Shown here: piece after piece, positions 1 through 64,000 of the stretch
Numbering within the stretch: position 1 is the first letter of the stretch
How the letters are laid out: every line of letters begins with the position of its first letter
Source: a virus
Reading direction: 5' to 3' (one strand)
Length of the DNA stretch: 64,000 bases
IMG/VR virus record: IMGVR_UViG_3300011268_001497
Coordinates: 1 to 64,000 of that record
Program-made: the position numbers and the translations under genes
The notes under the pieces: model-generated
The model's database searches: none
Seen by the model: only the letters and a program-made list of their open reading frames with translations
What the model was told of the DNA's origin: nothing

Positions 1-84
1 CACCGTGAAATTGCTCTTGAGATCAAGGACATACTGAAGAAGGAAGTTCCAATTATCTACGAAGCCTTTTTCGAGGAAGACTGA
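1..84 (+). CDS. 3' end of an ORF starting upstream of the window (hypothetical protein)
   Basis: Frame 1 open from base 1 to TGA at 82-84 (...HREIALEIKDILKKEVPIIYEAFFEED*); stop overlaps next ATG (ATGA). Confidence 0.35.
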   Translation, partial: HREIALEIKDILKKEVPIIYEAFFEED

Positions 85-275
85 TGCTTAAACCAAAAAC
101 CTATCCCGTGCTCCTGCAAGCCGTAGAGGAGGGCGTCCTCTATGGCTACAACAGGGCTCATAAGCATGTCGAAAAACCAGATGAAATACTACTGGTCGAC
201 AGCATCGTAAAACATACGATGGAATCAATCCTTGAGTGGTTTGAGATTGAGTCTGAATCCAAATTAGACTCCTGA
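84..275 (+). CDS. hypothetical protein (63 aa)
   Basis: ORF track; ATG overlaps preceding stop; same strand as the downstream terminase operon. Confidence 0.45.
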   Translation: MLKPKTYPVLLQAVEEGVLYGYNRAHKHVEKPDEILLVDSIVKHTMESILEWFEIESESKLDS

Positions 276-369
276 ATCCCAGATAGGCATCCTAGCGAGA
301 TTCAGTGATTGGATCTTGGCGGGTCATTGCTACGATTTCAGAAGAGGCTACACTCTGAAGCCTCGTTAC

Positions 370-906
370 ATGAAGCACGAAAGTGCTGATCAATACAAGG
401 CATTGCAAGAGTATATGCATATGGGCGCAGGAAAGCGCTCGTATGAAGCTATTGCAAAGATGTATGGAGTCATCACTGAAACCGTCAAAGAATGGGCCAA
501 GAAGTATTGCTGGGAGAAAAGAACAGCTCAGTGGGACAAAGAGCGAGTTGCAATTGCCTGGCAAAGCGCTGACAAGATAAGAGAGAAGAAACACAAGCAG
601 TCGATCATGGAATTCCGGGATGCCTCTGAGAGGCAGGCTCGGATGATGATGGAGATTTCCGAAGATCTTCTGTGTGTTTTGACCAAGAGAGTTAAAGATG
701 CCCAGGATCGAGGGGAAGATGTTCCATTACCATTGGTCTCTGGTCTTTTGAGGGCTACTGCGAATATTACAGAGCAATCTCGTCAGGCCTGGGCTTCTGC
801 TCTTGGCGTGGAAGACATGTTACAGCTTGTTGAACAAGAGCTTGAAAGAGTACATGTCGAGGAGATTGACGACGATGATGATGACATCATCGAGCTTGAC
901 GAGTAA
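370..906 (+). CDS. putative terminase small subunit / HTH DNA-binding protein
   Basis: ORF 316..906 (TTG), ATG at 370 preferred; HTH-like SYEAIAKMYGVITETVKEWAKKY; acidic tail DDDDDDIIELDE; stop overlaps TerL start (TAATG 904-908); function is from position only. Confidence 0.45.
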   Translation: MKHESADQYKALQEYMHMGAGKRSYEAIAKMYGVITETVKEWAKKYCWEKRTAQWDKERVAIAWQSADKIREKKHKQSIMEFRDASERQARMMMEISEDLLCVLTKRVKDAQDRGEDVPLPLVSGLLRATANITEQSRQAWASALGVEDMLQLVEQELERVHVEEIDDDDDDIIELDE

Positions 907-2429
907 TGGCACAAAAACTAGGTAAAGACTATTTAAGGAGATCGGCTCAAAATCAAGCAATGTTAAAAGCATTGCGAGAGAAAAAGCTGAATACTCGTAA
1001 AAAAGGCGAGAGAGTGCTGTTGCATAAGTTTATCAAGCAGGTATATCCAAACTATAAGTTTTACAAGTTTCACGCAACACTGATAGAACAACTGCAGAAA
1101 ATCATTGATGGAGAGTCGAACCGGTTAATCCTGCAGGTTCCGCCCAGAACCGGTAAGTCATTACTTAGCTCTACCTTGCTGCCGGCGGCGTATCTAAAAG
1201 CGCATCCAGATAGATTTGTTGGCATCTCTTCTTACTCCGCTGAATTAAGCCAAGGATTCTCCAGAAAGGCCAGGGAATTCTTCAGAGAGAGTGGTGGGCA
1301 ACTTGATCCTGCCCAGCAAGCAGTTAATGCTTGGGGAACGCAGGGTGGTGGTGGCCTATGGGCTGCTGGTGTTGGTGGTGCAATTACTGGTCGTTCTGGT
1401 CATTTGTTGATCATCGATGACCCGGTAAAAAATAGAGAGGAAGCGGAAAGTGCCCGCTTAATGGAAAAGCTCTGGGACTGGTATGCATCTACCCTCTATA
1501 CTCGTCTCGAGCCTGAAGTGGGAGCAATTGTGGTTATTCAGACTAGGTGGTCTGAAAACGACATGATTGGACAGCTCATCGAGAATGAGTTCAATGTATC
1601 CGAAAAAGGTAGAGAAAACTGGACGATAGTAGATCTTCCTGCTTTGTACGAAGACCCTGGCAGCCGTCCAAGCCTTCCTGAGCACTGCGAAATAATCGAG
1701 GACTGGAGAACTGAGGAGGGGCAAGCCCTCTGTCCCCAGCGTTACGATGAAGATGACTACGAAAGAATTAGAGAAGCAATCGGGACAAGAGAGTTTGCGG
1801 CTTTGTATCAACAGCGTCCAGCGCCAATTGGAGGCAATATGTTTGATCCAAGCTGGTGGCAATACTATTCACATGATACATTAATACCCGAATTTGATCG
1901 CGTCTTGCTGTCAGTTGACTGTACTTTTACAGATGCAAAGACAAGCGACTTTGTTGTCGGCTTAGTTGTTGGACAGGCTGGTCCGAATTTCTATGTTTTA
2001 GATTTGTACAGAGAAAAGACAGACGTGATTGGCACTATGGCCATGATAGCTAGAATGTACAAAAGACACCAGCTTGACGGTACTGTCATTGAGTTAGCGG
2101 CAAGTGGATATGCCGTTTATCAAATGGCGAAGAAAAAGGTCCCTGGCTTGATTGGTTTTAGACCAGAAAAGAGCAAAGAAGCGAGAGCTGCAGGTATTGT
2201 CCCTGTTGTTGAGGCAGGTAATGTCTATCTTCCCGTCAGCGCCCCGTGGCTTGATGCATTTATAAATGAATTTAGCCTGTTCCCTGCTTCGAAGAATGAC
2301 GACCAAGTTGACGCGCTGACAATGGCGATCAATTATTCCAGCCAGCGTACTGCGCCGCAATTGACTCAGGTTGTCTGGGGGCGTGGCGACAGAATATTAG
2401 ATGACGTAAACACTCTGAATATCTTTTAA
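906..2429 (+). CDS. terL: terminase large subunit
   Basis: 507 aa; Walker A-like VPPRTGKS, Walker B-like HLLIIDDP, IQTRWSENDM and C-terminal nuclease-region NDDQVDAL; typical TerL architecture. Confidence 0.9.
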   Translation: MAQKLGKDYLRRSAQNQAMLKALREKKLNTRKKGERVLLHKFIKQVYPNYKFYKFHATLIEQLQKIIDGESNRLILQVPPRTGKSLLSSTLLPAAYLKAHPDRFVGISSYSAELSQGFSRKAREFFRESGGQLDPAQQAVNAWGTQGGGGLWAAGVGGAITGRSGHLLIIDDPVKNREEAESARLMEKLWDWYASTLYTRLEPEVGAIVVIQTRWSENDMIGQLIENEFNVSEKGRENWTIVDLPALYEDPGSRPSLPEHCEIIEDWRTEEGQALCPQRYDEDDYERIREAIGTREFAALYQQRPAPIGGNMFDPSWWQYYSHDTLIPEFDRVLLSVDCTFTDAKTSDFVVGLVVGQAGPNFYVLDLYREKTDVIGTMAMIARMYKRHQLDGTVIELAASGYAVYQMAKKKVPGLIGFRPEKSKEARAAGIVPVVEAGNVYLPVSAPWLDAFINEFSLFPASKNDDQVDALTMAINYSSQRTAPQLTQVVWGRGDRILDDVNTLNIF

Positions 2430-2461
2430 CCAGTTAAAATGTAGCATAAGTAACTACAAGA

Positions 2462-3085
2462 ATGGCAAGAAAAAGTAGGGAGTTCAAGCTAAGTAAAGAG
2501 CAGCAACGCTTGGCGGCTGAGAATATTAATCTTGCCAGAAGAGAAGCTTGGAAGCTTCAAAGAACTACTGATATTGATTACGATACGCTTGAGGGTGCGG
2601 CACTAGAGGGACTTTGCAAGGCTGCCTACAGATATGATCCATCTTCTGGATACAAGTTCAGCAGTCTTGCCGTGCCAACCATCAGGGGCGAACTACTGCA
2701 TTGGATCAGGGATAGAACCTATGCCATGCGGTTGACTCATAAGATGCGCGAAACGTGGATCAAGGGCCGCAGGCTTGTTTACAGGGGTGTCTGCGACGAA
2801 GACATTGCCAAAGAGCTCAACATTGAAATCTCCGAATGGCAAGAGATCAAAAGCGTATGCTCTGGCCCGCCGCTTGAGTTAAATGATCAGGCCAAGCCTA
2901 CAGAATGCCTCGAACCGGATGAGATCGATTTCGCCGAGGACTTCATGGTAAGAGCTTGGCATGCCTACAGAGCCCTGGATGAACAGGACAAGAGTTCAAT
3001 CATGAATTACTTTTGTAATAGTTCTTCAAGAAACCCGGCCTCTGCTATGTCCAGCTTCTACTACCTCAGCCAAAATAGCCACTGA
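2462..3085 (+). CDS. sigma-70 family RNA polymerase sigma factor (apparently lacking region 4.2)
   Basis: 207 aa; region 2 signature DTLEGAALEGLCKAAYRYDPSSGYKFSSLAVPTIRGELLHWIRDR; region 3-like HTH DEDIAKELNIEISEWQEI; region 4.1-like LDEQDKSSIMNYF; the last 23 aa do not look like a region 4.2 HTH. Confidence 0.75.
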   Translation: MARKSREFKLSKEQQRLAAENINLARREAWKLQRTTDIDYDTLEGAALEGLCKAAYRYDPSSGYKFSSLAVPTIRGELLHWIRDRTYAMRLTHKMRETWIKGRRLVYRGVCDEDIAKELNIEISEWQEIKSVCSGPPLELNDQAKPTECLEPDEIDFAEDFMVRAWHAYRALDEQDKSSIMNYFCNSSSRNPASAMSSFYYLSQNSH

Positions 3086-3167
3086 ATCAGAAGTCTCGAC
3101 TGAGACCAGCAAAAAGGGTTGCGGGCTGCTGTAGTCCCGTTAAGCTGTCTGCAGAGAAAATTCTAAC

Positions 3168-4739
3168 TTGGCGGTATCACCCGATACTATAAATAGAATA
3201 AAGGCCGTTCCATTATCAGCGATACTGGAAAAAGAAGGTGCATATTTAAAGAAAGTAGGCAGAGAATTTGTTACTCATTGTTTATGGCACCAAGACAAGA
3301 ATCCTTCTTTAACAGTAAGTGACGATAAAGGCTTTGTCTTTTGTCATGTATGCCTTGAGCATAATGATGGAATTGGGTATGTAACAAAGAAGCATGGTCT
3401 CAACTTTAGAGAGGCATGTGAAAGAATCGCAAGCATGCAAGGTTTTGAATGCTTGTATGTAGATGAAGATTCTCATGCCAACCAAGAGTATAAGGCTAAA
3501 ATTGAGGCCGAACATGAGAAGGTAAACAATTCTCAGAAAACTTTTAGAGACAATCTTCTTAAATATCCAGAGGCTATTAAGTTTCTCCAAAAAAGAAACA
3601 TATTGCCAGAGACATCAAAAGAGTTCGGAATTGGCTACAATTCTATTCAAAAGAGAATTACGGTGCCTATTCATAACTACATGGGTAAGCATGTCGGTTT
3701 TACAGCTAGGACGATTCTGGAAGATGTAAAGCCAAAATATATTAACACTGAGAATAATGCAATCTTCAATAAGTCTGAAATTGTATTCAACGAGCACCGT
3801 GCTGCTCAGTTTATCAGAGAGGCTGACGAATGCTTGTTCGTCGAGGGCCATCTAGATGTTGTTGCACTCTGGCAGGCTGGTGTAAAGAATGCCGTCGCGC
3901 TGCAGGGAACAGCGTCACCATCTGATTCGATTGTCAGGAGGCTTATCAGGAAGACGCGGAGATTCGCATTATGCATGGATGCGGACGCTGGAGGCCGGAT
4001 CGCAGTCTCTAAATTCTTAGACTCTGTCAAGAGCTATGCGTTGTCAGGTGAGATTGACGTAAAAATAGTAACACTGCCCGACGGCTCTGATCCTGACGAA
4101 TTCATCAAAGAAGGTGGAGACATAAAAGATTTAATTTCAAATGCACCGTCATGGCTTGACTGGATACTTGATACATGGCTGGAAGAGTTGGATTTTAATG
4201 ATAAACTAAAGATCCAGCAAGTTGAGTCACAGCTCAAAGATTTGCTTTCTAAGATTGAAAGCCCTGCTTTGAAGTCTCATTATTTTGACAAAGCTTCTGT
4301 AAGGTTAGCGCAGAACAGACAGTCCGTAGCTGCTGAGATCGCCAAGTCATTCAGGGAGAATCAACCCAAGCAGTCAAGCAGAAAGACTTGGCATAGACCA
4401 GATTCTAGCCATACCCGTAAGGTGGTTGAGAGGAGGATGATGAGACTCTATTTGCATAGGCCAGATTTTAGGTTTGCCTTAGAGCCATTGATGCCCAAGC
4501 TTTCAACGCCTAGTTACTCCTGGCTTTGGGAACGGATTAGTGAGTTAATTCCTCTTTGCTCTGAGGAAGTGTTAGTTGATTGTCTGAAGGGAGTCCTGGC
4601 TGTCGCTGAGCCTTATTATATGCAGCAATTAAGACCATTGCTTTTGCCTAGATTCGCTTTTGAAGATAATGAACTTTCTATAGTTCATATTGAAGACACA
4701 TTATGCAACGATGAGCAAATTGAAGGCATTATAGACTAA
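3168..4739 (+). CDS. dnaG: DNA primase, DnaG-type (zinc finger + TOPRIM)
   Basis: 523 aa; CHC2 zinc finger HCLWHQDKNPSLTVSDDKGFVFCHVC; TOPRIM motifs LFVEGHLDVVAL and CMDADAGGR...LPDGSDPDE; TTG start per ORF track. Confidence 0.85.
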   Translation: MAVSPDTINRIKAVPLSAILEKEGAYLKKVGREFVTHCLWHQDKNPSLTVSDDKGFVFCHVCLEHNDGIGYVTKKHGLNFREACERIASMQGFECLYVDEDSHANQEYKAKIEAEHEKVNNSQKTFRDNLLKYPEAIKFLQKRNILPETSKEFGIGYNSIQKRITVPIHNYMGKHVGFTARTILEDVKPKYINTENNAIFNKSEIVFNEHRAAQFIREADECLFVEGHLDVVALWQAGVKNAVALQGTASPSDSIVRRLIRKTRRFALCMDADAGGRIAVSKFLDSVKSYALSGEIDVKIVTLPDGSDPDEFIKEGGDIKDLISNAPSWLDWILDTWLEELDFNDKLKIQQVESQLKDLLSKIESPALKSHYFDKASVRLAQNRQSVAAEIAKSFRENQPKQSSRKTWHRPDSSHTRKVVERRMMRLYLHRPDFRFALEPLMPKLSTPSYSWLWERISELIPLCSEEVLVDCLKGVLAVAEPYYMQQLRPLLLPRFAFEDNELSIVHIEDTLCNDEQIEGIID

Positions 4740-4753
4740 GCGTAAAAGCTTCC

Positions 4754-4990
4754 TTGTCAAATTTTTACTGGCTAATTGCTTTCTCATTAGCAGTAGCCCT
4801 GATTGACTCATCAGACCTTTACTGTGCCATTGAGGCTGCTCTATTGCATGTGCGGACCTTAATGCTTGATGCCAGGCTTTTTGTAACGTCTTACATTTTG
4901 TACATTAGACTTCAGAGGGAAGCGAAGTCCTTAGGGATTGAGCTCCCAAAATTCAATTACGTTCCAATTCGGCAAAGGTCAGATGTCTAA
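4754..4990 (+). CDS. hypothetical small membrane protein
   Basis: 78-aa ORF with hydrophobic N-terminus (FYWLIAFSLAVALI); non-ATG start, weak support. Confidence 0.3.
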   Translation: MSNFYWLIAFSLAVALIDSSDLYCAIEAALLHVRTLMLDARLFVTSYILYIRLQREAKSLGIELPKFNYVPIRQRSDV

Positions 4991-5129
4991 GCGCACAACA
5001 ACCGTATTTGAATCGGCAGCTCCCAAGCGGACAAGAATCGGTGACGGTCGTCGAGTGCGGACCAACAGAAATCAAGGTCGCGTCAAGCGCAGTTCCCCTC
5101 AAAAGCGCTATCGAGGTCAAGGGCGGTAA
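4983..5129 (+). CDS. hypothetical highly basic small protein (48 aa)
   Basis: ORF 4938..5129, ATG at 4983 overlaps previous stop by 8 nt; Arg/Lys-rich (RTRIGDGRRVRTNRNQGRVKRSSPQKRYRGQGR). Confidence 0.4.
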   Translation: MSKRTTTVFESAAPKRTRIGDGRRVRTNRNQGRVKRSSPQKRYRGQGR

Positions 5130-5411
5130 ATGAACAGGGTGTCAGCTTGCCAGTATGAGACTTTCGAAGTCTACAGATCAGTCAAGAACTCAATCAATGA
5201 GCTTCGGTTGGCTGATGCCCTCTTCCTTTTATTTGATACTCACAAAAATGAACTCAACCGCTGGATTGAAGTAAAAGCGCTCTTACTGCGATCTTGTGCG
5301 ACACATCGAGATTTGAGTGTCGTGTCAGCCCTTCTGGAGTGTTCTCAAAAATCTGATGTCACCCAGTCGGCGGCTCTGATTCCAGGGCTGAAATCATCCA
5401 GGATCTTCTAA
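5130..5411 (+). CDS. hypothetical protein (93 aa)
   Basis: ORF track; ATG directly abuts previous stop (TAAATG). Confidence 0.5.
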   Translation: MNRVSACQYETFEVYRSVKNSINELRLADALFLLFDTHKNELNRWIEVKALLLRSCATHRDLSVVSALLECSQKSDVTQSAALIPGLKSSRIF

Positions 5412-5412
5412 A

Positions 5413-5568
5413 ATGATTACCAGAAACGCGGACAACAAAATCAAAAAGGTCGGCATCGATTCGCCGCCTGGCATTGAAACAAAGCTTGATCCAGCCCGTG
5501 AGACTCATTGGATTAAGTACTGTGAGGAATGCCCAGCAAGTTGTGCTTGCAAAGATTACGACGCCTAG
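5413..5568 (+). CDS. hypothetical small Cys-rich protein (51 aa), below ORF-track cutoff
   Basis: Hand translation: MITRNADNKIKKVGIDSPPGIETKLDPARETHWIKYCEECPASCACKDYDA*; fills the gap between 5411 and the RNR gene. Confidence 0.4.
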   Translation: MITRNADNKIKKVGIDSPPGIETKLDPARETHWIKYCEECPASCACKDYDA

Positions 5569-5616
5569 TTTTTGCGGGCAACCTGCGGTAAACTATTTTC
5601 ACCCCAAACAGGTGAA

Positions 5617-7956
5617 ATGCAAGAGTTTTTGCCAACAGCGCCGAGCGCCGCTGCGGTCTTTTATCGGACCTATTCTCGACGCAAGGCAGATGGAACCAGA
5701 GAGTCCTTCAAGGAGGCGATGAACCGTTGTGTGACGGCAATTGCTAGGACTGGAAAGTTTACTGATGACGAATTCTCTTTAGTCCAAGAACAAGCCTTAA
5801 AGCAGCATTGCTTCCCGTCCGGCCGTGCTTTCTGGGTCGCTGGAACGGAATGGGCTGAAAAGCAGGAGAATTTCAGTGGCTGGTATAACTGTACTAGCAC
5901 TTTGGTTCAGGACCTAGATGCGTTCAAGCTCATCATGGAGCTTGCCATGATGGGTTCGGGGACTGGTGCAATTCTTGAGACAGACGTAATCGAAGCACTG
6001 CCTCCTGTTGTAACCAAATTAAACATTGTCGAAATTATCCCAACTGGCATTAATCCTCCCGAAGCACGCTCTGCGAGCACTGTGATCGACAGGGACAATG
6101 CTGTCAATGCTACAAAAGTTACCGTAGGAGACAGCCGCCAGGGATGGGTTGATGCTTATAGCGCGATCATCCAACTTGCTACTGAATATTCCGATGGAGA
6201 CAATCTGAGTCTCATCGTTGACTTGAGTAACGTAAGGCCCGCTGGAGAGCGCCTGAAGGGCTTTGGAGGTACCGCTAATCCGGTGAAGCTTGAAGACATG
6301 TTTAGGCGTGTCGTGAGCCTGCTGAACGGGGCACAGGGGCGTCAGTTAACAGCGGTGGAGTGCTGCCTGCTGATCGACGAGGCGGCTGCTTGCGTTGTAG
6401 CTGGAAACATCAGAAGATCGGCTGGCATGCGTCAGTTCTCTCAGGATGACGATGAAGCCGCCAATTGCAAGCTGGGTCTTTACACCCAGGATGAAAATGG
6501 CAATTGGAGAGTTGATCCAAAGAAAGAAGCTCTTCGGATGGCGAATCACACACGTTGTTTTCATGACGTGCCTGATTACAAAACCGTAGAAGACTCAATC
6601 CGTCAGCAGTTCTATTCAGGCGAAGGGGCTATTCAGTATGTGCCGGAAGCCATCGCACGTTCTAATGCAGACCTCCTCAATACACAGGAGAAGAAGCTTG
6701 AATTTATTCGGCTTTACCAAAAGGATCGCACGCTGGCTACTGAGTATCTTGAAGCTTTGTGCGAAGAGAACCGGATTCCTGTTGACTTTGAGGAACTGGA
6801 ACATCGGCTGAGACGCTATGGCTTGAATCCTTGCGGCGAAATTACGGGCACTGACTTCCACTGCAACCTGGCAGAGATCCACCTAAATACAATTGATCCT
6901 CATGATACTGAGGCTCAGGACAAGGCATTTACGGCTGGAGCACTGCAGGTATCGGCGTTACTCCATCATGAGTTCTTCCATGAACGCTATCAATACAGCA
7001 GGGAGATCGACCCGATTGTCGGCGTGAGCTTCACTGGCCTGTTCGACTTCTTCGTCCATGCTTTCGGCGCAGAATGGCTTGACTGGATGATGAGAGGCAG
7101 ACCTAATACGGCTGCTGGTCGCAAATTCCTAAAGAAGGAGCAACAGTACCTAACCCGTTGGCGCGATATCGTCCGATTGGAGGTCACCAAGTACTGCAAA
7201 AAGCATGGACTGCGTGTGCCCAACCGCATGACAACAGTGCAGCCCGCTGGCACCAAGAGCCTCCTTACCGGGGCCTCCTCTGGTTGGCATCCCCCTAAAG
7301 CGCAGCGCTTTATTCGTCGCATCACGTTTGGCAAATCGGATCCGCTTGTGTCGGCTCTTCGCGACTGGGGGTACAACGTCATCCCAGCTCAATCTGCAAA
7401 GGATGAAAACGGCAACCTTCTCGATGACATTATGGATGAGCGCGTCCAGGAAGTTCTTGTCGAAATTCCGACTGAAGTCTCTTGGGCCAACAAGGAAGGT
7501 TGTGATCAGTTTGATCTGAGCCAGCTGTCAGCCGAGGCGCAATGGGGCCTGTATATGCAAGTACAGCAGTACTATACAGAGCATAACACCAGTGCCACCA
7601 TTGAGTACAGGGAAAACGAGATCGAAAAACTGTCTCAGTTGATCCATGAATCAATTTCTCATAACACGGGTTACATTTCTGCCGCACTTCTTGCTAGATT
7701 TGATGCGAACGAAACTTTCCCTCGCTTACCGTTTGAACCAATTGATAAGACTGTCTACGATCGTCTCAATGGCGTCGCCGAGTCTTATCGCTCAGCCCTC
7801 CCTCTGATTTTTCAGAAGGACGCAGTTGACTTCCTTGAAGTCTTGAATCAGTACGACACTCCTGACTATGAGCTCAAGGGTGCTGCTGGCTGTGACGGCG
7901 AGAAGTGTTTATCGGAAGCAGAGAAGGATTCTGACCAAGTCGGACAACAGATCTGA
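5617..7956 (+). CDS. nrdJ: ribonucleotide reductase, single large subunit (class II / NrdJ-like)
   Basis: ORF 5572..7956, ATG at 5617 preferred (MQEFLPTAPSAAAVFYRTYSRR); motifs FYRTYSRR, GFGGTANP, finger-loop NPCGEI, C-terminal Cys pair CDGEKC; no beta-subunit-sized gene nearby. Confidence 0.85.
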   Translation: MQEFLPTAPSAAAVFYRTYSRRKADGTRESFKEAMNRCVTAIARTGKFTDDEFSLVQEQALKQHCFPSGRAFWVAGTEWAEKQENFSGWYNCTSTLVQDLDAFKLIMELAMMGSGTGAILETDVIEALPPVVTKLNIVEIIPTGINPPEARSASTVIDRDNAVNATKVTVGDSRQGWVDAYSAIIQLATEYSDGDNLSLIVDLSNVRPAGERLKGFGGTANPVKLEDMFRRVVSLLNGAQGRQLTAVECCLLIDEAAACVVAGNIRRSAGMRQFSQDDDEAANCKLGLYTQDENGNWRVDPKKEALRMANHTRCFHDVPDYKTVEDSIRQQFYSGEGAIQYVPEAIARSNADLLNTQEKKLEFIRLYQKDRTLATEYLEALCEENRIPVDFEELEHRLRRYGLNPCGEITGTDFHCNLAEIHLNTIDPHDTEAQDKAFTAGALQVSALLHHEFFHERYQYSREIDPIVGVSFTGLFDFFVHAFGAEWLDWMMRGRPNTAAGRKFLKKEQQYLTRWRDIVRLEVTKYCKKHGLRVPNRMTTVQPAGTKSLLTGASSGWHPPKAQRFIRRITFGKSDPLVSALRDWGYNVIPAQSAKDENGNLLDDIMDERVQEVLVEIPTEVSWANKEGCDQFDLSQLSAEAQWGLYMQVQQYYTEHNTSATIEYRENEIEKLSQLIHESISHNTGYISAALLARFDANETFPRLPFEPIDKTVYDRLNGVAESYRSALPLIFQKDAVDFLEVLNQYDTPDYELKGAAGCDGEKCLSEAEKDSDQVGQQI

Positions 7957-7959
7957 TCC

Positions 7960-8478
7960 ATGAGCACACTGGTTGACCATCAAATACGGGAACTCTGCCG
8001 TAACTCGGGCCTTGTGGAGACATTTGACCCTGAGATGGTCAACCCAGCCAGTATCGATGTAACGCTTGGCGATACAGTCCTTGTCGAAGGCCGGATCTGC
8101 GGTCCGGAAAGCGAGAGGACTCGTTGGATTCCTGTTGACATAAGCCAGGGGTTCATGCTGACCCCTGGTCAATTTATCCTTGCCCATACGGCTGAGTTTG
8201 TCCGTGTGCCGAACTGGATTGAAGCAATTGTGCAACTAAAAAGTAGCAGAGCAAGAGAAGGTCTTGAACATCTGCTGGCTGGTTACATTGACCCCGGATT
8301 CAATGGGCAAGTGACCCTTGAATTGTTAAATGTCAACCAAAGGCATTCGATTGAACTGATGGCAGGCATGAGGGTCGCTCAGTTGCGATTTAATAGCCTC
8401 GATACGCCACCTCTTCGCTCTTATGCATCAACTGGGCGCTACATGAATGATGTTGGCGCTGTACCCAGCAAAGGCTGA
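7960..8478 (+). CDS. dcd: dCTP deaminase (dUTPase-fold)
   Basis: 172 aa; ASIDVTLGD, FILAHTAEFVRVP, GYIDPGFNGQVTLEL; starts 3 nt after the RNR stop. Confidence 0.85.
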   Translation: MSTLVDHQIRELCRNSGLVETFDPEMVNPASIDVTLGDTVLVEGRICGPESERTRWIPVDISQGFMLTPGQFILAHTAEFVRVPNWIEAIVQLKSSRAREGLEHLLAGYIDPGFNGQVTLELLNVNQRHSIELMAGMRVAQLRFNSLDTPPLRSYASTGRYMNDVGAVPSKG

Positions 8479-8552
8479 AGGTAGACTAATAGGAGTCGCG
8501 TGATGCGGCAAATATTATTCTGCCGAGAAGGCGCCTACCGCTGAGATAGCAA

Positions 8553-10145
8553 ATGCTGGGAGTACCGCATCCGACGAACGATCCGTCGCTTGTTTCTTAC
8601 CATAGACCAGAGCTGATTCGTCAGTTGCCAGCATTAGAGCTTGCGCACCATTGTTGGCATTTGCTCGATAGCACTTATGTCGACAAGAGTGGAAATACAA
8701 GAAATATCAAAGAAAGGTATTTGGTTCAGGAGCCTGCAGAACCAAGAAAGGCTTATGAGGCACGTCTTAATAGATCAACTTACGCCCCCATTTATCGGGA
8801 CAGTATTCGTGCTTATGCTGGACTGCTGAATCGCTTCCAGTTAGTCGATGTCCCTCAGTCGATGCTGGACGCAGAGAAAGATATCGATCTGCAAGGGGAA
8901 AGCATTCAAAGCTTTTACAACCGTTGTGACGAGAAGGCACTAAGAGACGGCGGTGTCTTCATCATGGTTGACATGACGCCTGAAAGTGGCGAAGTCAATT
9001 TCCTTGATGAACAGCAGAATGGAAGACGGCCATATTTAATTATGGTCGAGCGTAGCAATGTAATCAACTGGTCTATTGATTACAGCTCTGGACGTGAGCG
9101 CGTTGGACATGTCACTATTCGGCAATTCCGCCAGCGTCAAATACCCGGTAGCTTTGGTGTAGAACTAGACGCAATTTATCATGTCCTTCGGCCTAATCTG
9201 GTTCAAACATACAGAATGGAGAAGCAGGGGCGCGAGTGGCGTCAGATCCTGGAAAGAGAAGTCGAAACCTCGATCCCAGTGGTCCCTCTCGTCTGGTATG
9301 GCGCAACTGATCCGCACTTTGCGCATGGCGATCTTCCGCTGAACGGATTGGCTGAACTTTCTATCCAGCACTTCCAAATGAGGTCAGACCTTAATGAGTT
9401 GCTGCATAAATGCGCGATGCCAGTGCCGGTTAGAACCGGAGCAAGAATTGGCCCTGACGGAAAACCTGTTCCCTTGATCCTCGGTCCAAATACCGCCGTA
9501 GATCTCGAAGTAGAGGGTGGCAAGTTTGAATTTGCTGAGCCTTCAGGTAGAAGTCTTGAGCGTCACCAGGCTGAAATCAGTCATCTCGAATCCTTGATGG
9601 ATCGCAGTAGCCTGAACTTCCTGTACGGCGCCAATATCAAGACAGCAACAGAAGCATCGTTAAGAGCCTCTCAGATTGCTTCTCAAGTAGCCGCTTTGGT
9701 TCGCAATAAGAGCGCTTCGTTCAACATGGTAATGAAGCTGTGGGCTGCTTACAGCGGGGAGATGGCGCAGCTCATGCCTGAATCCGGCATTGCGATCAAC
9801 GACTCTCTGATCAACCGTCCACTGGGGGCTTCCGAGATTGCACAGTTGGTCAATCTGTACTCGCAGGGTATTCTCTCGAAGAGAACAGTTTTGGATGAGT
9901 TGCAGCGTGGCGGCATCCTGGATCCAGATCTCAAGATCGAGGAGGAGATTACGAGAACTGAAGAGGATCATCAGGATCAGCTCGAAGATTCCATTGATGA
10001 TGAAGTAACAAGACAGGAGGCATTGAATGGAGCCGTACCTGGATCTTCGGATAGCCGTCCAGACTCCAATGACGGTTCTGGGGATTCTATGGATGGAGTA
10101 GATACGCCCGAAAGATCTCAGGCTTCGGCCAGCAGGGCGCAGTAA
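8553..10145 (+). CDS. putative portal protein
   Basis: 530 aa; only portal-sized ORF near the terminase; N-terminal half (KAYEARLNRSTYAPIYRDSIRAYAGLL) recalls DUF4055-type portals; acidic Ser/Asp-rich C-terminal tail; family recalled, not searched. Confidence 0.6.
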   Translation: MLGVPHPTNDPSLVSYHRPELIRQLPALELAHHCWHLLDSTYVDKSGNTRNIKERYLVQEPAEPRKAYEARLNRSTYAPIYRDSIRAYAGLLNRFQLVDVPQSMLDAEKDIDLQGESIQSFYNRCDEKALRDGGVFIMVDMTPESGEVNFLDEQQNGRRPYLIMVERSNVINWSIDYSSGRERVGHVTIRQFRQRQIPGSFGVELDAIYHVLRPNLVQTYRMEKQGREWRQILEREVETSIPVVPLVWYGATDPHFAHGDLPLNGLAELSIQHFQMRSDLNELLHKCAMPVPVRTGARIGPDGKPVPLILGPNTAVDLEVEGGKFEFAEPSGRSLERHQAEISHLESLMDRSSLNFLYGANIKTATEASLRASQIASQVAALVRNKSASFNMVMKLWAAYSGEMAQLMPESGIAINDSLINRPLGASEIAQLVNLYSQGILSKRTVLDELQRGGILDPDLKIEEEITRTEEDHQDQLEDSIDDEVTRQEALNGAVPGSSDSRPDSNDGSGDSMDGVDTPERSQASASRAQ

Positions 10146-10177
10146 ATTTAAGTAGACTAAAGAAACGATTTAGTCAA

Positions 10178-10378
10178 ATGTTCATCGCAAGGTTTTATTT
10201 CAAGCCTGAGCATGCTGACCAATTCTGTTGGCAAGCAGGCCAGAACGTCCAAGAGGCGATCTGGGATGACATTCGGGATCTTATCGCCTTCTGCCAAGAG
10301 GTCGAAGATGCCATTGAAGACTGTGTCGTCTTGACAGCAGATGGTATTCTTCAGCTTAGTCAGATGACTATGCCCTGA
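10178..10378 (+). CDS. hypothetical protein (66 aa)
   Basis: ORF track; stop overlaps next ATG (TGATG). Confidence 0.45.
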   Translation: MFIARFYFKPEHADQFCWQAGQNVQEAIWDDIRDLIAFCQEVEDAIEDCVVLTADGILQLSQMTMP

Positions 10379-10728
10379 TGCACCCATTTGATGCGGGTAA
10401 ATTCATCCGCTCGCCTGGCGGAGGGTTTACCTATGAGGTCCTAGGGCCATGCTGTCAGCTTTATGATAGAGAAGAGCTGCCGTGGCCATGTTGTAGTTTG
10501 CAGTGGCGAGGCAAACAGCCAAGCTGGAATCGTGTCGGCAAGCGATTCGTACCAGACACAGGATCCTCAAGATGCCCCAGCTATGCCGTAGCAGCAAAAG
10601 ACCTACTGGGGAACAGCTGGACTCAGGTGCTGACGGTATATCAGGAACGGCTCACAAAGTATGAAAAAGACTGGTGGTACAGTAGAATTGCACCAGGCAA
10701 GTCGTACCCAGATCATCCGAATGTCTGA
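10378..10728 (+). CDS. hypothetical protein (116 aa, Trp/Cys-rich)
   Basis: ORF track; translationally coupled on both sides. Confidence 0.5.
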   Translation: MHPFDAGKFIRSPGGGFTYEVLGPCCQLYDREELPWPCCSLQWRGKQPSWNRVGKRFVPDTGSSRCPSYAVAAKDLLGNSWTQVLTVYQERLTKYEKDWWYSRIAPGKSYPDHPNV

Positions 10729-10885
10729 AGGCGGATTCGACAAGGATTTTTGGACTCGTGTCCTTGATCAAAATAATCTTGAAAGCCCCGGCTACCATGA
10801 GGCTGTAAGGGATGCCAAGGAGATCAGTCGCCTAAAGAAGCAGGAGAAGCTTAATCCTACAGAAAAGAAGAAGAGCAAGAAATGA
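10721..10885 (+). CDS. hypothetical small protein with Lys-rich tail
   Basis: ORF 10661..10885, ATG at 10721 overlaps previous stop by 8 nt; MSEGGFDKDFWTRVLDQNNLESPGYHEA...KKKSKK. Confidence 0.4.
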   Translation: MSEGGFDKDFWTRVLDQNNLESPGYHEAVRDAKEISRLKKQEKLNPTEKKKSKK

Positions 10886-10916
10886 TAGCGCCGACTTTTG
10901 CTGTTTTTAACTTAAA

Positions 10917-11159
10917 ATGGAAGCAGGTCTTCCATCCGCTTCGCTTCAAATGTCTTCAGATGCAGAGAGCTTTTGGCAGGCGGTCGAAAGGATTGACAAG
11001 TCTTCTGGTGCTTTTGCAGCGCTAGTTTTTATATTGCTCTTTTTGGTACTTTATTTCGGGCTGTCTTTACTGGCAGCTTGGGCTGTCTCGACGACCATAA
11101 ATAGTCCGTTTTGGCTGACGGCTCTTTCTATCTTTCTTCTTAAGCTTGTATTCTCTTGA
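10917..11159 (+). CDS. hypothetical membrane protein (80 aa)
   Basis: Two hydrophobic helices (FAALVFILLFLVLYFGLSLLAAWAV; FWLTALSIFLLKLVF). Confidence 0.45.
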   Translation: MEAGLPSASLQMSSDAESFWQAVERIDKSSGAFAALVFILLFLVLYFGLSLLAAWAVSTTINSPFWLTALSIFLLKLVFS

Positions 11160-11160
11160 A

Positions 11161-11454
11161 ATGAAACAGTCAAGACATGCAAGATATATGCAACAAAAAA
11201 GAAGAGAGAACCGAGATAGGTTAGTCAGTTTATTTGGGGGCAAATGCATTCGCTGTGGATTCGCCGACCATCCCTCTGCTTTTGACTTTCATCATATTGA
11301 CCCCTCAACAAAAGAGATTTCTAGCTCGCTGGCTCAAATGAGTCTTAAGTACGAAAAAGTTGAGAAGGAAGCGGCTAAGTGCATTATGGTTTGCGCCAAC
11401 TGTCATCGCGAAATTCATGCTAGACTTAGCGAGCTACAACGTGAGCCGACGTAG
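11161..11454 (+). CDS. HNH endonuclease
   Basis: ORF 11146..11454, ATG at 11161; CIRCG...FDFHHIDPSTK...CIMVCANCHREIHA; last 10 nt overlap tRNA-Arg. Confidence 0.8.
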   Translation: MKQSRHARYMQQKRRENRDRLVSLFGGKCIRCGFADHPSAFDFHHIDPSTKEISSSLAQMSLKYEKVEKEAAKCIMVCANCHREIHARLSELQREPT

Positions 11455-11517
11455 TTCAGCGGATAGAACAACGCTCTTCTAAAGCGTGTGTCGCAGGTTC
11501 GATTCCTGCCGTCGGTG
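11445..11517 (+). tRNA. tRNA-Arg (anticodon TCT)
   Basis: Hand fold: GCCGACG/CGTCGGT acceptor (one G-U), D arm GTTC..GAAC, anticodon arm ACGCT-CTTCTAA-AGCGT, T arm GCAGG-TTCGATT-CCTGC; CCA encoded at 11518-11520. Confidence 0.85.
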
Positions 11518-11520
11518 CCA

Positions 11521-11593
11521 GCTCCTCTAGCAATCTGGTGAATGCAGCGGACTCATAATCCGCCTTAGGCGAGTTCGATCCTCGCGGGGAGCA
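11521..11593 (+). tRNA. tRNA with CAT anticodon (elongator Met or Ile-lysidine type)
   Basis: Acceptor GCTCCTC/GGGGAGC, anticodon arm GCGGA-CTCATAA-TCCGC, T arm GCGAG-TTCGATC-CTCGC; CCA encoded 11594-11596; no initiator features (no GGG/CCC anticodon stem). Confidence 0.85.
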
Positions 11594-11599
11594 CCACAA

Positions 11600-11682
11600 G
11601 CCACGATGCTGAAACTGGTAAACAGAACGCACTTAAAATGCGTCGGCCCTTGGTCTTACGGGTTCGATTCCCGTTCGTGGCA
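11600..11682 (+). tRNA. tRNA-Leu (anticodon TAA), class II with long variable arm
   Basis: Acceptor GCCACGA/TCGTGGC, anticodon arm ACGCA-CTTAAAA-TGCGT, 14-nt variable arm, T arm ACGGG-TTCGATT-CCCGT; 83 nt; no encoded CCA. Confidence 0.85.
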
Positions 11683-12012
11683 CTAATCAAGCTGCTTTAC
11701 ACCCGCATGCACTTCGGCGTGACAGTTGGCGCAAAGCAGAGCACACTTATCAATTTCGTCTTTCAGCATTTGAATGCTAGCCCTTCTTTCGAGTGCCGAA
11801 ACAGATGCGATCTTGGTAGAAGGATCCCTGTGGTGAAAATGCATTACCCTTGGATGGTATTTAGTATTACAGAGCTCACATGGATTATCCTTGGCATCAA
11901 TAACAAGGTTCCTCTTTGTGATAATCCCGCCTTGCTGGGATCTCGGCTTTTTATTGCGTTTATGCCATTCACGTTGATAGACCCTCTGAGTCTCTCTATC
12001 CTTGTAGGCCAC
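11683..12012 (-). CDS. HNH endonuclease (paralogue of 11161..11454)
   Basis: 109 aa; CELCN...MHFHHRDPSTK...CALLCANCHAEVHA; stop codon abuts the 3' end of tRNA-Leu. Confidence 0.8.
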   Translation of the reverse strand: MAYKDRETQRVYQREWHKRNKKPRSQQGGIITKRNLVIDAKDNPCELCNTKYHPRVMHFHHRDPSTKIASVSALERRASIQMLKDEIDKCALLCANCHAEVHAGVKQLD

Positions 12013-12079
12013 GTCTCGACGCGCTTATCACCTATTGTATCTAAATCGCTTAGAATATGAGCGACCAATATTTGACATT

Positions 12080-12256
12080 ATGAACTGCCCCAAATGCTTA
12101 AACGTTTCCAACTTGATGGGATCAGAGGGGCTGGGCCATACGGTGCGGCGTTGGCGCAGGTGTCCTAAGTGCGATTACAAATTCCATACTTACGAGGTTC
12201 CCGAGCAGAACCTTAAAACGGCTGCGGAATTTGCGCAAAAATCAAATTCAATGTGA
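12080..12256 (+). CDS. NrdR-like zinc-ribbon protein without ATP-cone (58 aa)
   Basis: ORF 12035..12256, ATG at 12080; MNCPKC...GHTVRRWRRCPKCDYKFHTYE matches the N-terminal zinc ribbon of NrdR (M.CP.C...RRRR.C..C..RFTTYE); ends about 20 aa later. Confidence 0.6.
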   Translation: MNCPKCLNVSNLMGSEGLGHTVRRWRRCPKCDYKFHTYEVPEQNLKTAAEFAQKSNSM

Positions 12257-12289
12257 AAAAACTTAAAATGGCGACAGGGTTTGCGCAAA
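12230..12289. repeat. two copies of the 12-mer TTTGCGCAAAAA (palindromic core TTTGCGCAAA) exactly 50 bp apart
   Basis: 12230-12241 and 12280-12291 region; first copy lies in the 3' end of the NrdR-like ORF, second in the spacer upstream of the RlpA-like gene. Confidence 0.6.
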
Positions 12290-12393
12290 AACAAGACTCG
12301 AGGTAAACTATCCCAAGTCGTATTTTTTTTGCGGCTTCAGGCCATGCCTGCCCTGGCATTGGGGATCAATGTCGTTGAGTTCTATTTAAATTA

Positions 12394-12765
12394 TTGAGTA
12401 AAACCATCTTTGCTGCCTGCGTGCTGTTTGGTTGCGCATTCACCACCCAGGTAGGCCCCGCCCATGCCAAGAACATGGGCTGTTCTTTTGCGTCTCATTA
12501 TGGGATTGGAGACGGTTACCATGGTCAACGAACTGCAAGCGGAGAACGGTTCAATGCTTATGGATTAACTGCAGCTCACAGATCTCTGCCATTCGGCACA
12601 AAATTAAAAATCACCGATCAGTCAACCGGTAAAAGCGTAATTGTGCGCATCAATGATCGGGGTCCATACGTTTACGAGAGATCTGTCGATCTCAGCTATG
12701 GTGCATTTTCGGCAATCCGTCATCCAGGTACTGGCGTTACGCGGGTTTGTATTGCTAAAATCTAG
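12394..12765 (+). CDS. secreted RlpA-like double-psi beta-barrel (DPBB) protein, possible lytic transglycosylase
   Basis: 123 aa, TTG start; signal peptide MSKTIFAACVLFGCAFTTQVGPAHA; ASHYG..GYHGQRTASGERFN..TAAHRSLPFGTKLKITD..GKSVIVRINDRGPY. Confidence 0.8.
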   Translation: MSKTIFAACVLFGCAFTTQVGPAHAKNMGCSFASHYGIGDGYHGQRTASGERFNAYGLTAAHRSLPFGTKLKITDQSTGKSVIVRINDRGPYVYERSVDLSYGAFSAIRHPGTGVTRVCIAKI

Positions 12766-12795
12766 TGGGCTACTGCCCATCGTCTGGCACGCTGA

Positions 12796-12818
12796 GCGGG
12801 CTTTGGCCCGCTTTTTTT
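12796..12818 (+). terminator. rho-independent terminator
   Basis: GCGGGC-TTTG-GCCCGC followed by TTTTTTT. Confidence 0.8.
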
Positions 12819-12872
12819 GTTGACAATCTACTGTCCGGGTGCTATGATTGGGGAGATTCATAGGATTATTCC

Positions 12873-13382
12873 ATGCCTCTCAAGCACACACCGGGAAAAA
12901 GACGCACAAATAAAACTCTGACCGAGTTTGCGATCCATGCTGTCGAGGAATATCTCGGCGGATCAAGGGAGCGCTACTGGGAAAAAGGAAACACAGCGGC
13001 CTATGTCGACGACGATATGAGCCTTGTTGTAACACTCGTTGATAAACCCATCCTAAGGATCAAGCGGAAGGACAACAAGCCTGAGCAGGTCAACGTCTAC
13101 GCTGGTGGCGTCTATGACGAGAACGGTAACCCCACGAACCTAACGAGAGAACGACTGAACGGACTACTGGATGCATTGGGTGCGGCACAGGTTATCCCTC
13201 AAAACGTAAGAGTGTCTTATGACCCTTCTTATTCGATGTGCTACCTCCTTCAAGGTGAACAAAGAGTGGCTCTGAATAAAAATTACTGCACCATGGTTGG
13301 GGTCAAGTCACATCCAAACGATTTCTGCATTGGCGACATGGAAATTGTTTCAAGATCAAGGAAACATAATATATCTCAATAA
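12873..13382 (+). CDS. hypothetical protein (169 aa)
   Basis: ORF track; clean ATG after the terminator/intergenic gap. Confidence 0.55.
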   Translation: MPLKHTPGKRRTNKTLTEFAIHAVEEYLGGSRERYWEKGNTAAYVDDDMSLVVTLVDKPILRIKRKDNKPEQVNVYAGGVYDENGNPTNLTRERLNGLLDALGAAQVIPQNVRVSYDPSYSMCYLLQGEQRVALNKNYCTMVGVKSHPNDFCIGDMEIVSRSRKHNISQ

Positions 13383-13386
13383 TATC

Positions 13387-13545
13387 ATGACCAAAAAGCC
13401 AGGTCTTTACGCCAATATCGCTGCCAAACGTAAAAGGATTGAAGCCGGCAGTGATGAACGGATGCGCAAGCCTGGCTCAAAAGGTGCTCCAACTGCTGCC
13501 GATTTTCGTGCTGCCGCAAAAACCGCTAAAAAGAAAAAGAAATGA
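13387..13545 (+). CDS. hypothetical small basic protein (52 aa)
   Basis: ORF 13297..13545, ATG at 13387 right after previous stop; MTKKPGLYANIAAKRKRIEAG...AAKTAKKKKK. Confidence 0.5.
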   Translation: MTKKPGLYANIAAKRKRIEAGSDERMRKPGSKGAPTAADFRAAAKTAKKKKK

Positions 13546-13697
13546 TTTCACGAAAGCCTAGAAAGATGACCACAGCAGAGAAGTATAAGTCTCTGAAGCG
13601 TCAGACTGAACAGGCTGGCATGAAGGTCACTGAAAAAGATGGCAAGCTTGTAGTTTCAAGGAAGAAAAGTGGCAAAGAAAAAAGATCCAAGGCTTGA
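13542..13697 (+). CDS. possible small basic ORF (51 aa), below ORF-track cutoff
   Basis: Hand translation MISRKPRKMTTAEKYKSLKRQTEQAGMKVTEKDGKLVVSRKKSGKEKRSKA*; ATGA overlap with previous stop; overlaps next ORF by 29 nt. Confidence 0.3.
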   Translation: MISRKPRKMTTAEKYKSLKRQTEQAGMKVTEKDGKLVVSRKKSGKEKRSKA

Positions 13698-13959
13698 GCG
13701 AGCTGGTGTTGAAGGCTATAACAAGCCCAAGAGAACGCCGAATCACCCTACGAAAAGTCATATTGTAGTCGCCAAGGACGGAGACAAGGTTAAGACCATT
13801 CGGTTTGGTGAGCAGGGCGCTGAAACTGCTGGTAAGCCAAAGGCTGGCGAGAGCGAAGCAATGAAGGATAAGCGAGCATCATTCAAGGCTCGCCATGCAA
13901 AAAACATTGCAAAAGGCAAAATGTCGGCTGCTTATTGGGCTAATCGTGTCAAATGGTAG
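13669..13959 (+). CDS. hypothetical conserved-looking basic protein (96 aa)
   Basis: GTG start; ...KSHIVVAKDGDKVKTIRFGEQG...ASFKARHAKNIAKGKMSAAYWANRVKW; resembles a small family I recall from marine phages (not verified). Confidence 0.55.
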   Translation: MAKKKDPRLERAGVEGYNKPKRTPNHPTKSHIVVAKDGDKVKTIRFGEQGAETAGKPKAGESEAMKDKRASFKARHAKNIAKGKMSAAYWANRVKW

Positions 13960-13988
13960 AGGAAAACTAAACAAGAATATTAAAATAA

Positions 13989-14759
13989 ATGCCAAACCAG
14001 CATTCTATGGACAAGGACCATATTGTCCTACTGGAAAAGCTGGATCGCATGATTATTATAGCAGAAGGAAGTGATATAGATGAAAGTCTAAGAAGGCGAA
14101 TGTATGCAATACGAAGCCTTTTGGTTGTTCATGCTAACAGATCTAATGATTTGAAAGAAGAGGTAACTGAAATTGTTTCAACAAATAAAACTAAAATTTT
14201 AATTGTTGGGGCATTATTTACTGCTTTAATCGGGGTGCCTTATATCCTTGTTTCAAGAACAACCATAGGCATCCCGAAGGCTATTATGTGCAAGGAATTT
14301 GATACAACCAGTTTTATGTACCCAGGGAAAATTCAGGTATGTATCAATGGTATAACTAAGGCGTATTCGCCAGAAAATGGAGATGCTGAAATTGATTTAA
14401 CATTTATGCAAAGTCCAACAGAAAGAATACAGGCAGACGTTGTATTCTGGTTGGCTGACGAAATCTCTGGCAAAAAAGTTGATTACACAGATGAATACAA
14501 CACAGAAAGAATACGAATCTATGATAAAGGATGGCTTGTTAGTGACAAATCTGAAAAATTTAGCGGATGGAGTAAGCCATTAGTGCCAGCCGATGTCAGA
14601 TCAGATTTATGGAAGTGGGTTCATCATTGCCGCAATCGCTTAATAAGAGATAGGCCTCCAATAGAGGAAGTTGTGCAAGACATGGTTGCACGCTTAGGAG
14701 GTACCATTGCCACTATTGGTAGCATTATTATTACTGCTTATAGATTTTTTAGAGCTTGA
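13989..14759 (+). CDS. hypothetical membrane-anchored protein (256 aa)
   Basis: ORF track; internal TM helix ILIVGALFTALIGVPYILV and C-terminal hydrophobic segment. Confidence 0.55.
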   Translation: MPNQHSMDKDHIVLLEKLDRMIIIAEGSDIDESLRRRMYAIRSLLVVHANRSNDLKEEVTEIVSTNKTKILIVGALFTALIGVPYILVSRTTIGIPKAIMCKEFDTTSFMYPGKIQVCINGITKAYSPENGDAEIDLTFMQSPTERIQADVVFWLADEISGKKVDYTDEYNTERIRIYDKGWLVSDKSEKFSGWSKPLVPADVRSDLWKWVHHCRNRLIRDRPPIEEVVQDMVARLGGTIATIGSIIITAYRFFRA

Positions 14760-15031
14760 TGAAGTAGAGCGATCAGATAATTTTTCAATTCCAAATGTTG
14801 ACAATGCTGCAGTAAAAACTGAAGCTATGAACGCTTCGTCAGGATTTTTTACTAAATTCATGTACCCGGCTGTCAGTAAACCGGCGGACCAGATTAAAAC
14901 ACAACATCTAATTACTGCTGCTATCGTGTTGGGTTGTAATTTTCGGCGTGAAACAGCCATTCAACCTGTACCAAAAGCACATCGCTAGCTTAGGCTCCCC
15001 ATGGAATACTTAACCTGTGTTGGTGGCGGTG

Positions 15032-15133
15032 ATGGATTTTCCCTGGGACGTTGCAATAGGACTGGCAGTGGTATTATCAGGCACATTAGCTGCAATTGTC
15101 TATATCCTTTTGCTTGATCAGATCGAGTCATGA
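15032..15133 (+). CDS. possible very small membrane protein (33 aa)
   Basis: Hand translation MDFPWDVAIGLAVVLSGTLAAIVYILLLDQIES*; ATGA overlap with next ORF. Confidence 0.25.
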   Translation: MDFPWDVAIGLAVVLSGTLAAIVYILLLDQIES

Positions 15134-15309
15134 CGGCAAAGGAAAAGGCACTGTATGCACTATTTCGCGGCAGAATTAATGTCCCAACTGCGGCAAAGCA
15201 CTGCGGACTGGCAACTGAACAGATGAAAGAGGAATTCCGTAATTATGCACGCAAGACCCCAGTCGACGACTGGGAACTTGACATTGTCCCTTGCTGGCCC
15301 TACAGTTGA
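15130..15309 (+). CDS. possible small protein (59 aa), below ORF-track cutoff
   Basis: Hand translation MTAKEKALYALFRGRINVPTAAKHCGLATEQMKEEFRNYARKTPVDDWELDIVPCWPYS*. Confidence 0.35.
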   Translation: MTAKEKALYALFRGRINVPTAAKHCGLATEQMKEEFRNYARKTPVDDWELDIVPCWPYS

Positions 15310-15330
15310 TCGGTCCATCTATAAGCGGTT

Positions 15331-15507
15331 ATGCCGAGCGACGTTGCCGCCTGCATGGATGATCTTTGCCCCTCTAGGGAAAACTGTGTTAGGTACATGA
15401 TGAAAGCCAGCAGGCCCTATCAGTGGTATGCAGCTTTTAGCCATAAAGGCGACTCATGCAACTATTATATTCCGCTAAGGCAAGGTGAACCATCTTCTCC
15501 GCGATAA
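15331..15507 (+). CDS. possible small Cys-containing protein (58 aa), below ORF-track cutoff
   Basis: Hand translation MPSDVAACMDDLCPSRENCVRYMMKASRPYQWYAAFSHKGDSCNYYIPLRQGEPSSPR*. Confidence 0.35.
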   Translation: MPSDVAACMDDLCPSRENCVRYMMKASRPYQWYAAFSHKGDSCNYYIPLRQGEPSSPR

Positions 15508-15694
15508 AATAGCCAGAGAAATGTGGCGAATGTGGGTCGAGGCCAACAGTCCCCATCTTGACGGCAGAAACTGCCCAAGAGAATTCTATTTCATGGCTGA
15601 GATTGCAATGAAATGTGTCTGCAAGGAGCTTGACGACATGATCCTTGATATTGTTAGACAACGCCTCGAAGGCCTCTACGAAACCGAATCCTGA
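15485..15694 (+). CDS. hypothetical protein (69 aa)
   Basis: ORF track, GTG start; overlaps previous small ORF by 23 nt so the start is uncertain. Confidence 0.45.
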   Translation: MNHLLRDKIAREMWRMWVEANSPHLDGRNCPREFYFMAEIAMKCVCKELDDMILDIVRQRLEGLYETES

Positions 15695-15698
15695 CCAC

Positions 15699-15887
15699 AT
15701 GAAAAAAAGCGAGCTTTTCATTGCCTTTTTTGCTGGCTTTGCCGTAACAGTTTCCGCTTACACTATTGAAGGAACAAGAAAGGCTAGTCCGCTCAATCCA
15801 GAGATGATTAAACTTTGCCAACACGGCAATTTTCATCCAAGCTGCGATTCCCATCGTTCCAGTGACGTATCACGCCTGCAACAATAA
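15699..15887 (+). CDS. hypothetical small secreted/membrane protein (62 aa)
   Basis: ORF 15645..15887, ATG at 15699; MKKSELFIAFFAGFAVTVSAYT signal-like N-terminus. Confidence 0.45.
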   Translation: MKKSELFIAFFAGFAVTVSAYTIEGTRKASPLNPEMIKLCQHGNFHPSCDSHRSSDVSRLQQ

Positions 15888-15918
15888 ATAAATTAGTCGT
15901 TAAATACGAAACAAATAT

Positions 15919-15959
15919 CGCCGTTCTGATCAATGCGATCAGGTCGGCGTATTTTTTTT
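15919..15959 (+). terminator. rho-independent terminator
   Basis: CGCCGTTCTGATC-AATGC-GATCAGGTCGGCG followed by TATTTTTTTT. Confidence 0.75.
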
Positions 15960-16019
15960 GTTCGATGTCCCTTTTCACCTAAGGCTTTCGCCCATATTGC
16001 CCAGATTTTACTTCTCACA

Positions 16020-16092
16020 AGCCCCCAGATGGAATTGAACCATCCTCTCCGCTTTACAAGAGCGGTGCATCGCCACTGAATGCTTTAAGGGC
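16020..16092 (-). tRNA. tRNA-Thr (anticodon TGT)
   Basis: Hand fold of reverse complement: acceptor GCCCTTA/TGGGGGC (two G-U), D arm GCAT-TCAGTGGCG-ATGC, anticodon arm CCGCT-CTTGTAA-AGCGG, T arm GATGG-TTCAATT-CCATC; 73 nt. Confidence 0.75.
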
Positions 16093-16121
16093 ATCCCCCA
16101 GTTTACCGGAGGATTCGGGTA

Positions 16122-16421
16122 CTAAAAGGCTCTTGAGAGGCGCTTGCGGGGTCTTAGGACTCGTGTCTTGAAAACCTGCTTCCGAAGGCCAAGGGCTTCT
16201 CGTACTTCAGGGTTCACTACAAACGTAGGGTTGCCAGTCTTCGGAGAGACCCCTTTGCGGCTCAGGAGACCCATCCTGGAGCATAGGTTCATGGTCCGGT
16301 GTTGGATGTGCAGGATCTCCCTGAGGGGCTGGTATTCCCGAGGCTCTGACCCCCTTCTAGTGTAAATGTCAAATTCCTCTACAAAACGACGTTGAGCTGG
16401 TGTGAGTTTGAGATTGGTCAT
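16122..16421 (-). CDS. hypothetical protein, possible winged-helix DNA-binding regulator
   Basis: ORF 16122..16445 (TTG), ATG at 16421 preferred; isolated minus-strand gene facing a 200-bp AT-rich divergent region; the DNA-binding guess is weak. Confidence 0.45.
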   Translation of the reverse strand: MTNLKLTPAQRRFVEEFDIYTRRGSEPREYQPLREILHIQHRTMNLCSRMGLLSRKGVSPKTGNPTFVVNPEVREALGLRKQVFKTRVLRPRKRLSRAF

Positions 16422-16641
16422 GGCCTCGTGTGTTGACCCTAACAATCACAATGTATTCACCAGGGGTAGGGGGTTGTCAAGTCTTAAGGGTGTTTTAATG
16501 ATTGGTCTGACTTATGAATTAAACTATTAACATTAACAACTAATTATCAATCGCGAGGTTTTTGGTTCTATGGTATTCGCCTTTTGAATAAAAGTATGTT
16601 CGATTTAACGACTGTTATAACTTTTGCGCTTTAGGGACTCT

Positions 16642-16884
16642 ATGATGGGGTCCCTTTTTATGTCTAAGCGTGAATTCAACACGCCACATCGCGAGGCGTG
16701 GAACGCCCCAATCCATCAAATACTGAAAGCCATTGATGAACACATGCGGCTTTATATGCAGTCGCATGATCCTTGGCACATAAGCAAGGCTGAGATGTTA
16801 CGTTTATATCTACATGAACTGAAGACTTTTATCCATCGCCAGGAGGGCAAAACTAATGGCATCCAAAGATACGATTTGGAATGA
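16642..16884 (+). CDS. hypothetical protein
   Basis: ORF 16624..16884 (TTG), ATG at 16642 preferred. Confidence 0.45.
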   Translation: MMGSLFMSKREFNTPHREAWNAPIHQILKAIDEHMRLYMQSHDPWHISKAEMLRLYLHELKTFIHRQEGKTNGIQRYDLE

Positions 16885-17194
16885 TGTAGAATCAACTCCA
16901 ACTAGGTTAAAGCTCAATATTTTTAAAGGTATTTATGATAGTTGTAAGACTAGAAATCCTGTAATCGATCTTTTTATTCTATCTTTGCTGGTCTGGCTTG
17001 AAGAAAGGTATATTGACTACAAGACAAAAGTCGCTATTGACATAGCAGAGATTGAGTATCACCATGAAATGGATAAGATTGAAAAGGATTGGAAAGAATC
17101 AGCTGTGATCACAGAATCAAAGTCGTCAACCTCGGAGTTACTTCCCGAAATGCGTATTCGCTCAGCTTGGACTGAAGACGATAAACTGGAATAG
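16856..17194 (+). CDS. hypothetical protein (112 aa) with one TM helix
   Basis: ORF track; PVIDLFILSLLVWL hydrophobic segment. Confidence 0.5.
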   Translation: MASKDTIWNDVESTPTRLKLNIFKGIYDSCKTRNPVIDLFILSLLVWLEERYIDYKTKVAIDIAEIEYHHEMDKIEKDWKESAVITESKSSTSELLPEMRIRSAWTEDDKLE

Positions 17195-17209
17195 TTTCAT
17201 TGACAAAAC

Positions 17210-17605
17210 GTGTCACACCGGAACGGATCTCTAACCTTTGGGCTTGTCCTCGGTGGTGGAGTTTTCCTTTTTGTACTCCTGTTTGGGCTTGGTCCTCTCT
17301 ATGGTGTCTACAGTAAGACTTTGTCAGGCAAGGCTCAACTTCAGGAGGCTGAGTTTACGCGCCAGGTAGCAGTCCTCGAAGCTCAGGCAAAGATGGATTC
17401 TGCCTCCAAGCTTGCTGAAGCTGAGGTGATTCGCGCCCAAGGCGTTGCAAAGGCTAACCAGATCATCGGTGAAAGCCTGAAGGACAATCCTGCCTACCTT
17501 CAATACCTTTGGATCACTGAAGGCGAAAAGGATTCTAATCGCACCGTCTACATGATCCCCAGCAACGGGGGCGCACCTGTTCCTACCTTCGACATCCAAA
17601 AGTAA
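17210..17605 (+). CDS. membrane-anchored SPFH/band-7-like protein (short form)
   Basis: 131 aa, GTG start; N-terminal TM FGLVLGGGVFLFVLLFGL; AEAEVIRAQGVAKANQIIGESLKDNPAYLQYLWI resembles the C-terminal part of prohibitin/HflC-type SPFH domains. Confidence 0.6.
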   Translation: MSHRNGSLTFGLVLGGGVFLFVLLFGLGPLYGVYSKTLSGKAQLQEAEFTRQVAVLEAQAKMDSASKLAEAEVIRAQGVAKANQIIGESLKDNPAYLQYLWITEGEKDSNRTVYMIPSNGGAPVPTFDIQK

Positions 17606-17610
17606 TTATC

Positions 17611-17820
17611 ATGACCGTATCAATCTCCAAAGAGCGTGTTGGCGACATCATTGAAGTTGAGATGACAGTCCGTATGCCGGAGTTCAAAGTCTCTCACTTC
17701 ACGCACGTCGGCCAGTCATTCGATGACTACCGCTATGAAATCATTAATCAAGCTGAGTCCAAGCTTCGCTCCTACATCGAAGCAGCTTCTAAGGCGTATG
17801 AGGGCTGTGAAGATGAATGA
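17611..17820 (+). CDS. hypothetical protein (69 aa)
   Basis: ORF track. Confidence 0.5.
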   Translation: MTVSISKERVGDIIEVEMTVRMPEFKVSHFTHVGQSFDDYRYEIINQAESKLRSYIEAASKAYEGCEDE

Positions 17821-17992
17821 AGATGTCAAATGGCTCAGGGATGAATACGCCATGAAAGCTTTTGAATTTTTTATTCAAAAGTATTTCGACCGGGACTTCG
17901 AAAAGTTCGCCGTTGACTGCGAGCTTGACATCCACGAACTCGTTGCGACCCTGAGCTATCTAATGGCTGACGCTATGATTAAACAACGCTAA
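17813..17992 (+). CDS. hypothetical protein (59 aa)
   Basis: ORF 17723..17992, ATG at 17813 overlaps previous stop (ATGAATGA). Confidence 0.5.
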   Translation: MNEDVKWLRDEYAMKAFEFFIQKYFDRDFEKFAVDCELDIHELVATLSYLMADAMIKQR

Positions 17993-17996
17993 CGTC

Positions 17997-18155
17997 ATGT
18001 CTATTCCATCTACCTATGTTGTCAGGCTCCACTCTAGGGACTCCAGTGAAACTGTTATCGTGTCAGCAGATACAGCTTACCTTGCTGGTGAAATAGCCCT
18101 GAAAAGATTCCCAACATATAAAATCACCTCAATCCTCAAAAAAAAGGAAAACTGA
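17997..18155 (+). CDS. possible small protein (52 aa), below ORF-track cutoff
   Basis: Hand translation MSIPSTYVVRLHSRDSSETVIVSADTAYLAGEIALKRFPTYKITSILKKKEN*; last ORF before the terminator. Confidence 0.35.
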   Translation: MSIPSTYVVRLHSRDSSETVIVSADTAYLAGEIALKRFPTYKITSILKKKEN

Positions 18156-18174
18156 GGTGTTCGAGATGGATCGA

Positions 18175-18196
18175 GGGAGCGAAAGCTCCCTTTTTT
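18175..18196 (+). terminator. rho-independent terminator ending the rightward 16.6-18.2 kb block
   Basis: GGGAGC-GAAA-GCTCCC followed by TTTTTT. Confidence 0.8.
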
Positions 18197-18259
18197 ATTG
18201 CCCAGAAGAGACTGATTACTCTTCAAGTATCTTGAAGAGGAGATTAGCCAGACTAGAGC

Positions 18260-18436
18260 TTATTTCGCCGGCGGCGCTAGTGGGTTCAGGGCCACTTCTA
18301 ATAAAAAGGCCGCAAGATTGGACATCGAGCGACCTTCAGTCATAGCGCGAGAGATGAGGCGATCATTCGTAACCGCAGCGATAGTTATAGTCAAGCGTTG
18401 AGGCTTGCGCTGCAGCTGAGCCAGTTGTACCGACAT
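18260..18436 (-). CDS. ribbon-helix-helix (CopG/Arc/MetJ-like) DNA-binding protein (58 aa)
   Basis: ORF 18260..18544, ATG at 18436 preferred (just after upstream gene end at 18450); KPQRLTITIAAVTNDRLISRAMTEGRSMSNLAAFLLEVAL fits the strand-helix-helix pattern. Confidence 0.6.
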   Translation of the reverse strand: MSVQLAQLQRKPQRLTITIAAVTNDRLISRAMTEGRSMSNLAAFLLEVALNPLAPPAK

Positions 18437-18449
18437 GCTGTGAGCAGAG

Positions 18450-18773
18450 CTAGGGGAAGGGGTTCTCATCATTAGTAATAGCAAGGGTATGAAATGGATT
18501 CCTTGATTCAAAGGCCGCTTCAATTCTATTCCCACAATGATCACAAGTCAAGTCTGTCTCATCCCAATTGATGTCCATTCCAATAACGCACCAGCCATCA
18601 TTGCCAGTGGTCGTACCAATCCAACTACGCTGACTTCCGCAGCATGCATGACACAGCGCTGCACCATCGTTTGTCCTCGCGTATAACGGATACCCGCCGG
18701 GCCATGCATAACGCTCTTTATGGACCTTGTCGGCGATTCTCAGGCTTTTTGATTGTGTTGTCATTTCAACCAA
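18450..18773 (-). CDS. hypothetical Cys-rich protein (107 aa)
   Basis: ORF track; CHACC...CDHC possible metal-binding cysteines. Confidence 0.5.
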   Translation of the reverse strand: MVEMTTQSKSLRIADKVHKERYAWPGGYPLYARTNDGAALCHACCGSQRSWIGTTTGNDGWCVIGMDINWDETDLTCDHCGNRIEAAFESRNPFHTLAITNDENPFP

Positions 18774-19065
18774 TGAGTTCTACATAAATAGGATGGGATT
18801 TTGCTTCCTCAAAAGTTAAGCCGTTCAAAGCTAAAGGCCATCCAAATCGTGTTATTTTATACATCGTACCGTTATTCCATTTCACAAAGGTCACTCGATC
18901 CAGCGGCCACGAGAACCCTGTTGGTACTGTAACGATCTCATCTGTCATTACAGCAGCACGATAGATATGCCCATAACGGGGATACCAATCCTCGCAGAAT
19001 GTTTCATGTGGATATGGATCATCCACAATGAATGAAGGCATGCTCGCAAAACGTGTCGTGGTCAC
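18766..19065 (-). CDS. hypothetical protein (99 aa)
   Basis: ORF track; 4- and 8-nt overlaps with neighbours. Confidence 0.5.
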   Translation of the reverse strand: MTTTRFASMPSFIVDDPYPHETFCEDWYPRYGHIYRAAVMTDEIVTVPTGFSWPLDRVTFVKWNNGTMYKITRFGWPLALNGLTFEEAKSHPIYVELIG

Positions 19066-19361
19066 TCCTCAACCCCTTCAAAGATGGCTTCGTTTTTGTT
19101 TCCGCAGATCCTTAACACCCTTCTGGCATCGAAGCTTCGCCAAGTAGTCTTCCCCTCCTCCTTGTTGCTGATCTCACGAATCCGAAAGATATTCGGATCG
19201 CTACAAGCAGTCCCAGTTCCCTTGATCTCATTGACATCCTTTGGGTTGAATGTCATATCACGAACGTCTCCGTTCTTCTTTACAAATTTAACAGAAACAA
19301 ACCGAGATCCAGATCGTTTGATGATGTCACGAACAATGTCACGACGTGGTGTTCCTTCCAT
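19062..19361 (-). CDS. hypothetical protein (99 aa)
   Basis: ORF track; operon packing. Confidence 0.5.
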   Translation of the reverse strand: MEGTPRRDIVRDIIKRSGSRFVSVKFVKKNGDVRDMTFNPKDVNEIKGTGTACSDPNIFRIREISNKEEGKTTWRSFDARRVLRICGNKNEAIFEGVEE

Positions 19362-19364
19362 GGT

Positions 19365-19592
19365 TCAGCTCCAGCAGTCAGCAATGAATTGGACAACCTG
19401 ATCAAGCGTGTCAAAGTCAGGACTAACCTGCAACTCAGTTGACCGCTCAATAACCTGATAAAAGGCCCCAGGCTGTCCTTCGAAACAGACTACGACCTCC
19501 TTGCCCTGCTTCCGCAGGCTCCAGTTGATCGACTCAAGTGTGGCTTGCATTGAAGGGGAATCCTCCCGTGTGACTCCCCTATCATACACCAC
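19365..19592 (-). CDS. hypothetical protein (75 aa)
   Basis: ORF track. Confidence 0.5.
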   Translation of the reverse strand: MVYDRGVTREDSPSMQATLESINWSLRKQGKEVVVCFEGQPGAFYQVIERSTELQVSPDFDTLDQVVQFIADCWS

Positions 19593-19630
19593 CTCAAGCC
19601 CCTGTCAAGTAGTTGGCTAGGTATAAATAC

Positions 19631-19906
19631 TCATTCTTCGACATCGTCGAACGTATTGATCAGCGCATGCTCCCCAATAACGGCTAATGCCGTCTTGTTC
19701 CATGCCTTCGCAGCCTCGATCTCGTCCACAAAGGCTCCGATATACCACCGCCTTCCCTGGAACGTCAAAGCAGCCCTGTAAGGCTTCTTCGGATCATTGT
19801 TCTTCGAAACACCCTTGTACTTGCTGAACTGAGGCTTGTTCCGTGGCCTGCTCGACAGCTTGATGTAGTGCTCCTTCTCGTCGACATTCCTGAAATAGTA
19901 GCCCAT
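19631..19906 (-). CDS. AP2-domain DNA-binding protein
   Basis: ORF 19631..19924 (GTG) or ATG at 19906; YKGVSKNNDPKKPYRAALTFQGRRWYIGAFVDEIEAAKAWNKTALAVIGEHALIN is an AP2/ERF-type domain. Confidence 0.7.
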   Translation of the reverse strand: MGYYFRNVDEKEHYIKLSSRPRNKPQFSKYKGVSKNNDPKKPYRAALTFQGRRWYIGAFVDEIEAAKAWNKTALAVIGEHALINTFDDVEE

Positions 19907-19992
19907 CTTTAAAACAAAAGACACGCAACTATAGACCCCGACCCCCTTAGCCTTAAAGATTTTATTTTTTCTTAATTATCCAGTAGCCCTTA

Positions 19993-20304
19993 TTAACCAT
20001 CACCTCTGAACCACCTCCTCTTATTCCCAAACCACTCCGCCAATGTCACAGGATCCTGTGGCCCTACCAGATGATCGCTCGGATCTGGCTCCCCTAAATC
20101 TAAAGCCTGACAAAACTCATCCATCTCACTTACCTCTTCCCCTTGGACAGCAGCTCTCCTCGCCTGTCTTAACATCTTGTCAACAGTTGGATTCCTATCC
20201 GCCCACTTCTGCACCCACGTCATATCACTGAACTCTACAGGAGCTCCTAATCGAATCCTCTCACAAATAAATTCAACTCTCTGGCGGGTTTGTGATGAAA
20301 GCAT
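19993..20304 (-). CDS. hypothetical protein (103 aa)
   Basis: ORF track; first gene downstream (leftward) of the long non-coding region. Confidence 0.5.
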   Translation of the reverse strand: MLSSQTRQRVEFICERIRLGAPVEFSDMTWVQKWADRNPTVDKMLRQARRAAVQGEEVSEMDEFCQALDLGEPDPSDHLVGPQDPVTLAEWFGNKRRWFRGDG

Positions 20305-20350
20305 TCCCGCTTTCCGGCTTGCATATTATTCCTTATCCACTTCTCAAACC

Positions 20351-20378
20351 TGTCTCATGAGACCCTCTTGATGAGACA
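20351..20378. promoter_or_regulatory. inverted repeat TGTCTCAT-N12-ATGAGACA upstream of the leftward gene 19993..20304
   Basis: Perfect 8-bp arms at 20351-20358 and 20371-20378, about 50-75 bp upstream of the ATG at 20304. Confidence 0.4.
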
Positions 20379-20474
20379 AAACCATCCCTTCACCCCTTTC
20401 TCAACTCTCTCAAAAGGGTATCTTTAAACTACCCCTAAGGGGTATCCTCAGACAACCCTTTTACCCCAAACGCT

Positions 20475-20538
20475 TTAATGTAATATTATTATCTAGAGTA
20501 TATATATTAATATATATATATTAACTAGATACTACTAG
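20475..20538. repeat. AT-rich palindromic block A
   Basis: TTAATGTAATATTATTATCTAGAGTATATATATTAATATATATATATTAACTAGATACTACTAG; (TA)n arms around a TTAA centre. Confidence 0.7.
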
Positions 20539-20595
20539 CTCTTATCAACTTGGTTAACAAGAACAACAGCCAATACTAAAAATCCTTCCTACCAT

Positions 20596-20614
20596 TGTCC
20601 TCCTTCGGAGGACA
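20596..20614. other. perfect 8-bp hairpin TGTCCTCC-TTC-GGAGGACA followed by TTTCCTTCCTTCCTTTCC
   Basis: Read directly at 20596-20632. Confidence 0.6.
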
Positions 20615-20884
20615 TTTCCTTCCTTCCTTTCCGCCAGCTAATTTTTTTTCTAAAAAAACCTTTTCTCTGTACCCTACACCCCATGGTTTTATCTGAAAGC
20701 CTCTGAGAGGTGTCTAGAAGCCCCTGGAAGACCCTTCTACTACCGCTTGGCTATCTTTCCCTATCCATACCCCCTAGAACCCTGTTACAGAGCCTTACAG
20801 ACCTAACCCCTCTCGCAACACCTAAAACCCTCCCTCAAATCCCTAAAACTGAAAATCATTCTCATCCCTCCAGTACTCATACGA

Positions 20885-20921
20885 CCCTCACCCCCTATAC
20901 CCCCTTAATCCCTTAAATCCC
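20885..20921 (-). other. G-quadruplex-type motif on the minus strand (five C3-5 tracts on +)
   Basis: CCC-TCA-CCCCC-TATA-CCCCC-TTAAT-CCC-TTAAAT-CCC; all loops 3-6 nt, satisfying G3+N1-7 x4 on the complementary strand. Confidence 0.6.
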
Positions 20922-21035
20922 TTCCAATATCTACATCCCCTAATCCAATTAACTACTTACTTACCCCCTTAACTACCCATTTTGATAAGGTTTAATCAGT
21001 TAATCTGATCATTCCTAGTACTACTAACCAGATAA

Positions 21036-21200
21036 GGTAATATGACCTAGTAACTAGTATATATATATTATAATATATATATTAATATATATAATCTAGT
21101 TATAGTATTTAAATACTCTGTATTTAAATACGATTAATCTAGTTATTCTAGTTAACTAATCTATCTAGTAATATTAATCTAGTTATTCCTAGTAATAACC
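21036..21200. repeat. AT-rich block B with iteron-like direct repeats and tandem palindromes
   Basis: TAATCTAGTTAT at 21092, 21135 and 21175 (17-mer ATTAATCTAGTTATTC shared by the last two; diverged copy TTAATCTGATCATTCCTAGTA near 21000); perfect palindrome GTATTTAAATAC at 21105-21116 and 21120-21131; (TA)n run 21056-21095. Confidence 0.75.
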
Positions 21201-21228
21201 CCCTCCCATAACCCTCTCATCCCCCTCT

Positions 21229-21441
21229 TTAACCCCATTTTTGAGGCCTTTCAGCCCCTCGCTGACGGTCAATCCAAAACAGAAAATGCCGCCGAACAGA
21301 CATCCGATTTCCCTTTTTCCCGTCGGCTGATTTTCCCTTTTTAAGATTTCTCAAAATGAGACGCGATGAGACGATGTCCAGGTCTTTGAGTACCTGTCTC
21401 AAACACAGGTACGCAGGAATTGGACCGACCCAGTCCCACAT
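21229..21441 (-). CDS. doubtful hypothetical protein (70 aa)
   Basis: ORF 21229..21558, ATG at 21441; upstream part of the track ORF runs through repeat element E1, so only the short form is plausible. Confidence 0.3.
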   Translation of the reverse strand: MWDWVGPIPAYLCLRQVLKDLDIVSSRLILRNLKKGKSADGKKGNRMSVRRHFLFWIDRQRGAERPQKWG

Positions 21442-21531
21442 CGCCTGACGGCGTGATCGCGAATAATAAGATATAATGATATCGTTATGCCAAGATCTAG
21501 ACCGACCCCGACCGAGTCCTCGCGACGGCGC

Positions 21532-21566
21532 GATCGTGAATGGCGCAAATGCGGCCATTCACGCTC
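21532..21566. repeat. cassette palindrome E1
   Basis: GATCGTGAATGGCGCAAATGCGGCCATTCACGCTC; CGTGAATGGC / GCCATTCACG 10-bp perfect arms. Confidence 0.8.
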
Positions 21567-21570
21567 ACCA

Positions 21571-21592
21571 AATAAAAAAGCCCCGAAGGGCT
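21571..21592 (-). terminator. rho-independent terminator (leftward)
   Basis: Minus strand reads AGCCC-TTCG-GGGCT followed by TTTTTTATTT; overlaps the stop of 21591..21779. Confidence 0.75.
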
Positions 21593-21779
21593 AAGAAGAT
21601 CTTATTCTCCAAGATTCGACCCAATAATGATCATCTGGGCATTCTCGATTCATTTCCTCTATGTGTTCTCTTGCTGCTGACATATTGTCGTAGATATCGC
21701 ATAGCCCCGTGTCGAAAGATTGAACAACGAACACCTCTTTACCGACGGGCCTGAGGACAATAATATCAGAGTTTGTCAT
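21591..21779 (-). CDS. hypothetical protein (62 aa)
   Basis: ORF 21591..21980, ATG at 21779 (14-nt overlap with upstream gene); MTNSDIIVLRPVGKEVFVVQSFDTG... Confidence 0.45.
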   Translation of the reverse strand: MTNSDIIVLRPVGKEVFVVQSFDTGLCDIYDNMSAAREHIEEMNRECPDDHYWVESWRIRSS

Positions 21780-22122
21780 AGCGCCAGCCCCAGCGTGGAA
21801 CGTAAGTGTAAAGATACTCGCAGCCCATGTTAAATGCGAATCGAGCCATTTCGCCGGCAGTAAGCCTACGGGGTTGGCAGTCAAGATCGCCTCTGTCGAT
21901 ATAGTATCTGGGGCCAACCTCCATAACGTTACCATTCCAATCAGTGGTGGCGCTAAGTGTAGACATGCTGCCAGGTGCAATCATCTTGCGGGCCTTCTTT
22001 GCCGTATCGTAACTGGTGGTAAGAATCGCCATTTGGTGCTCTGGATAGCCGTCATAATGACAGTAGACAATGTCATAAGTTGCATCCGGATTGCGTACAG
22101 CAATTGCAGAACGTGTTCCCAT
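21766..22122 (-). CDS. hypothetical protein (118 aa)
   Basis: ORF track; MGTRSAIAVRNPDATYDIVYCHYDGYPEHQ. Confidence 0.55.
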   Translation of the reverse strand: MGTRSAIAVRNPDATYDIVYCHYDGYPEHQMAILTTSYDTAKKARKMIAPGSMSTLSATTDWNGNVMEVGPRYYIDRGDLDCQPRRLTAGEMARFAFNMGCEYLYTYVPRWGWRYDKL

Positions 22123-22124
22123 GA

Positions 22125-22280
22125 TTAACCCTCGATAACTTGAATGTTTTCCTCGTCTAGCCAGTCGTCGAATTCTGGCAGATGAAGATAATCGTCGCCG
22201 TAGCCGATTGGTGAAGGATCGAAGTTGTCGGCGAATTCTTTGTATTCAGCCTTGGCCTGTTCGGCAGTCAACTGGCGCAT
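22125..22280 (-). CDS. possible small acidic protein (51 aa), below ORF-track cutoff
   Basis: Hand translation MRQLTAEQAKAEYKEFADNFDPSPIGYGDDYLHLPEFDDWLDEENIQVIEG*; fills the gap between 22284 and 22122 exactly. Confidence 0.4.
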   Translation of the reverse strand: MRQLTAEQAKAEYKEFADNFDPSPIGYGDDYLHLPEFDDWLDEENIQVIEG

Positions 22281-22283
22281 GAT

Positions 22284-22526
22284 TCAGTCTCCTTCGTTCC
22301 AGAACAGTTCGTATTCAGCGAAGCATCGAATGGCGTTATCGAGATCACCGTAGTGGTACTCCCTTTGAACGTAGAAGTTCTTCTCTACAGCTACCGGGTC
22401 GATGCAGACACCGTACTTTTCTTTCAGTCCGTCGGCGACATAATCGCAGAACTGAGCGAAGCTATCCCAAACGAGTTCCCAGTAGTCAGGGGATTCGAGG
22501 GAGCGGGGGTCGTGGAGGCAGGTCAT
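22284..22526 (-). CDS. hypothetical protein (80 aa)
   Basis: ORF 22284..22556, ATG at 22526 directly preceded by the conserved leader. Confidence 0.55.
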   Translation of the reverse strand: MTCLHDPRSLESPDYWELVWDSFAQFCDYVADGLKEKYGVCIDPVAVEKNFYVQREYHYGDLDNAIRCFAEYELFWNEGD

Positions 22527-22557
22527 GGGAGTGTTCCCTTGCGACTCCCTAATCATA
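22527..22557 (-). promoter_or_regulatory. conserved -10/leader cassette
   Basis: Minus strand: TATGAT-tagggaGTCGCAAGGGAacacTCCC-ATG. Confidence 0.6.
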
Positions 22558-22608
22558 ACGCATCAGCAGCCGGTCAGCCACTCAAGAGCAAATCTTTACA
22601 AAGCGCGT

Positions 22609-22649
22609 GAGCGTGAGTAAGGCCTCGCTTCGCGACGTTACTCACGATC
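22609..22649. repeat. cassette palindrome E2
   Basis: GAGCGTGAGTAAggcctCGCTTCGCGacgTTACTCACGATC; 9-bp arms CGTGAGTAA / TTACTCACG. Confidence 0.8.
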
Positions 22650-22675
22650 AAAATAAAAGGGGCGCTTGGCCCCTT
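22650..22675 (-). terminator. rho-independent terminator (leftward) after 22681..22866
   Basis: Hairpin AAGGGGC-GCTTG-GCCCCTT; minus strand followed by TTTTATTTT. Confidence 0.75.
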
Positions 22676-22680
22676 GTTTA

Positions 22681-22866
22681 TTATTTAATTTTGCAGATCC
22701 TATCTGATAGTTCCTCTAGCCTGTCGGGCTTAAAGTGCCACTTAAGATCTGATAATAGTTCCGGTTCGATAGGTTGATCCTGGACAATTTTCCAGAGAAT
22801 ATCTAAACCGTTGATAATCATTGTCCATTCATTCTTGTTAACAATGATGTGGCGACCTTCATTCAT
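22681..22866 (-). CDS. hypothetical protein (61 aa)
   Basis: ORF 22681..22905 (GTG); ATG at 22866 preceded by GGAG and overlapping the upstream small ORF (ATGAATGA). Confidence 0.5.
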   Translation of the reverse strand: MNEGRHIIVNKNEWTMIINGLDILWKIVQDQPIEPELLSDLKWHFKPDRLEELSDRICKIK

Positions 22867-23011
22867 CTTCAAGCTCCGTGTATTTGTAGGCCTGGATTGT
22901 TTCACCTAGCTTTATGTCTAGGTTTTGGTAGATAGCGTCCGGGATCCATTTTCGGGGATGGGCCGCATTATCATCAAGAGATAGGACGACCCTGATTTCA
23001 TACCGTTTCAT
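22859..23011 (-). CDS. possible small protein (50 aa), below ORF-track cutoff
   Basis: Hand translation MKRYEIRVVLSLDDNAAHPRKWIPDAIYQNLDIKLGETIQAYKYTELEDE*; ATGA overlap with the stop of 23008..23976. Confidence 0.4.
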   Translation of the reverse strand: MKRYEIRVVLSLDDNAAHPRKWIPDAIYQNLDIKLGETIQAYKYTELEDE

Positions 23012-23976
23012 CGTGCTAGCTCTAGAGCGGATTCGTGGGCTTTTTTGATAATCAGTGAGCCAGAGCCAAACAGAGCTGAATGCATACGGTGCTGGTTTGC
23101 ACCCTTGCTGCGCTGCGATGATTCCACCTCAGTTACAGCATTCAGGCCGTGGTAAACCGTACCGCGAACCCCGGCAATATCCATGCCGATGCCATAATGC
23201 CAGGCATGTTCCAGCTTTTTCCATTTCTGGGACAGATCTTCAATGCGACCAGGGCGGTCAACTTTAGCGGGGATAGTGTAGAGGGTTTCCAGCCAATGGC
23301 GATACATATCGAATGACATAGGGGCAGATTGCATTGCCCGATAATCATCGACCACGCTAACGAAGGATTGCCGGGCCATATCAATGGTTTGCAGAACACG
23401 GTCAATTTGCGCGATGTCGTTAGCGGTATGCTTAATGGTGAACTGTTTACCAGTACGGTTAGCGTCAGACTGAGCGAAGCCCAGTGTATTTGCGCACACT
23501 ACGCGAACATTTGTGAACATGCCGCCGAATGCTGTTTTGCCATCGTGGCCGAGGTATCCCACAATATTGCGGTGGATCTTGTCACCAGGCACAACCTCAT
23601 GATCGCTACCCCGCAGGCGGGCAGTGAAGGCCACCTTGGCGCCACCTTTCAAGACGATAACCGTATCCATATCAACCTCCTCGCGAATCGCCTCAGCGAA
23701 GCGCAACAGTTGATTGTTTTGGATAGGCTTGTAATGATCGGAGGCCCTGCCTAGGATCGTGCGGGTATCAGGCCGCCAGATGACCCGGTCATTCGGCATA
23801 TCAATATATTCGCCGTCAGCCGGGTTGGCTGCCATGCGGATAGCCTGGACAGGAAATAAAGCACCGGCGCGGGTAAAGGCTTCGCTTGCTGGCAGCGTGC
23901 CCTCTACAACTTCACCAAGACCATGCCATGCGGCCTGGCCATTCATCATGATGCCGGAAGTGAACTCGTGAGCCAT
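23008..23976 (-). CDS. DUF932-like phage/plasmid protein
   Basis: 322 aa; N-terminal GQAAWHGLG and central NVRVVCANTLGF resemble the DUF932 / TIGR03299 family as I recall it; not searched. Confidence 0.6.
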   Translation of the reverse strand: MAHEFTSGIMMNGQAAWHGLGEVVEGTLPASEAFTRAGALFPVQAIRMAANPADGEYIDMPNDRVIWRPDTRTILGRASDHYKPIQNNQLLRFAEAIREEVDMDTVIVLKGGAKVAFTARLRGSDHEVVPGDKIHRNIVGYLGHDGKTAFGGMFTNVRVVCANTLGFAQSDANRTGKQFTIKHTANDIAQIDRVLQTIDMARQSFVSVVDDYRAMQSAPMSFDMYRHWLETLYTIPAKVDRPGRIEDLSQKWKKLEHAWHYGIGMDIAGVRGTVYHGLNAVTEVESSQRSKGANQHRMHSALFGSGSLIIKKAHESALELAR

Positions 23977-24009
23977 GGGAGGATTTCCTCTCGGGACCCC
24001 TTTACTATA
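23977..24009 (-). promoter_or_regulatory. conserved -10/leader cassette (variant)
   Basis: Minus strand: TATAGT-aaaggGGTCCCGAGAGGAaatcCTCCC-ATG. Confidence 0.55.
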
Positions 24010-24069
24010 CAGCAGACTGAGCCAGAACGCAGTGGAATCACAAAACTTAACAAAGGACTGGCGCCGTGT

Positions 24070-24110
24070 GACCGTGATAAACGTCGCTTCGCGAGGCCTT
24101 TATCACGATC
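24070..24110. repeat. cassette palindrome E3
   Basis: GACCGTGATAAAcgtCGCTTCGCGaggccTTTATCACGATC; 9-bp arms; interior is the inverse of the E2 interior. Confidence 0.8.
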
Positions 24111-24120
24111 TCGATCCTTA

Positions 24121-24151
24121 AATATAAAATAGGGGACTGATTTAGCCCCCT
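24121..24151 (-). terminator. probable terminator (leftward) after 24160..24891
   Basis: Minus strand: AGGGGGCTAAATCAGTCCCCT followed by ATTTTATATT. Confidence 0.6.
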
Positions 24152-24159
24152 AAAGTAAT

Positions 24160-24891
24160 TCAAACTAGTTGGACATGTTTCTTGCCGGAACCGTGTGCTT
24201 CGACCCATATATCTTGCTTACCGCCATCGCATAATTTGCAAGTGATACATTGTGCCATTGATTGCTCAATTGTGGCCGGGCATTGCTTCCCGAAAGAATT
24301 ATTTTTAGCGCCGACAGGTAGCACGCTAAATGTATGCCAGCCATGAGCAGTTGCCTCCAGATAATCATTGAAACCATCGCAAGATGCCTGAAAATATTTT
24401 TTATAAAGTTGGGCGAATTGTTGCCGCCATTGGTGAGTGTACCCGGTATGCGCCTTGGCGAAGCGATTGAAGAACTCAAAAACAGAGAAGGGAATCAGCG
24501 CAGGGTCACCATAAGCTCCCCAGCGGATTGAACGCCCTTTAAGCATCTTCTGTACGGCTTCAATGTTATCAAGGGCCGGCGGATAGCAGCCGCGATGGTA
24601 TGCTTTCCAGATGCTATTTGGCGACTGGCCAACATTAACATAGCAGGATCTTTTTTTTGTTTCAGGATTTTTTCTGTGGATACAATCGCCGCAGATAGAA
24701 TAATCCGCACCGATCTCAATAGCCTCAACCGGATTAATGTCCCGCAGCATAATCCAGACCTGGCACATATTGCCCGTCTTGCGATTCGTGCTTTCTAAAG
24801 TAACAATAGCGACACACTCTTTACCATCAATCAGGGAGGGGAATTCGGCGAGGACGTAACCCTTGGGCGCTTGCTTTTTGTTGGATTGCAT
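24160..24891 (-). CDS. hypothetical Cys-rich protein (243 aa)
   Basis: ORF track; cysteine clusters ICGDCIH, CYVN, CITCKLCDG suggest metal binding; no family recognised. Confidence 0.55.
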   Translation of the reverse strand: MQSNKKQAPKGYVLAEFPSLIDGKECVAIVTLESTNRKTGNMCQVWIMLRDINPVEAIEIGADYSICGDCIHRKNPETKKRSCYVNVGQSPNSIWKAYHRGCYPPALDNIEAVQKMLKGRSIRWGAYGDPALIPFSVFEFFNRFAKAHTGYTHQWRQQFAQLYKKYFQASCDGFNDYLEATAHGWHTFSVLPVGAKNNSFGKQCPATIEQSMAQCITCKLCDGGKQDIWVEAHGSGKKHVQLV

Positions 24892-25090
24892 TTTGCTGTT
24901 TGTTGTTGAGATGATTTAGGACACGGTAAGCCACTTCAAAAAATAAATATCCCACAAAAACCAGGGGAATATATAAAGAAATGGCGGCGATGATGGGGAA
25001 GAAAATGAACGCGACTGATTGAACAATCGGAGCCGGTACGGTTAAGCCTTCCTCTGGAATGATGTAAACAGGTGGCGCCGGTGGTGGCAT
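24827..25090 (-). CDS. hypothetical small membrane protein (87 aa)
   Basis: ORF track; two hydrophobic helices (VAFIFFPIIAAISLYIPLVFVGYLFF); preceded by leader variant; 65-nt overlap with the next gene makes the 3' part uncertain. Confidence 0.4.
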   Translation of the reverse strand: MPPPAPPVYIIPEEGLTVPAPIVQSVAFIFFPIIAAISLYIPLVFVGYLFFEVAYRVLNHLNNKQQNAIQQKASAQGLRPRRIPLPD

Positions 25091-25124
25091 AAGGGGAGTG
25101 TTCCCGTGTTGCTCTGTCAGTGTA
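25091..25124 (-). promoter_or_regulatory. -10/leader cassette (variant)
   Basis: Minus strand: TACACT-gacagagcaacacGGGAacacTCCCctt-ATG. Confidence 0.45.
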
Positions 25125-25235
25125 GCCTAAACATCCGGCCAGCGCAAGACAACGCCTATTCATCGCCGGCATGGTATAAGGGTATAACGCTACTGTTTTG
25201 GAATGGTTAGAAATCGTTACAGAAGGAGGCTGCGT

Positions 25236-25276
25236 GAGCGTGATCAACGCTTCGCGGAGCGACGTTGGTCACGATC
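25236..25276. repeat. cassette palindrome E4 (in the divergent region between leftward and rightward units)
   Basis: GAGCGTGATCAACGCTTCGCGgagcgaCGTTGGTCACGATC; arms CGTGATCAACG / CGTTGGTCACG with one G-T. Confidence 0.8.
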
Positions 25277-25303
25277 AGGAAACTTAAAGCAGAAATATTT
25301 TTT

Positions 25304-25477
25304 ATGATGGATTTCGAAGACAAGATCAAGCTCGTCAGAGAAAAAGCACAGGCATATGTCGACATTAAAAAGGCGGAAGCCTTTGAGGCGCAGATTAAAG
25401 CGTATGAAATGCAGTTAGAAAGAATCAAGCAGAACCCGTCTTTGATGGAACCAAAGTCATCGTCTAAAATGAACTGA
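25304..25477 (+). CDS. hypothetical coiled-coil protein (57 aa)
   Basis: ORF 25265..25477 (TTG inside E4); ATG at 25304 preferred. Confidence 0.45.
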   Translation: MMDFEDKIKLVREKAQAYVDIKKAEAFEAQIKAYEMQLERIKQNPSLMEPKSSSKMN

Positions 25478-25524
25478 TATAGCGATTGGTATCGGTTTGA
25501 GAAAAGATGTCCGCCTGTCGGCGT

Positions 25525-25562
25525 GACCGTGAATGGCGGTCGCACGACCATCGTTCACGATC
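25525..25562. repeat. cassette element E5
   Basis: GACCGTGAATGGCGGTCGCACGACCATCGTTCACGATC followed by AATTTTTATTA. Confidence 0.8.
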
Positions 25563-25602
25563 AATTTTTATTACGGCCCTCGCTTTCGGGTGGGGGCTTT
25601 GC

Positions 25603-25633
25603 TATGATTAAGAGGTCCCAAGGGAGTAGTCCC
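25603..25633 (+). promoter_or_regulatory. conserved -10/leader cassette
   Basis: TATGAT-taagagGTCCCAAGGGAgtagTCCC-GTG; preceded by GC hairpin GGCCCTCG..CGGGTGGGGGC. Confidence 0.6.
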
Positions 25634-25831
25634 GTGACTTCCAATCAGCTGAACGCCCAATGCGCCGAGATCCTTGATGCAATGGAGGTTCTGGTTGCTC
25701 GTTTCGACAGTCTGCGCAATCTGGCTAGTGATGACGCGTGGGATGCGGCATGCACTGAGAAGCCCTATCTCGACCTGCTTTCAGATATAGAGTACGAGGT
25801 TGAACAGGCTCTGGAGGCGATTCGCGTTTGA
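25634..25831 (+). CDS. hypothetical acidic protein (65 aa)
   Basis: ORF 25523..25831; upstream part of the track ORF runs through E5 and the leader, so GTG at 25634 right after the leader is preferred. Confidence 0.45.
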   Translation: MTSNQLNAQCAEILDAMEVLVARFDSLRNLASDDAWDAACTEKPYLDLLSDIEYEVEQALEAIRV

Positions 25832-25864
25832 TCGTGACTGGCGGTACGACCATCGTTCACGCTC
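25830..25864. repeat. cassette element E6
   Basis: GATCGTGACTGGCGGTACGACCATCGTTCACGCTC; the TGA stop of the preceding ORF (25829-25831) is part of TGATCGTGA. Confidence 0.8.
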
Positions 25865-25908
25865 AGATAATTTTTGTTTCAGGCCTTGCTAAAGGGCTCG
25901 GCCTTCTG

Positions 25909-25939
25909 TATTCTTGAAAAGTACCAAGGGAATCATCCC
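25909..25939 (+). promoter_or_regulatory. conserved -10/leader cassette
   Basis: TATTCT-tgaaaagTACCAAGGGAatcaTCCC-ATG; preceded by hairpin AGGCC..GGCCT. Confidence 0.55.
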
Positions 25940-26125
25940 ATGAACTCTGCACTTCTGGATCGCGGCCTCCTGCCTTTCGACAAGCTCAACATTGCCTTCT
26001 GCGCCCGCCAGCGAGCCGTGCTCAATACGCGGACTAGCGAGGAGTTCGAGGGCGAATACAACACGGCTCACCTGTGGATGCGCCATACGCTGCAAACCAT
26101 GGGAGGCAGGAACTGGAGCTACTGA
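25940..26125 (+). CDS. hypothetical protein (61 aa), paralogue of 27316..27528
   Basis: ORF 25874..26125, ATG at 25940 after leader; FDKLNIAFCARQRAV matches FDWLNLAHCATQRAM in the minus-strand ORF 27316..27528 (10/15 identical). Confidence 0.5.
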   Translation: MNSALLDRGLLPFDKLNIAFCARQRAVLNTRTSEEFEGEYNTAHLWMRHTLQTMGGRNWSY

Positions 26126-26137
26126 AACTGCGAGCTT

Positions 26138-26173
26138 GATCGTGACTGGCGCCTGCGACCATCGTTCACGCTC
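26138..26173. repeat. cassette element E7
   Basis: GATCGTGACTGGCGCCTGCGACCATCGTTCACGCTC; nearly identical to E6 except the centre. Confidence 0.8.
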
Positions 26174-26198
26174 ACTAAATACCAACGAGGGAAACCCC

Positions 26199-26432
26199 AT
26201 GACCGTCACTGCTAAGTCCACCAAGGCTGAGATCCTGGCCGCCTACGAGGCACTGAAAGCTCAGCAAGAATCCCAGACCATCACTTGGCCCCTTGTCGTC
26301 AGCACAGCCCGCACCGTAGCCCGCGAGACTCACCTGCTGGTTGTCGACGTTCAGAAGGGCGTAACCCTTGCAGCGCAATGGATCTCGGGAATAGTTGCCG
26401 AGCTGACCAAACCAGTGCTACACTCGGCTTGA
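26199..26432 (+). CDS. hypothetical protein (77 aa)
   Basis: ORF 25992..26432, ATG at 26199 preceded by caacgaGGGAaaCCCC (short leader variant) 25 nt after E7. Confidence 0.45.
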   Translation: MTVTAKSTKAEILAAYEALKAQQESQTITWPLVVSTARTVARETHLLVVDVQKGVTLAAQWISGIVAELTKPVLHSA

Positions 26433-26466
26433 TCGTGATTGACGCCTGCGGCCATTGTTCACGCTC
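26431..26466. repeat. cassette element E8
   Basis: GATCGTGATTGACGCCTGCGGCCATTGTTCACGCTC; preceding stop TGA (26430-26432) embedded in TGATCGTGA. Confidence 0.8.
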
Positions 26467-26509
26467 AGAAAACTTTTATTACGGCCTCGCTCAAGCGGGG
26501 CCTTTGCTG

Positions 26510-26540
26510 TATGATGGAGGAGTCCCAGGGAATAATCCCG
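26510..26540 (+). promoter_or_regulatory. conserved -10/leader cassette
   Basis: TATGAT-ggaggaGTCCCAGGGAataaTCCCg-ATG; preceded by 8-bp hairpin GGCCTCGC-TCAA-GCGGGGCC. Confidence 0.6.
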
Positions 26541-26819
26541 ATGTCACGCACCACCGACTTCATCATCGATCTTGAGGATGCCCAGCTTGCGGCTGACCTT
26601 GCCTCGTATCAAACTGCAGGCCAGCTCTGCGTTCTCAGCAATCTCGTCTGGCGTGCCGGTCGACAAGAGGGTCCGTCTCTCGATGTGCCGTTGGCTGGAA
26701 TCGAACAGCACTGGATCGATGCCATGCGCGACCAGCTCCGGGAAGCACTGGTTTGCCTGGATGAACTGCAGGCTGCGAACGAGGCTCTGGAGTGTGAGAG
26801 AGGTCTCGCTACCGTCTGA
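26541..26819 (+). CDS. hypothetical protein (92 aa)
   Basis: ORF 26439..26819, ATG at 26541 after leader; N-terminus MSRTTDFII resembles MSATTDHIL of 26980..27246. Confidence 0.5.
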   Translation: MSRTTDFIIDLEDAQLAADLASYQTAGQLCVLSNLVWRAGRQEGPSLDVPLAGIEQHWIDAMRDQLREALVCLDELQAANEALECERGLATV

Positions 26820-26849
26820 TCGTGACGCCTGCGGCCATTGTTCACGCTC
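26818..26849. repeat. cassette element E9 (5-nt shorter copy of E8)
   Basis: GATCGTGACGCCTGCGGCCATTGTTCACGCTC; preceding stop TGA (26817-26819) embedded. Confidence 0.8.
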
Positions 26850-26932
26850 ATTAGCATAACTTATCAATCAGGGCCGACCGATCAGGATCGCTTATCATTA
26901 CAAAAGTTCACAAAAACTTTTTCACTAAAAAG

Positions 26933-26956
26933 CCCCCAGTACAGATGTACTAGGGG
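26933..26956. terminator. probable bidirectional terminator between convergent units
   Basis: CCCCCAGTAC-AGAT-GTACTAGGGG flanked by AAAAAG upstream and TGAATTGTTT downstream. Confidence 0.6.
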
Positions 26957-26979
26957 TGAATTGTTTATACTTAGCAGGC

Positions 26980-27246
26980 TTAGCGTTGTTGTTGATTAAG
27001 GTGTCGGTTGAGTGTAAACAATTGGGCGTGCCAATCAGTGATGGCGTCGACGCAAGATCCTACCGAATCGATGTCAAGATCTGTGCAGGGCATCAGATTA
27101 TTTATCAGCATTGTTGAAACGTCAAGCAATGCCATTCGGTAGAAGAACCTCTCTGAATCATTGAGCGAAGCGTACATGGGATTTGCTTCGATTAGCTGTT
27201 CGATCAGTTCAGCCTGAGAGAGGATGTGGTCGGTGGTTGCGCTCAT
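26980..27246 (-). CDS. hypothetical protein (88 aa)
   Basis: ORF 26980..27312, ATG at 27246 directly after leader. Confidence 0.5.
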   Translation of the reverse strand: MSATTDHILSQAELIEQLIEANPMYASLNDSERFFYRMALLDVSTMLINNLMPCTDLDIDSVGSCVDAITDWHAQLFTLNRHLNQQQR

Positions 27247-27277
27247 GGGATTGTTCCCTTGGGACTCCTTTATTATA
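27247..27277 (-). promoter_or_regulatory. conserved -10/leader cassette
   Basis: Minus strand: TATAAT-aaaggaGTCCCAAGGGAacaaTCCC-ATG; preceded by hairpin AGGGG..CCCCT (27284-27305). Confidence 0.65.
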
Positions 27278-27315
27278 GAGGGTAGGGGCCACTGGTGCGA
27301 CCCCTGTAACAAGTC

Positions 27316-27528
27316 TTAGTACTTTGCTGCCTTCTTCGCCAGCGCTCGGGCTGCGTGATATTCGCTGTAGAATCCGTCATGAGACAGGCCGGCCTGAGCC
27401 ATGGCCCGTTGGGTTGCGCAGTGTGCGAGGTTGAGCCAATCGAACAGGCTCAGTTCTTCGTCTGTCTTATCACCGCACCGCCAGACGGCGAGGTTGAGAT
27501 CAGCGAGGTGGGAATCAGTGAGGGCCAT
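27316..27528 (-). CDS. hypothetical protein (70 aa), paralogue of 25940..26125
   Basis: ORF 27316..27639 (GTG), ATG at 27528 after leader; shares FD.LN.A.CA.QRA and EY..A motifs with 25940..26125. Confidence 0.5.
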   Translation of the reverse strand: MALTDSHLADLNLAVWRCGDKTDEELSLFDWLNLAHCATQRAMAQAGLSHDGFYSEYHAARALAKKAAKY

Positions 27529-27581
27529 GGGGATCTCCCCTTGGGACCCCTCTAGTATAGCGCAATGGATGGGCGTGTCAA
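27529..27581 (-). promoter_or_regulatory. near-consensus sigma-70-type promoter plus conserved leader
   Basis: Minus strand: TTGACA-N16-TATACT-agagGGGTCCCAAGGGGagatCCCC-ATG. Confidence 0.7.
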
Positions 27582-27627
27582 CAATGTTACGAGATGTGAC
27601 GTGGTGGCGTGGTGGTGGTGGATGGTG

Positions 27628-27659
27628 TAGGATGGGCACATCACCAAGGGAGCATTCCC
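27628..27659 (+). promoter_or_regulatory. -10-like hexamer plus conserved leader (rightward)
   Basis: TAGGAT-gggcacatCACCAAGGGAgcatTCCC-ATG; back-to-back with the leftward promoter at 27554-27581. Confidence 0.5.
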
Positions 27660-27893
27660 ATGAGACCCTTCCTCCTTGCCGCCGCCTTCTCCTGTGGATC
27701 TGCCATGGCAGGGGTGTTCTACCTCAGCAGCATGGCAACCCCCATCATCAGCGAAGCTCGGGCAGAGAAGCTCGGTGCATACTGCGAGGCAGGTGTGCCC
27801 GAAGCATGCGAGATCCTAGCGGCCGAGTCGAATGGACAGTGTGCCGGACCCTCGGGCAGTGGCTGCCTCTATAACAGTAGCGTTATGAGGTGA
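27660..27893 (+). CDS. hypothetical secreted Cys-rich small protein (77 aa)
   Basis: ORF 27609..27893, ATG at 27660 after leader; signal-like MRPFLLAAAFSCGSAMA; 6 further cysteines. Confidence 0.5.
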   Translation: MRPFLLAAAFSCGSAMAGVFYLSSMATPIISEARAEKLGAYCEAGVPEACEILAAESNGQCAGPSGSGCLYNSSVMR

Positions 27894-27904
27894 TGTGCAG
27901 CACG

Positions 27905-27924
27905 GGTGGTACAGGCGTACCACC
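27905..27924 (+). other. perfect 8-bp hairpin GGTGGTAC-AGGC-GTACCACC after 27660..27893
   Basis: Read directly; T-run (TTTTTT) lies about 20 nt downstream, so terminator function is uncertain. Confidence 0.4.
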
Positions 27925-28000
27925 CCCCACCCCCGAAAATTCCTTTTTTAGTGCCAAAGCAACCCCCTCAGGTTTTCTGAGAAAATTTCCGAAACCGAAA

Positions 28001-28159
28001 ATGCCACTTTCAAAATTGACCACCAAGTTTTTGATTATTATTTTTATGATGACGTTATTTAGTGGAGTAGCGGAGGCTAAGCGAGAGAAGAGTGAGCAGA
28101 AGTGGAGGAGTTGTTGGGTGACGAGGGGCAATGTAAGGACGAGGGTTATTTGTCAATAA
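28001..28159 (+). CDS. possible small secreted basic peptide (52 aa)
   Basis: ORF 27890..28159, ATG at 28001; MPLSKLTTKFLIIIFMMTLFSGVAEA then KREKSEQKWRSCWVTRGNVRTRVICQ; a stop-free + frame is unusual in C-poor sequence where all three stops are frequent. Confidence 0.3.
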   Translation: MPLSKLTTKFLIIIFMMTLFSGVAEAKREKSEQKWRSCWVTRGNVRTRVICQ

Positions 28160-28316
28160 GGGAGGAGAGGTGATTTAGTTTAAGGAGGATATAGGAGAGG
28201 AGAGGGGTACCGATGAGGGAGGAGTAGAGAGCGATACGGATTTCATGTTGGCGGATTTTATCGTCCATTTGGCGTAGGAGCCAGGGAGTTATGGTGGGGT
28301 CAGAGGAGGTTTCGAT

Positions 28317-28341
28317 GGGGTCTGGGCGACGGGATTGGGGG
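28317..28341 (+). other. canonical G-quadruplex motif on the + strand
   Basis: GGGG-TCT-GGG-CGAC-GGG-ATT-GGGGG. Confidence 0.65.
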
Positions 28342-28654
28342 TTAGAGGTCATGATCAGGCGATAGAGCGAAGGTAGTCGCGTTGTTTTGGGGTAAGGAGA
28401 GGGAGGAGGCGGAGGAGGAGTTTTTTAGAGGGATCTAGGTCTAGGGTTGAGTACATAGTGGATAGGATTTGTTTAATTGCGATAGTGTAAGAGGATTGGA
28501 TAGCGAGGTAGAGGGCGAGGGTGAGGGTTAATTGTTGATGCATTGGATAGGAGTAGAGTTATATGATTAATTCTAGGGCAATATTAGGAAAACTAGTGGT
28601 TATTTACGAATAAAAGTATGAATATTGGAAGTATAAGGGGAGTAAGTAGGCATT

Positions 28655-29056
28655 ATGGCGACATTAGACACTAGTTATGGGTGGGTTGCCGGTGATGTGG
28701 AGCGTATTTTGCTTGCTCTTGACTTAGGGATTGGTGGTTATACGATTAGTGAGATGACGGTGTGTTGTAATAAGTTAGGGGAGACGAGTTCAACGCTTGT
28801 TGGGAGGGTGAGAGAGCTTTTAGGGGAGTATGACGATGCGATTGAGGTGCAAAAGGGGTTAGGAGTGAGTGAGGATGCGGGGAGGACGTTAATCAAGGCT
28901 GATGTATTGGAGTGGGAGGTAGATAAGGGGGGTCGATTTGAGGCAATTATGAGGGAAAAGGGAAGGATTAATGATGAATTGCTTAAGATATTTGCATTTT
29001 GTCCGCTAGCATTTGGCGGTTCCAGTAGAAATAGCACGTCACTTATCAGGTCTTAG
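28655..29056 (+). CDS. hypothetical protein (133 aa) encoded in C-depleted DNA
   Basis: ORF track; a 133-codon stop-free frame on the C-poor strand is very unlikely by chance; protein is Gly/Glu/Leu/Val-rich as expected from C-poor codons. Confidence 0.6.
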   Translation: MATLDTSYGWVAGDVERILLALDLGIGGYTISEMTVCCNKLGETSSTLVGRVRELLGEYDDAIEVQKGLGVSEDAGRTLIKADVLEWEVDKGGRFEAIMREKGRINDELLKIFAFCPLAFGGSSRNSTSLIRS

Positions 29057-29058
29057 TC

Positions 29059-29238
29059 ATGATTCACCCCGAGAATGGAGAGGGGTTAAATGAGATTATT
29101 GATTTTGTAGAGAGGCAGGAGATGATTGATGTATGGTGTAAGGGATGTAGTATGTTTCGTAAGGCAAATAGTGCTTATGCGAAGTATTTAAATGGAGAGA
29201 TTAATGGATGTAGGTTTTGCAGAGAGGATAATGCGTAA
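29059..29238 (+). CDS. possible small zinc-ribbon-like protein (59 aa), below ORF-track cutoff
   Basis: Hand translation MIHPENGEGLNEIIDFVERQEMIDVWCKGCSMFRKANSAYAKYLNGEINGCRFCREDNA*; CxxC...CxxC. Confidence 0.4.
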   Translation: MIHPENGEGLNEIIDFVERQEMIDVWCKGCSMFRKANSAYAKYLNGEINGCRFCREDNA

Positions 29239-29239
29239 A

Positions 29240-29347
29240 ATGCTGACAGAGGAGGATTTAGAGGGATTAATGGAGAGGGCTAAGAGTCTTAAGATGATGG
29301 AGTTATTTGAGGAGCCGAGCAGTTATGAGGATGAGGAGGAGGAGTAA
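29240..29347 (+). CDS. possible very small acidic protein (35 aa)
   Basis: Hand translation MLTEEDLEGLMERAKSLKMMELFEEPSSYEDEEEE*; starts 1 nt after previous stop. Confidence 0.3.
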   Translation: MLTEEDLEGLMERAKSLKMMELFEEPSSYEDEEEE

Positions 29348-29417
29348 AGATTTCGTTAACAATTGAGGTAAACTGAATAAGTCCAAAAGTTTGGGCTTGT
29401 TCTTACTTATTACTTCA

Positions 29418-30497
29418 ATGACTGCTACACTTTCACGCCAGCAGCCAGTAAACCAATGGGACTCATTCTGCGAATGGGTAACGAGCACTTCAAACCGTCT
29501 TTATGTGGGTTGGTTTGGTGTTTTGATGATTCCTTGCTTGCTAGCTGCGACGACTTGCTTTATCCTTGCGTTCATTGCTGCCCCACCGGTTGACATTGAT
29601 GGCATCAGGGAGCCCGTTGCTGGTTCGTTGCTTTATGGCAACAATATTATTTCTGGGGCTGTTGTACCCTCTAGTAACGCTATTGGTTTACACTTTTATC
29701 CAATTTGGGAGGCGTCGGGTTTAGAGGAATGGTTATATAATGGTGGGCCTTATCAGTTGGTTGTATTTCATTTTCTGATTGGTGTTTTTGCATATGCTGG
29801 TCGGGAATGGGAGCTTAGCTACCGACTTGGTATGCGTCCTTGGATTTTTGTTGCCTACCTCGCCCCTGTTGCTGCTGCTACTGCAGTGTTCCTCGTCTAT
29901 CCGTTTGGACAGGGTTCCTTCAGTGATGGTATGCCTCTTGGCATTTCAGGAACATTTAATTACATGCTTGTTTTTCAGGCGGAGCATAATATCCTCATGC
30001 ACCCCTTCCATATGCTTGGGGTGGCTGGTGTATTTGGGGGTTCTTTGTTCTCTGCTATGCATGGATCTTTGGTCACTTCTAGTCTCGTTCGCGAGACGAC
30101 TGAAGAAGTAAGTCAGAACTATGGCTACAAATTTGGGCAAGAAGAAGAGACGTATAACATTGTTGCCGCTCATGGCTACTTTGGCCGTCTTATTTTTCAA
30201 TATGCTTCTTTTAACAATAGCAGGAGCTTACACTTCTTCCTTGCTGCCTGGCCTGTTGTTGGCATTTGGTTTGCTGCTCTTGGTGTTAGCACCATGGCTT
30301 TCAACCTGAATGGCTTTAATTTCAACCAATCGCTTCTTGACAACAATGGTCGGGTGGTTAATACTTGGGCTGATGTACTTAATAGAGCTAACCTTGGTTT
30401 TGAGGTAATGCATGAGCGCAATGCTCATAACTTCCCTCTTGATCTTGCTTCTGCCAGCACGGTTAATGTTGCATTAACTGCTCCTGAAATTGGTTGA
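29418..30497 (+). CDS. psbA: photosystem II reaction-centre protein D1
   Basis: ORF 29391..30497, canonical start MTATLSRQQ at 29418; near-complete match to D1 throughout ([53 protein letters not shown] plus C-terminal extension); uninterrupted. Confidence 0.97.
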
Positions 30498-30526
30498 CAC
30501 TCTTTTAGGTTTAGCCTAGTTAAACT

Positions 30527-30551
30527 GGGGGCATGACGCCCCCTTTTTTTT
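30527..30551 (+). terminator. rho-independent terminator after psbA
   Basis: GGGGGC-ATGAC-GCCCCC followed by TTTTTTTT. Confidence 0.85.
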
Positions 30552-30878
30552 ATGCAGACAGGAGATTACGCTTTAGCACTGTATCGGATTTTACAAAATC
30601 TTGAGATAGTTTTTTTTGATGATCACGAGTATTCTATGAACGCTATTAGCCATTGGCTGCACAGTGGCATATTCGAAGAAACTGACGAAGGTGAAGCAGA
30701 AAATATTTTTAATAGGAATGCTTTCAAAATTGGGTGGAAACTTGCTCTTGGCGAGCCATTCGATGCCGATAGTCAGCATTTAGACCAATTATGCTCCTCT
30801 ATAAAAGCCGCACGAGATCTTTTTCCGAAAGATGAAGATGGATTTATTAAATTAAGCTCATCCGATGATAAAACATGA
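30552..30878 (+). CDS. hypothetical protein (108 aa)
   Basis: ORF track; ATG immediately after the T-run. Confidence 0.5.
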   Translation: MQTGDYALALYRILQNLEIVFFDDHEYSMNAISHWLHSGIFEETDEGEAENIFNRNAFKIGWKLALGEPFDADSQHLDQLCSSIKAARDLFPKDEDGFIKLSSSDDKT

Positions 30879-31015
30879 AGAATCAGGATACTGGCAAGCT
30901 GCTTGAAATTTGCTATTTAACGTGGCCAAATTTAACTCCACCACAATCTAAAGAAAAGATTAAGTTGGTGCCTGGTATTCCACGAGACATTGCACCACCG
31001 GCTAAGGCGGGGTAA
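30875..31015 (+). CDS. possible small protein (46 aa)
   Basis: Hand translation MKNQDTGKLLEICYLTWPNLTPPQSKEKIKLVPGIPRDIAPPAKAG*; ATGA overlap with previous stop. Confidence 0.3.
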   Translation: MKNQDTGKLLEICYLTWPNLTPPQSKEKIKLVPGIPRDIAPPAKAG

Positions 31016-31034
31016 TATCCGTGGGGACGAGGGA

Positions 31035-31060
31035 GGCTCCGGGAAACCGGGGCCTTTTTT
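31035..31060 (+). terminator. rho-independent terminator
   Basis: GGCTCCGG-GAAA-CCGGGGCC followed by TTTTTT. Confidence 0.75.
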
Positions 31061-31104
31061 ATGTCTTGACGGATCTATTAGACTGGGTCGACCTCAGAAT
31101 TGCC

Positions 31105-31302
31105 ATGAGCAACTCTTCTCAATCCTCGTCCGGCAGCATTGGTTTTCCTGGGCTTTTGACTATTTTATTTGTCGGCCTAAAGTTGACAGGACACCTTTCC
31201 TGGTCTTGGGTTTGGGTGCTGTCTCCGATCTGGATTTCTTTCCTGGTTGGCTTGACTGCTCTTGCAATCATTTATCTGGCGGCGCTCTGGAGTGTCAAAT
31301 GA
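31105..31302 (+). CDS. hypothetical small membrane protein (65 aa)
   Basis: ORF 31021..31302, ATG at 31105; GLLTILFVGLKLTGHLSWSWVWVLSPIWISFLVGLTALAIIYLAAL (two TM helices). Confidence 0.55.
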   Translation: MSNSSQSSSGSIGFPGLLTILFVGLKLTGHLSWSWVWVLSPIWISFLVGLTALAIIYLAALWSVK

Positions 31303-31508
31303 ACGACATTGAATCAATGCTTCCGTCAAATGAGCAAATCGGCCGTTGGGAGGCCGAGTATTTTGACGAAGGAGAAAACTTCGACATGATATTGATCGAA
31401 GCATACAAGGCTGGCTATCAAGCATGTGAAGCAAAGTATGTGGCTGCCATGGCAGAAATTGTTAATCCATTGGATTTAGGTATTGAGCTTGAGGATGACA
31501 ATGACTGA
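31299..31508 (+). CDS. hypothetical acidic protein (69 aa)
   Basis: Internal ATG of ORF 30990..31508; ATGA overlap with previous stop. Confidence 0.5.
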   Translation: MNDIESMLPSNEQIGRWEAEYFDEGENFDMILIEAYKAGYQACEAKYVAAMAEIVNPLDLGIELEDDND

Positions 31509-31725
31509 AGAACAAATCAGCCTTTTGCGTCACTTGATCAAACAAGAGATTGACGCTTCCCAGATCGACGGCATGGAACATGGTGCCTGGGGTTGGGCAG
31601 ATCAACAGCTAGAAAAAGGATGGAAATGTTTCAAAGATAGCTTTAATGAAATTAATGCTTTAGTTGCACTTGAAGGTCTCTATGCCAACAACGATGTTGG
31701 CATGAAAAACCTTGCTGACAATTAG
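31495..31725 (+). CDS. hypothetical protein
   Basis: ORF 31483..31725 (TTG); ATG at 31495 or 31501; start uncertain. Confidence 0.5.
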   Translation: MTMTEEQISLLRHLIKQEIDASQIDGMEHGAWGWADQQLEKGWKCFKDSFNEINALVALEGLYANNDVGMKNLADN

Positions 31726-31749
31726 GTCTACGCACTACGAGGTTCAACA

Positions 31750-32106
31750 ATGACTCAAGAACACCCAATCACTCCGCCGCCTGAGCTGGTGCAGGCTTTT
31801 CTGCGCAGCAATCCATCTACCCCGGCGGAAATGACTTATGAGCAGTTCATCGCCACACGCTTCGCCCGCTGGGGCGCTGATCAGGAGCTAGAGGCGTGCA
31901 AAGAGTGGGTGAGCTGGAGACATTCGCGCCATGAATCCGATGAGCTTCTTTTTGCCCGCCGCCCCAAGCCGCCGAGCTTGAAGGAGCAGGCGCTACAGGC
32001 GTTGTACCGCTTTGACGACACCGAAGGACACAAGGGTTTGACGCCTGAGCAAATCGCTGAGGACTTCGTTCTCATCCGCCGCGCTCTTGAATCCCTGCCC
32101 GATTAG
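31750..32106 (+). CDS. hypothetical protein (118 aa)
   Basis: ORF track. Confidence 0.55.
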   Translation: MTQEHPITPPPELVQAFLRSNPSTPAEMTYEQFIATRFARWGADQELEACKEWVSWRHSRHESDELLFARRPKPPSLKEQALQALYRFDDTEGHKGLTPEQIAEDFVLIRRALESLPD

Positions 32107-32120
32107 TCCGATTAGCTATC

Positions 32121-32336
32121 ATGTCTGACATTAAGTTCTACAAACTCGACGCTGCGTTTGCAAGCCTCAATCAGTTTGACACGTTCGCCAAGCCCGAAGA
32201 TTTCATTGAAGTGTCTTTATGGCATAACTGTGAGGGATTCGATGTTCATTTGAGTACCCACAATGATCAATCCTTCAAGCTCACATGGGGCGAATACAAG
32301 GCGCTGAAAAAGGTTATCAAGGAATTGGACAAATGA
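32121..32336 (+). CDS. hypothetical protein (71 aa)
   Basis: ORF track. Confidence 0.5.
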   Translation: MSDIKFYKLDAAFASLNQFDTFAKPEDFIEVSLWHNCEGFDVHLSTHNDQSFKLTWGEYKALKKVIKELDK

Positions 32337-32593
32337 CCAATCTTTCCCCTGTAGCGCAAGCGGTGCTCGACACTACCTACAACACCTTTGATTTGCAGGA
32401 TTCGCTTTCTTTGCGGAAGACGGTTGCTGCTGCATTACGAACCGCCGCACTAAAACTCCATTGCGAAGAGGTGGAAACGTGTGGTGGAGCATCTTATGCC
32501 CTGGTGATTGAGGTGGATGACCTGCTTGCTATTGCCGACGAACTTGAAATCGGATCTTACAAGTTGAATCCTCCGGAATCTCCAGATAGTTGA
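32333..32593 (+). CDS. hypothetical protein (86 aa)
   Basis: ORF 32285..32593, ATG at 32333 overlapping previous stop (ATGA). Confidence 0.5.
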   Translation: MTNLSPVAQAVLDTTYNTFDLQDSLSLRKTVAAALRTAALKLHCEEVETCGGASYALVIEVDDLLAIADELEIGSYKLNPPESPDS

Positions 32594-32629
32594 ATTTTCA
32601 CCCAAAACCCTTCTTCATTTTTCTTGAAA

Positions 32630-32995
32630 ATGTCCAACGACAAACTGGTGATCACCTACACCACTCAAGACAACAGGATCAGTGAGCTTGACGATCCTTA
32701 TTGTGATTTCAAGTTTGAAATTGAGGTTGATCCATCGGATATGTCGTCCCATCAGCTAATGGCTGTATTTGCCAAGGTTCTAGCGGCAATTGGTTACAGC
32801 GAATTTTCAATCATGAAAGGGGCTTGCAGCTTAGCGTTCAACGAAATGCGAGACACGGAGATGATGTATAAACTTGTTAAAGAATATGAACTTGACGAAA
32901 TTCCTGAGGATTTCAAGGCGCAAAAGGAGCGTAAAAAGATGCACGAAAGCGTAAACTATAGTAGTAAAGATAATGACGGCTATGAACCTTGCTGA
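32630..32995 (+). CDS. hypothetical protein
   Basis: ORF 32624..32995 (TTG), ATG at 32630. Confidence 0.5.
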   Translation: MSNDKLVITYTTQDNRISELDDPYCDFKFEIEVDPSDMSSHQLMAVFAKVLAAIGYSEFSIMKGACSLAFNEMRDTEMMYKLVKEYELDEIPEDFKAQKERKKMHESVNYSSKDNDGYEPC

Positions 32996-33299
32996 ATATT
33001 ATTTTAAACATGTAATTCCAACAGGCTGGCGGACTATTGGGTCCGCCTTTCGTGTATGGAAGGACTTGATGACTGACAATTATGCAGATTACGCACTACT
33101 AGTGGAGGACGATCCGCTTCAGGAGTGTTTGGGATGGTTTTGGGTGGTGCTTGGCGAGGATAATGTGTACCCAAAAGCCTTCTTGGAGGACCTGCAAGAG
33201 CTTGTGAGGCGCGTTGATGCAGGCGAAGTAGACTTAGTACCATTCGAGAGTATCAAAGGTCTTCTGGGGGATTTAAACGACGTGACTGAGGAGGAATGA
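32973..33299 (+). CDS. hypothetical protein (108 aa)
   Basis: ORF track; 23-nt overlap with previous ORF. Confidence 0.5.
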   Translation: MTAMNLAEYYFKHVIPTGWRTIGSAFRVWKDLMTDNYADYALLVEDDPLQECLGWFWVVLGEDNVYPKAFLEDLQELVRRVDAGEVDLVPFESIKGLLGDLNDVTEEE

Positions 33300-33308
33300 C
33301 CCATCGGA

Positions 33309-33707
33309 ATGTTTGATTATTTCCGGTCCTCTTACGACCTAGGAGAAGGTTTTACTGACGTTCAGTGTCAGACAAAAGACTTAGAAGTTGGCATCGGTGG
33401 GACAATGAGCCGGTATTGGCTTTCCCCTGCCGGCCATCTTTATTTAATGAGCTATCGTGGCACTCATAGTTTTGAAATTATCGAAGAAGACGATCCAGAA
33501 TATAATGAAAGTATGAAGTTTTTAAACTACCGATGGGTGCCAACCGGACTTCATGGTCGGGTTCAGCCTTATCACATCACAGCCTATGTGGAGGTTTATC
33601 CCGAGAGATGGGAGGGAGAGTGGCAGGATTGGCCACGGTTGAAACTTCATTTTAAGAGTGGTAAGCTAGTCGAGTATCGCCGCTGCCTGCGTGATGAAGC
33701 TTTTTGA
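33309..33707 (+). CDS. hypothetical protein (132 aa)
   Basis: ORF track. Confidence 0.55.
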   Translation: MFDYFRSSYDLGEGFTDVQCQTKDLEVGIGGTMSRYWLSPAGHLYLMSYRGTHSFEIIEEDDPEYNESMKFLNYRWVPTGLHGRVQPYHITAYVEVYPERWEGEWQDWPRLKLHFKSGKLVEYRRCLRDEAF

Positions 33708-33927
33708 GTTGAAGTATCACGAAGACTTTGGTCATGAGTATCATTTGATACTATTTCGTCGAGGCAAGTGGTGCTTCTTTCAGGCTACGTTTCACCTGAA
33801 CGACCTGGGTGGTGGCCCCTATGTTCAAATCTCGCTTGGCGGCGGTCGCTTCTTTCAGCTCATGGCCTGGGCTGGTCGCCTAGGCGTCGACATGGAACTC
33901 TTCTCTCAGGTTTGGGATTTAGTATGA
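33691..33927 (+). CDS. hypothetical protein (78 aa)
   Basis: ORF track. Confidence 0.45.
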   Translation: MMKLFELKYHEDFGHEYHLILFRRGKWCFFQATFHLNDLGGGPYVQISLGGGRFFQLMAWAGRLGVDMELFSQVWDLV

Positions 33928-34205
33928 TGGTTTTTTACGTTATCGACTACTTCGCGACTGGCGAGGGTCGAACGATTTGGCTTTATGTAGCAAAGTGCTA
34001 CGACAAAAAGGAGGCAGAGCTGTCTAAGAAGGACTTCAAGAGCTCCGTTGGGCGCTATTACGCTGAAGGCATCGAAGAGTATGACCAAGACAGTTTCATC
34101 TGTGAATACGGTCATCTGGTCTCTGAGAATGTATTAAGAATGATTATGGAAGATTCCTTCGGTGGCTTTGTTTATAAGCAAGAATTGCACATCAATGCAT
34201 CATGA
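33924..34205 (+). CDS. hypothetical protein (93 aa)
   Basis: ORF 33768..34205, ATG at 33924 overlapping previous stop (ATGA). Confidence 0.5.
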   Translation: MMVFYVIDYFATGEGRTIWLYVAKCYDKKEAELSKKDFKSSVGRYYAEGIEEYDQDSFICEYGHLVSENVLRMIMEDSFGGFVYKQELHINAS

Positions 34206-34414
34206 GAGGGCTATATGGTTGGGGGCTATTAACCGGCTTTGGGCTTGGATGTCTTTACTTTCTCAGTACAACCTTATTGCAGTCACCCCAAAATGGGGTG
34301 AAGACACCCCGTTTTGAAGTGGTTGACAATTATAAGGGTTGCGATGTCGTTCGGTGGGAGCCTTCAGGTTACGCTGAATACAAATTCTTTCTTGATTGTA
34401 GGACAAAAGAATGA
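34202..34414 (+). CDS. hypothetical small membrane protein (70 aa)
   Basis: ORF track; N-terminal TM YGWGLLTGFGLGCLYFL. Confidence 0.5.
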   Translation: MRGLYGWGLLTGFGLGCLYFLSTTLLQSPQNGVKTPRFEVVDNYKGCDVVRWEPSGYAEYKFFLDCRTKE

Positions 34415-34587
34415 CAATTCAGGTTGTTGAAACGGAACACGGTTTCGAAATTACATGGGATCCTAATGATCCTGTCGAGTCTGTTCTTAGCGAGTGGACA
34501 GAAGAAGTATTCATGAAAGTCATCATGGATGCGGCTAGAGATGTATTAGCAGAGCACACTTTTGAGGGGGACTTTCTGGAAAAATAA
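34411..34587 (+). CDS. possible small acidic protein (58 aa), below ORF-track cutoff
   Basis: Hand translation MTIQVVETEHGFEITWDPNDPVESVLSEWTEEVFMKVIMDAARDVLAEHTFEGDFLEK*; ATGA overlap; preferred over the antisense track ORF 34419..34661. Confidence 0.45.
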   Translation: MTIQVVETEHGFEITWDPNDPVESVLSEWTEEVFMKVIMDAARDVLAEHTFEGDFLEK

Positions 34588-34738
34588 GGCACGTTCATTC
34601 GCTGTTTCCGAATGGCGAACGGAAGTAAGCCGACTTTTACTCGTATTCTCAATAAATTCATTTTATTGAGAATCCTGATAGCCGACTGAAGGAACGCGCT
34701 TTTGGTGTATGATTCACTACAAAGCGGAGGACTTCATC

Positions 34739-34897
34739 ATGACAATCGCGACCTATCGCGGCGTCAAGTATGACACCAAGGCTCCCAAAGAGGAGTACGT
34801 TGCCTGGCTTGACATGGTTCAAGCGCAAGCTGGTGGGCACCTGATCTACAGGGGCCATGACTACAAGGCCAACCATGGGGTTAAAGCCAATGGTTGA
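34739..34897 (+). CDS. small cyanobacterial-type protein (DUF4278-like)
   Basis: ORF 34709..34897, ATG at 34739; MTIATYRGVKYDTKAP...IYRGHDY matches the M..TYRG..Y pattern I associate with DUF4278; not searched. Confidence 0.5.
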   Translation: MTIATYRGVKYDTKAPKEEYVAWLDMVQAQAGGHLIYRGHDYKANHGVKANG

Positions 34898-34985
34898 ACT
34901 CGTAATGATCCAAAGGGCCTTGCAGGCCAAGAAACGCCGTCAAGAGCTGCTTTATCAGCGCTGGCTGCTTAGTTTATGAGATTGA

Positions 34986-35010
34986 GCCCCGGAAACGGGG
35001 CTTTTCTTTT
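34986..35010 (+). terminator. rho-independent terminator ending the rightward 30.5-35 kb block
   Basis: GCCCCG-GAAA-CGGGGC followed by TTTTCTTTT. Confidence 0.8.
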
Positions 35011-35011
35011 A

Positions 35012-35079
35012 AGGCACTTCCAGGAATCGAACCTGGCATTCTAGGCTATATGCCTAACGTGTTCCAACACTAAAGCGCC
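35012..35079 (-). tRNA. tRNA-like element with aberrant D and anticodon loops (possible TAT anticodon or pseudo-tRNA)
   Basis: Reverse complement: acceptor GGCGCTT/AAGTGCC, D arm GTGT-TGGA-ACAC (4-nt loop), anticodon arm TTAGG-CATATAG-CCTAG (A at position 33), canonical T arm CCAGG-TTCGATT-CCTGG; 68 nt. Confidence 0.45.
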
Positions 35080-35258
35080 GAATCCCCTTTAAGAAAGGGG
35101 CAGGAAGTGATAAACCCCCTGGCCCACCGAGATGGGACTTAGTCTGCAAACCGAGTATTAGAGGACTTGGCTTGGGATAGATGGCTGAGGCGTAGGTATG
35201 CACCGACAGTCGGGCTGGCGAACCAGGCGTAACGACCCAGGGGCCTCAGCTCTATCAA
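35080..35258 (-). other. structured non-coding stretch downstream of the metallophosphoesterase gene
   Basis: Perfect hairpin CCCCTTT-AAG-AAAGGGG (35084-35100); long-range inverted repeat GCTGAGGC (35184-35191) / GCCTCAGC (35243-35250) enclosing a CTGG-TTCG-CCAG tetraloop hairpin on the minus strand. Confidence 0.45.
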
Positions 35259-35792
35259 TCACATTATACCAAGATCTTGCAGTTCTTTGCGGACAACGTT
35301 CCAGGAAATTGGCGTGTAATCAATATGCTCAACGCATACGTTGTAATACCTCAGATCCGGCATGCCGGTTTGTTCGTCAGGAACAGTCCTGTAATGCAGG
35401 TGACCATGAATATTCGCGGCATAACGTGTCAAATTGACAGGATGAACTGGGACATGGGTTAAAATACAGCGATCTAAATAATGACATCCACGGATATCTC
35501 TAAAGTGGGTTGTATAGTCCGACATTTTAAATATATCATGGTTACCCCTGATTAATACTTTGTCGCCATTAAGCCTTTCAAGGACCTGTAAGCCTCGCCT
35601 AGGGATCGCTACATCACCTAGGTGGTAGACCTTGTCAGAAGGCCCTACAACGCGATTCCAGCGCGAAATCAGCTCTTCCTCCATTTCAAACACATCATCC
35701 CATGGCCTGAGAGGTGTTCCGTCGTCGCGCATAAATCTGCAGACGTTGCCATGCCCGAAATGGGTGTCAGAAATCAGGAACGTTTCAGCCAT
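35259..35792 (-). CDS. metallophosphoesterase (calcineurin-like phosphatase superfamily)
   Basis: 177 aa; ordered motifs ISDTHFGH, HLGDV, IRGNHD, THVPVH, IHGHLH. Confidence 0.85.
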   Translation of the reverse strand: MAETFLISDTHFGHGNVCRFMRDDGTPLRPWDDVFEMEEELISRWNRVVGPSDKVYHLGDVAIPRRGLQVLERLNGDKVLIRGNHDIFKMSDYTTHFRDIRGCHYLDRCILTHVPVHPVNLTRYAANIHGHLHYRTVPDEQTGMPDLRYYNVCVEHIDYTPISWNVVRKELQDLGIM

Positions 35793-35841
35793 AGGGCTAT
35801 TCTACCGTCGTCGGCAACATAGTCTAGGGCTCTTTTGTGGC

Positions 35842-36345
35842 ATGGCAAGTCCATTACTTGAATATGCCAACAGTCTCCTAAGGGTTGAGACACAAGAGGA
35901 CGTTTCTATTGTCAATGGCAGGCCGACAATAACAAGTAGCTCCATTTATGTAGTGCGTTGTTACATCACGAGACAGCAGTACAGTGGTGTAACTTCAGGA
36001 TCAAAGAGATTGCCTCTGGAGTCCCAGCTTGAGGGCAGAATGCTGCCAGGTGCCAGCGGTGATCAGTTTTACTACAGAGGATATGTGCTCCAGAAGCTAG
36101 AGCTACCTTCTGGTGTCGACTGGTTAGACGATCTTAGTGCGTATCAGTTTACGGATGTCACGACCCAGGAAGAGTTTTTACTGCCTGGAAAAGAACTGGA
36201 CTTTAAGTTTGGCAATGACTCTGCCATGAAGGCTGTTGTGCAGCGCTCTAGCGGCAAGTATGGCGGTGAAGGCATCGATAAGATCCTTTATCCAGCACTA
36301 GGCGGCGTCGAGATTCAGTTGACTGGCGGTGAGATTCAGAGCTAA
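35842..36345 (+). CDS. hypothetical structural-module protein (167 aa)
   Basis: ORF 35632..36345 overlaps the minus-strand phosphoesterase; ATG at 35842 preferred; first gene of the tail block. Confidence 0.55.
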   Translation: MASPLLEYANSLLRVETQEDVSIVNGRPTITSSSIYVVRCYITRQQYSGVTSGSKRLPLESQLEGRMLPGASGDQFYYRGYVLQKLELPSGVDWLDDLSAYQFTDVTTQEEFLLPGKELDFKFGNDSAMKAVVQRSSGKYGGEGIDKILYPALGGVEIQLTGGEIQS

Positions 36346-36911
36346 TGGCTAAGAAGCGTTCTTCCAAGAGCTTCTCGGCAACAGATCAGGTTTTCAATAG
36401 AATTGAGACACTGCAGGCCAAGAAGAATAAGTCTTTAAAAGCATCGATTAAGACAGGCGTTGAGGTCACCTCTTTTGCTGATCTCGACAGACTCAAAGAG
36501 CAGTTTCCTAAGATTGTCAGCAAAGCATCCCAGAAGACAATTAAATTGGTTGCGGTAGAGCTTGAAGCTGCGCTTGATCGCGCAATGATGGCAAAGGCGT
36601 GGCAGTGGGATTATGGTGATGGGGATATCATTGACACTGGAGAGCTGAAGGACTCTTTGAGACTTGTTGTTGATTCTGCTGGAGATATTTATGTCTTTTA
36701 TAATGCAGAACATGCAGCGATTGTTCATTATGGTGGATACATTCATCCATACGGCAATCCAAGAGTGCAGATCTATATGCCAGCCAGACCATGGATCACA
36801 TCTGTGCTTAACGGTGGCGGTCCAGTAGATAAATTTGACTTTGAAGGAGTTTATGAGAGGATTTTCGTCCCGGAACTTAAGAACCTGATGAAGTCAGCTG
36901 GAATTACATGA
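36345..36911 (+). CDS. hypothetical virion protein, possible head-tail joining / tail completion protein
   Basis: 188 aa; TAATG overlap with previous gene; function from position only. Confidence 0.5.
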   Translation: MAKKRSSKSFSATDQVFNRIETLQAKKNKSLKASIKTGVEVTSFADLDRLKEQFPKIVSKASQKTIKLVAVELEAALDRAMMAKAWQWDYGDGDIIDTGELKDSLRLVVDSAGDIYVFYNAEHAAIVHYGGYIHPYGNPRVQIYMPARPWITSVLNGGGPVDKFDFEGVYERIFVPELKNLMKSAGIT

Positions 36912-36941
36912 AGTTAGGCATCCTATGCCGCTTGGTATAGA

Positions 36942-37478
36942 TTGATGGCATTACTTCCTTTTGTTGTTCAACCCAAGAAGAACACGGAGACAGTTCGCCT
37001 TGGTAATGAAGAAATTGGAGTAATTGAGATTAAGAGAAAGGGCTACTTAAGCGTTGCTGAGAAGACCTTTGTTGATAACGTAATGCAGGGATCTGACGGC
37101 GTTGCAGCGCTGGTTCAGCTTGCGAATAAGATTTCAAGGGAACGTGAAGTCAGTCCAGAGAAGGCCTATATTGCTATCACTGAAGTTATGGGCGGCCTTG
37201 CGACTGAAGGACTTGAGCAGGAAGTAGCTGTAGAATATGCGACTGAGATTGCAGAGATTTCCACCCGGATGACCGAAGCTATTCAGCGTCGCGCCATTGC
37301 CGCTACTACCGTATTAATTCAGACTAGAATTAACCACGAATGGACTGTTCAGGATACTTTGACACTTGACCCTGAGCTTCTGACGGAATTTACTGCGCTT
37401 TACGATAGAGAAGAGCAACGTGAGCCGGTGGAGCCAGAGAAGCGTGAGGAAGAAGCCAAAGAAATTGTGGGAAAGTAA
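36942..37478 (+). CDS. tail assembly chaperone (gpG-like, zero-frame product)
   Basis: 178 aa, acidic C-terminus; ends with slippery G GGA AAG directly before TAA; -1 frame open from 37448 to 38116. Confidence 0.7.
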   Translation: MMALLPFVVQPKKNTETVRLGNEEIGVIEIKRKGYLSVAEKTFVDNVMQGSDGVAALVQLANKISREREVSPEKAYIAITEVMGGLATEGLEQEVAVEYATEIAEISTRMTEAIQRRAIAATTVLIQTRINHEWTVQDTLTLDPELLTEFTALYDREEQREPVEPEKREEEAKEIVGK

Positions 37479-38116
37479 ATTCTGGGGAATGGGGAGTTCC
37501 TATTCCCTTTGAAAAGATATATTGGGAATTAAAGTATTTATATGCGGGGGACCCTGAGTTTTCGCTGGAGAACTACGCCTCGCTTCCGTTTCAATATGTA
37601 TTAGAAGCCTACTCGAATGGGGCCAAGGAGCGTCAGTCTGGACTGCACTCCAGCGAAGCTCCCGTCTCATTGCTGTGCTCGATTATAGCTAACGCAAACA
37701 GGGATTCTAAGAAGCGCAGAGAGCCCTATAAGATGGAGGACTTCTTCCTCTATCAACCGAGGGATTCCAGGAATCTTCCTTCTTCTGTCTATGGTGCTGC
37801 TGCACTTGAGTTAATCAGACTTGGATTAATGCCATCCTGGAGTCTGTTTGCCTTTAAGGCACTTAAAGAAGCTGCTGCCGGCGCTCCGCCTGAACTTGTG
37901 GCTTTTGTTGGCAAGGATGTGATGATTCTTGCTCCATCTATATTAGATGGAGAGATAATGGGAATGATTATCGCTCTCGAATCTTCGTATCTTAAGGTCA
38001 GAGATCTTGAGTCCCCTTGCGGACGCAAGGTTCGAGTAAGGGTCCCGAAGATGCTGGGGAAGTTCTGCGCAGAAGAGAACTTGGTTATGCCGCTTGTTGA
38101 CAGACAAAAGAACTGA
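36942..38116 (+). CDS. tail assembly chaperone frameshift fusion (gpGT-like, -1 shift at 37475)
   Basis: The -1 frame has no stop from 37448 to 38116 and no ATG/GTG/TTG start before 37670, yet translates to protein-like sequence (GKVNSGEWGVPIPFEKIYWELKYLYAGDPEF...); predicted fusion about 391 aa. Confidence 0.6.
37469..37475 (+). promoter_or_regulatory. -1 programmed ribosomal frameshift slippery heptamer G GGA AAG
   Basis: Zero-frame codons GTG GGA AAG TAA; same heptamer as the phage lambda G/GT site. Confidence 0.65.
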
Positions 38117-38507
38117 TTCGAGCAGTCATATCGGTCGGGCCTTGCTGGGTTTTGTGATAACCAATCTCAAGCCAGTCCTTGATTTTCTGCTCTTTAATGG
38201 CATCGTAAAAGGTTTGCCTTTGATACCACGTCTTCCAGTCTTCACTTCCCTTTGCGTGATTACAGCTTTTGCAAGCCGGCACGCAATTACTGGTTCGATC
38301 TTCTCCTCCCCTGACCTTTGGTCTGACGTGATCAAGGGTTAGGCTTTTGTCGTCTATTGGCGGGGTTCCGCAATAGGCGCAGCAGTTATTCCAAGCGTTT
38401 TTAATGGACTGACGCCAAAGGCCTTTGGCCTCCTTATTAGTCATGGCTTCAAGATTGTAAAGGTAATCTTTGACCGTCTCGCGGGTCGGAATCGCCTTGG
38501 AAATCAT
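38085..38507 (-). CDS. HNH endonuclease (free-standing, opposite strand inside the tail module)
   Basis: 140 aa; CCAYCG...LTLDHVRPKVRGGEDRTSNCVPACKSCNHAKG; 3' end overlaps the GT ORF by 32 nt (convergent). Confidence 0.85.
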   Translation of the reverse strand: MISKAIPTRETVKDYLYNLEAMTNKEAKGLWRQSIKNAWNNCCAYCGTPPIDDKSLTLDHVRPKVRGGEDRTSNCVPACKSCNHAKGSEDWKTWYQRQTFYDAIKEQKIKDWLEIGYHKTQQGPTDMTARISSFVCQQAA

Positions 38508-38629
38508 TGAAGCTGTGTGTAGACAATCTCGTTGAAGAGCGAGGCAATTGGGCTTCTCATAAAGCGCTTCTGCGATTGTCTTATTTATGATTCCTTGGCT
38601 GGCAGACTAAAACACAGTTGGTGCAGGGC

Positions 38630-39088
38630 ATGTCCCAAGTATTTGCGACAACACCAGAAGTAATATATAATGTATTGTCGAATGATAGTACATTCACAGA
38701 TTTGCTGGGAACGTATACCTTTAAAGGCGGCAGTACTGCTAATTCTATTGCAATATTAACGCCAGGGATGCAGCTTCCGCTTGTGGAGTCTCAGGTAGGA
38801 CTGGAATGCATTATTCATGACTCTGGCGATATCACTAGAAAAGACTATATAAATGATGAGGCTAACTTTAGTACAACATGGAAACTGTTCCTAGTTGTAT
38901 GGGACCCTGCGACCGGTTCAGACTTAGACGCTGCTGTCAAACGTGTCATGCATCTTTTTCATGGCGCAACATCTATTGAAACTCTGGCGGTTGCTCAAGG
39001 TCTAAGAGCAAGGGTGCAAACCATGGTGATGATTCCTGAGAAGAGCGGGATCCATCAAGATGCCATTGATATTTTAGACAATATATAA
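38630..39088 (+). CDS. hypothetical tail protein, possible tail terminator/completion protein
   Basis: ORF 38618..39088 (TTG), ATG at 38630; sits just upstream of the tail tube candidate. Confidence 0.5.
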   Translation: MSQVFATTPEVIYNVLSNDSTFTDLLGTYTFKGGSTANSIAILTPGMQLPLVESQVGLECIIHDSGDITRKDYINDEANFSTTWKLFLVVWDPATGSDLDAAVKRVMHLFHGATSIETLAVAQGLRARVQTMVMIPEKSGIHQDAIDILDNI

Positions 39089-39182
39089 GGACAAAAGGTA
39101 GGTTACCGTTTGTAGGAACACTACGTTAGTGGGGTGAATCCCCCGATTTTGCTCTGTTTTCCGGGATTCCGGTAATTCACCC

Positions 39183-39815
39183 ATGGCCAATTACTCTGCA
39201 GCCTTTGGCTACGACGTTTATATCCTCCCGCTGCTCTCCAGCGAGGTTGATGTTGCTTTTAATGGTATTACCTCCGGCACTGGCACATCCAGTAGCACCG
39301 CTTTCCTGAAGACCGATAGCCTTGCTGCTGGTGATGGCGGCAATATCGCAGCTTCTGATTCCACCGTTTCTTTCAACTCCTCCACCGGTATCTTCACGGT
39401 TGAGAGCAATGCTTATAACATGGACGGCACTGACAAGCCGTTCCGCCTGTATGGTCTGACCAACGCTTCGCTTGAGACAGACACCAACGCTGAAGACGTT
39501 TTAACCTACGACGACGAGACTCGTGGTTTCAACACTTCGATTGCTACCTCCAAATCCTGGAGTGTGACCCTCGAAGGTGTGGCTGACTTCAAGGATGCCG
39601 CTTATCAGATTCTGCGTCTGACTGAGCAGAACACTGTGGCAAACAGCCTGCGCGTGAAGTTCGTGCGTGTTGGTCCTACCGGCACTAGCGAGACCATCTA
39701 CGGTTACGGCACCCTTAGCGGCTATTCTGAGTCGGTGGAAGCTGGCTCGATTGTGTCCTGGTCTGCCGATCTGGTTGGTTACGGCGCTTACAAGCTCGAT
39801 ATCGACGCCAACTGA
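39183..39815 (+). CDS. putative major tail (tube) protein
   Basis: 210 aa immediately upstream of the tape measure; strongly biased G/C-ending codons like the capsid gene; own strong terminator. Confidence 0.6.
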   Translation: MANYSAAFGYDVYILPLLSSEVDVAFNGITSGTGTSSSTAFLKTDSLAAGDGGNIAASDSTVSFNSSTGIFTVESNAYNMDGTDKPFRLYGLTNASLETDTNAEDVLTYDDETRGFNTSIATSKSWSVTLEGVADFKDAAYQILRLTEQNTVANSLRVKFVRVGPTGTSETIYGYGTLSGYSESVEAGSIVSWSADLVGYGAYKLDIDAN

Positions 39816-39836
39816 GCTACTTGAAAACACCCAAAG

Positions 39837-39859
39837 CCCCGCTCCGGCGGGGTTTTTTT
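39837..39859 (+). terminator. rho-independent terminator between tail tube and tape measure genes
   Basis: CCCCGC-TCCG-GCGGGG followed by TTTTTTT. Confidence 0.85.
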
Positions 39860-39890
39860 GTTGGCAGACTAATTTAGCTTTTTACGGCTA

Positions 39891-42800
39891 ATGCTTGAGA
39901 TCCCAATTAAGGTAGGAGTTACCAAGGATCAAGCACAGCGAGCCATTGAGGATTTCGTTAACGGTGCTCGGGATAATCTTAATGATATTGTAGGTGCTGG
40001 TAACTTTAATATTGATGTCGAGGTTGACTTTACAGCTACTGGTGGCAAGGAAGTAACTGCTCAGTATAGCCAAATAAAAACAGAAGCTTCGAAGTACGAA
40101 GCTCAGCTTGAGAAGAATTCCAGGACTCAGAAGGAATCAATTACAAGCTTAAGACAGTCTGTCAACAGTTTAAAGCAGCAAAGAGATGCTTTAAATCAGA
40201 CCAATCCTGCGTGGGCCAATTATAACAAGCTAGTTCTTGAAGCGCAAGAAAAGCTTCGTGCTGCTAGCGGCATCCAGAAGGGCAGTCTTACGGATTTAAG
40301 ACGCCAACGTGAAGAACTGACCAAACTCAGGGATGCTACTGCTCGCTTCCCAACTGGTCCTGGAGGGAAAGCTTCAGGCCCAACATGGAATCAGTTAAAT
40401 AAGGAGATCGGAGAGCTGAACAGGCAGATTAACGCTGCCACACCAGGGTTCAGCAAGTTCTTCAGTGTTCTAAGTAAGGTCGCGACTGTACAGGCGGGCT
40501 TTACTGCCTTGACAGCAGGCATTTCTTCGATTGGCGGCCTTGTTAATGCTTACGTTGGCAGGATCAAGCAGGTTGAAGGTTTTACGCTGGCGTTGAAGAA
40601 CGTTGGCTTATCCTCTGCCGAAGCAAACGGCTACTTAAGGGAATCAACTCAGATTGCAACAGACCTGGGCGCTCCTGTGCAGCAGGTGGAGAAAGGATTC
40701 AAGAGGATGCTTCCAGCCTTGAGAGCTGTAGGCACCTCTGCCGCCGACTCCAGTAAGTTTATTACTGGCCTTACTGCCAGAACACAGGTTCTAGGCTTGT
40801 CAACCGATGAATCAGGGAGACTGTTCGAAGCCTTCGCTCAGGTGCTGTCTAAAGGCAAACTGCAGGCGGAAGAATTAAACCAACAGATTTCTGAACTTGA
40901 TGGTAGCTTCAGAACTCAGTTAGCGGATGCCGTTGGTGTTTCGACCGAAGCACTTACTGAGCTGATCTCAGAGGGCGCAATTACTGCACCTGTATTTGTT
41001 CAGGCTTTCCTGAAAATGGAAAATGGCGTGGACGCGCTGCAGAAGAGAATCAAAGAAGGTAATGCTACTATTCAGCAGCTTCAAAATAACATCAGCAATA
41101 TTAGCGTTAAGAATCTTGAGACTATTGGCCGCGCTATCGAGCCGGGGATCAAGTCATTCCTGGAACTGACTAATCAGGTTGTTACATTCATCCGAGAGTT
41201 CTTAAAGACAGAGCAATTCAAGACAATAACAACTGTATTTAATCAGGTCGCTAAATCTCTTGAAAATATAACCAAAGGGTTTCTTGCTGCCCTCAAGGTT
41301 GTTATAGCAATTACTGAGCCAATCTTTAGAGTTGTCAACGCAGTTCTTGGCCTGGGCAAAGAGTTTGGCGGACTGATAGGTATTGTTACAACCTTGCTGG
41401 CGGCTCTGGCTGGCTTCAGGTTGATGCAAACCATCGGTGGATGGGTTGACGGTCTTAAGCAAAGATTTGCGACGTTACAGACAGAGGCAACAAAAACTGC
41501 TGCTGCGACCGAAAGATTCCAAAAAGTAGCTGGCAATACAACACTTAGCAACCTGACAAGACAGGCCCTTGTTGGAAGTGAAGTCTTTAAGCAGCTAGGT
41601 CAGAGCATTATTACTGCAGGGGCTAATCTGCTTGGCTTTAAAACGAAAGCTGAGGGTGCCTCCAGAGTAACAACTGGCTTTGATACCGCAGCATCCGATC
41701 TTGCCAGTACTGCTGGCAACCTTTCATCGACTCTTGGTGGATCCGCTCAGGGCGTCGACGGTTTCAATAAGGCAGTTGGCGATGGAGCTAAGTCAACGGG
41801 CTCTTTCTCAAGATCGGCTCAAATCACGGCAAAGTATTCTCTTGACTTTGGCCGCGCATTAGGCTGGACTGCTGGGGAGTCTGCGAGATTCCTTCGCACT
41901 GCCAAAGAGAGCGGTCCTGTTGTTTATGGACTTGCGCGGGGGTTTGCTTTTGGTGCTGGCATTGTTGGCAAGCTTCAGACTGCATTTGGTTCGCTAGTTA
42001 CAGGTCTTAGATCATTTGGCAGTGTTGCAAACTCTACCAATGCTCAGGTTGGCGGCTTAGGTAGAACTGCTCAACTTACGGCTAAATATAATCTTGAATT
42101 TGGACGCGCCTTAGGCTGGTCTGCTGGTGAAACAGCCAAGTTCTTGCGGTTAGCGAAAGAAGGCGGCCCCGTCATGAGCGGACTTGCCAGAGCGGCCGGA
42201 ACAGGTATCACTGCATTCCAAGGTTTTGGACGTGCTGTTGGGGCCGTAAAGGTTGGACTGAGCGGGCTGGGGAGTCTGGCTAAAGGCGTTGGCCAGAACC
42301 TGGCGCTAGCGCTTTCGGAAATATTTAATCCGGCCACGATGGCCATAATGATGATTGGTAATTTGATTCAGATTTGGCAGGCGTCTGGTCAGGCTGCAAA
42401 GGAAGTTAAGGCTTTATATGCTGAGTCACTTGATACTCTTCGAATGGGGTACGAGAAAGCTACTAAGAAGTCAACTGAGTATGGTAAAGCTTCTTCTACT
42501 TCTACGAAAAGCACGACCAAGGATTTAGATAAACAAAACAAAGCTACGGAAAGGTCAGGCTGGGGTTGGACTGCTGCTACTGTGGCTCTCGGTGCCGCTG
42601 CGGTCGCTGCAGTTGTTCTTACTGGTGGCCTAGCTGCGGCTGCGGCTGCTGGTGTTGCTGCTGCTGGTGGCACCGCTGCAGCTGCCGCTGCTGCTGGTGC
42701 TGCTGCAGTTGCTAGCACACAGGGGATGCTGCTTCTTGGCGCCGGAGCCGCAGCGGCCGGTGGGGCTTTGCTTACAACCAAGCAGGCTGTGAAGGAATTA

Positions 42801-44564
42801 CAGACCAGTGCCAGAGGAAAGCAATGGCTTGAAAGCACTAAAGAATTTAATGTTCAGCTTACCAAGAACAATCAAGCCATAAAAGACCTGAATATTAGCA
42901 CAGGAACACTGGACTTTAGCAAGTTTGCGGAAGGTTCTACCAACCTTCAAAGAATTGGCGATGCTCTCCTGGCTAATTATGCTGGAACCAAACAGCAGAT
43001 TTCTGAAAACGAAGAGTTAATTAAATCTGAATTAGCGAAAGTTGCTCCAAATAAGCTGCTGATTGAACAGGCAAGACAGCAAAACGCTCAACTGCAGGAT
43101 ACTTTGGTCAAGCAGAAGCTGCTTCTAGATGCTTATAATGCAGAAATTGCCGCCAGAGTCAGAAAAGGGCAGGCAGTCAACTACGAGTCGATGTCGCTAG
43201 AGGAGCTCATCCAGCTTCAGGATACATCAATCAAGCAAGTTGAAAAGCTGCGAGAAGTTCAGGGTTTAGCAATTAAGGGCTTCTCTGATCTTCAGGGTGA
43301 CTTAATGGGTCTAGGTACGTCTGGCGTGGCTGCAATGGTTTCTACTATTGACGCTATCGCTGAAAGAGAGCTTGATGGCCTTGATAAGACAGATATCAGA
43401 AGAAAGGCAATCATTCAACAGCAGCTTGAGGCACAGCTCAAGCAAAACGCTTTCGAGGAAAGGCTTGGCCAGTTGCGCCTTAAGCTTCAAAATACAATTG
43501 CTGTCAATGAAGCAAAAATTCAACAAGCTCGCCTTGAGGCGGAGGCAAAAATTGCAGAAGCCCAGGGTAATGTCGACCTTGCTCAAGCCTATAGAGAGGC
43601 TGCACAGGCTCAGGGATCAATTATTCAAGGCTTAAATCTGCAATACAAGATTGAAAGCGGTGTCTTAAGTCTACAGAAAGAAGCAAAAGATCAAGCCGTC
43701 TTGACAAAGGGCACACAAGAAGGCATCTCTCAAGCAGTCTTTGACCGCTATGGAGTTGAGAAAAAGGGTATTGACGAGGTTAGCGGACGAATGGATGGCT
43801 ACATCGGAGAAGTTGAAAATCTGGCTGCAGGCTATGGAACTGCTGCGGAGAACGCTTCGGATGTTGCTACAAACCTTGAGCTTGAGGGAATTAAAAATAG
43901 TGTCAAGCCTATCGAAGAGATGGCGAAGCGTCTAGAGGATGCCAAGCAGGAACTTGGCAAGGCGACGACTGAAGCGCAAAAGATGGCTGAGTACTCTACG
44001 ACTGCATCTGATAACTCCAAGAGTCTGGCCGACAACATGGGTGTAGCTTATAAAAACACTGCAGCCACCAGAGGAGAAATGGAAAAGATGAAAAGCCTTA
44101 TCAATAGCGCACCGAAAGTTCAAGGGCAAAGAGCGCTTGGCGGACCTGTTCAGGCTGGTCAGCAATACACCGTTAACGACGGTGGCGGTCGGGAAGGTTT
44201 TGTCAACAAGTTTGGCAAATTCAGCATGCTGCCTCCTGGTCGCAATATTACCTGGACAGCCCCTTCGAGCGGTGTTGTTATTCCTACACCACTGGTTAAT
44301 GCTTACAAGCAAAACTCTGTTGTTAATAATGACATCAAGAATGTCAATCAGCGCTCCGTGACTCGTAACAGCGTTGATCCGAGTGCGTTGGCAGCAGCTA
44401 CTTCTGGCAACCTAAGCAAGCGAAACGGCTCTTCGATGGCAGGTGCTAGCAACACCCAGCGAATCACCAATAACATCACCATCCAGAGCCAGCAGCCCGT
44501 CATGGACGCTTCCAAGATCATGGCTAACGTGTCACGCATGCGTGCTCGCAGGAGGCCCTTCTGA
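39891..44564 (+). CDS. tail tape measure protein
   Basis: 1557 aa; coiled-coil-rich; tandem ~80-aa repeats (AQITAKYSLDFGRALGWTAGESARFLRTAKESGPV / AQLTAKYNLEFGRALGWSAGETAKFLRLAKEGGPV); Ala/Gly-rich hydrophobic segment. Confidence 0.9.
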   Translation: MLEIPIKVGVTKDQAQRAIEDFVNGARDNLNDIVGAGNFNIDVEVDFTATGGKEVTAQYSQIKTEASKYEAQLEKNSRTQKESITSLRQSVNSLKQQRDALNQTNPAWANYNKLVLEAQEKLRAASGIQKGSLTDLRRQREELTKLRDATARFPTGPGGKASGPTWNQLNKEIGELNRQINAATPGFSKFFSVLSKVATVQAGFTALTAGISSIGGLVNAYVGRIKQVEGFTLALKNVGLSSAEANGYLRESTQIATDLGAPVQQVEKGFKRMLPALRAVGTSAADSSKFITGLTARTQVLGLSTDESGRLFEAFAQVLSKGKLQAEELNQQISELDGSFRTQLADAVGVSTEALTELISEGAITAPVFVQAFLKMENGVDALQKRIKEGNATIQQLQNNISNISVKNLETIGRAIEPGIKSFLELTNQVVTFIREFLKTEQFKTITTVFNQVAKSLENITKGFLAALKVVIAITEPIFRVVNAVLGLGKEFGGLIGIVTTLLAALAGFRLMQTIGGWVDGLKQRFATLQTEATKTAAATERFQKVAGNTTLSNLTRQALVGSEVFKQLGQSIITAGANLLGFKTKAEGASRVTTGFDTAASDLASTAGNLSSTLGGSAQGVDGFNKAVGDGAKSTGSFSRSAQITAKYSLDFGRALGWTAGESARFLRTAKESGPVVYGLARGFAFGAGIVGKLQTAFGSLVTGLRSFGSVANSTNAQVGGLGRTAQLTAKYNLEFGRALGWSAGETAKFLRLAKEGGPVMSGLARAAGTGITAFQGFGRAVGAVKVGLSGLGSLAKGVGQNLALALSEIFNPATMAIMMIGNLIQIWQASGQAAKEVKALYAESLDTLRMGYEKATKKSTEYGKASSTSTKSTTKDLDKQNKATERSGWGWTAATVALGAAAVAAVVLTGGLAAAAAAGVAAAGGTAAAAAAAGAAAVASTQGMLLLGAGAAAAGGALLTTKQAVKELQTSARGKQWLESTKEFNVQLTKNNQAIKDLNISTGTLDFSKFAEGSTNLQRIGDALLANYAGTKQQISENEELIKSELAKVAPNKLLIEQARQQNAQLQDTLVKQKLLLDAYNAEIAARVRKGQAVNYESMSLEELIQLQDTSIKQVEKLREVQGLAIKGFSDLQGDLMGLGTSGVAAMVSTIDAIAERELDGLDKTDIRRKAIIQQQLEAQLKQNAFEERLGQLRLKLQNTIAVNEAKIQQARLEAEAKIAEAQGNVDLAQAYREAAQAQGSIIQGLNLQYKIESGVLSLQKEAKDQAVLTKGTQEGISQAVFDRYGVEKKGIDEVSGRMDGYIGEVENLAAGYGTAAENASDVATNLELEGIKNSVKPIEEMAKRLEDAKQELGKATTEAQKMAEYSTTASDNSKSLADNMGVAYKNTAATRGEMEKMKSLINSAPKVQGQRALGGPVQAGQQYTVNDGGGREGFVNKFGKFSMLPPGRNITWTAPSSGVVIPTPLVNAYKQNSVVNNDIKNVNQRSVTRNSVDPSALAAATSGNLSKRNGSSMAGASNTQRITNNITIQSQQPVMDASKIMANVSRMRARRRPF

Positions 44565-44971
44565 TGGCATCTGGGACCCTCTCCATCAGTTATGGCGGAC
44601 ACACTGTAACGTTTGATAAGTTCTCAGACGACACAGTACCTGGAACCTTTCTTGACGAAGCAACGATACAGTTCACGCAAACTGGTTTAGCTTATTCCAG
44701 CGGGCCTGTTCGTAGAATGAAAAAAGTATTTTCCATTTCTTCTTTTATTACTAAAGAGCAATGGAATTCTTTACTGAGCCTACACTCTGCATGGGATGGA
44801 GCAAGGGCAAGTGGTAGTGCGGTAGCGGAAGTAGTAATAACAAATGGATTGCTTAATCCATCTTCGCCTGTGGTTACGAAAGGCTTTTTTACTGCACAGC
44901 CTCAAATTCAGAAGGTGGCTCCCTCGAATAATTCAATCTTCCTGACGACCTTCGTGCTGCAGGAGACGTAA
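44564..44971 (+). CDS. minor tail protein (135 aa)
   Basis: ATGA overlap with the tape measure stop; position corresponds to distal tail/minor tail genes. Confidence 0.55.
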   Translation: MASGTLSISYGGHTVTFDKFSDDTVPGTFLDEATIQFTQTGLAYSSGPVRRMKKVFSISSFITKEQWNSLLSLHSAWDGARASGSAVAEVVITNGLLNPSSPVVTKGFFTAQPQIQKVAPSNNSIFLTTFVLQET

Positions 44972-47900
44972 ATGGCATATATCAATACAGCAACAAAAAA
45001 CTTTGTTTATGTAAACAATATTGATGTCAGCGAGAATGTAATACAGGGTTCTGTATCTGAAGAATCCCCCCTCGCTTCTAATATTATTTCATCGACAGGA
45101 GAATTAACGCTTGGCGGCTTCTCCAACGCTTTCTCTGTTTACGACTTTCATAAGACTCAGTTCCCGGTTGGCAGCAAGGTAAAAATCTATTGCCAGCTTG
45201 ATGACGGCCAGCTGTATCTTCATCCTCGCGGAACGCTTTACGTTATCAACTCGTCCGTTGATATTAATGCAGAGCAGCTTAAGCTTGAAATAGGCTGTTC
45301 TCTTGCTTTTTTAAAGCAGTACGAATCAAGCTACACGAGTTCTGTTCAGTCATTGTTTGGCTTTGCTCCGGCAGGTCATAAGAATGTAGTTGACTACGAT
45401 AACTATGATCTTGGGACGTTAGATCAGTTACTCAAAGCTTACGGGATAACTATCTATCAAGACAAGTGGGGAAATATTCAGCAGATCGAAGAATTCCCAA
45501 CGTCTGACACTGCATCGAAGATCACGTTTTATGATCTTTATAGTAGTATCAATATTGAATCAACTGGCGGAGACTTCATCTCTGCCGACAGGCTAGAGGC
45601 GACCTTTAGTGTCGATATTCCCGTAACGGAAGCAGATGTTGACGACGACCAAGACAATGATGGTATCCCTGACGCTGAAGATGATGATATCGATGGGGAT
45701 GATATTCTCAACACGGTCGATCCAGACACTGGTAACGATGGAATTCTGGATGAAAAGGATTCTGATGGGGACGGAACTTCTGACAGCTTAGATAAAGACG
45801 ATGATGACAATGATATCCCAGATATTGAGGAACCGGAAAAGCCGAAGGAGGAAGAGATTCCCGATGAACCTGATGGCGAAACCCCTCCACCGAGCTGGGA
45901 CGAAGCTTCAATTGAGAAGACGATCAATTATAGTGGAATACGAGTCAAGCCTGATGACGATTATAATCTGATTACAAATGGCGAATATGGAATTGATGGC
46001 TTAGGGCTTACCACTGACAAAGGAAGCGGGACTAAATGGATTCCGGCGAATTGTGGTAGTTATAGAAAACCCATAACAGAAGAACAAAAAAAGCAAGACA
46101 TCGTCTTTCCTTACTTGAAGCATGCATTGTCTGCTGAAGCTTTTAGCGATGATCCCGGAAGCGCTAAGACGGCAACCAGATCGATCTCCTATTATGAAGC
46201 CATAGGAAATCAGATAAGCAGCTCAAGATCGGAGGAATATAGCCTATCGCAAGAGTATGCCTCTGGCCCAATTAATGCTTACTGTGAATCGGTTGTAAAC
46301 GTTTTCAATGGCCACAAAGACTGGGCAAATGAAGTGTTTAAAGAGGCAGCGGAATTCGCGAAGCAAGCAGTTGAGGCCGCTGAAGAGTCTCTTTATTTGC
46401 GTGCAGGTAAGCCAGAGAATGAGCCATATACGAAGAAAGAAGAAAGACTACAGAATGCGGCCTTGTTTTATTTCTGCTTAAAAGATGACAGAATTGACTG
46501 GGGACTTAAAGGTCTAAGGACTGGTTTATTTTTCTTGAGATATGGTTGCGAGAGTTTAGCTACCTCTGGCACTCTTTGGAATTTATCATCTGCTACTGAT
46601 ACTACCTATGAATATTACACTTCTGGCCAGCAAAGTCGAGTTGTAACCAAAACATATGTCCATATCTGCACTCTTGACTGGGTCAAGAATCGCCATACAT
46701 TTGATTATTTAAGTGTAAAGAACAATGGCAATGTAATGCCAAATCTGTACCTGCCTAATGAGCTGGTTGAATCAACTACGCAAATTGTAGAGTATAGTTA
46801 CTTTAAAACATATACAGAGGAACGCACAACTTTCGTTGATCATATTAATCCAGCCAATAGCACCGTTTCCGTCAAAAGGTCAAGCAATACTTCAGCTAAT
46901 CCAGAGATGTCTCCCAATGAGGAGCAGGCAGATCTTGGTTTAAAAGAAGAGGATCCTACCGGTAGCTCTACATCCTACAATCCAGTTGAGTCGGATACCG
47001 ATAACGATGGAACCAAGGACTGGATGGACTTTGACAAAGATAATGATGGAATCTCTGACGAAGAGGATGAAGACGCAAATGCTAATGGTATTATCGACGA
47101 AGAGGAAGAGGAGCAGCCTGAAGACACGATAGTTGAGACTCAGACAGCTAAATATTGTGACGATAAAACGGAATCAACCGATATTACAGTTTCATATGCA
47201 AATGTGAGTTCCAGTACCATACAAAGTGGCGGCGCCTGGTTCGGCAACAAGAGGACATCGGTAGAGTCTGTGTCCTTCCCGATCCAGTTCAAGCCTACCG
47301 TCGGCATTGAAGTTGCTGGAGTTTGCATTAAGCCTAATTATAACTCTGTCATTGCTTCAAGAGAGGCTCTGGTTCGTCGTTACCTACAACGCCAGATGTT
47401 GAAGTCTGTCGGCGATAATCTTGGCTTCCGCGTCACTGAAAAGATGCGTGCCAATCTTTTTGAATACTACCCATACTATCCTTGCGACCTTCAATTATCT
47501 TCCATCAACAAGACTTTCAGATGCAGATCTGCAGCCTCTACTTGGGCTTTTGATTCAACCAATGCAATATGCAGCATTGATCTCTTTGTAATCAAGGAAG
47601 TTCAAAATGCGGTCTTTAGTGATCCTTTCGCGAACACAGTTCATGCTTATACGTCTGGATCAAGTAATGCTTATTTTTCAACTCAAAACCTGAATATCCC
47701 GGAGACTGCTCAGCAAATTGAGATTATGTCTTTACCCGAGAATGGGGAGCTGATCTTCAATGGTCTATCAGTTGAGCTGTCTCAAGTCATTGATGTTCAG
47801 GATATTACTAGCTCGAACTTCTACTTCGTACCAAATTCCAGCTCCTCTACTCGGATTTCCTTCCTTTATCAAGCTTACAATTACGATGGAGATGCGATTA

Positions 47901-48472
47901 GCTCGGTCGAGTCAATTTATCCACGCCTTCCTTCCGGTGAGCCAATATCTTTAGAGCTTTATAAAGCTGATGGGGGAGATTTTGTTGAACTTTCTTCGAC
48001 CAACGGAACTGACCTTAATGGAGGCGATTTCGATTCCGGAGCAGCCAATTCGATCAGGGCATTCAATGGTGGAGATTTCGATAGAGGTGGTTCTGCTTAC
48101 AATCAACTACCTTCGGATCCGACCACGATTCCACGCGGCAACAACTCCGTAAACACTGAAGAGGAGTACGGATCTGTTGTGGTTGATGCTGGCGGCAATG
48201 CCATTTCAACTGTACTTCTCCCTGGCGCAGAAGGTGATGCTGTCTCTGTTTTCAATGAAGCTGTTGACACCGAGGTTATTGACAAGATCAGTGTCGCCCT
48301 GTCTGAACATCATTATACCTTTATTGGCTTCAATTATGGCGTATTCCAGAACGATGTCTTAGGTTACAATATTGACTTCGGCTCAATAGACGAGCCAAGT
48401 GTTGAAGATCTAGACTTCAGTGGCATTGTAGACTATGTCGAGCCTTCGTTTAGCTCTGGGCTTCTTGACTAG
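44972..48472 (+). CDS. large tail/baseplate protein with two clusters of thrombospondin type 3-like Ca-binding repeats
   Basis: 1166 aa; DQDNDGIPDAEDDDIDGDDILNTVDPDTGNDGILDEKDSDGDGTSDSLDKDDDDNDIPD and DTDNDGTKDWMDFDKDNDGISDEEDEDANANGIIDEE (DxDxDG-type loops). Confidence 0.7.
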   Translation: MAYINTATKNFVYVNNIDVSENVIQGSVSEESPLASNIISSTGELTLGGFSNAFSVYDFHKTQFPVGSKVKIYCQLDDGQLYLHPRGTLYVINSSVDINAEQLKLEIGCSLAFLKQYESSYTSSVQSLFGFAPAGHKNVVDYDNYDLGTLDQLLKAYGITIYQDKWGNIQQIEEFPTSDTASKITFYDLYSSINIESTGGDFISADRLEATFSVDIPVTEADVDDDQDNDGIPDAEDDDIDGDDILNTVDPDTGNDGILDEKDSDGDGTSDSLDKDDDDNDIPDIEEPEKPKEEEIPDEPDGETPPPSWDEASIEKTINYSGIRVKPDDDYNLITNGEYGIDGLGLTTDKGSGTKWIPANCGSYRKPITEEQKKQDIVFPYLKHALSAEAFSDDPGSAKTATRSISYYEAIGNQISSSRSEEYSLSQEYASGPINAYCESVVNVFNGHKDWANEVFKEAAEFAKQAVEAAEESLYLRAGKPENEPYTKKEERLQNAALFYFCLKDDRIDWGLKGLRTGLFFLRYGCESLATSGTLWNLSSATDTTYEYYTSGQQSRVVTKTYVHICTLDWVKNRHTFDYLSVKNNGNVMPNLYLPNELVESTTQIVEYSYFKTYTEERTTFVDHINPANSTVSVKRSSNTSANPEMSPNEEQADLGLKEEDPTGSSTSYNPVESDTDNDGTKDWMDFDKDNDGISDEEDEDANANGIIDEEEEEQPEDTIVETQTAKYCDDKTESTDITVSYANVSSSTIQSGGAWFGNKRTSVESVSFPIQFKPTVGIEVAGVCIKPNYNSVIASREALVRRYLQRQMLKSVGDNLGFRVTEKMRANLFEYYPYYPCDLQLSSINKTFRCRSAASTWAFDSTNAICSIDLFVIKEVQNAVFSDPFANTVHAYTSGSSNAYFSTQNLNIPETAQQIEIMSLPENGELIFNGLSVELSQVIDVQDITSSNFYFVPNSSSSTRISFLYQAYNYDGDAISSVESIYPRLPSGEPISLELYKADGGDFVELSSTNGTDLNGGDFDSGAANSIRAFNGGDFDRGGSAYNQLPSDPTTIPRGNNSVNTEEEYGSVVVDAGGNAISTVLLPGAEGDAVSVFNEAVDTEVIDKISVALSEHHYTFIGFNYGVFQNDVLGYNIDFGSIDEPSVEDLDFSGIVDYVEPSFSSGLLD

Positions 48473-48499
48473 GCACACTAGTACAGCTTATGGGTTTAA

Positions 48500-48919
48500 A
48501 TGGCTGCAGTAGTCTTGAGCTATTTAGCCAGAAGGGCTGAGCAGTTTTATGTAAATAAAACATATCAATTTCTGCTGTTAAACGTTACAACAACAGCCAC
48601 GTTTGGCGCGACCGCGAGCTACAATGACATTCTGCCTTATGAGCTTACTTCGGAAGACGGGGGGTATAGCAGGATTGAATTTACCTATGCTTCTTCAGAC
48701 ATAGTAACGACCTCTTCTGGTATTCGGCTAAAGAGAAAAACGGCAAGATTTGTGCATGATAATTCGCAGAGTACTTTGCGCTATACGCATTACGCGATTG
48801 TAGAAAGAGCCAACGATAGCTACTACCTTGTTAAGGTCGAGGCAATGCCCAGTCGTGTGATATTGACGAATGGCATGATATCGGAAATCTCTACTAGACT
48901 CACAATTCCAACAATCTAA
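48500..48919 (+). CDS. hypothetical tail protein (139 aa)
   Basis: ORF track; in tail block. Confidence 0.55.
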   Translation: MAAVVLSYLARRAEQFYVNKTYQFLLLNVTTTATFGATASYNDILPYELTSEDGGYSRIEFTYASSDIVTTSSGIRLKRKTARFVHDNSQSTLRYTHYAIVERANDSYYLVKVEAMPSRVILTNGMISEISTRLTIPTI

Positions 48920-49185
48920 TGACAACAGGAAAGGATCTGGTTGAGTTTTTAGCACAGACGGCCCAAGAGAACCGCCTGAAGACTATCGAGAACGTTTATT
49001 ACGGCAAAGGAGGCTTGGCTTCAAACTTCAAGGCTGAATGGCGAGGTTTTGAAAAGAATAACAAGAGCACAGTTAAAGTGCAAGGTAAGTTGATGAATGT
49101 AAGGACAATTGGTACTGTTGGCATTCAAAAAGGCGCCCAGACTGTTTTGCGTGTTGGCCAGGGAATGCTAGCCGCAAACTGGTGA
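48919..49185 (+). CDS. hypothetical tail protein (88 aa)
   Basis: ORF track; TAATG overlap. Confidence 0.5.
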   Translation: MTTGKDLVEFLAQTAQENRLKTIENVYYGKGGLASNFKAEWRGFEKNNKSTVKVQGKLMNVRTIGTVGIQKGAQTVLRVGQGMLAANW

Positions 49186-49186
49186 C

Positions 49187-51082
49187 ATGAGTCTTTACGA
49201 TAATATCAAAGCTTATTCCGATAATGCTCGGATGTTAATGCTGGCTAAACTTAGCCAGATGAATCAAGGTGCTACCATTGGAAGATTTATAGGATACACT
49301 TCGTCAGGGAAAAAGCTTTTTGAGGTCAATGGTAAGATTGTTGTCGCAAAGTCAACAGGCCAGATAGACGTATCTGAATACCATAAAGTCGTCATTGACG
49401 AAGCCGGAACAGCAGAATATCAAAAGAAGAAGAAAAAGAAACCTGAGAAGCCGAAGCAGAAGAAAAGAGCAGCAAAGCGCCAAGCGAAACCGAAACCAGG
49501 CAGAGTTCATATTTTTGAAGATGATCAGCCTGGCAGCTATTTAGTTAAGTACAGCGTGGATCCTAATAGTATGTTTGACTTTTGGGGCTGGCGATTGAAT
49601 TTTAATGGACTTTATACTCAAAACACAAGCGGCTCTGCTACTCAGGTTATACCTAAAAACGACTGGGATCCCTTTTTTGATCCAAGCAAGCTGGTTATAT
49701 TTTGTAGAACTTTTACCAATACCGATACCGGAGGATTTCCTCCTGATTTTGCCGAAGCTAATGCTTCCATTGGAACAGTCACTTCGTCTTCTTCCGGTGA
49801 TAGAGTTACATCTATTAATGGTGGCATCCAATATGGATATCAAAACCAGTCAGTAAACTGCTCAAGTGGCCCGCTGGATTTTAGCTATGCAGTAGCTAGC
49901 AGTGGTAGCTATGCTTTTGATCCAGACCCAAGCATTTTTTATTCTTTTGAAGGGGGCTTGCTTGAGTTTAAGCCAGCTGCCCATACCCCTTCTCTGGATG
50001 GCACGTCAGTAATTTTGAATGGAGTCAGAAGTATAAAAGATTGGGTTGGTGGTAATGTTCTGTTCGCAACTTTTATCGTATCAACTGCCGACTTGAGTGT
50101 AATAAGAGATGAAAATGGTGAAGCCGCGACTCTTCCTGTTGCAGAGTATAGTTCTTTAAAGACAAGGTATGTTGGCAAGATTAGATCTTACTTTATGCAC
50201 ATGCGCCTTGATATGTCAGATGGAACGTATGAGGTAAGAACAACGCTTGCGTCTGACATGGCTCCCGATCGCTTTAGGGATGATTATTTATTTTATGTAG
50301 ATCTAAGTTTTACAGACGTAAATGATGAAGAATATCCTGTTGCTAATTTTTCCTACGATTTATTTGATCTTAGGGACTGGTCAACGATTGCTGATGACGC
50401 TTTCGAAGATGACTGGATTTATGGTTTTCGAGATTTCTTTAAGGCTCATGCTAGTGACCTGAATTTTATACAGAGAGGGTATTACTTGGATTTTCTTAAA
50501 TCAAATCCAGCAGTCAATAGCCCGAATGATTTCAATAACCTCGCTTCCATCGAGTTCATGTTCAGCAGTCAGACGCTTTCGCCATATCTAGTTGATCTGG
50601 GCTACGAAAACCTTGAAAGTGTTTTGGCTGACTCAAGGCAAAAGACATCGGCAATTCTTCAATCTACAGATGAAGCAATTCCCGTAAAGAATTTTTTTGG
50701 CGGCACAGAAGATATTATTAGTTTTATACTAGCAGCTTTATACAAATACCCGACTGGGGTTTACCCTGGTGGCGCTATTAAGTCTGGATTCAAGTTGAGC
50801 TGGAAAGACCAAGATGCCAGCGATATTCTCGAAGAAAACGGAATAGAATTTCAGGGGGATCCAATTGCCTGCCTATTCCCCGCGAATATAGGCTTCAATC
50901 CTAGGCCCCAGGTGCCTGGACGCGGTAGTCCAAGTTATATAGCAGCACGAGCCTGGTTTCCTCCTTTCACTCAGGAAATAGAATCTCCGCCTCTATCTTC
51001 TGATGGCGTACCAGAAGGATTGGATCGGGACACCCCAGGAGTGTTGACCTACTTATGGCAACCAACGATCATATTATTTTGA
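49187..51082 (+). CDS. hypothetical tail protein (631 aa)
   Basis: ORF track; Lys-rich linker KKKKKKPEKPKQKKRAAKRQAKPKP near the N-terminus. Confidence 0.6.
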   Translation: MSLYDNIKAYSDNARMLMLAKLSQMNQGATIGRFIGYTSSGKKLFEVNGKIVVAKSTGQIDVSEYHKVVIDEAGTAEYQKKKKKKPEKPKQKKRAAKRQAKPKPGRVHIFEDDQPGSYLVKYSVDPNSMFDFWGWRLNFNGLYTQNTSGSATQVIPKNDWDPFFDPSKLVIFCRTFTNTDTGGFPPDFAEANASIGTVTSSSSGDRVTSINGGIQYGYQNQSVNCSSGPLDFSYAVASSGSYAFDPDPSIFYSFEGGLLEFKPAAHTPSLDGTSVILNGVRSIKDWVGGNVLFATFIVSTADLSVIRDENGEAATLPVAEYSSLKTRYVGKIRSYFMHMRLDMSDGTYEVRTTLASDMAPDRFRDDYLFYVDLSFTDVNDEEYPVANFSYDLFDLRDWSTIADDAFEDDWIYGFRDFFKAHASDLNFIQRGYYLDFLKSNPAVNSPNDFNNLASIEFMFSSQTLSPYLVDLGYENLESVLADSRQKTSAILQSTDEAIPVKNFFGGTEDIISFILAALYKYPTGVYPGGAIKSGFKLSWKDQDASDILEENGIEFQGDPIACLFPANIGFNPRPQVPGRGSPSYIAARAWFPPFTQEIESPPLSSDGVPEGLDRDTPGVLTYLWQPTIILF

Positions 51083-51113
51083 CAAGGTATCCTAGTAAAG
51101 CTTTTAGAGATAA

Positions 51114-52202
51114 ATGCCTCTCCAGCTCAGAAAGGGAACTGAAGCAGAAAGGACATCTGGCAATTTCGTCCCTGCTGTTGGAGAGCCTGTTTATACTGTT
51201 GATACTAAAAGAATTTTTGTTGGAGACGGACTGACTCCAGGTGGCAATTCGATTCTGTCTGGAATCAACTTAAGCGATGTTGGTGATGTTACGCTAAATA
51301 GCGAAAACTTTGCCACCATAACGCAGGTTCAGGTAACTTCTAATACTGTCCTAGTTACAACTGCTACTTCCCATCCATTTAATGCTGGCGATATTGTAAG
51401 TGTTACGCTTACCACGAATACGGCATTAAACGGAGCCTACGCTATTGGCCTGACGGCACTCCCGAATCAATTTACGTTTACAAAGACAACAGCAGACCTT
51501 GCGTCTGTTTCGGATCTTGGCAGGGCTCAAGAGATTACGACAGACGGCTCTGTTTTGACCTGGAATGCAGAGCAGAATGCGTGGGTCAACTTGCCTCCAG
51601 TTACTAGTATTTCCGCCTTAGAAGACGTTGCACTTACTAACTTGTCAGACGGCGAGATTTTAGTATATAATAATACTCTATCGAAATGGGAAAATGGACC
51701 CGTTGCAACTACTCTGGAAGCGCTTAGTGACGTAAATATTGCTAGCCCTGCAGACAATCAAGTTCTCGTCTATGATTCAACAACTTCTGCTTGGCAAAAC
51801 GAAACGCTCTCATTTTCTGGATTAGGCAGTAGATCGACGGCTTCGGCAACCACTGCATCTATCGCCGATAACGTGTCTGCTAACATTCAAATTACAGGGT
51901 TTAAGTCGTACATGCTGATGTCTGTCTCTGTGACAGCAGGATGCATAGTTACACTGTACACAAGCTCTGCGGCTAGAACAGCCGATAGTTCAAGGCTGTA
52001 TTACATCGACCCATTGCCAGGCAGTGGTGTTGTTGCTGAAATTATATTCAGCTCTGCTGCTACTCAAGTTATCACTCCTTCTTTGCTTGGCTTTAATGAT
52101 GACGCCACTCCATCTAATAACATATACGCAAGGGTGACCAACAGGTCTGGCGCATCTGCAGCTATCACTGTTACTTTGAAGCTCCTTCGACTGGAGGCAT
52201 GA
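51114..52202 (+). CDS. tail fibre-like protein
   Basis: 362 aa; N-terminus LQLRKGTEAERTSGNFVPAVGEPVYTVDTKRIFVGDGLTPGG (fibre N-terminal module) plus repeats L.DV....P.DNQVLVYDS..SAWQN. Confidence 0.6.
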   Translation: MPLQLRKGTEAERTSGNFVPAVGEPVYTVDTKRIFVGDGLTPGGNSILSGINLSDVGDVTLNSENFATITQVQVTSNTVLVTTATSHPFNAGDIVSVTLTTNTALNGAYAIGLTALPNQFTFTKTTADLASVSDLGRAQEITTDGSVLTWNAEQNAWVNLPPVTSISALEDVALTNLSDGEILVYNNTLSKWENGPVATTLEALSDVNIASPADNQVLVYDSTTSAWQNETLSFSGLGSRSTASATTASIADNVSANIQITGFKSYMLMSVSVTAGCIVTLYTSSAARTADSSRLYYIDPLPGSGVVAEIIFSSAATQVITPSLLGFNDDATPSNNIYARVTNRSGASAAITVTLKLLRLEA

Positions 52203-54415
52203 TGGAACTCAAGGAATATGTCGTCACGGTTTATAACGCTGAGGATCTCGGATCTATATATGAAGAGCTCGAAGCTAACTCAGGATCAGAGTTTATTCCC
52301 GATAGAGCTTGCGAGTGCCGTATTCGCCGACCACTGAGCAGAAATACCCACTATTATCTCACCGACGAAGAAGCTGCAAGATTAAAGCAGGATCCGCGAG
52401 TATGGGATGTTGATTTGACTCCAGAGGCATTGGGTATCGAAGTTCGGCGCTTTGAATATGCCGTGACCCAGAGTGGAGACTTTGATAAGAGTGCTTATGC
52501 AGACTCTAATAGCATTCAGTGGGGTCTGTATCGAAATTTCCAGGATGCACATGACTCCACATGGGCAATAGACGAAAATCCTGTTGTAAACAGAACTATT
52601 AACTATAACCTGACGGGCAAAGATGTTGATATCGTTATTGTCGATGACACCATAGATCCCATGCATCCTGAATGGAGTTCCACTCTAGACGGCACTGGCG
52701 ATAGTCGCTTTAAAGAAATTGACTGGTTTGGCCTTTACAGCAGTGCTGTAGACATACTGGACAATGACTCACAGACCGTACCAACTTATAAGTATTTATA
52801 TCACGTTAGCGATGATGACTCTCATGGACACTGCGTAGCTTCGTGCGCCGCCGGCAGCCGCCATGGGATGGCGAAAGATGCAAATATATACAATTTAGAG
52901 TTCAATCGACCCAAAATGGCAACATTTGCTGCAAGTACTAGCGGTAGCGTCATGACGGTTACTTACGTTTATCCAGACAGTCAGCCTTTAGTAGTTGGAG
53001 GTAGGATTGAGGGTCCTGGGATCTTCGGCTCTCGTACTATTTCTTCGTTTGGCACCGGGACAGGGAGAGTTGGTACATACAACCTGAGCTCTGCGGTAGA
53101 TGAAAACCGGTCGAGAGGAATCTTTACGCGCAAATGGACGGGAAGCGACTGGAGTCTACTTATGTTTGATTACCTAAGAGTATTCCACCGGAAAAAACCA
53201 ATCAACCCAGAGACGGGTAAGAGAAATCCTACAATTGCTAATTGCAGCTTTGGTTCCAGCTATGGATTCACGACTAGCAGCATTACTCAAGTTGTACACA
53301 GGGGTACAACCTACACCCCTTCAAACTTTACGCCATGGACAGCGCAAAATTTAAATAGCACATTTGGAGTACCTTATGAGTACTCTACAGTATCATACGT
53401 TCCTGCTATAAATACTGCAACAAAGGCAGATATTCAAGATGCTGTAAATGATGGTATCCTTTTTGTTCAAGCTGCTGGAAATAATGATCAGAAGATTGTC
53501 AAAAGCACAAATGTTGATTATAACAATACAGTGAGATACGGCGGAACGAACTATTACTATAACAGAGGGGACACGATGCAAAATATGGCAGACACTATCA
53601 TAGCCGGCTCCTGTACATCGAAATCATTAAACTTTAAGACTAGCTTCAGTGGATGGGGGGACAGAGTCGATGTATTTGCGGCCGGTGAAAACGTTTCTTG
53701 CGCTTCTGTTCTTTCGAAAGAAATAGGCTATATTAATCGAGTTGAGGTGAATAATAATGTGGCAACTTTTAGAATCGACTTGCCAACTTATGAACAGAGT
53801 GACCTGCTCTTTAATCTTTGGGGTAAAGAAGTTTGGATCAGTATTGATCAGGGGGCGACCATACCTCAAGGAGTTTATACGATTGAATCAATTCAATATG
53901 AGCCACTTAAGATTTATGCGACTTTGTTTAGTATTAACATAACACATCCCAATGTGCCTCAAACTAGTTCTAGCGGCATCTTGATTGGCAGTTATCAAGA
54001 CGATGGTAGGTATCCATTAGATACAAGAGACTTTCTAACATATCAAACATCAATTAGTGGCACTAGTTTTTCGGCTCCAAATGTAACCGGTCTCCTCGCT
54101 TGCTGGATGCAAGTCTACAGGAGGATGGATTACTTCACTGCTTGGGGTTTGTTACTTGACAAGGGAGCGTATGGCAACATGCTTGACTCAGGTACATCAA
54201 GCTACTCAACTGGCGAGGCTCTTGGTGGAGCCCCTAATCTTATTGCTGGATACGAAAACGACCCAGAATTTTATCCAAACGCCGACGAGAGGTTTACCGA
54301 AGGCTTGGTATATCCAAAAACAAATTACAAAAGCCGTTTTGATGTTCTTTTCAGGTCGACCGATTATACAAATGTTAAGTACATGGGCTTTCCTAGGATT
54401 TCCGTTTTGCGATAG
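52199..54415 (+). CDS. tail protein with subtilisin-like (S8) serine peptidase domain
   Basis: 738 aa; catalytic-type motifs in order: Asp VDIVIVDDTIDPMHPEW, His DDDSHGHCVASCAAG, oxyanion Asn FVQAAGNND, Ser SISGTSFSAPNVTGLLA. Confidence 0.75.
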   Translation: MMELKEYVVTVYNAEDLGSIYEELEANSGSEFIPDRACECRIRRPLSRNTHYYLTDEEAARLKQDPRVWDVDLTPEALGIEVRRFEYAVTQSGDFDKSAYADSNSIQWGLYRNFQDAHDSTWAIDENPVVNRTINYNLTGKDVDIVIVDDTIDPMHPEWSSTLDGTGDSRFKEIDWFGLYSSAVDILDNDSQTVPTYKYLYHVSDDDSHGHCVASCAAGSRHGMAKDANIYNLEFNRPKMATFAASTSGSVMTVTYVYPDSQPLVVGGRIEGPGIFGSRTISSFGTGTGRVGTYNLSSAVDENRSRGIFTRKWTGSDWSLLMFDYLRVFHRKKPINPETGKRNPTIANCSFGSSYGFTTSSITQVVHRGTTYTPSNFTPWTAQNLNSTFGVPYEYSTVSYVPAINTATKADIQDAVNDGILFVQAAGNNDQKIVKSTNVDYNNTVRYGGTNYYYNRGDTMQNMADTIIAGSCTSKSLNFKTSFSGWGDRVDVFAAGENVSCASVLSKEIGYINRVEVNNNVATFRIDLPTYEQSDLLFNLWGKEVWISIDQGATIPQGVYTIESIQYEPLKIYATLFSINITHPNVPQTSSSGILIGSYQDDGRYPLDTRDFLTYQTSISGTSFSAPNVTGLLACWMQVYRRMDYFTAWGLLLDKGAYGNMLDSGTSSYSTGEALGGAPNLIAGYENDPEFYPNADERFTEGLVYPKTNYKSRFDVLFRSTDYTNVKYMGFPRISVLR

Positions 54416-54433
54416 GTAACCTAGCGCGTCTTA

Positions 54434-54449
54434 AAGGGAGTGAGTCCCT
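54434..54449 (+). promoter_or_regulatory. leader-like motif AAGGGAgtgagTCCC upstream of the scaffold gene
   Basis: cttaAAGGGAGTGAGTCCCtaacaacATG; same GGGA-N-TCCC design as the early-cassette leaders but 7 nt from the ATG. Confidence 0.4.
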
Positions 54450-54455
54450 AACAAC

Positions 54456-55193
54456 ATGGCCGAAGAAAACACTCAAACATCCGAGATGGATGTAGTGAGC
54501 CAGGATACAGCTCAATCTGATTCTGGGCAAGACGTAAAGACGTACTCGCCAGACGAAGTAGCAAACTTGATGAAAGCCTTGCGTTCCGAGCGCGAAGCCC
54601 GGAAAACATACGAAAGGCAAATCAAGGAGAAAGAACAGCAGCTTGAAAAGTTTGCTGAAATCAATCCGGCTGAGTATCAAAAGCTTCAAGCTGATGCAGC
54701 ACGGGCCGCTGAAATTGAATCTCGCTACGGCGAATCAATTCGGGCAATCGAAGAGAAATACGGTCGTCAGGCCGCAGAGGCTGAAGCTAAGGCACGAGAA
54801 GCCGAGAGCAGGATTAACGAATTCCAAAAGAGATACGCATTGGAGAAGGTGTTTATCTCTGCCGGCGGCCGAACCGATGCTGCTGATGGAGTTTCGTTCT
54901 TTGACATGTTCGCCGAGCAGCTTAGCAGCCGGTTTAGACAGGAGATCGACGGTTCCTTGACTGTTGTCGATGGGCAAGGCGATCCAATCCTGGACAGCGA
55001 AACCGGCAAGCGAATCACTCCAGACGAGTATATTACAAGCTTCAAAGTTCACCCTGTTTACGGCACCTTCTTCAAGGGTGTTAAGGGCTCTGGTGCTGGC
55101 TTGAACTATGCTGGGACTGACAGTAATGGTATGCCCGTAGAGGATCTATCCGGCTTGTCGAGAGACGAGTTGTTCATGAGAGCATTCGGATAA
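54456..55193 (+). CDS. putative scaffolding protein
   Basis: 245 aa; acidic N-terminus, long charged coiled-coil; directly upstream of the capsid gene. Confidence 0.6.
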   Translation: MAEENTQTSEMDVVSQDTAQSDSGQDVKTYSPDEVANLMKALRSEREARKTYERQIKEKEQQLEKFAEINPAEYQKLQADAARAAEIESRYGESIRAIEEKYGRQAAEAEAKAREAESRINEFQKRYALEKVFISAGGRTDAADGVSFFDMFAEQLSSRFRQEIDGSLTVVDGQGDPILDSETGKRITPDEYITSFKVHPVYGTFFKGVKGSGAGLNYAGTDSNGMPVEDLSGLSRDELFMRAFG

Positions 55194-55203
55194 ATAGCAG
55201 AAG

Positions 55204-55223
55204 GCCCCGAAAGGGGCTTTTTT
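55204..55223 (+). terminator. rho-independent terminator
   Basis: GCCCC-GAAA-GGGGC followed by TTTTTT. Confidence 0.8.
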
Positions 55224-55377
55224 ATTGGGAAGAATAAAGATTTTGGAACTATATGTTAGAAAGCACCCGGTTTTGACTGGCCGTGATGGTTAGACAGGCA
55301 GGGTGTTCCGATGTCGGGGCGAGACGCTCTGAACACGTTTCACCTTTCCTTTTTGCCCATCAAGGAGTCCATCTAAA

Positions 55378-56280
55378 ATGGCTTTAAATCTGTCCGAAGC
55401 CAAGAAGCACGCCCGTAATCCCCAAGAGCTGGCTGTTGTTTCTGAGCTTGCCGCCGGCCCTCTGCTGAGCGTTCTTCCTTTCCGTGACATCCAGGGCAAT
55501 GGCCTGTTCTGGAAGCGTGAGGAGTCCCTCGGCGACGTGGGTTTCCGTAACTACAACGCTACCTATGGCGAAGCCTATGCCGAGGTGAGCCAGCAGTCTG
55601 AGAGCCTCCGTCTGTTCGGTGGCGACATCAAGATTGACCGTGCCATCCTCGACCTCGAAGGCGCTGAGTCCCGTGCCTATCAGGTGCAGGCTAAGACCCG
55701 TGCAATGCGTCTGGCTTGGGAATCGCTGTTCATCAATGGCGACTCCAACCAGTCCCCCAGTGAGTTCGACGGTCTTGCCGCTCGTCTGCCTGCCGGCGAT
55801 TATGCCAGCAACAGCCAGGTGATCCGTAACGCTTCCAGCGCTGCTGCTCTGGATCTGGGCGCTCTGGACGAGGCTATCGATGCTGTGGATGCCCAGGGTG
55901 GCACCAAGTATCTGGTTATGTCGAAGTCGGCTCGCCGTCATCTGACTGCCGCTGCTCGTAGCACCAACCAGATTACAATCAACCGGAATGATTTCGGTTA
56001 CCAGCAGATGGAGTATGCTGGTCTGCCCGTGATCGAGCTTGATCGTGATCATCAGAACGCTCCCATCCTGGATGCGTCTCCTTCTGATCAGTCGATCTAT
56101 GTGGTGACCTTCGGCAACGACCTGCTGACCGGCATCCAGAACGGTGGCATCCAAGTGCGTGACCTTGGTGAATCCACTGCTTCTCCTCAGGTTGTGATCC
56201 GCGTTGAGTGGTACTGCGGTCTGGCAATGATCAACGGTCGTGCCGCTGCTCGTCTGACCAATGTGAACGCTACCGCCTGA
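55378..56280 (+). CDS. major capsid protein (HK97-fold type)
   Basis: 300 aa after scaffold; capsid-like motifs (SPSEFDGLAARL, YLVMSKSARRHL); very strong G/C-ending codon bias; terminators on both sides. Confidence 0.8.
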   Translation: MALNLSEAKKHARNPQELAVVSELAAGPLLSVLPFRDIQGNGLFWKREESLGDVGFRNYNATYGEAYAEVSQQSESLRLFGGDIKIDRAILDLEGAESRAYQVQAKTRAMRLAWESLFINGDSNQSPSEFDGLAARLPAGDYASNSQVIRNASSAAALDLGALDEAIDAVDAQGGTKYLVMSKSARRHLTAAARSTNQITINRNDFGYQQMEYAGLPVIELDRDHQNAPILDASPSDQSIYVVTFGNDLLTGIQNGGIQVRDLGESTASPQVVIRVEWYCGLAMINGRAAARLTNVNATA

Positions 56281-56310
56281 TTCCGTTAAACTGGAAGAGT
56301 GTGAGGGGCA

Positions 56311-56339
56311 ACGGGGGACTTCGGTCCCTCGTTTTTTTT
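56311..56339 (+). terminator. rho-independent terminator after the capsid gene
   Basis: ACGGGGGAC-TTCG-GTCCCTCGT followed by TTTTTTT. Confidence 0.85.
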
Positions 56340-56418
56340 GTGAATAATTAGGAAACATACTGTAGAACCAAGGTCAGACTACGCTGTAGGCGTTGGTTTT
56401 AAACTCTCTTTTAACATT

Positions 56419-56769
56419 ATGGCCGCTAAGTCTACCGGGCTTTTCCCCCGCGAAAAATTTGATCTCGACGCCAATATGGTCGTGACTACGTCCGACCGCG
56501 ATCCTGGTGTCACCCTGAAGTACATCAAGACCATCCGCTGCATCCTGATCGGTGCCAGCATCACTGGCAACGCAACCGTGACCTTCAACGTGGGCGGCCG
56601 TGACGTGGTGTTCGGCGCTGGCGATCTGGATGAGAACGGCGTGGGCATTGCCCATGTTCGTGGCGCTCTGTGCGACGCTGACAACCTCGTGAAGTACACC
56701 ATTGCCGCCGGTACTGGTGCCGCTTCCGTGGGCGCCGCCTATCTGGACGTTGTGGAGAACGTGGCCTGA
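56419..56769 (+). CDS. hypothetical virion protein, possible capsid decoration protein
   Basis: 116 aa; capsid-like codon bias; own terminator; function from size and position only. Confidence 0.45.
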   Translation: MAAKSTGLFPREKFDLDANMVVTTSDRDPGVTLKYIKTIRCILIGASITGNATVTFNVGGRDVVFGAGDLDENGVGIAHVRGALCDADNLVKYTIAAGTGAASVGAAYLDVVENVA

Positions 56770-56792
56770 TCTTTGATCAGCCGGAATAATAA

Positions 56793-56816
56793 GGGTGGCT
56801 TAGGTCACCCTTTTTT
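56793..56816 (+). terminator. rho-independent terminator
   Basis: GGGTGGCTTAGGTCACCC followed by TTTTTT. Confidence 0.75.
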
Positions 56817-56819
56817 ATT

Positions 56820-57038
56820 ATGCATTTACCGGAGCTTCCTACCGTATTCGTCAAGGCCGGCGAAGAGCGTAAGGTTTATTTCACCGTTCAAGCTCGCGAA
56901 CTGTTGGCGCAGGGGTGGGTAGAAAAAACTGAAGTGCCTCCGACTCCGGTCGTCGAGGAAAAAAAAGAAACAGCAAAACCTGAGCCAAAGACTCGCGGGA
57001 CTAAGGCAAAGGTTGAATTCATTGAGGAAGATAAGTGA
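56820..57038 (+). CDS. hypothetical protein (72 aa)
   Basis: ORF track. Confidence 0.45.
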   Translation: MHLPELPTVFVKAGEERKVYFTVQARELLAQGWVEKTEVPPTPVVEEKKETAKPEPKTRGTKAKVEFIEEDK

Positions 57039-57220
57039 GTCAAGAGATTGAGTACCTAGCAGGGCCTAGATACATCGATGGAGTCAATTTAGATATTGAC
57101 ATCGTTGCGGCCCATCCTGAGATCAAGGTTCGCGATGTAGCTGATCCCGTGAACGATGGCAGTCTGGGTACTCCTTCTTATGTCCAGAGCGCGACGAATA
57201 AAGACGGTTCCATGTTCTGA
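57035..57220 (+). CDS. hypothetical protein (61 aa)
   Basis: ORF track; GTGA overlap with previous stop. Confidence 0.45.
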   Translation: MSQEIEYLAGPRYIDGVNLDIDIVAAHPEIKVRDVADPVNDGSLGTPSYVQSATNKDGSMF

Positions 57221-57249
57221 GCGGAAGACTAACAAAAAGAAAAGTCAAA

Positions 57250-57543
57250 GTGGCAGCTAAAGGACGGACGGCAAAGTTTTACGCTTCGAATCCTGAGGCG
57301 TATAAAAAGAAGCTGGCCTACGATAAAAAGAGAAATGCAAGGCCTGACCGCAAGGAATATAGAGCTGAATTAGCTAAAGAAAGAAGAGCTCGTGGAATCA
57401 TGGGCAAAGGCGGGAAGGATGTTAGTCATACCGCTGGCGGCGGATTCAAGCTTGAAGATCCCAGCAAGAATAGAGCTAGAAATGGCCATGGCAATAATGG
57501 TCGATTAGCGCCAGGCAAAGGTACTAGAAAGGCGAAGAAGTAA
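57250..57543 (+). CDS. hypothetical basic protein (97 aa)
   Basis: GTG start; FYASNPEAYKKKLAYDKKRNARPDRKEYRAELAKERRARG...GKDVSH; resembles a small family I recall from marine phages (not verified). Confidence 0.5.
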   Translation: MAAKGRTAKFYASNPEAYKKKLAYDKKRNARPDRKEYRAELAKERRARGIMGKGGKDVSHTAGGGFKLEDPSKNRARNGHGNNGRLAPGKGTRKAKK

Positions 57544-57617
57544 GATTGACCTGTTTGAGTTGCTTAAAAAGGATACAAGGGCCGTATAAGGAATACTAGT
57601 CTAGCTTTTTTCGGTTG

Positions 57618-59021
57618 ATGCCAGCCCCAGCTAATCGCGCTAAGATTCAGCTTGCCAGGGGTAATTATGCTAATATTGCTGCAGGCATTGCCGATCTCGT
57701 TGATGGCGAACTCTGTTACGCAAGAGACCAGAATAAGCTTTATATTTTAAGTAATAACAACTTAACTCCCATATCGTCTGACGGTAGCGGTGGGGGTAGT
57801 ATTGATCCTGCTTATCTGCTTGAAACAATTCAAGATGCGATTGGCAGCAGTATTACGGCTGGCACAAATATTACTGTTTCGTATAACGATACAACTGGTA
57901 AGACCACAATTAATTCCACGGCCTCCGGAACGGGTGGGTCGACAAATCTTGATGGATTAACAGATGTACAAATCCAGTCTGTCTTAAATAATCAGATTTT
58001 AAGATACGACTCAGCTACGGCGCAGTGGAAGAACGTAACCCCAAACTACTTAACATCTGTTTCAGCATCTAATCTGAATTCGATTTCAGTCAATGCTTTA
58101 GCTGATGTTGACACTGTCAGCTCTGCTCCCCAGTCGGGAAATGTGCTGTCATGGAATGGTACGAACTGGGTTCCGTATTCTATTCCCGCTGACTCCGACA
58201 CATTACACACTGTAACCGGCAGAGGATCAAGTACAACTAATAACATTACCGTCGGCAAGGCATTCTTCAAGAATACATACAATAACATTGGGGATCTTCC
58301 TAGTGCGTCTGCCAACACGGGCATGTTTGCCGAGGTTGCAGCGACAGGTAAGGCTTATTATTCAACTGGTGGAGCCTGGGTTGAGCTTCATAGTGGTATA
58401 CACAACTTAAACGATCTTGGTGACGTTGATGTTACTTCAACGCTTCCCGAGAACAACGATGTCCTTGCTTATGATCAAGCGACATCAAGCTGGAAGTCAA
58501 AAGGGTTCTCAATTGATGGTCTGACAGATGTTGACACAACATCAAGTTCTCCGATCACCAATAATCTGCTGAAGTATAACGGCACTAAATGGGTGCCAAG
58601 TGATATCAGCATCAATAACTTGAATGATGTTGACACTGCTTCTGTAGCACCGAACAGTGGCGATGTACTCAAGTACAATTCACTGACTGGACAATGGGTT
58701 CCTGGGCCTGCGCCGTCGGCTTCCGTTGTCTTAGTTCCCGATGCGCCTAGCGATGGCGTTCATTACCTGAGACTTAATAATTCATGGGTCTCCCTGGTAG
58801 CCGCCTTGGCGGAGTTGGGTATTGATGCTGGACAGGCTGCAGCTTCGCCGCCGGCAGTAAATACTTCAACTTCTACAACTACAGGTTCTAGTGGTACTGT
58901 CGGTACATATGTTCCAGAAGCACCTGATGATGGCGGAGCGTATGTCAGAAAGAATTCAACTTGGATGACGCTTCAATCGGCATTGGCTGAAATTGGTATA
59001 GATGCAGGCACAGTAACCTGA
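57618..59021 (+). CDS. tail fibre protein with ~32-aa repeats
   Basis: ORF 57615..59021 (TTG), ATG at 57618; N-terminal IQLARGNYANIAAGIADLVDGELCYARDQNKLYI; five repeats of L.DVD..S..P..G.VL.YN...W. Confidence 0.65.
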   Translation: MPAPANRAKIQLARGNYANIAAGIADLVDGELCYARDQNKLYILSNNNLTPISSDGSGGGSIDPAYLLETIQDAIGSSITAGTNITVSYNDTTGKTTINSTASGTGGSTNLDGLTDVQIQSVLNNQILRYDSATAQWKNVTPNYLTSVSASNLNSISVNALADVDTVSSAPQSGNVLSWNGTNWVPYSIPADSDTLHTVTGRGSSTTNNITVGKAFFKNTYNNIGDLPSASANTGMFAEVAATGKAYYSTGGAWVELHSGIHNLNDLGDVDVTSTLPENNDVLAYDQATSSWKSKGFSIDGLTDVDTTSSSPITNNLLKYNGTKWVPSDISINNLNDVDTASVAPNSGDVLKYNSLTGQWVPGPAPSASVVLVPDAPSDGVHYLRLNNSWVSLVAALAELGIDAGQAAASPPAVNTSTSTTTGSSGTVGTYVPEAPDDGGAYVRKNSTWMTLQSALAEIGIDAGTVT

Positions 59022-59052
59022 TCAGGAATACTAGAACAGCTCAATCCGGCCA

Positions 59053-59490
59053 ATGCCCCTTTCATCTGGACGAATAAAAGTCAAGATTTTAAGGGGCACT
59101 TACAACGCTATCGCGAGCTCTGTCGCAAGTCTTTCCGATGGAGAGCTTTGCTACGCAACTGATCAAAATAGACTTTATATAGTCGAGGGTACGACCCTCA
59201 CAAGTCTTGATTATACGGTTGATTCAGACTTAATCGAAAAGGTCCAAGATGTAATTGGATCTTCGATTGTTGCTGGATCCGGTATTAGCGTAAGCTATAA
59301 TGACAGCTTAGGACAAATAACAGTTGGCTATAATGGGACCAATGGAATTACTCAGCTTGCTCAAGCCACTGATGTCGATGTAAGCGCAAAGACAGATAAA
59401 AGCGTGCTTGTCTACGATCAGTCTGCTGGCAAGTTTGTTGCAAATTCAGCGAACACAGTTATAACACTTACCGACGGCGGAAATTTCTGA
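59053..59490 (+). CDS. short tail fibre paralogue (145 aa)
   Basis: N-terminus IKVKILRGTYNAIASSVASLSDGELCYATDQNRLYIVEG is close to that of 57618..59021. Confidence 0.55.
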   Translation: MPLSSGRIKVKILRGTYNAIASSVASLSDGELCYATDQNRLYIVEGTTLTSLDYTVDSDLIEKVQDVIGSSIVAGSGISVSYNDSLGQITVGYNGTNGITQLAQATDVDVSAKTDKSVLVYDQSAGKFVANSANTVITLTDGGNF

Positions 59491-59540
59491 AAAGTCGTTA
59501 GGGTTATGGAAATATATTATGGCGCCCATTAGCTGTTTTC

Positions 59541-61118
59541 ATGGCCAACACTTTACGGATCAAAAGAAGAGTCAGCGGTAACGCTGGCGCTCCAACCTCA
59601 CTTGCGAATGCAGAATTAGCCTTTAACGAGGTCGATTCTACACTTTATTATGGACAAGGCACAGGTGGTGCTGGTGGTACTGCATCTAGCGTAATTGCAA
59701 TTGCAGGTCCTGGCACATTCGTAACCAAGTCTGGTGCTCAAACCGTTGATGGCAACAAGACTTTTACCGGTACTGTAGACCTTAGCGGTGCAAGCGTCAG
59801 TGGATTTACTGCTGGCGGCAATGTTACCGTTACCGGCAATCTGACAGTCGAAGGCACCACTACTTCGGTGTCGTCTGTTAACCTCGAAGTCGAAGACAAG
59901 AATATCGAGCTCGGCAAAGTTGCCACTCCGACTGACACTACTGCTGCCGGCGGTGGTATCACCCTTCTTGGCGCTTCGAACAAGACCTTCCGCTGGTTGG
60001 ACGGTACAGATGCTTGGACATCTTCCGAGAATCTTGACCTGGAAAATGGCAAGAGCTACTACGTTGATGGCGCTGAAGTCCTGAGCAAGACCGCTCTGGG
60101 TTCTGGCGTGGTTGATTCGAGCCTGACTTCGGTCGGGACGATTGATACCGGTGTGTGGCAAGGTTCGACCATCGCGGTGGGTTATGGCGGTACTGGCCTT
60201 ACTGGCTCTTATGCCAATGGCGAACTGCTGATTGGTAACGCTTCGGGAGGCCTGAGCAAGTCGACCCTTACCGAGGGTTATGGCATCAGCATCACCAACG
60301 ACAGCGGCGCAATCACCATTGCTGCTACTGGCGTTCTGTTTACTGCTGATGACGGTCTGTCGCTGACCGGCGAATCGCTGAACCTTGATCTCAAGGCCAA
60401 CGGCGGTGCTGTGATTGAAAGCGGCAAGCTGGCGATTGATCTCGGTGCTTCCAGCCTGACTGGCACTCTGGCAGTGGGCGATGGTGGTACTGGCGCTACC
60501 GACGCCTCTGGTGCTCGCACCAACCTGGGCCTGGTTATCGGTACCGACGTTCAGGCTTACGACGCTAACATTGTTAGCGATGGCAGCTATGTCCATACCG
60601 ACGAGAACTTCACTAGCTCCCACAAATTGAAGCTGGAAGGGATTGAACCTGGGGCTGAAGTCAACGTCCAGTCTGACTGGAATGCAGAGGGCGGTGATGC
60701 CTATATCGCCAACAAGCCGTCACTCGGCACTGCCGCTGCACAGGACAGCACCGCCTTCGCCACTGCGGCTCAGGGCCTGCTTGCCGACTCTGCTCTGCAG
60801 CCCGGTGACATTGGCAGCAGCGTTCAGGCCTACGACGCTCAGCTGGACACTCTGTCTGGAATGGCTTCTGGCGCTGCCAGCGCTCTTGCACTGCTGACCC
60901 AGTCTGAAGTCGAGATCCTCGACGGCGCAGTTGTTACAACTGCTGAGCTGAACATTCTGGATGGCGGTACCAGCGCTACTGCCACAACTCTGGCTCTTAG
61001 CGACCGTATGGTTGTGAACGATGCCGGCACCATGGTGCAGGTAGCCCTGGAAGATCTGGTGAGCTTCTTCGAAGACGGCAGCGCTTCTGGTTTCAGCCTC
61101 GACGGTGGTGAGTTCTGA
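59541..61118 (+). CDS. tail fibre protein, Gly/Thr/Ala-rich
   Basis: 525 aa; N-terminus LRIKRRVSGNAGAPTSLANAELAFNEVDSTLYYGQG; strong G/C-ending codon bias. Confidence 0.65.
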   Translation: MANTLRIKRRVSGNAGAPTSLANAELAFNEVDSTLYYGQGTGGAGGTASSVIAIAGPGTFVTKSGAQTVDGNKTFTGTVDLSGASVSGFTAGGNVTVTGNLTVEGTTTSVSSVNLEVEDKNIELGKVATPTDTTAAGGGITLLGASNKTFRWLDGTDAWTSSENLDLENGKSYYVDGAEVLSKTALGSGVVDSSLTSVGTIDTGVWQGSTIAVGYGGTGLTGSYANGELLIGNASGGLSKSTLTEGYGISITNDSGAITIAATGVLFTADDGLSLTGESLNLDLKANGGAVIESGKLAIDLGASSLTGTLAVGDGGTGATDASGARTNLGLVIGTDVQAYDANIVSDGSYVHTDENFTSSHKLKLEGIEPGAEVNVQSDWNAEGGDAYIANKPSLGTAAAQDSTAFATAAQGLLADSALQPGDIGSSVQAYDAQLDTLSGMASGAASALALLTQSEVEILDGAVVTTAELNILDGGTSATATTLALSDRMVVNDAGTMVQVALEDLVSFFEDGSASGFSLDGGEF

Positions 61119-61198
61119 TTTAAATAGGTAAACTTATGGGGGTCTTGTTTCTACAAGGCCCTTTTAAACCCTGCTACATAGCAAACAAAGGGAGCCAC

Positions 61199-61456
61199 AT
61201 GGCTAACACGATCAAAATACGCCGTAGCGGCGTTCCGGGAAAGGTCCCAACTGCCAGCGATCTGCAGTTGGGCGAGCTTGGATTAAATTATTACGACGGC
61301 AAGCTCTATACCAAGAAATCTGTCAGCGGTGTCGAAAGTATCGTCGAACTAAGCGGAGGCAGTTCAGGCGGGGGATTGTTGAACGAGATCGATGGGGGGA
61401 GTTCAGCAAGCGTCTTTACAACCGGCATGACAATTCTTGATGGAGGTGCAGCCTGA
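61199..61456 (+). CDS. short fibre-module protein (85 aa)
   Basis: ORF 61136..61456, ATG at 61199 preceded by AAAGGGAG; MANTIKIRRSGVPGKVPTASDLQLGELGLNYYDGKLYTK. Confidence 0.5.
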   Translation: MANTIKIRRSGVPGKVPTASDLQLGELGLNYYDGKLYTKKSVSGVESIVELSGGSSGGGLLNEIDGGSSASVFTTGMTILDGGAA

Positions 61457-64000
61457 TGTCTGTTCGTATTCAACTGCGCCGTGACACGGCAGCCAACTGG
61501 ACTGCGACAAACCCCACACTGACGCAGGGAGAGCCCGGCTACGAAACTGACACGGGCAAAATCAAGTACGGCGACGGCACAACGGCGTGGAACAGCCTGA
61601 GTTACGCCACAACCGGAGGAAGCTCGGGAGGATCATCCCGGCAGATCGGTGAAGTTATTCAAAGCTACGCCACGCCGAGCGGCGGAACTTGGTTGGAGCC
61701 TGGCGGAAAGTATCTGAAGGCGAGCTACCCAGAACTCGCCAGCGCCATGGGATCAATTCCTGATTTTGGGGACTCTGCACCACATCAGAACGCGCTGCCT
61801 CACTACTGGCAAGGACATAATACAGCAAACAACTTTACCTTCAGTTGCTACAAATATGCAACAGACGGCACCACACACGTTCTCGCAGCCCATGGAGGCA
61901 TACTTTCATCTTCAGACGGCGTAAATTGGACGATCAGGCCCATTTCAGCAAGCCCGAACACCGTCCCGCCGCAGATAAACGAAGTTAGGTATCTAAACGG
62001 CAGCTTCATTGCTGTAAATGCCAACGGAAGTGTATTCCATAGCTCGGACGGCGTAAGTTGGACATCCATGTTCCTGGCTGAAGCCTTCTCGCTTAAGTCG
62101 ATTGCATATGGAAATGGCAGATACGTTATCGTCGGCTATAGCAGCCGCATCTATTCGGCAACATCCGTAAATGGCGAATGGACTAGACAGGATCCAAGAA
62201 CACAAAGCTCGCGAGAAATTCATAGGGTAATCTACGCAAACGGGATTTTTGTTGCGGTAGGAAGCAGCTATCTAGCAACTTCTCCAGATGGGATCACATG
62301 GACGAATGTCAGTGAATCATTCGGGACATTTCAGGACATAGCCTACGGGGCCGGCCTATTCGTTGCAGTCGGCAGTTCTGGAACCTGTCGAACTTCATCA
62401 GACGGAATAACCTGGACATCTAGAACGATTCAAAGCTCTACGTCATTTGAGCAGATCATTTTTGCAAACGGCAAGTTTGCAGTAGTCGGCAATGGTAATT
62501 CAGCCGGGCACTTCTTTACCTCGACAGACGGGATAACCTGGACGGTTGCATCAACTCCGCTTACTGGGGGACTGTCAACTATCGGCCTAAGGTGTCTAAC
62601 ATGGACCGGGACTGAGTACGTTTGCGCGGGCGATCAGGGTCGCTGGCTTACTTCGCCTGATGGTGTAACTTTCACTATAAACGTCGATACTTCACTTACC
62701 GCCTTTCATAGCGTCTTCGTTGCAGGCTCCACGAAGGTATTTGTTGGAGTCGACGCGACATCAAAAGTTTCTGCGGACGGATCTCGGTCTGTGCTTTCGC
62801 AACAAAACTGGGCGCTGGCAAATTATGGATTGGAAAACAGTATTGCACACAATGGATCTAATCTTTATGCTTTTGTAACTAATTCGACAATTCTAACTTC
62901 CAGCGACGGCAACAACTGGACAAAAGCTTACGATATCAACCTGGCGTCAAGCACGCTTCACGGCGTCTGGTTCTTGAATGGTCTATGGCTAACTGTCAGT
63001 CGAACAGGAACGATATACACTTCGTCTGATGGGATTTCATGGACTAGACGACTGTTACTAGCGGCTACAGCAAATGACCATCTAATCGCCTATGGTAATG
63101 GCTATTATGTAATGACAGGCGGTTCAAATGCTTACTGGAGCACCGATGGAATTACGTGGAGTGCAGCGGTTTCGCTAGGTGGCATCACTATTGCCGATCT
63201 TATCTTTGCAGGCGGCCAGTTTGTCATCGTTGGAAACGGAGCCGGAGGGGCTCGGACAGCGACAAACCCAGCGACGTGGACTACTCCTACTGTTTCAATT
63301 ATTAGTTCGCACATAGTCAATAACAAGATTTCCTACCTGAACGGCTTATACTTTATCTCAACTCATACCGGTCGCATTTATACATCTCCTGATGCAATCA
63401 CTTGGACGGAGCGTGTGTCCGCAGGTGCATTAACCATCCATAAGGTTGTATGGACAGGATCGGCCTACGTCACAGGCGGTCAATCAGGCTTAATATTAAC
63501 ATCTCCTGATGGAATCACTTGGACGAACCGAACGATTAACTATAACGCCAACATCGCTCAGATTCAGTCGCTAGGGACTAAGGTTATTGCAAGCCACAAC
63601 GCTCTATATGGACCGCTTGTTTCAAGCGATAATGGATTAACTTGGAGCAATCCATTGCTTTATAACACGACAAATCAGGGTGGTTGCTCGGTTGTTAATA
63701 ACACTGCGTTCCATCGCTTTAGCGCGTCGTCGGTAGGCGCTATTTATTCATCCAGCGATGGAGTAGAGTGGAAGGTTGCAGCAAACGTTCCTCCAAAGTA
63801 CGACACTGTAGTCAGATTTGAAAAACTTAATAATCTCTATTTTATCGCTCACGGAACGGGAGTCTCAGTCTCTTCGGATGCTGTTAGTTGGACTTTCATA
63901 GATAGCCTGCCGGCACCGATTACATCAACAACTTCCACAGTCTTTTTCGCTTATGGCGGGGGCACTTATATGGCTATTTTCTATGGAAATCAAAATGAAT
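61456..64000 (+). CDS. large tail fibre / receptor-binding protein with Asp-box (BNR) repeats, 3' end outside the window
   Basis: Not in the ORF track because no stop is reached; hand translation is stop-free from ATG 61456 to 64000; N-terminus MSVRIQLRRDTAANWTATNPTLTQGEPGYETDTGKIKYGDGTTAWNSL; about 15 repeats of S.DG..W (SSDGVNWT, SPDGITWT, STDGITWS...) alternating with YGNG.YV.VG-type strands. Confidence 0.75.
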   Translation, partial: MSVRIQLRRDTAANWTATNPTLTQGEPGYETDTGKIKYGDGTTAWNSLSYATTGGSSGGSSRQIGEVIQSYATPSGGTWLEPGGKYLKASYPELASAMGSIPDFGDSAPHQNALPHYWQGHNTANNFTFSCYKYATDGTTHVLAAHGGILSSSDGVNWTIRPISASPNTVPPQINEVRYLNGSFIAVNANGSVFHSSDGVSWTSMFLAEAFSLKSIAYGNGRYVIVGYSSRIYSATSVNGEWTRQDPRTQSSREIHRVIYANGIFVAVGSSYLATSPDGITWTNVSESFGTFQDIAYGAGLFVAVGSSGTCRTSSDGITWTSRTIQSSTSFEQIIFANGKFAVVGNGNSAGHFFTSTDGITWTVASTPLTGGLSTIGLRCLTWTGTEYVCAGDQGRWLTSPDGVTFTINVDTSLTAFHSVFVAGSTKVFVGVDATSKVSADGSRSVLSQQNWALANYGLENSIAHNGSNLYAFVTNSTILTSSDGNNWTKAYDINLASSTLHGVWFLNGLWLTVSRTGTIYTSSDGISWTRRLLLAATANDHLIAYGNGYYVMTGGSNAYWSTDGITWSAAVSLGGITIADLIFAGGQFVIVGNGAGGARTATNPATWTTPTVSIISSHIVNNKISYLNGLYFISTHTGRIYTSPDAITWTERVSAGALTIHKVVWTGSAYVTGGQSGLILTSPDGITWTNRTINYNANIAQIQSLGTKVIASHNALYGPLVSSDNGLTWSNPLLYNTTNQGGCSVVNNTAFHRFSASSVGAIYSSSDGVEWKVAANVPPKYDTVVRFEKLNNLYFIAHGTGVSVSSDAVSWTFIDSLPAPITSTTSTVFFAYGGGTYMAIFYGNQNE

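Follow-up and report, generated by a model that had tools for sequence, protein, structure and literature searches.

Mirror-image strand asymmetry flanking the variable gene island of a psbA-carrying cyanosiphovirus

The window analyzed here, a stretch of 64,000 nucleotides, is part of a psbA-carrying cyanosiphovirus from an estuary metagenome. Positions 20390-21228 form a long non-coding control region of 840 bp, which borders a variable gene island on its left side. The island consists of small genes with repeated hairpin-plus-promoter units between them. To the left of this region lies a 103-aa gene (19993..20304, minus strand; PHROG 507, unassigned), the first gene of a leftward operon. 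On the right flank of the island, a 68-aa ORF (28146-28352) and a 62-aa gene (28355-28543) are located on the minus strand and three genes (28655-29056, 29059-29238 and 29192-29347) on the plus strand, followed by a terminator-like plus-strand hairpin of 12 pairs (29375..29402) and psbA (29418-30497). Pfam and PHROGs searches with the genes of the two flanks, hereafter called arms, were uninformative. The only cultured relatives found were S-CBS2 and S-CRES1/2/3, with 34-42% identity and "hypothetical" labels, and an exact-protein look-up returned solely copies 100% identical to the window, so that population variation was not obtainable from it.

Both edges of the island carry a boundary element on the plus strand. 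Its left copy (21199..21295) comprises C-tracts, CAGCCCCTC and AAAACAGAAAATGCC and contains a G-quadruplex (G4) motif on the minus strand (21199-21236); the right copy (27905..28010) comprises ACCCCCCACCCCC, GCAACCCCCTCAGGTTTTCTGAGAAAAT and GAAAATGCC. The left copy is a direct and not an inverted repeat of the right one and thus cannot itself be a leftward promoter. The right element is kept in the related lineages L053, L054, L050, L124, L117 and L072, and a scan of viral contigs for it returned the relatives already known plus one 131-kb contig, L176. A sigma-70-like promoter match, TTGACC-17-TATTTT, follows on the plus strand at 28016..28044.

The 840-bp region shows the traits of a promoter/operator control region, as it is non-coding, lies between transcription units and contains repeats and palindromes that are kept in relatives. 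Its motifs comprise TGAGAC clusters at both ends, GGGGTATCC repeats, a TAACTAGTTA palindrome and conserved blocks. An operator-like cluster GTCTCA/TGAGAC/TGAGAC (20352..20378) in front of the 103-aa gene is kept in L003 and L001. A second cluster, TGAGAC/TGAGAC/GTCTCA, is combined with the hairpin GTACCTG-N9-CAGGTAC (21357..21412), whose stem is conserved and whose loop is variable in L001 and L003, and the variable island starts after it. Together the two clusters hold six copies of the hexamer TGAGAC/GTCTCA (about 0.4 expected). The repeat GGGGTATCCTCAGACAACCC is present in two copies at 20415..20458 and in 2-4 copies in L001, L003 and L053. A TA-rich block (20487..20530), which contains a minus-strand sigma-70-like match (20524->20497), is complementary to 21068-21102 (89%) and makes up the left side of this 35-nt inverted repeat. 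The perfect hairpin at 20596-20614 with its (TTCC)n tail was already recognized in the preliminary description; this element (GTCCTCC-TTCG-GAGGAC, 20596..20632) is terminator-like on the plus strand and lineage-specific, not being conserved in L001 and L003. The inverted A/T run reported at 20642-20658 is likewise present, as T8/A7. The most conserved block, CTGAGAGGTGTCTAGAAGCCCCTGGAAGACC (20695..20745), holds most of the remaining G of the core, and its motif also follows thyX directly in unrelated cyanophage contigs. A further conserved block of the core, the second, is built of C-tracts (20885..20937); here a minus-strand G4 motif (20885-20921) is followed by CAATATCTACATCC. Finally, an AT-rich and CTAG-rich segment (21000..21198; 14 CTAG against 3 expected) contains the near-perfect palindrome TAACTAG-(TA)n-CTAGTTA (21051-21102), which is kept in L001, L003 and L053, as well as minus-strand sigma-70-like matches at 21113->21084 and 21085->21056. 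This segment is a candidate leftward transcription start or unwinding element.

As previously described, the 840-bp region is free of genes, and this holds for recoded frames as well. The longest open frame in the standard code has 69 codons and lies on the G-poor strand, whose composition makes stop codons rare. An alternative genetic code was rejected; a CTA-anticodon tRNA is present, yet recoding of TAG, TGA or TAA yields no convincing ORF. Decayed genes, with ordinary genes at this site in relatives, had been raised as a possible explanation and are disfavoured; the upstream ORFs of 16 relatives, all used as tblastn queries, gave no signal (best E 0.02 against a 1.3-kb target). No Rfam family matched at E<=1 across 19500-30000 or in L131, L135 or L146. 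Conserved RNA structure in the GAGAGGTGTCTAGAAG block was also rejected; RNAalifold gave only a 5-bp local stem with zero compensatory pairs, and the long-range pairing candidates TCTAGAAG/CTTCTAGA in L001 and TCTGTAAG/CTTACAGA in L053 are broken in the window. Repeated half-palindromic binding sites would fit these candidate pairs equally well.

The base composition of 20390-21228 (A.305, C.280, G.087, T.328) belongs to the left one of two strand-asymmetry domains that mirror each other and is not a property of the spacer only. The three 60-nt lines of 20820-20999 contain 2, 1 and 4 G, in agreement with the 1-4 G per line noted before for 20821-21000. The skew described for the 840-bp region is thus real, its extent is wider; the left domain covers about 19900..21050 and takes in the 103-aa gene. 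Here the plus strand is G-poor and C-rich, and the G-rich strand runs outward from the island, to the left. The peak is reached at 20750-21000 (skew -0.7 to -0.86; C 35-43% and G 3-9% on the plus strand of the core), and the skew weakens leftward. The right domain (28050..29350) has a C-poor (8.7%) and G-rich (36%) plus strand. The two arms, each roughly 1.2-1.3 kb long, bracket the island as mirror images, with the G-rich strand oriented outward (5'->3') on both flanks. Both the mirrored skew across the cassette array and its polarity had been proposed in the preliminary description and hold, with the right domain at 28.05-29.35 kb; the right segment is mostly coding. Overall, A and T are about equally frequent, and the G-rich strand is enriched in purines (64%). 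Single-strand folding per 400 nt amounts to -27 to -45 kcal/mol for the G-poor and -77 to -84 kcal/mol for the G-rich strand, compared to a background of -116 +/- 17 kcal/mol.

Windowed statistics on the 64 kb and on 0.98 Mb of other phage contigs support the earlier view that this skew is extreme and local, and argue against its being unexceptional for the genome. In 200-nt windows, G falls below 10% solely at 20321-21280 and C solely at 28001-29420 in the whole 64 kb. An absolute GC skew of at least 0.5 in 400-nt windows occurs in 15 instances, all of them within the two domains, and in only 1 of 9329 such windows (0.01%) from the other contigs.

Codon-position composition demonstrates that the skew tracks the DNA strand and not gene direction. 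Synonymous sites are driven down to 2-7% of the avoided base: the plus-strand genes at 28655-29347 have 2-7% C at codon position 3, the minus-strand gene at 28355-28543 has 3% G at position 3 and 11% G at position 1 (normally about 35%), and the 103-aa gene has 7% C and 39% G at position 3. The 62-aa protein of 28355-28543 belongs to a family of nine members, annotated in S-CRES1 and S-CRES3, and is thereby a real gene family. Its conserved ERDW motif has turned into QRDW or QRDY in each of the four skewed members (window, L053, L054 and L055) through a G->C exchange at position 1. In L124 a different gene of 300 aa sits after the boundary element, and that gene is the C-poor one. The skew is therefore positional and affects whatever gene occupies the site. 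Thus the statement that coding does not explain the skew can be sharpened, as the bias overrides coding. A long purine-rich non-coding RNA, also proposed before, does not hold as a general explanation, because both strands of the mirror domain encode proteins and the bias goes with the DNA strand.

The same data bear on the idea that selection on RNA keeps the outward transcripts C-poor, for instance unstructured for translation or protected from MazF-type C-dependent endoribonucleases, with the left arm as a long C-poor leader or non-coding RNA. The domains do coincide with candidate transcription units, C loss is most complete at the synonymous sites of plus-strand genes, the arm RNAs are predicted to be weakly structured, and a C is part of the recognition site of most sequence-specific mRNA interferases. 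Against this, the minus-strand gene in the right arm gives a C-rich, G-poor mRNA, so that the rule is not one of phage mRNAs avoiding C; moreover, 19500-30000 holds no Rfam family, the conserved block has no covarying structure, and the relevant nuclease is not identifiable from the window. We regard selection at the RNA level as quite improbable.

In the left arm, the composition is held while the sequence turns over. It is retained in L001, L003, L186 and L191 with the core being only 50-56% identical; G in the core stays at 5-7% among lineages, and the homologues of the neighbouring 103-aa protein in L001-L003 are 85-87% identical. The right domain is kept in L050-L056 and L107. The strength of the skew is graded among lineages. 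The skew sets in abruptly and directly behind the boundary element in the window, L053, L054 and L124, and it decays over 1-3 kb from the island edge in L124, L107 and L054. The extreme arms are absent from the cultured phages S-CRES1, S-CRES2, S-CRES3 and S-CBS2, and the skew is hence not essential to this phage group.

A passive origin of the domains, be it from gene decay, from recent acquisition of foreign DNA with odd composition or as a Rho-loading (rut-like) insulator against inward transcripts, is disfavoured and seems very unlikely to us. The sharp boundaries of the right arm and the ordinary genes that more distant relatives carry upstream of their 103-aa homologue could be read in this way, and the C-rich, G-poor plus strand of the core (MFE -45 versus -116 kcal/mol per 400 nt) matches a strong Rho-loading site in composition. 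Yet no protein-level remnant was detected by the above tblastn search, the bias is positional, as seen in L124, and graded among lineages, and vertically inherited genes have been reshaped, which argues for evolution of the skew in situ. Rho is absent from cyanobacteria (PMC13613805), which counts against a rut-like site, and no Rho-like helicase was found among the window ORFs scanned against PHROGs or Pfam.

Island contents vary among relatives while the arms persist, and the relatives' contigs very often break at the island edges; those of L001-L003 end within the first island cassette. Contig ends near the 840-bp region are scattered assembly breaks and do not mark a fixed terminus. A genome terminus or packaging site was rejected, as the relatives' contig starts upstream of a 133-aa gene share no sequence and the terminase gene lies about 18 kb away. 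The packaging-related or anti-restriction structure considered in the preliminary description is accordingly not borne out.

The behaviour of the island edges also invites a recombinational explanation, in which breaks in the island, e.g. by homing-type nucleases, and 5'->3' resection would leave G-free 3' tails on both sides. Such unfoldable tails would load recombinases or annealing proteins and aid island exchange; in a mutational variant, G would be lost on the tail. The skew polarity implies that the G-poor strand would be the 3' tail in both arms after an island break, and this strand is almost structure-free (-27 to -45 versus -116 kcal/mol per 400 nt). Persistent arms around differing island contents, the frequent contig breaks at the edges, the AP2-type domain typical of HNH homing nucleases that is encoded next door, and a distance decay resembling a spread of resection lengths fit as well. 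However, arms that are only 50-70% identical between lineages are a poor exchange substrate, and neither a nuclease gene nor a cut site was identified in the island. As to the mutational variant, GG is not depleted in the residual G, so that there is no guanine-oxidation signature, and cytosine deamination of the tail would deplete C in a strand that is C-rich. The coincidence of the domains with promoter-like and terminator-like sites would in addition be left unexplained, and we consider a recombinational cause unlikely.

A reading in which a G-quadruplex, an i-motif or a telomere-like structure forms the functional core appears highly improbable. The five C-tracts at 20885-20921 are present and match the canonical G4 motif on the minus strand, as had been pointed out. 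Of the four canonical G4 motifs in the 64 kb, three fall within the arms (minus strand: 20885-20921 and 21199-21236; plus strand: 28317-28341). A C-tract block of CCCTAA-CCCTAAA-CCC and ATATCTAC is conserved in the window, L186 and L191, and C in the left arm is more clumped in runs than under a mononucleotide shuffle. Nevertheless, when compared to dinucleotide-preserving shuffles, G-runs and G4 motifs deviate in number by no more than about 1 sd in three of the five regions tested, including the core (1 motif versus 0.39 +/- 0.59) and the right arm (1 versus 0.37 +/- 0.59). They exceed the shuffles only in the 840-bp region (2 versus 0.2 +/- 0.44) and in the extended left arm. The C-tract motif is weak in L189/L003, and a G4 core cannot account for 1.3 kb of coding DNA with equal bias. 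The motifs are thus not clearly more frequent than the composition gives, with one C-tract block conserved in 3-4 lineages, and do not specifically support a G4 or i-motif function. The likeness to a telomere C-strand does not stand either: TRF detected no tandem telomere-like array but only CCCTTAAAT, a 9-mer in 2.6 copies, and CCCCCTCTCAT in 2.7 copies.

The onset of the skew coincides with outward promoter-like sites on both sides (28016-28044 on the plus strand, precisely where the right domain begins, and 21113->21056 on the minus strand), and terminator-like hairpins of the G-rich strand stand where it ends or steps down (29375-29402 in the window, where the right domain ends; the equivalent 10772-10791 in L053; 1859, 2329, 2677 and 3028 in L054); these promoter and terminator calls are consensus matches, with counts near shuffle expectation. 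Easily unwound AT-rich DNA adjoins the arms, namely the TA palindrome 21051-21102 within the AT-rich stretch 21000-21198 and, in L053, about 10 tandem 28-bp AT-rich repeats (9232-9502) directly beside its right arm. In nearest-neighbour calculations over the 64 kb, the 300-nt windows that most favour RNA:DNA hybrids over the duplex lie in the arms and point outward (28120 rightward, 20669 leftward). The summed hybrid energy per arm is -126 and -156 kcal/mol outward compared to about 0 inward, with literature parameters and a measure that largely restates composition.

Taken together, the best reading in our view, which we put forward tentatively, is that the domains are the promoter-proximal, R-loop-prone zones of two outward transcription units and possibly prime replication. 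Each domain starts at the island edge beside a boundary element, AT-rich palindromes and outward promoter-like sites, with its G-rich, purine-rich strand aimed outward and weakening with distance. We infer from this arrangement that promoters fire outward into two strongly transcribed units, the left one consisting of a leader of about 0.75 kb and the 103-aa operon and the right one extending from about 28050 to the hairpin at 29375. A G-rich, C-poor nascent RNA on a C-rich template would make R-loops most stable there, and the same base bias would leave single strands nearly devoid of secondary structure. The R-loops would probably serve as primers for outward leading strands, as at phage T4 origins, and might alternatively or additionally open the island edges for recombination. 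Of the R-loop or G4-based replication priming suggested in the preliminary description, the R-loop part hence fits polarity, onset, decay, hairpin steps and energetics, and the G4 part is not specifically supported. Some observations fit the outward-transcription reading less well. L053 has no comparable plus-strand promoter match at the boundary element, no terminator-like end was found for the left domain, and the minus-strand gene in the right arm would run against the proposed dominant transcription unit.

The polarity of the arms may also be viewed as that of a replication origin acting without transcription. The AT-rich palindromes or iterons by the boundary element would then be the origin, and a leading-strand G bias would be exaggerated where origin-proximal DNA stays single-stranded longest. 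Going from left to right, the skew turns from negative to positive, as it does at an origin. The easily unwound TA palindrome 21051-21102 with the CTAG repeat array, the AT-rich 28-bp repeats of L053, the palindromic repeats within an AT-rich spacer of about 1 kb in L124 and the drop of the skew with distance from the edge are further points in its favour. In an iteron-type check, the window showed a 9-bp repeat, TTAATCTAG, six times at 62% match, and no initiator gene for an iteron-type origin was identified in PHROGs/Pfam scans of the window ORFs. On the other hand, the skew is one-sided at a single boundary element, the DNA left of the repeats in L053 and L124 being without mirrored skew; T>A does not accompany G>C, and replication would not predict steps at terminator-like hairpins. 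The recognizable replication genes (primase, 3168-4739) are far from the arms, and no genome-wide skew switch is separable from gene orientation. An origin of this kind is, in our estimate, improbable.

A transcription-coupled deamination footprint would lead to T>A on the G-rich strand. A cytosine-deamination footprint was rejected here, because A is about equal to T and purines are in excess, and a guanine-oxidation footprint was rejected because GG is not depleted among the residual G of the G-poor strand. A purely mutational version of the outward-transcription reading would consequently need unusual transversions, or else selection. It is conceivable, if doubtful, that the arms represent an undescribed architectural element of phages: paired, polar, one-base-poor domains at island edges, selected for R-loops or fold-free tails and acting as unidirectional replication starts and/or landing pads for island swaps. 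The pressure on such an element would suffice to alter even conserved residues in the resident genes.

Replication starts in uncultured phages are almost never known. Should the arms act as R-loop or origin elements, they would provide a sequence signature for such starts and for highly transcribed entry points. Arms bracketing a hypervariable island may also explain the exchange of the island and the breaks of metagenome assemblies there. The case further illustrates the reach of DNA-level pressure, with synonymous sites at 2-7% of one base and a conserved Glu replaced by Gln in a small regulator-like protein.

Among known systems, T4-type hyperplastic regions and promoter-stem-loop cassettes resemble the island with its small genes and repeated hairpin-plus-promoter units; to our knowledge, no flanking strand-asymmetry domains have been described for T4-type hyperplastic regions. 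Immunoglobulin class-switch regions are kilobase-long and G-rich on the non-template strand, flank exchangeable segments and start recombination through transcription-dependent R-loops. They have tandem repeats, a single orientation and AID, whereas the phage arms are mirrored and have neither tandem repeats nor a deaminase. The mitochondrial control region is non-coding with conserved sequence blocks and G-rich elements, and mitochondrial strand bias shifts codon and amino-acid usage, graded by single-stranded time. The phage region is similarly non-coding with conserved blocks and a bias that shifts codon and amino-acid usage. However, the mitochondrial bias is of the transition type (G+T versus A+C) and genome-wide, in contrast to about 1.3 kb with A about equal to T and a purine-enriched G-rich strand in the phage.

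At the T4 origins oriF/uvsY and oriG/34 and with ColE1 RNA II, a promoter fires into an easily unwound region, and the hybridized transcript primes the leading strand in the direction of transcription (PMC3016281). Similarly, the window has promoter-like sites directed outward within or beside TA palindromes, and the calculations strongly favour the outward hybrid. The T4 and ColE1 origins are short, with tens to a few hundred bp, and an origin role of the phage arms is a candidate one. We know of no kilobase-scale, one-base-poor composition running through genes at the T4 or ColE1 origins. Eukaryotic CpG-island promoters show an excess of G over C on the non-template strand from the transcription start, which decays over 1-2 kb and is linked to R-loops. 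Onset, decay and length scale match in the phage arms. Unlike at CpG-island promoters, the phage skew is far higher (0.6-0.86), occurs in a virus of a Rho-less bacterial host, forms two mirror-image domains around a variable island and overrides amino-acid usage. GC skew and R-loops at CpG-island promoters have been proposed as origin marks, and GC-skewed, R-loop-forming promoter regions to specify origins in human cells (PMC4412123). If the reading of the arms as outward, R-loop-prone transcription zones is true, they would be a bacterial-virus counterpart of the debated link between GC skew, R-loops and origins in eukaryotes.

The window comes from a cyanophage of the siphovirus type, with genes for the terminase large subunit (906-2429), primase (3168-4739), ribonucleotide reductase (5572-7956), portal (8553-10145), psbA (29418-30497) and tape measure protein (39891-44564). 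A 76,460-bp estuary metagenome contig is 100% identical to it, and the cultured cyanophages S-CBS2 and S-CRES1/2/3 are distant relatives (34-42% identity in the 133-aa protein encoded at 28655-29056). Nearly all genes are oriented rightward, the exception being 18.4-27.9 kb. Here, the G-poor 840-bp region lies between a leftward operon (18450-20304, minus strand) and a variable island of small genes with hairpin repeats between them (21.3-27.9 kb). The small ORFs at 21300-27900 are punctuated by the repeats GATCGTGA...TCACGCTCA, and the conserved stem-loop CCAAGGGAnnnnTCCCATGA overlies many start codons; the island hairpins recur in the islands of the related loci L001 and L186. Outside this area, a tRNA with the amber-suppressor type anticodon CTA (11445-11520, labelled tRNA-Pyl by ARAGORN) is the first of a cluster of three continuing at 11521-11683. 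TAG is the rarest stop among the long ORFs (3/42), and together these observations may indicate that stop codons are reassigned or suppressed in a part of the genome.

The skew anomaly itself is real, extreme and conserved. The plus strand of 20390-21228, described beforehand as almost free of G, contains 8.7% G, and the 60-nt lines of 20820-20999 hold 2, 1 and 4 G. When the 64 kb were scanned in 200-nt windows, G below 10% occurred only at 20321-21280 and C below 10% only at 28001-29420, confirming both the exceptional skew and its mirror segment. An absolute GC skew of at least 0.5 was reached in 15 400-nt windows of the 64 kb, every one in these two arms, as compared to 1 of 9329 windows from other phage contigs (0.98 Mb). 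The region lacks ORFs in the standard code and three recodings, and the hairpin, the (TTCC)n tract and a T8/A7 run are present. The left skew domain actually spans ~19900-21050 and includes the gene of a 103-aa protein, so that its delimitation to 840 bp had to be revised; a tandem array of telomere-like repeats was not found in the left region. Passive origins, namely decayed genes, foreign DNA or a Rho-loading site, were also considered. The 840-bp region contains no remnant of the genes that 16 relatives carry upstream of their 103-aa homologue, and a Rho-loading site is excluded because cyanobacteria lack Rho (PMC13613805).

What constrains the explanation is the mainly coding nature of the right domain (28050-29350). 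Its plus-strand genes carry only 2-7% C at third codon positions, and a 62-aa minus-strand gene (28355-28543) has 3% G at third and 11% at first positions, the latter normally being ~35%. On sequence grounds this gene is real: it has nine homologues with 35-58% identity and invariant columns and is annotated in S-CRES1 and S-CRES3. Its otherwise conserved ERDW motif has become QRDW/QRDY in four skewed members (the window, L053, L054 and L055), a G to C change at the first codon position. Thus, the bias is one of the DNA strand, not of the sense strand, and prevails over the conservation of the protein. Selection on C-poor RNA, as a general rule, is contradicted by the C-rich mRNA of this minus-strand gene. 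In all relatives, the gene of this small, conserved protein (..LLPLLSPxxRDWL) is divergent to the 133-aa gene. Skewed lineages retain hardly any of its Glu, Val and Gly codons; the protein may be a regulator. A purely mutational deamination footprint, coupled to transcription or replication, is unlikely since A and T are about equal and the G-rich strand has an excess of purines, and a guanine-oxidation footprint is unsupported since GG is not depleted. The remaining candidates are selection acting on composition and a biased process of some other kind.

Furthermore, the bias is positional. In the window, L053, L054 and L124, skew sets in within ~50 nt past a boundary element, which on the right is located at 27905-28010 (ACCCCCCACCCC ... 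GCAACCCCCTCAG.TTTTCTGAGAAAAT). In L124 a different gene (300 aa) occupies that position and is the C-poor one, the downstream 133-aa homologue being ordinary. Skew decays over 1-3 kb (L124, L107, L054) and is graded by lineage, from none in S-CRES3 over moderate in S-CRES1 and L057 to extreme in the window, L053 and L107. At 21199-21295 a second copy of the boundary element, direct, degenerate and rich in C-tracts, closes the left arm. The island is therefore bracketed by two copies and, judging from this arrangement, may sit inside a formerly contiguous control region. Another lineage, L186, has the same order of left arm followed by an island of normal composition. The element is also conserved in the distant relatives L053, L054, L124, L117 and L072. 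About ten tandem 28-bp AT-rich, iteron-like repeats directly adjoin the right arm of L053 (9232-9502), and in L124 the equivalent AT-rich spacer (~1 kb) carries palindromic ATCTGAATGAATCAGAT repeats. In the 131-kb viral contig L176 (~8300-8712), a motif resembling the boundary element follows a strongly G-poor stretch of 400 nt (skew -0.56 to -0.68), so the phenomenon may extend to a very different phage.

The left region is a dense control region. Two clusters of the TGAGAC/GTCTCA hexamer lie 1 kb apart (20352-20378 and 21357-21401; 6 copies versus ~0.4 expected). Between them are two GGGGTATCCTCAGAC-type repeats (20415-20458), a CTAG-rich segment (CTAG 14 versus 3 expected) and two mutually inverted TA-rich blocks (20487-20530 and 21051-21102), both with minus-strand sigma-70-like matches. 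When four related lineages were compared (L001/L186, L003/L189, L191 and, partly, L053), the architecture and several blocks proved to be conserved: GAGAGGTGTCTAGAAGCCCyTgGAAG, TTTCCCCTAT, TTAGAGAGCCTT, the C-tract block CCCTAAACCC..ATATCTAC and the TA palindrome. Residual G is mostly confined to conserved motifs. The spacer between the blocks is just 50-56% identical, yet has 5-7% G in every lineage, and the neighbouring 103-aa protein is 85-87% identical; therefore composition is maintained, not sequence. For a G4 or i-motif as the core function, the sole argument is the one conserved C-tract block. The five-tract C motif reported earlier is indeed present, but the number of G4 motifs is roughly what composition yields.

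Several further elements were noted here. The block TGAGAGGTGTCTAGAAG..CTrGAAGG (20703-20735) also occurs exactly at the thyX stop codon of the unrelated cyanophage contigs L131, L135 and L146, as the 5' arm of a ~110-nt hairpin (-54 to -64 kcal/mol). Rfam holds no family for it; this may be a regulatory or mobile element that is widespread among cyanophages. A perfect AAGGAGG, sequestered by the hairpin at 20596-20614, precedes a 13-codon ORF on the minus strand (MVGRIFSIGCCSC, 20594-20556); this ORF shows no conservation in L001 and L003. A stand-alone 97-aa protein (19631-19924, minus strand) resembles plant AP2/ERF DNA-binding domains (PDB WRI1, E 2.7e-4). Elsewhere in phages and cyanobacteria such domains accompany HNH homing nucleases. 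A cyanobacterial AP2 domain is reported to bind poly(dG)/poly(dC), a preference that would match the C-tracts adjoining the 97-aa gene.

Promoter- and terminator-like sites, all of them consensus matches only, lie at several domain edges. A sigma-70-like match (28016-28044) marks the start of the right domain, and a terminator-like hairpin of 12 pairs (29375-29402), located just upstream of psbA, marks its end; the L053 domain ends at a hairpin with a T-run (10772-10791), and in L054 skew drops stepwise at four terminator-like hairpins. On the left, minus-strand promoter-like sites in the TA palindrome (21113->21056) lie immediately right of the most extreme stretch (20750-21000). An origin acting independently of transcription would fit the polarity and the AT-rich repeats, but neither the one-sided skew at a single boundary element nor the steps at terminators.

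RNA:DNA hybrids were compared with DNA duplexes using nearest-neighbour energies after Sugimoto 1995 and SantaLucia 1998. Among all 300-nt windows of the 64 kb, those that favour the hybrid most are in the arms for outward transcription, the summed advantage being -126 and -156 kcal/mol per arm outward and ~0 inward. The separated strands are predicted to barely fold (per 400 nt, G-poor strand -27 to -45, G-rich strand -77 to -84, background -116 +/- 17 kcal/mol). Alternatively, breaks in the island could leave such fold-free 3' tails as recombination arms. This agrees with the geometry, the variability of the island and the assembly breaks; about 30 of 76 contigs with a 133-aa homologue start within 1 kb upstream of it with unrelated sequences (loci L050-L125), and the island edge is therefore a systematic metagenome-assembly breakpoint. 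Against recombination arms, the arms are of low identity from one lineage to another, and a nuclease is missing.

The best-supported reading, which we hold tentatively and at somewhat less than even odds, sees the arms as R-loop-prone zones close to the promoters of two transcription units directed outward. The left unit would then have the 840-bp region as its leader and control region. The R-loops would be used for replication priming and/or recombination, and the AT-rich palindromes and arrays of repeats that adjoin the arms would fit an unwinding element. In human cells, GC-skewed promoter regions are linked to R-loops and origins, providing a precedent (PMC4412123).

Overall, the mechanism is a proposal, and the anomaly yields clear, testable predictions. 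Within the literature searched, we found no description of paired island-flanking strand-asymmetry domains in phages. The arms are alike in form to known R-loop and GC-skew phenomena, but differ from them in magnitude, host, mirrored arrangement and effect on proteins.

Follow-up and report, generated by a model that had tools for sequence, protein, structure and literature searches.

In the PeSLs of T4-type phages, an AT-rich tract is combined with a sigma-70-like promoter, a stem-loop, a Shine-Dalgarno sequence and a start codon; PeSLs occupy hyperplastic regions, where they mediate modular shuffling (PMC2839356, PMC4122927). The array of small genes examined here had been thought to have an undescribed architecture, but its A- or T-rich runs, GC hairpins and -10 hexamers with leaders match this published definition, and that claim was dropped.

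The array spans 6.7 kb of a window of 64 kb (the whole stretch of DNA that was analyzed). It belongs to an estuarine cyanophage of 76 kb, an S-CBS2/S-CRES-like Synechococcus siphovirus, whose portal protein shares 62 to 66% identity with the portal proteins of S-CBS2 and S-CRES1-3. Because it was recovered in two assemblies (76,460 and 76,478 bp), the array is not an assembly artefact; the contig of one assembly begins at 27930. The array is flanked by a noncoding, AT-rich, strand-skewed stretch and by a conserved block adjoining psbA, and psbA and the conserved right-flank genes were syntenic. The GC content of the arrays was 3 to 17 points above that of the phage backbones. The phage encodes a recombination toolkit (RusA, a PDDEXK exonuclease and SSB) and also a homologue of an S-CRES1 protein annotated as a Rad52-type annealing protein.

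Genes and repeated parts of the array

Of approximately 20 ORFs originally proposed, 17 were well supported and one more (21591-21779) was accepted by position only (Table 1). A 109-aa ORF at 21229-21558 was considered doubtful, as it crosses element 1 and has neither a leader nor a homologue. An independent gene call on the second assembly (L240) returned exactly the proposed small ORFs between 25.3 and 28.5 kb. The predicted 322-aa DUF932-like protein was confirmed (E = 4.5e-30), and the 243-aa protein matched PHROG 2554 at 2e-61.

A search with the pattern CGTGA-N12-32-TCACG detected nine distinct sites (21532, 22609, 24070, 25236, 25525, 25830, 26138, 26431 and 26818), all within 21.5 to 26.9 kb of the window, against 0.59 expected by chance; none of 100 shuffles reached nine. 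A single, unrelated match to the pattern was noted outside the array at 33690. The copies are 32 to 45 nt long; their ends, TGAnCGTGA and TCACGnTCA, do not vary, whereas the core does. Lengths and ends agree with those first described, and within the window a covariance model found the element at the array locus only. Spacings in the rightward run were 303, 308, 293 and 387 bp, and each interval contains a single ORF, which is the periodicity first described. Likewise, the plus-strand order of element, A/T-run and GC hairpin held for elements 1, 2, 3, 5, 6 and 8, as had been counted; elements 4 and 7, each with a start codon directly after, and element 9 depart from it. When RNA folds were compared with those of shuffled sequence, only elements 1 to 5 folded better (z, -3.3 to -4.5), and no advantage was observed for the rightward-run copies (n = 4; z, -0.8 to +0.15). 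The T-runs of these four copies begin 7 to 8 nt past the stem, and element plus U-run would thus be a weak terminator there; the suggestion that rightward transcripts meet this combination as their first terminator was not borne out.

Ten near-identical leaders were found, the number anticipated, with a TAnnnT hexamer located 25 to 28 nt before the start codon in nine of them and at exactly 25 nt in six. Within the leader, of approximately 25 nt, lie a ribosome site rich in purines and a mini-hairpin, GGGA-N4-UCCC. The array has eight GC hairpins, seven of them with T-runs in a terminator scan, consistent with their proposed place as a junction part. Good -35 boxes were rare, and the GC hairpin occupies the expected -35 position. 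Promoters and terminators were called by consensus match only; like the ribosome-binding sites, they are predicted from the sequence to be active. As the leader of the gene at 26199 has no -10 hexamer and directly follows element 7, this gene is probably cotranscribed with the gene at 25940. The proposed early expression was not upheld, since it could be argued from promoter type only.

Table 1. Positions of genes, boundaries, elements, hairpins and leaders in the array (window numbering; terminators, promoters and leaders as predicted)
Feature	Position	Strand	Remarks
Leftward unit, four ORFs: 22284-22526, 22125-22280, 21766-22122 (PHROG 1987), 21591-21779	21591-22526	-	
Leftward unit, three ORFs: 23008-23976 (DUF932), 22859-23011, 22681-22866	22681-23976	-	
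Leftward unit, two ORFs: 24827-25090 (87 aa, hydrophobic), 24160-24891 (243 aa, Cys-rich, PHROG 2554, weak DUF7227)	24160-25090	-	
Rightward run, five single ORFs: 25304-25477, 25634-25831, 25940-26125, 26199-26432, 26541-26819	25304-26819	+	
Leftward ORF pair: 27316-27528, 26980-27246	26980-27528	-	Own predicted promoter and leader each; homologues in L135, L132
Rightward 77-aa ORF, signal peptide, many cysteines	27660-27893	+	Last cassette; aa identity 68% to L133, 66% to L135
Duplicated left flank	21414-21541		Degenerate half-element, GGCGTGATCGCGAAT, at 21450-21464
Conserved noncoding segment, last element to leftward terminator	26850-26960		Identity 86% to L135, 77% to L138, 84% to L132
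Right boundary, conserved	27908-28005		GGTAC..GTACC hairpin, then ACCCCCCACCCCCG, then AAAATTTCCGAAACCGAAAATGCC
Element 1	21532-21566		Then A-run, GC hairpin; -19.0 kcal/mol, z -4.5
Element 2	22605-22649		Extra outer GCGTGA hexamer; then A-run, GC hairpin; -17.8 kcal/mol, z -3.3
Element 3	24066-24110		Stems swapped vs copies 2 and 4, central TTCG retained; -15.7 kcal/mol, z -3.4
Element 4	25232-25276		Divergence point; 27 nt upstream of ATG 25304; -20.4 kcal/mol, z -3.8
Element 5	25521-25562		Then T-run, GC hairpin; -19.1 kcal/mol, z -4.4
Element 6	25830-25864		Decayed palindrome; first bases are TGA stop of 25634 gene; z -0.8
Element 7	26138-26173		25 nt upstream of ATG 26199, no promoter between; z -0.2
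Element 8	26431-26466		Overlaps TGA stop of 26199 gene; z -0.4
Element 9	26818-26849		Shortened; overlaps TGA stop of 26541 gene; z +0.15
GC hairpin, T-run, terminator-like	21579-21592	-	End of unit 21591-22526
GC hairpin, T-run, terminator-like	22657-22675	-	End of unit 22681-23976
GC hairpin, T-run, terminator-like	24130-24152	-	End of unit 24160-25090
GC hairpin, T-run to -10 of 25634 unit	25575-25598	+	Scan site 25582-25597
GC hairpin, T-run to -10 of 25940 unit	25881-25905	+	Scan site 25893-25905
GC hairpin, T-run to -10 of 26541 unit	26483-26502	+	Top-scoring terminator-like site
GC hairpin, T-run, terminator-like	26933-26956	-	End of leftward pair; duplicated around extra cassette in L132
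GC hairpin, no T-run	27284-27305	-	6 nt upstream of TATAAT, 27246 unit; 81% identical to L135
-10 (TATGAT), leader, ATG	22524-22557	-	Start 22526
-10 (TATAGT), leader, ATG	23974-24009	-	Start 23976, DUF932 gene; hairpin variant GAGG/CCTC
-10 (TACACT), leader, ATG	25088-25124	-	Start 25090
-10 (TATGAT, TGC before), leader, GTG	25603-25636	+	Start 25634
-10 (TATTCT), leader, ATG	25909-25942	+	Start 25940
Leader, no -10 hexamer	26174-26201	+	Start 26199; immediately 3' of element 7
-10 (TATGAT), leader, ATG	26510-26543	+	Start 26541
-10 (TATAAT), leader, ATG	27244-27277	-	Start 27246
TTGACA, 16 nt, TATACT, leader, ATG	27526-27581	-	Start 27528; 11/12 promoter match; hairpin variant GGGG/CCCC
-10 (TAGGAT), leader, ATG	27628-27662	+	Start 27660

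Conserved junctions and variable cassettes in relatives

Comparison of the window with the related contigs L135, L132 and L138 detected junctions of 77 to 86% identity, between which the genes were replaced, inserted or missing. The leader and -10 hexamer were conserved in L131, L135 and L138, and the terminator with a 110-nt segment was conserved in L135, L138 and L132; in L132, the terminator was duplicated around an extra gene. A SAM-hydrolase-like cassette was present in L212 but not in L199, and the breakpoints lay inside a directly repeated element-plus-leader module of approximately 75 nt. Homologues of the genes at 25634 and 26199 were found in L138, L162 and L212. In these three contigs the 26199-26432 family is encoded on the opposite strand, and it is duplicated within the L162 array. 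Overall, the relatives differ in which cassettes they have gained, lost, exchanged, duplicated or inverted, and these changes fall exactly at conserved junctions. Retention of the junction parts between relatives with varying cassette content agreed with the original prediction, in which the accessory genes form a modular, duplicating and shuffling system and not an ordinary operon.

The same palindrome was present at the same locus in relatives, and at least 20 contigs carry it. S-CRES1 has two copies, one on either side of gp61-gp62, and a covariance model run on the whole S-CRES1 genome found the element at the array locus only. The element was not found in S-CBS2 with this model, nor outside the array locus in the tested genomes. 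Contigs from IMG/VR had one to seven copies, and many of them end within the array. Arrays on metagenome contigs reached 10 to 12 copies, mostly 235 to 430 bp apart (~300 bp), with one ORF of 35 to 120 aa per gap on either strand. At the oriented loci of relatives, all 23 copies had the same orientation, whatever the strand of the genes. When 185,579 species genomes were scanned with the exact pattern of the commonest element subtype, neither cyanobacteria nor arrays were among the matches; these were lone sites, one to a contig, in unrelated bacteria (soil and high-GC).

Explanations of the array

The best explanation, for which we estimate a probability of roughly 0.7, is that the locus is a hyperplastic accessory-gene ("ORFan") region, in which PeSL-like terminator/promoter/RBS modules are combined with a clade-specific palindrome and the repeats provide homology for shuffling. 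Each cassette of such a locus would be a self-contained expression unit with one to four small genes, and reusable junction modules would link the cassettes. One type of module would be a PeSL-like composite of an A/T-rich run, a GC stem-loop, a TAnnnT -10, a fixed leader of approximately 25 nt and a start codon; the stem-loop and U-run most likely terminate the upstream transcript, and the next transcript is most likely initiated at the -10 hexamer and translated from the leader. The second type, the clade-specific palindrome, would mark cassette borders, and it often provides the TGA stop. As unrelated genes are separated by the same junctions of 35 to 110 nt, recombination there would shuffle the cassettes by deletion, duplication or replacement, and inversion could occur via the inverted arms of the palindrome. 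The encoded exonuclease, SSB, RusA and the Rad52-type annealing protein homologue could carry out this recombination; we infer this pathway, as well as any RNA-hairpin role of the palindrome. Recombination at junctions would leave every cassette expressible, and the locus would serve as a fast-turnover store of accessory genes. Because the rightward-run copies have diverged (84 to 87% identity, with exact stretches of ~12 nt), they would be poor substrates today for homologous recombination with one another. The 9-nt ends of the element are near-invariant among phages that share only ~63% identity in their core proteins. These ends and the single orientation exceed the needs of portable homology and hence point to a further sequence-specific function of the palindrome beyond homology for shuffling.

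In one alternative, which we regard as unlikely, the palindrome serves chiefly to bind a regulatory protein and translation is controlled at the leader, by analogy with ESAS/SAS in Cluster K mycobacteriophages, with shuffling as a by-product. No covariation was detected in the invariant 9-nt arms, seven outer pairs were constant across 26 copies, the commonest subtype conserves interior sequence and not pairing, and the rightward-run copies retain their sequence but lose the fold. Furthermore, the element is located 22 to 33 nt before start codons in L162, L138 and L212, and the leader shares its GGG...CCC form with the SAS repeat, GGGATAGGAGCCC (PMC3203893). However, the arm separation varies from 17 to 29 nt, which is unsuited to a simple dimer bound to duplex DNA. 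In the window, element and -10 are 39 to 112 nt apart, and the element is variously positioned past a terminator, over a stop codon or ahead of a start codon. A candidate regulator was not found, and regulation alone does not explain the array periodicity and cassette indels.

Slightly less probable again is an integron-like site-specific system, in which the palindrome would be an attC-like single-stranded DNA hairpin site and a phage or host recombinase would move single-ORF cassettes. In line with such a system, an array can contain as many as 12 imperfect palindromes, invariant at the ends and variable in the core; each repeat is accompanied by one ORF, the stop codon of which often lies inside the repeat, and all copies of an array share one orientation independently of gene strand. 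Copies were also near-identical within an array and different between phages, as in chromosomal integrons, and one strand folds better (G.U versus A.C pairs) whatever the strand of the ORF. The clean single-cassette indel between L212 and L199 is bounded by elements, but the ~75-nt repeat extends through the leader to the ATG and is better explained by homologous exchange than by fixed cleavage. The Pfam hits covering most of the 76-kb genome included no recombinase of the tyrosine or serine type, no HUH enzyme and no transposase, and no such enzyme was found in the S-CBS2 and S-CRES1 annotations or adjoining the L212 array. Moreover, the element ends misfit the attC core GTTRRRY, genes occur on both strands, many with their own predicted promoter, and four window copies persist despite lost hairpin potential. 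It is very improbable that the palindrome represents a selfish miniature mobile element of intergenic spaces (of the MITE, REP or PATE kind) or a host repeat acquired by the phage: it is small, palindromic, multicopy and intergenic with conserved terminal inverted repeats, but it occupies one locus per genome and is missing between genes elsewhere in the window and in S-CRES1, gave lone matches in the species-genome scan, is accompanied by no detectable transposase or RAYT, is shorter (32 to 45 nt) than a typical MITE and has a fixed orientation throughout the clade.

The reading as a hyperplastic region with PeSL-like modules places the array close to described systems. Relative to the T4-type PeSL, the palindromic repeat is the addition made by this array, and the pairing of leader and palindrome resembles the SAS/ESAS of Cluster K mycobacteriophages (PMC3203893). 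The architecture has precedents in T4-type PeSLs and mycobacteriophage SAS/ESAS, and the palindromic repeat is new.

The phage and the surroundings of the array

Genes for a terminase, a primase, a ribonucleotide reductase, a portal protein, a tape measure protein and psbA were recognized in the window, which constitutes the bulk of one phage genome and has five tRNAs and a glutamine riboswitch as well. Judged by its tape measure protein and S-CBS2-like portal, the phage is a siphovirus-type cyanophage; its portal protein exhibited 62-66% identity to those of the Synechococcus siphoviruses S-CBS2 and S-CRES1-3. A megablast search of the array region against deposited phage records detected no nucleotide-level relatives, and relatives were then reached via protein comparison. 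An identical DUF932 protein was present, with gene order unchanged, on two contigs from estuary metagenomes, 76,460 and 76,478 bp long, which indicated that the array is real and not an artefact of assembly. Further assemblies of the same phage were 100% identical over their overlaps and had ends within the DUF932 gene and at 27930, where one contig starts exactly inside the right boundary motif of the array.

The coordinates of individual features are collected in the table. The array lies between a C-rich and a G-rich stretch of mirrored skew, which may represent an origin or control region, and the 'tatata' block of the left flank is also found in S-CRES1. The duplicated flank of the first element looks like the remnant of an earlier junction. 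On the other side, the right boundary motif was kept in nearly all relatives irrespective of their cassette content. The 110-nt segment that follows the last element was 77-86% identical in three relatives (L135, L138 and L132) and better conserved than the genes beside it, and may represent a regulatory site or encode a small RNA. As possible footprints of insertion, repeats on either side of the complete array, direct or inverted, did not exceed shuffled controls that allowed for compositional skew.

Several features outside the array were also observed. The CUA-anticodon tRNA, called 'Pyl' by ARAGORN, had an Rfam tRNA score of 67.8 bits and may be an amber suppressor. The riboswitch (RF01739) scored 40.8 bits, above the gathering score of 35. 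Two tail-region proteins have the N-terminal domain of the major tropism determinant (Mtd), which in Bordetella phage BPP-1 is the target of a diversity-generating retroelement, and no reverse transcriptase was seen alongside them. Because the phage encodes two sigma-factor-like proteins, some conserved promoters of the genome may be read by a phage, and not the host, sigma factor.

Coordinates of features in and around the array (window positions unless a contig is named)
Feature	Coordinates	Remarks
Sigma-factor-like proteins	2462-3085; contig L237, 4885-5670 (beyond the window)	One SigF-like, adjoining the terminase gene; one RpoD-like
tRNA trio	11445-11683	CUA-anticodon tRNA, then tRNA-Met, then tRNA-Leu(UAA)
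Left flank of array	20305-21590	About 1.3 kb, non-coding, very C-rich, GC skew -0.5; repeated 'aatctagtta' units
AT-only palindromes	21040-21110	In left flank
109-aa ORF	21229-21558	Probably no gene
Direct duplication, 51 nt	21414-21541	Left flank of element 1
Degenerate half-element	21450-21464	GGCGTGATCGCGAAT, inside the duplication
GC hairpins	25575-25598; 25881-25905; 26483-26502; 27284-27305	4-6 nt upstream of the -10 hexamer
Gene family found on either strand in relatives	26199-26432	Rightward in window
Conserved non-coding segment, 110 nt	26850-26960	Last element to leftward terminator
Right flank of array	27900-28600	G-rich, skew +0.64
Right boundary motif	27908-28005	GGTAC..GTACC hairpin, then ACCCCCCACCCCCG, then AAAATTTCCGAAACCGAAAATGCC
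psbA	29391-30497
Unrelated match to element arms	33690
Glutamine riboswitch	34590-34700 (+)	Between psbA block and structural genes
Mtd N-terminal domain proteins	51114-52202; from ~61.4 kb (contig L238, 11916-15290)	Second protein 1124 aa

Genes and junction parts in the window

The original prediction was of a bidirectional array of about 20 small genes that reuse the same non-coding parts. Seventeen of these ORFs were well supported and another was supported by position only; the 109-aa ORF at the left end is probably not a gene. When genes were called independently on a further assembly of this phage (L240), exactly the proposed small ORFs were returned from 25.3 to 28.5 kb. The DUF932 protein was confirmed (E = 4.5e-30) and the 243-aa protein matched PHROG 2554, but 14 array ORFs had no family above threshold in Pfam or PHROGs and the functions of the small proteins were not revealed. 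Host takeover or anti-defence are candidate roles for the cassette genes, which include a protein like that annotated as an S-adenosylmethionine (SAM) hydrolase in S-CRES1, the DUF932 protein and numerous ORFans. In the window and four relatives (L162, L200, L212 and L217), the arrays were 3 to 17 GC points above the phage backbone (59% versus 43% in L162), which suggests that the cassette genes derive from a higher-GC source.

A search for the arms of the palindromic element, CGTGA-N12-32-TCACG, detected nine distinct sites between 21.5 and 26.9 kb, with 0.59 expected by chance, and a single match in the remainder of the window. As had been predicted, the plus-strand order of element, A- or T-run and GC hairpin was read at 6 of the 9 elements, and the elements of the rightward run were spaced at 303, 308, 293 and 387 bp with a single ORF per interval. 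Not all copies of the element have a predicted fold: elements 1 to 5 folded better than shuffled sequences (z -3.3 to -4.5), whereas the four of the rightward run did not (z -0.8 to +0.15). In that run the T-runs start 7-8 nt past the element stem, and the GC hairpin is therefore a more plausible terminator there than the element.

In an alignment of 26 copies, the ends of the element were TGAnCGTGA and TCACGnTCA without exception. These 9-nt ends were constant among phages with a portal identity of about 63%, base n being free, and the 17-29 nt between the arms varied in length. No covariation was detected in this alignment, as the outer stem was invariant and the interior could not be aligned as a helix. 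The outer TGA (TCA on the opposite strand) is often the stop codon of the adjoining ORF, and the orientation of the element is set by the genome and not by the strand of the gene.

The near-identical leaders that had been described were found at ten start codons, with AAGGGA-N4-TCCC and its one-mismatch variants clustered in the same region. Their consensus, CCAAGGGA-N4-TCCC, abuts the ATG and places a purine-rich AAGGGA/GGAG 7-8 nt 5' of it. A TAnnnT hexamer was present in 9 of the 10 leaders at 25-28 nt 5' of the start codon (exactly 25 nt in six), some with TG ahead, and alignment indicated that this -10 hexamer, the leader and the start codon form one block of about 37 nt. Only one predicted promoter had a good -35 box (TTGACA, 16 nt, TATACT; 11 of 12 positions matching). 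In a terminator scan, the three leftward units and the leftward pair each had a GC hairpin with a T-run at the 3' end, and such hairpins also preceded three predicted rightward promoters; T- or A-runs adjoin these hairpins.

The leader mini-hairpin GGGA-N4-UCCC occurs clade-wide, with the variants GGGG/CCCC, GAGG/CCUC, GGG/CCC and GGA/UCC, and is lacking from internal genes of leftward operons. Covariation in its favor is suggestive only: among hand-picked sequences, pairing was seen in 85% of cells compared to 78% in shuffles and at most 66% with the partner slid, and double changes occurred at one pair only. Scanning IMG/VR with the exact leader pattern gave just six single matches, apparently by chance. 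Processing of the hairpins by a phage RNase III was considered and rejected, as S-CRES1 gp1 (L003, 70-504), a 'RNase III endonuclease' in GenBank, has a sequence unlike RNase III and no homologue in the window.

Distribution of the element and variation of cassettes

A covariance model trained on the 26 copies detected nine elements in the window, seven in L162, four in L155, three in L138, two each in L153, L157 and S-CRES1, and none in S-CBS2. All were confined to the array locus, the remainder of the window and of S-CRES1 being negative. In S-CRES1 the two copies bracket gp61 and gp62, the latter being the annotated SAM hydrolase, and the locus has the AT-only 'tatata' block on its left and the CCCCCCACCCCCGA...AAATTCCGAAAC motif on its right, as in the window. 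At loci that could be oriented by a flanking gene, the best match was on one strand for all 23 of the relatives' copies.

Further arrays were obtained from metagenomes. A loose first pattern gave 120 loci in IMG/VR, swamped by chance, of which only L059 and L105 were genuine; the contig of L059 (also L162) had its seven copies 290-540 bp apart. Thirty-seven IMG/VR loci were fetched via the small glutaredoxin-like gene to the right of the array. Most of these contigs start 0.3-3 kb upstream of that gene, often within an element, indicating that short-read assemblies break in the array. A metagenome scan yielded many more arrays, among them L198 with 12 copies, L212 with 10 and L222 with 7-8 within 1.8 kb. 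Spacing was mostly 235-430 bp, with one ORF of 35-120 aa per gap on either strand and a single element orientation per contig. Copies were near-identical inside one array and divergent between arrays. The pattern of the commonest subtype was also scanned against 185,579 species genomes; only lone matches were detected, one per contig, in unrelated bacteria and in no cyanobacteria, and hence this subtype is not a host repeat and a host origin was rejected for it.

Comparison of relatives bore out the modular shuffling put forward in the original prediction, in that the genes between junctions differed and the junction parts were kept. Between the window and L135, the last element, the 110-nt segment and the terminator were 86% identical and the next gene was unrelated; further on, the hairpin-promoter junction was 81% identical and the gene beyond it homologous. 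L132 has an extra leftward gene after the terminator, with a terminator copy on each side of it, and lacks a counterpart of the window gene at 27316. The SAM-hydrolase-like cassette of L212 is missing from L199, and the two alignments overlap by about 80 nt in L199, corresponding to an element and a leader up to the ATG, a module that occurs twice in L212. Genes also changed strand. The family represented by the tabulated rightward gene is leftward in L138, L162 and L212 relative to the same conserved flank, with two copies in L162 that are 78% identical, and the SAM-hydrolase-like cassette is inverted between S-CRES1 and L212 relative to element orientation. Overall, these results indicated that the original interpretation was largely right.

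Proposed mode of cassette exchange and comparison with known systems

From consensus and position, the GC hairpin with its U-run would terminate the unit before it, and the -10 hexamer with its leader would serve as promoter and ribosome site of the next. Cassettes would be exchanged by homologous recombination between the repeated junction modules, and recombination between inverted arms of two adjacent elements would flip the intervening gene with both cores unmoved, which would yield bidirectional arrays whose elements are co-oriented. Among the proteins of the phage are RusA, a PDDEXK exonuclease, a single-strand-binding protein (SSB) and a homologue of the 'Rad52-like' protein of S-CRES1. 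Pfam and PHROG searches of the genome (window and rest of the 76 kb) and of the surroundings of arrays detected no integrase, transposase or HUH enzyme, a tail-gene stretch of about 10 kb being covered by PHROGs alone, and no integrase was found in S-CBS2, in S-CRES1 or next to the L212 array. As this recombination toolkit is present and the dedicated enzymes were not found, homologous exchange between junction modules is the mechanism with the best support.

The invariant ends and fixed polarity of the element nevertheless leave room for a sequence-specific factor. Such a factor could be a regulator that binds the element, by analogy with the extended start-associated sequences (ESAS) of mycobacteriophages, although this is improbable. 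The same two properties leave room for a recombinase or nuclease that would use the element as a single-strand hairpin site. S-CBS2/S-CRES-like cyanophages would then carry an integron-like platform for the capture of high-GC accessory or anti-defence genes of possible host or phage derivation, its arrays holding as many as a dozen or more single-ORF cassettes delimited by the orientation-fixed element. Given that neither genomes nor array flanks yielded an integrase, transposase or HUH enzyme, we regard this as quite improbable; if a dedicated enzyme does underlie the fixed orientation and invariant ends, it would represent a new recombination system. It is unlikely that the element is a selfish repeat of the MITE or REP kind, since dispersed copies and a cognate transposase or RAYT would be expected, whereas copies are restricted to a single locus per genome, the commonest subtype is not present in sequenced cyanobacteria and no transposase was found. 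A CRISPR array was rejected, as the intervals are of 235-1000 bp and contain ORFs, compared to repeats of 23-50 nt and non-coding spacers of about 26-72 nt, and Rfam reported no CRISPR repeat families.

The arrays account for the breaks of short-read assemblies of these phages at this locus. The palindrome provides a sharply defined and easily searchable marker for the variable accessory-gene locus of the clade, and the conserved flanks would allow arrays to be amplified or read by long-read sequencing, so that cassette turnover in natural cyanophage populations could be catalogued.

The array resembles early-gene clusters such as the host-takeover module of Bacillus phage SPO1, in which numerous small genes without assigned functions are grouped into short operons and every operon has its own terminator as well as a strong promoter of host type and a strong ribosome site; we know of no cassette-wise variation or dedicated palindromic repeat in the SPO1 module. 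Integrons, and especially chromosomal super-integrons, share with the array a periodic series of small and mostly unknown ORFs with an imperfect palindrome after each one. In both, these repeats have a single orientation, conserved ends and a variable center, and are homogeneous within an array and lineage-specific. The array differs in that it has neither an IntI integrase nor an attI site, the element ends are unlike those of attC (R'' RYYYAAC, R' GTTRRRY), genes lie on both strands with nine promoter-like modules in the window, whereas integron cassettes are mostly promoterless and co-oriented, and the carrier is a lytic-type phage genome.

The start-associated sequence (SAS) of Cluster K mycobacteriophages is a 13-bp consensus, GGGATAGGAGCCC, located 3-7 bp before start codons, and about half of the sites have upstream imperfect inverted repeats with variable spacers (ESAS) (PMC3203893). 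Both systems thus have a short GGG...CCC sequence that holds the ribosome-binding site a few bases before non-structural genes, inverted repeats ahead of about half of the sites, and subcluster-specific repeats. Here the sequence is (A)AGGGA-N4-TCCC, the host clade is different, and the element has 17-29 nt between its arms compared to ESAS spacers of 4-13 bp. Furthermore, SAS/ESAS sites are dispersed across the right genome half and follow a single direction of transcription. They do not form a periodic series of single-ORF cassettes on the two strands, and cassette shuffling was not described for them (PMC3203893).

The closest likeness is to the promoter-early stem-loops (PeSLs) of T4-type myoviruses, which combine a sigma-70-like promoter with a GC stem-loop that separates or overlaps its boxes (PMC2839356), and which further comprise an AT-rich tract holding the upstream stop codon, a Shine-Dalgarno sequence and a start codon (PMC2839356, PMC4122927). 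PeSLs are concentrated ahead of ORFans in hyperplastic regions and give rise to indels through recombination, and their promoter and terminator activities and encapsidated mini-circles have been demonstrated experimentally (PMC2839356, PMC4122927). The array modules are likewise composite intergenic motifs, with the stop codon of the gene upstream, an AT-rich tract, a stable GC stem-loop (by structure and position) at or near the -35/-10 region, and a Shine-Dalgarno sequence and start codon at the 3' end. They are concentrated in a hyperplastic stretch between 21.5 and 27.7 kb ahead of ORFans, and in both systems indels and replacements between relatives break within the motifs. The view that the architecture was undescribed was therefore not sustained, as the A- or T-run, GC hairpin and -10/leader parts match the published PeSL definition (PMC2839356, PMC4122927). 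A comparable density of PeSLs was explicitly not seen in the cyanomyovirus S-PM2 (PMC4503421), and we found no description in the literature of dense PeSL-type cassettes in cyanobacterial siphoviruses or of a clade-specific, orientation-fixed palindrome forming integron-like arrays in estuarine metagenomes. The array differs from PeSLs in its siphovirus carrier, in the lack of a convincing -35 box at most predicted promoters, in the fixation of the -10 hexamer, leader and start codon as a 37-nt block and in the additional 32-45 nt palindrome, which has invariant ends, a single locus, a fixed orientation and no PeSL counterpart, and is the component that lacks precedent. Taken together, these structural comparisons argue that the architecture is a variant of the PeSL-type mobile regulatory cassettes, and hence that this mode of genome evolution, so far associated with T4-like myoviruses, extends to estuarine cyanobacterial siphoviruses.
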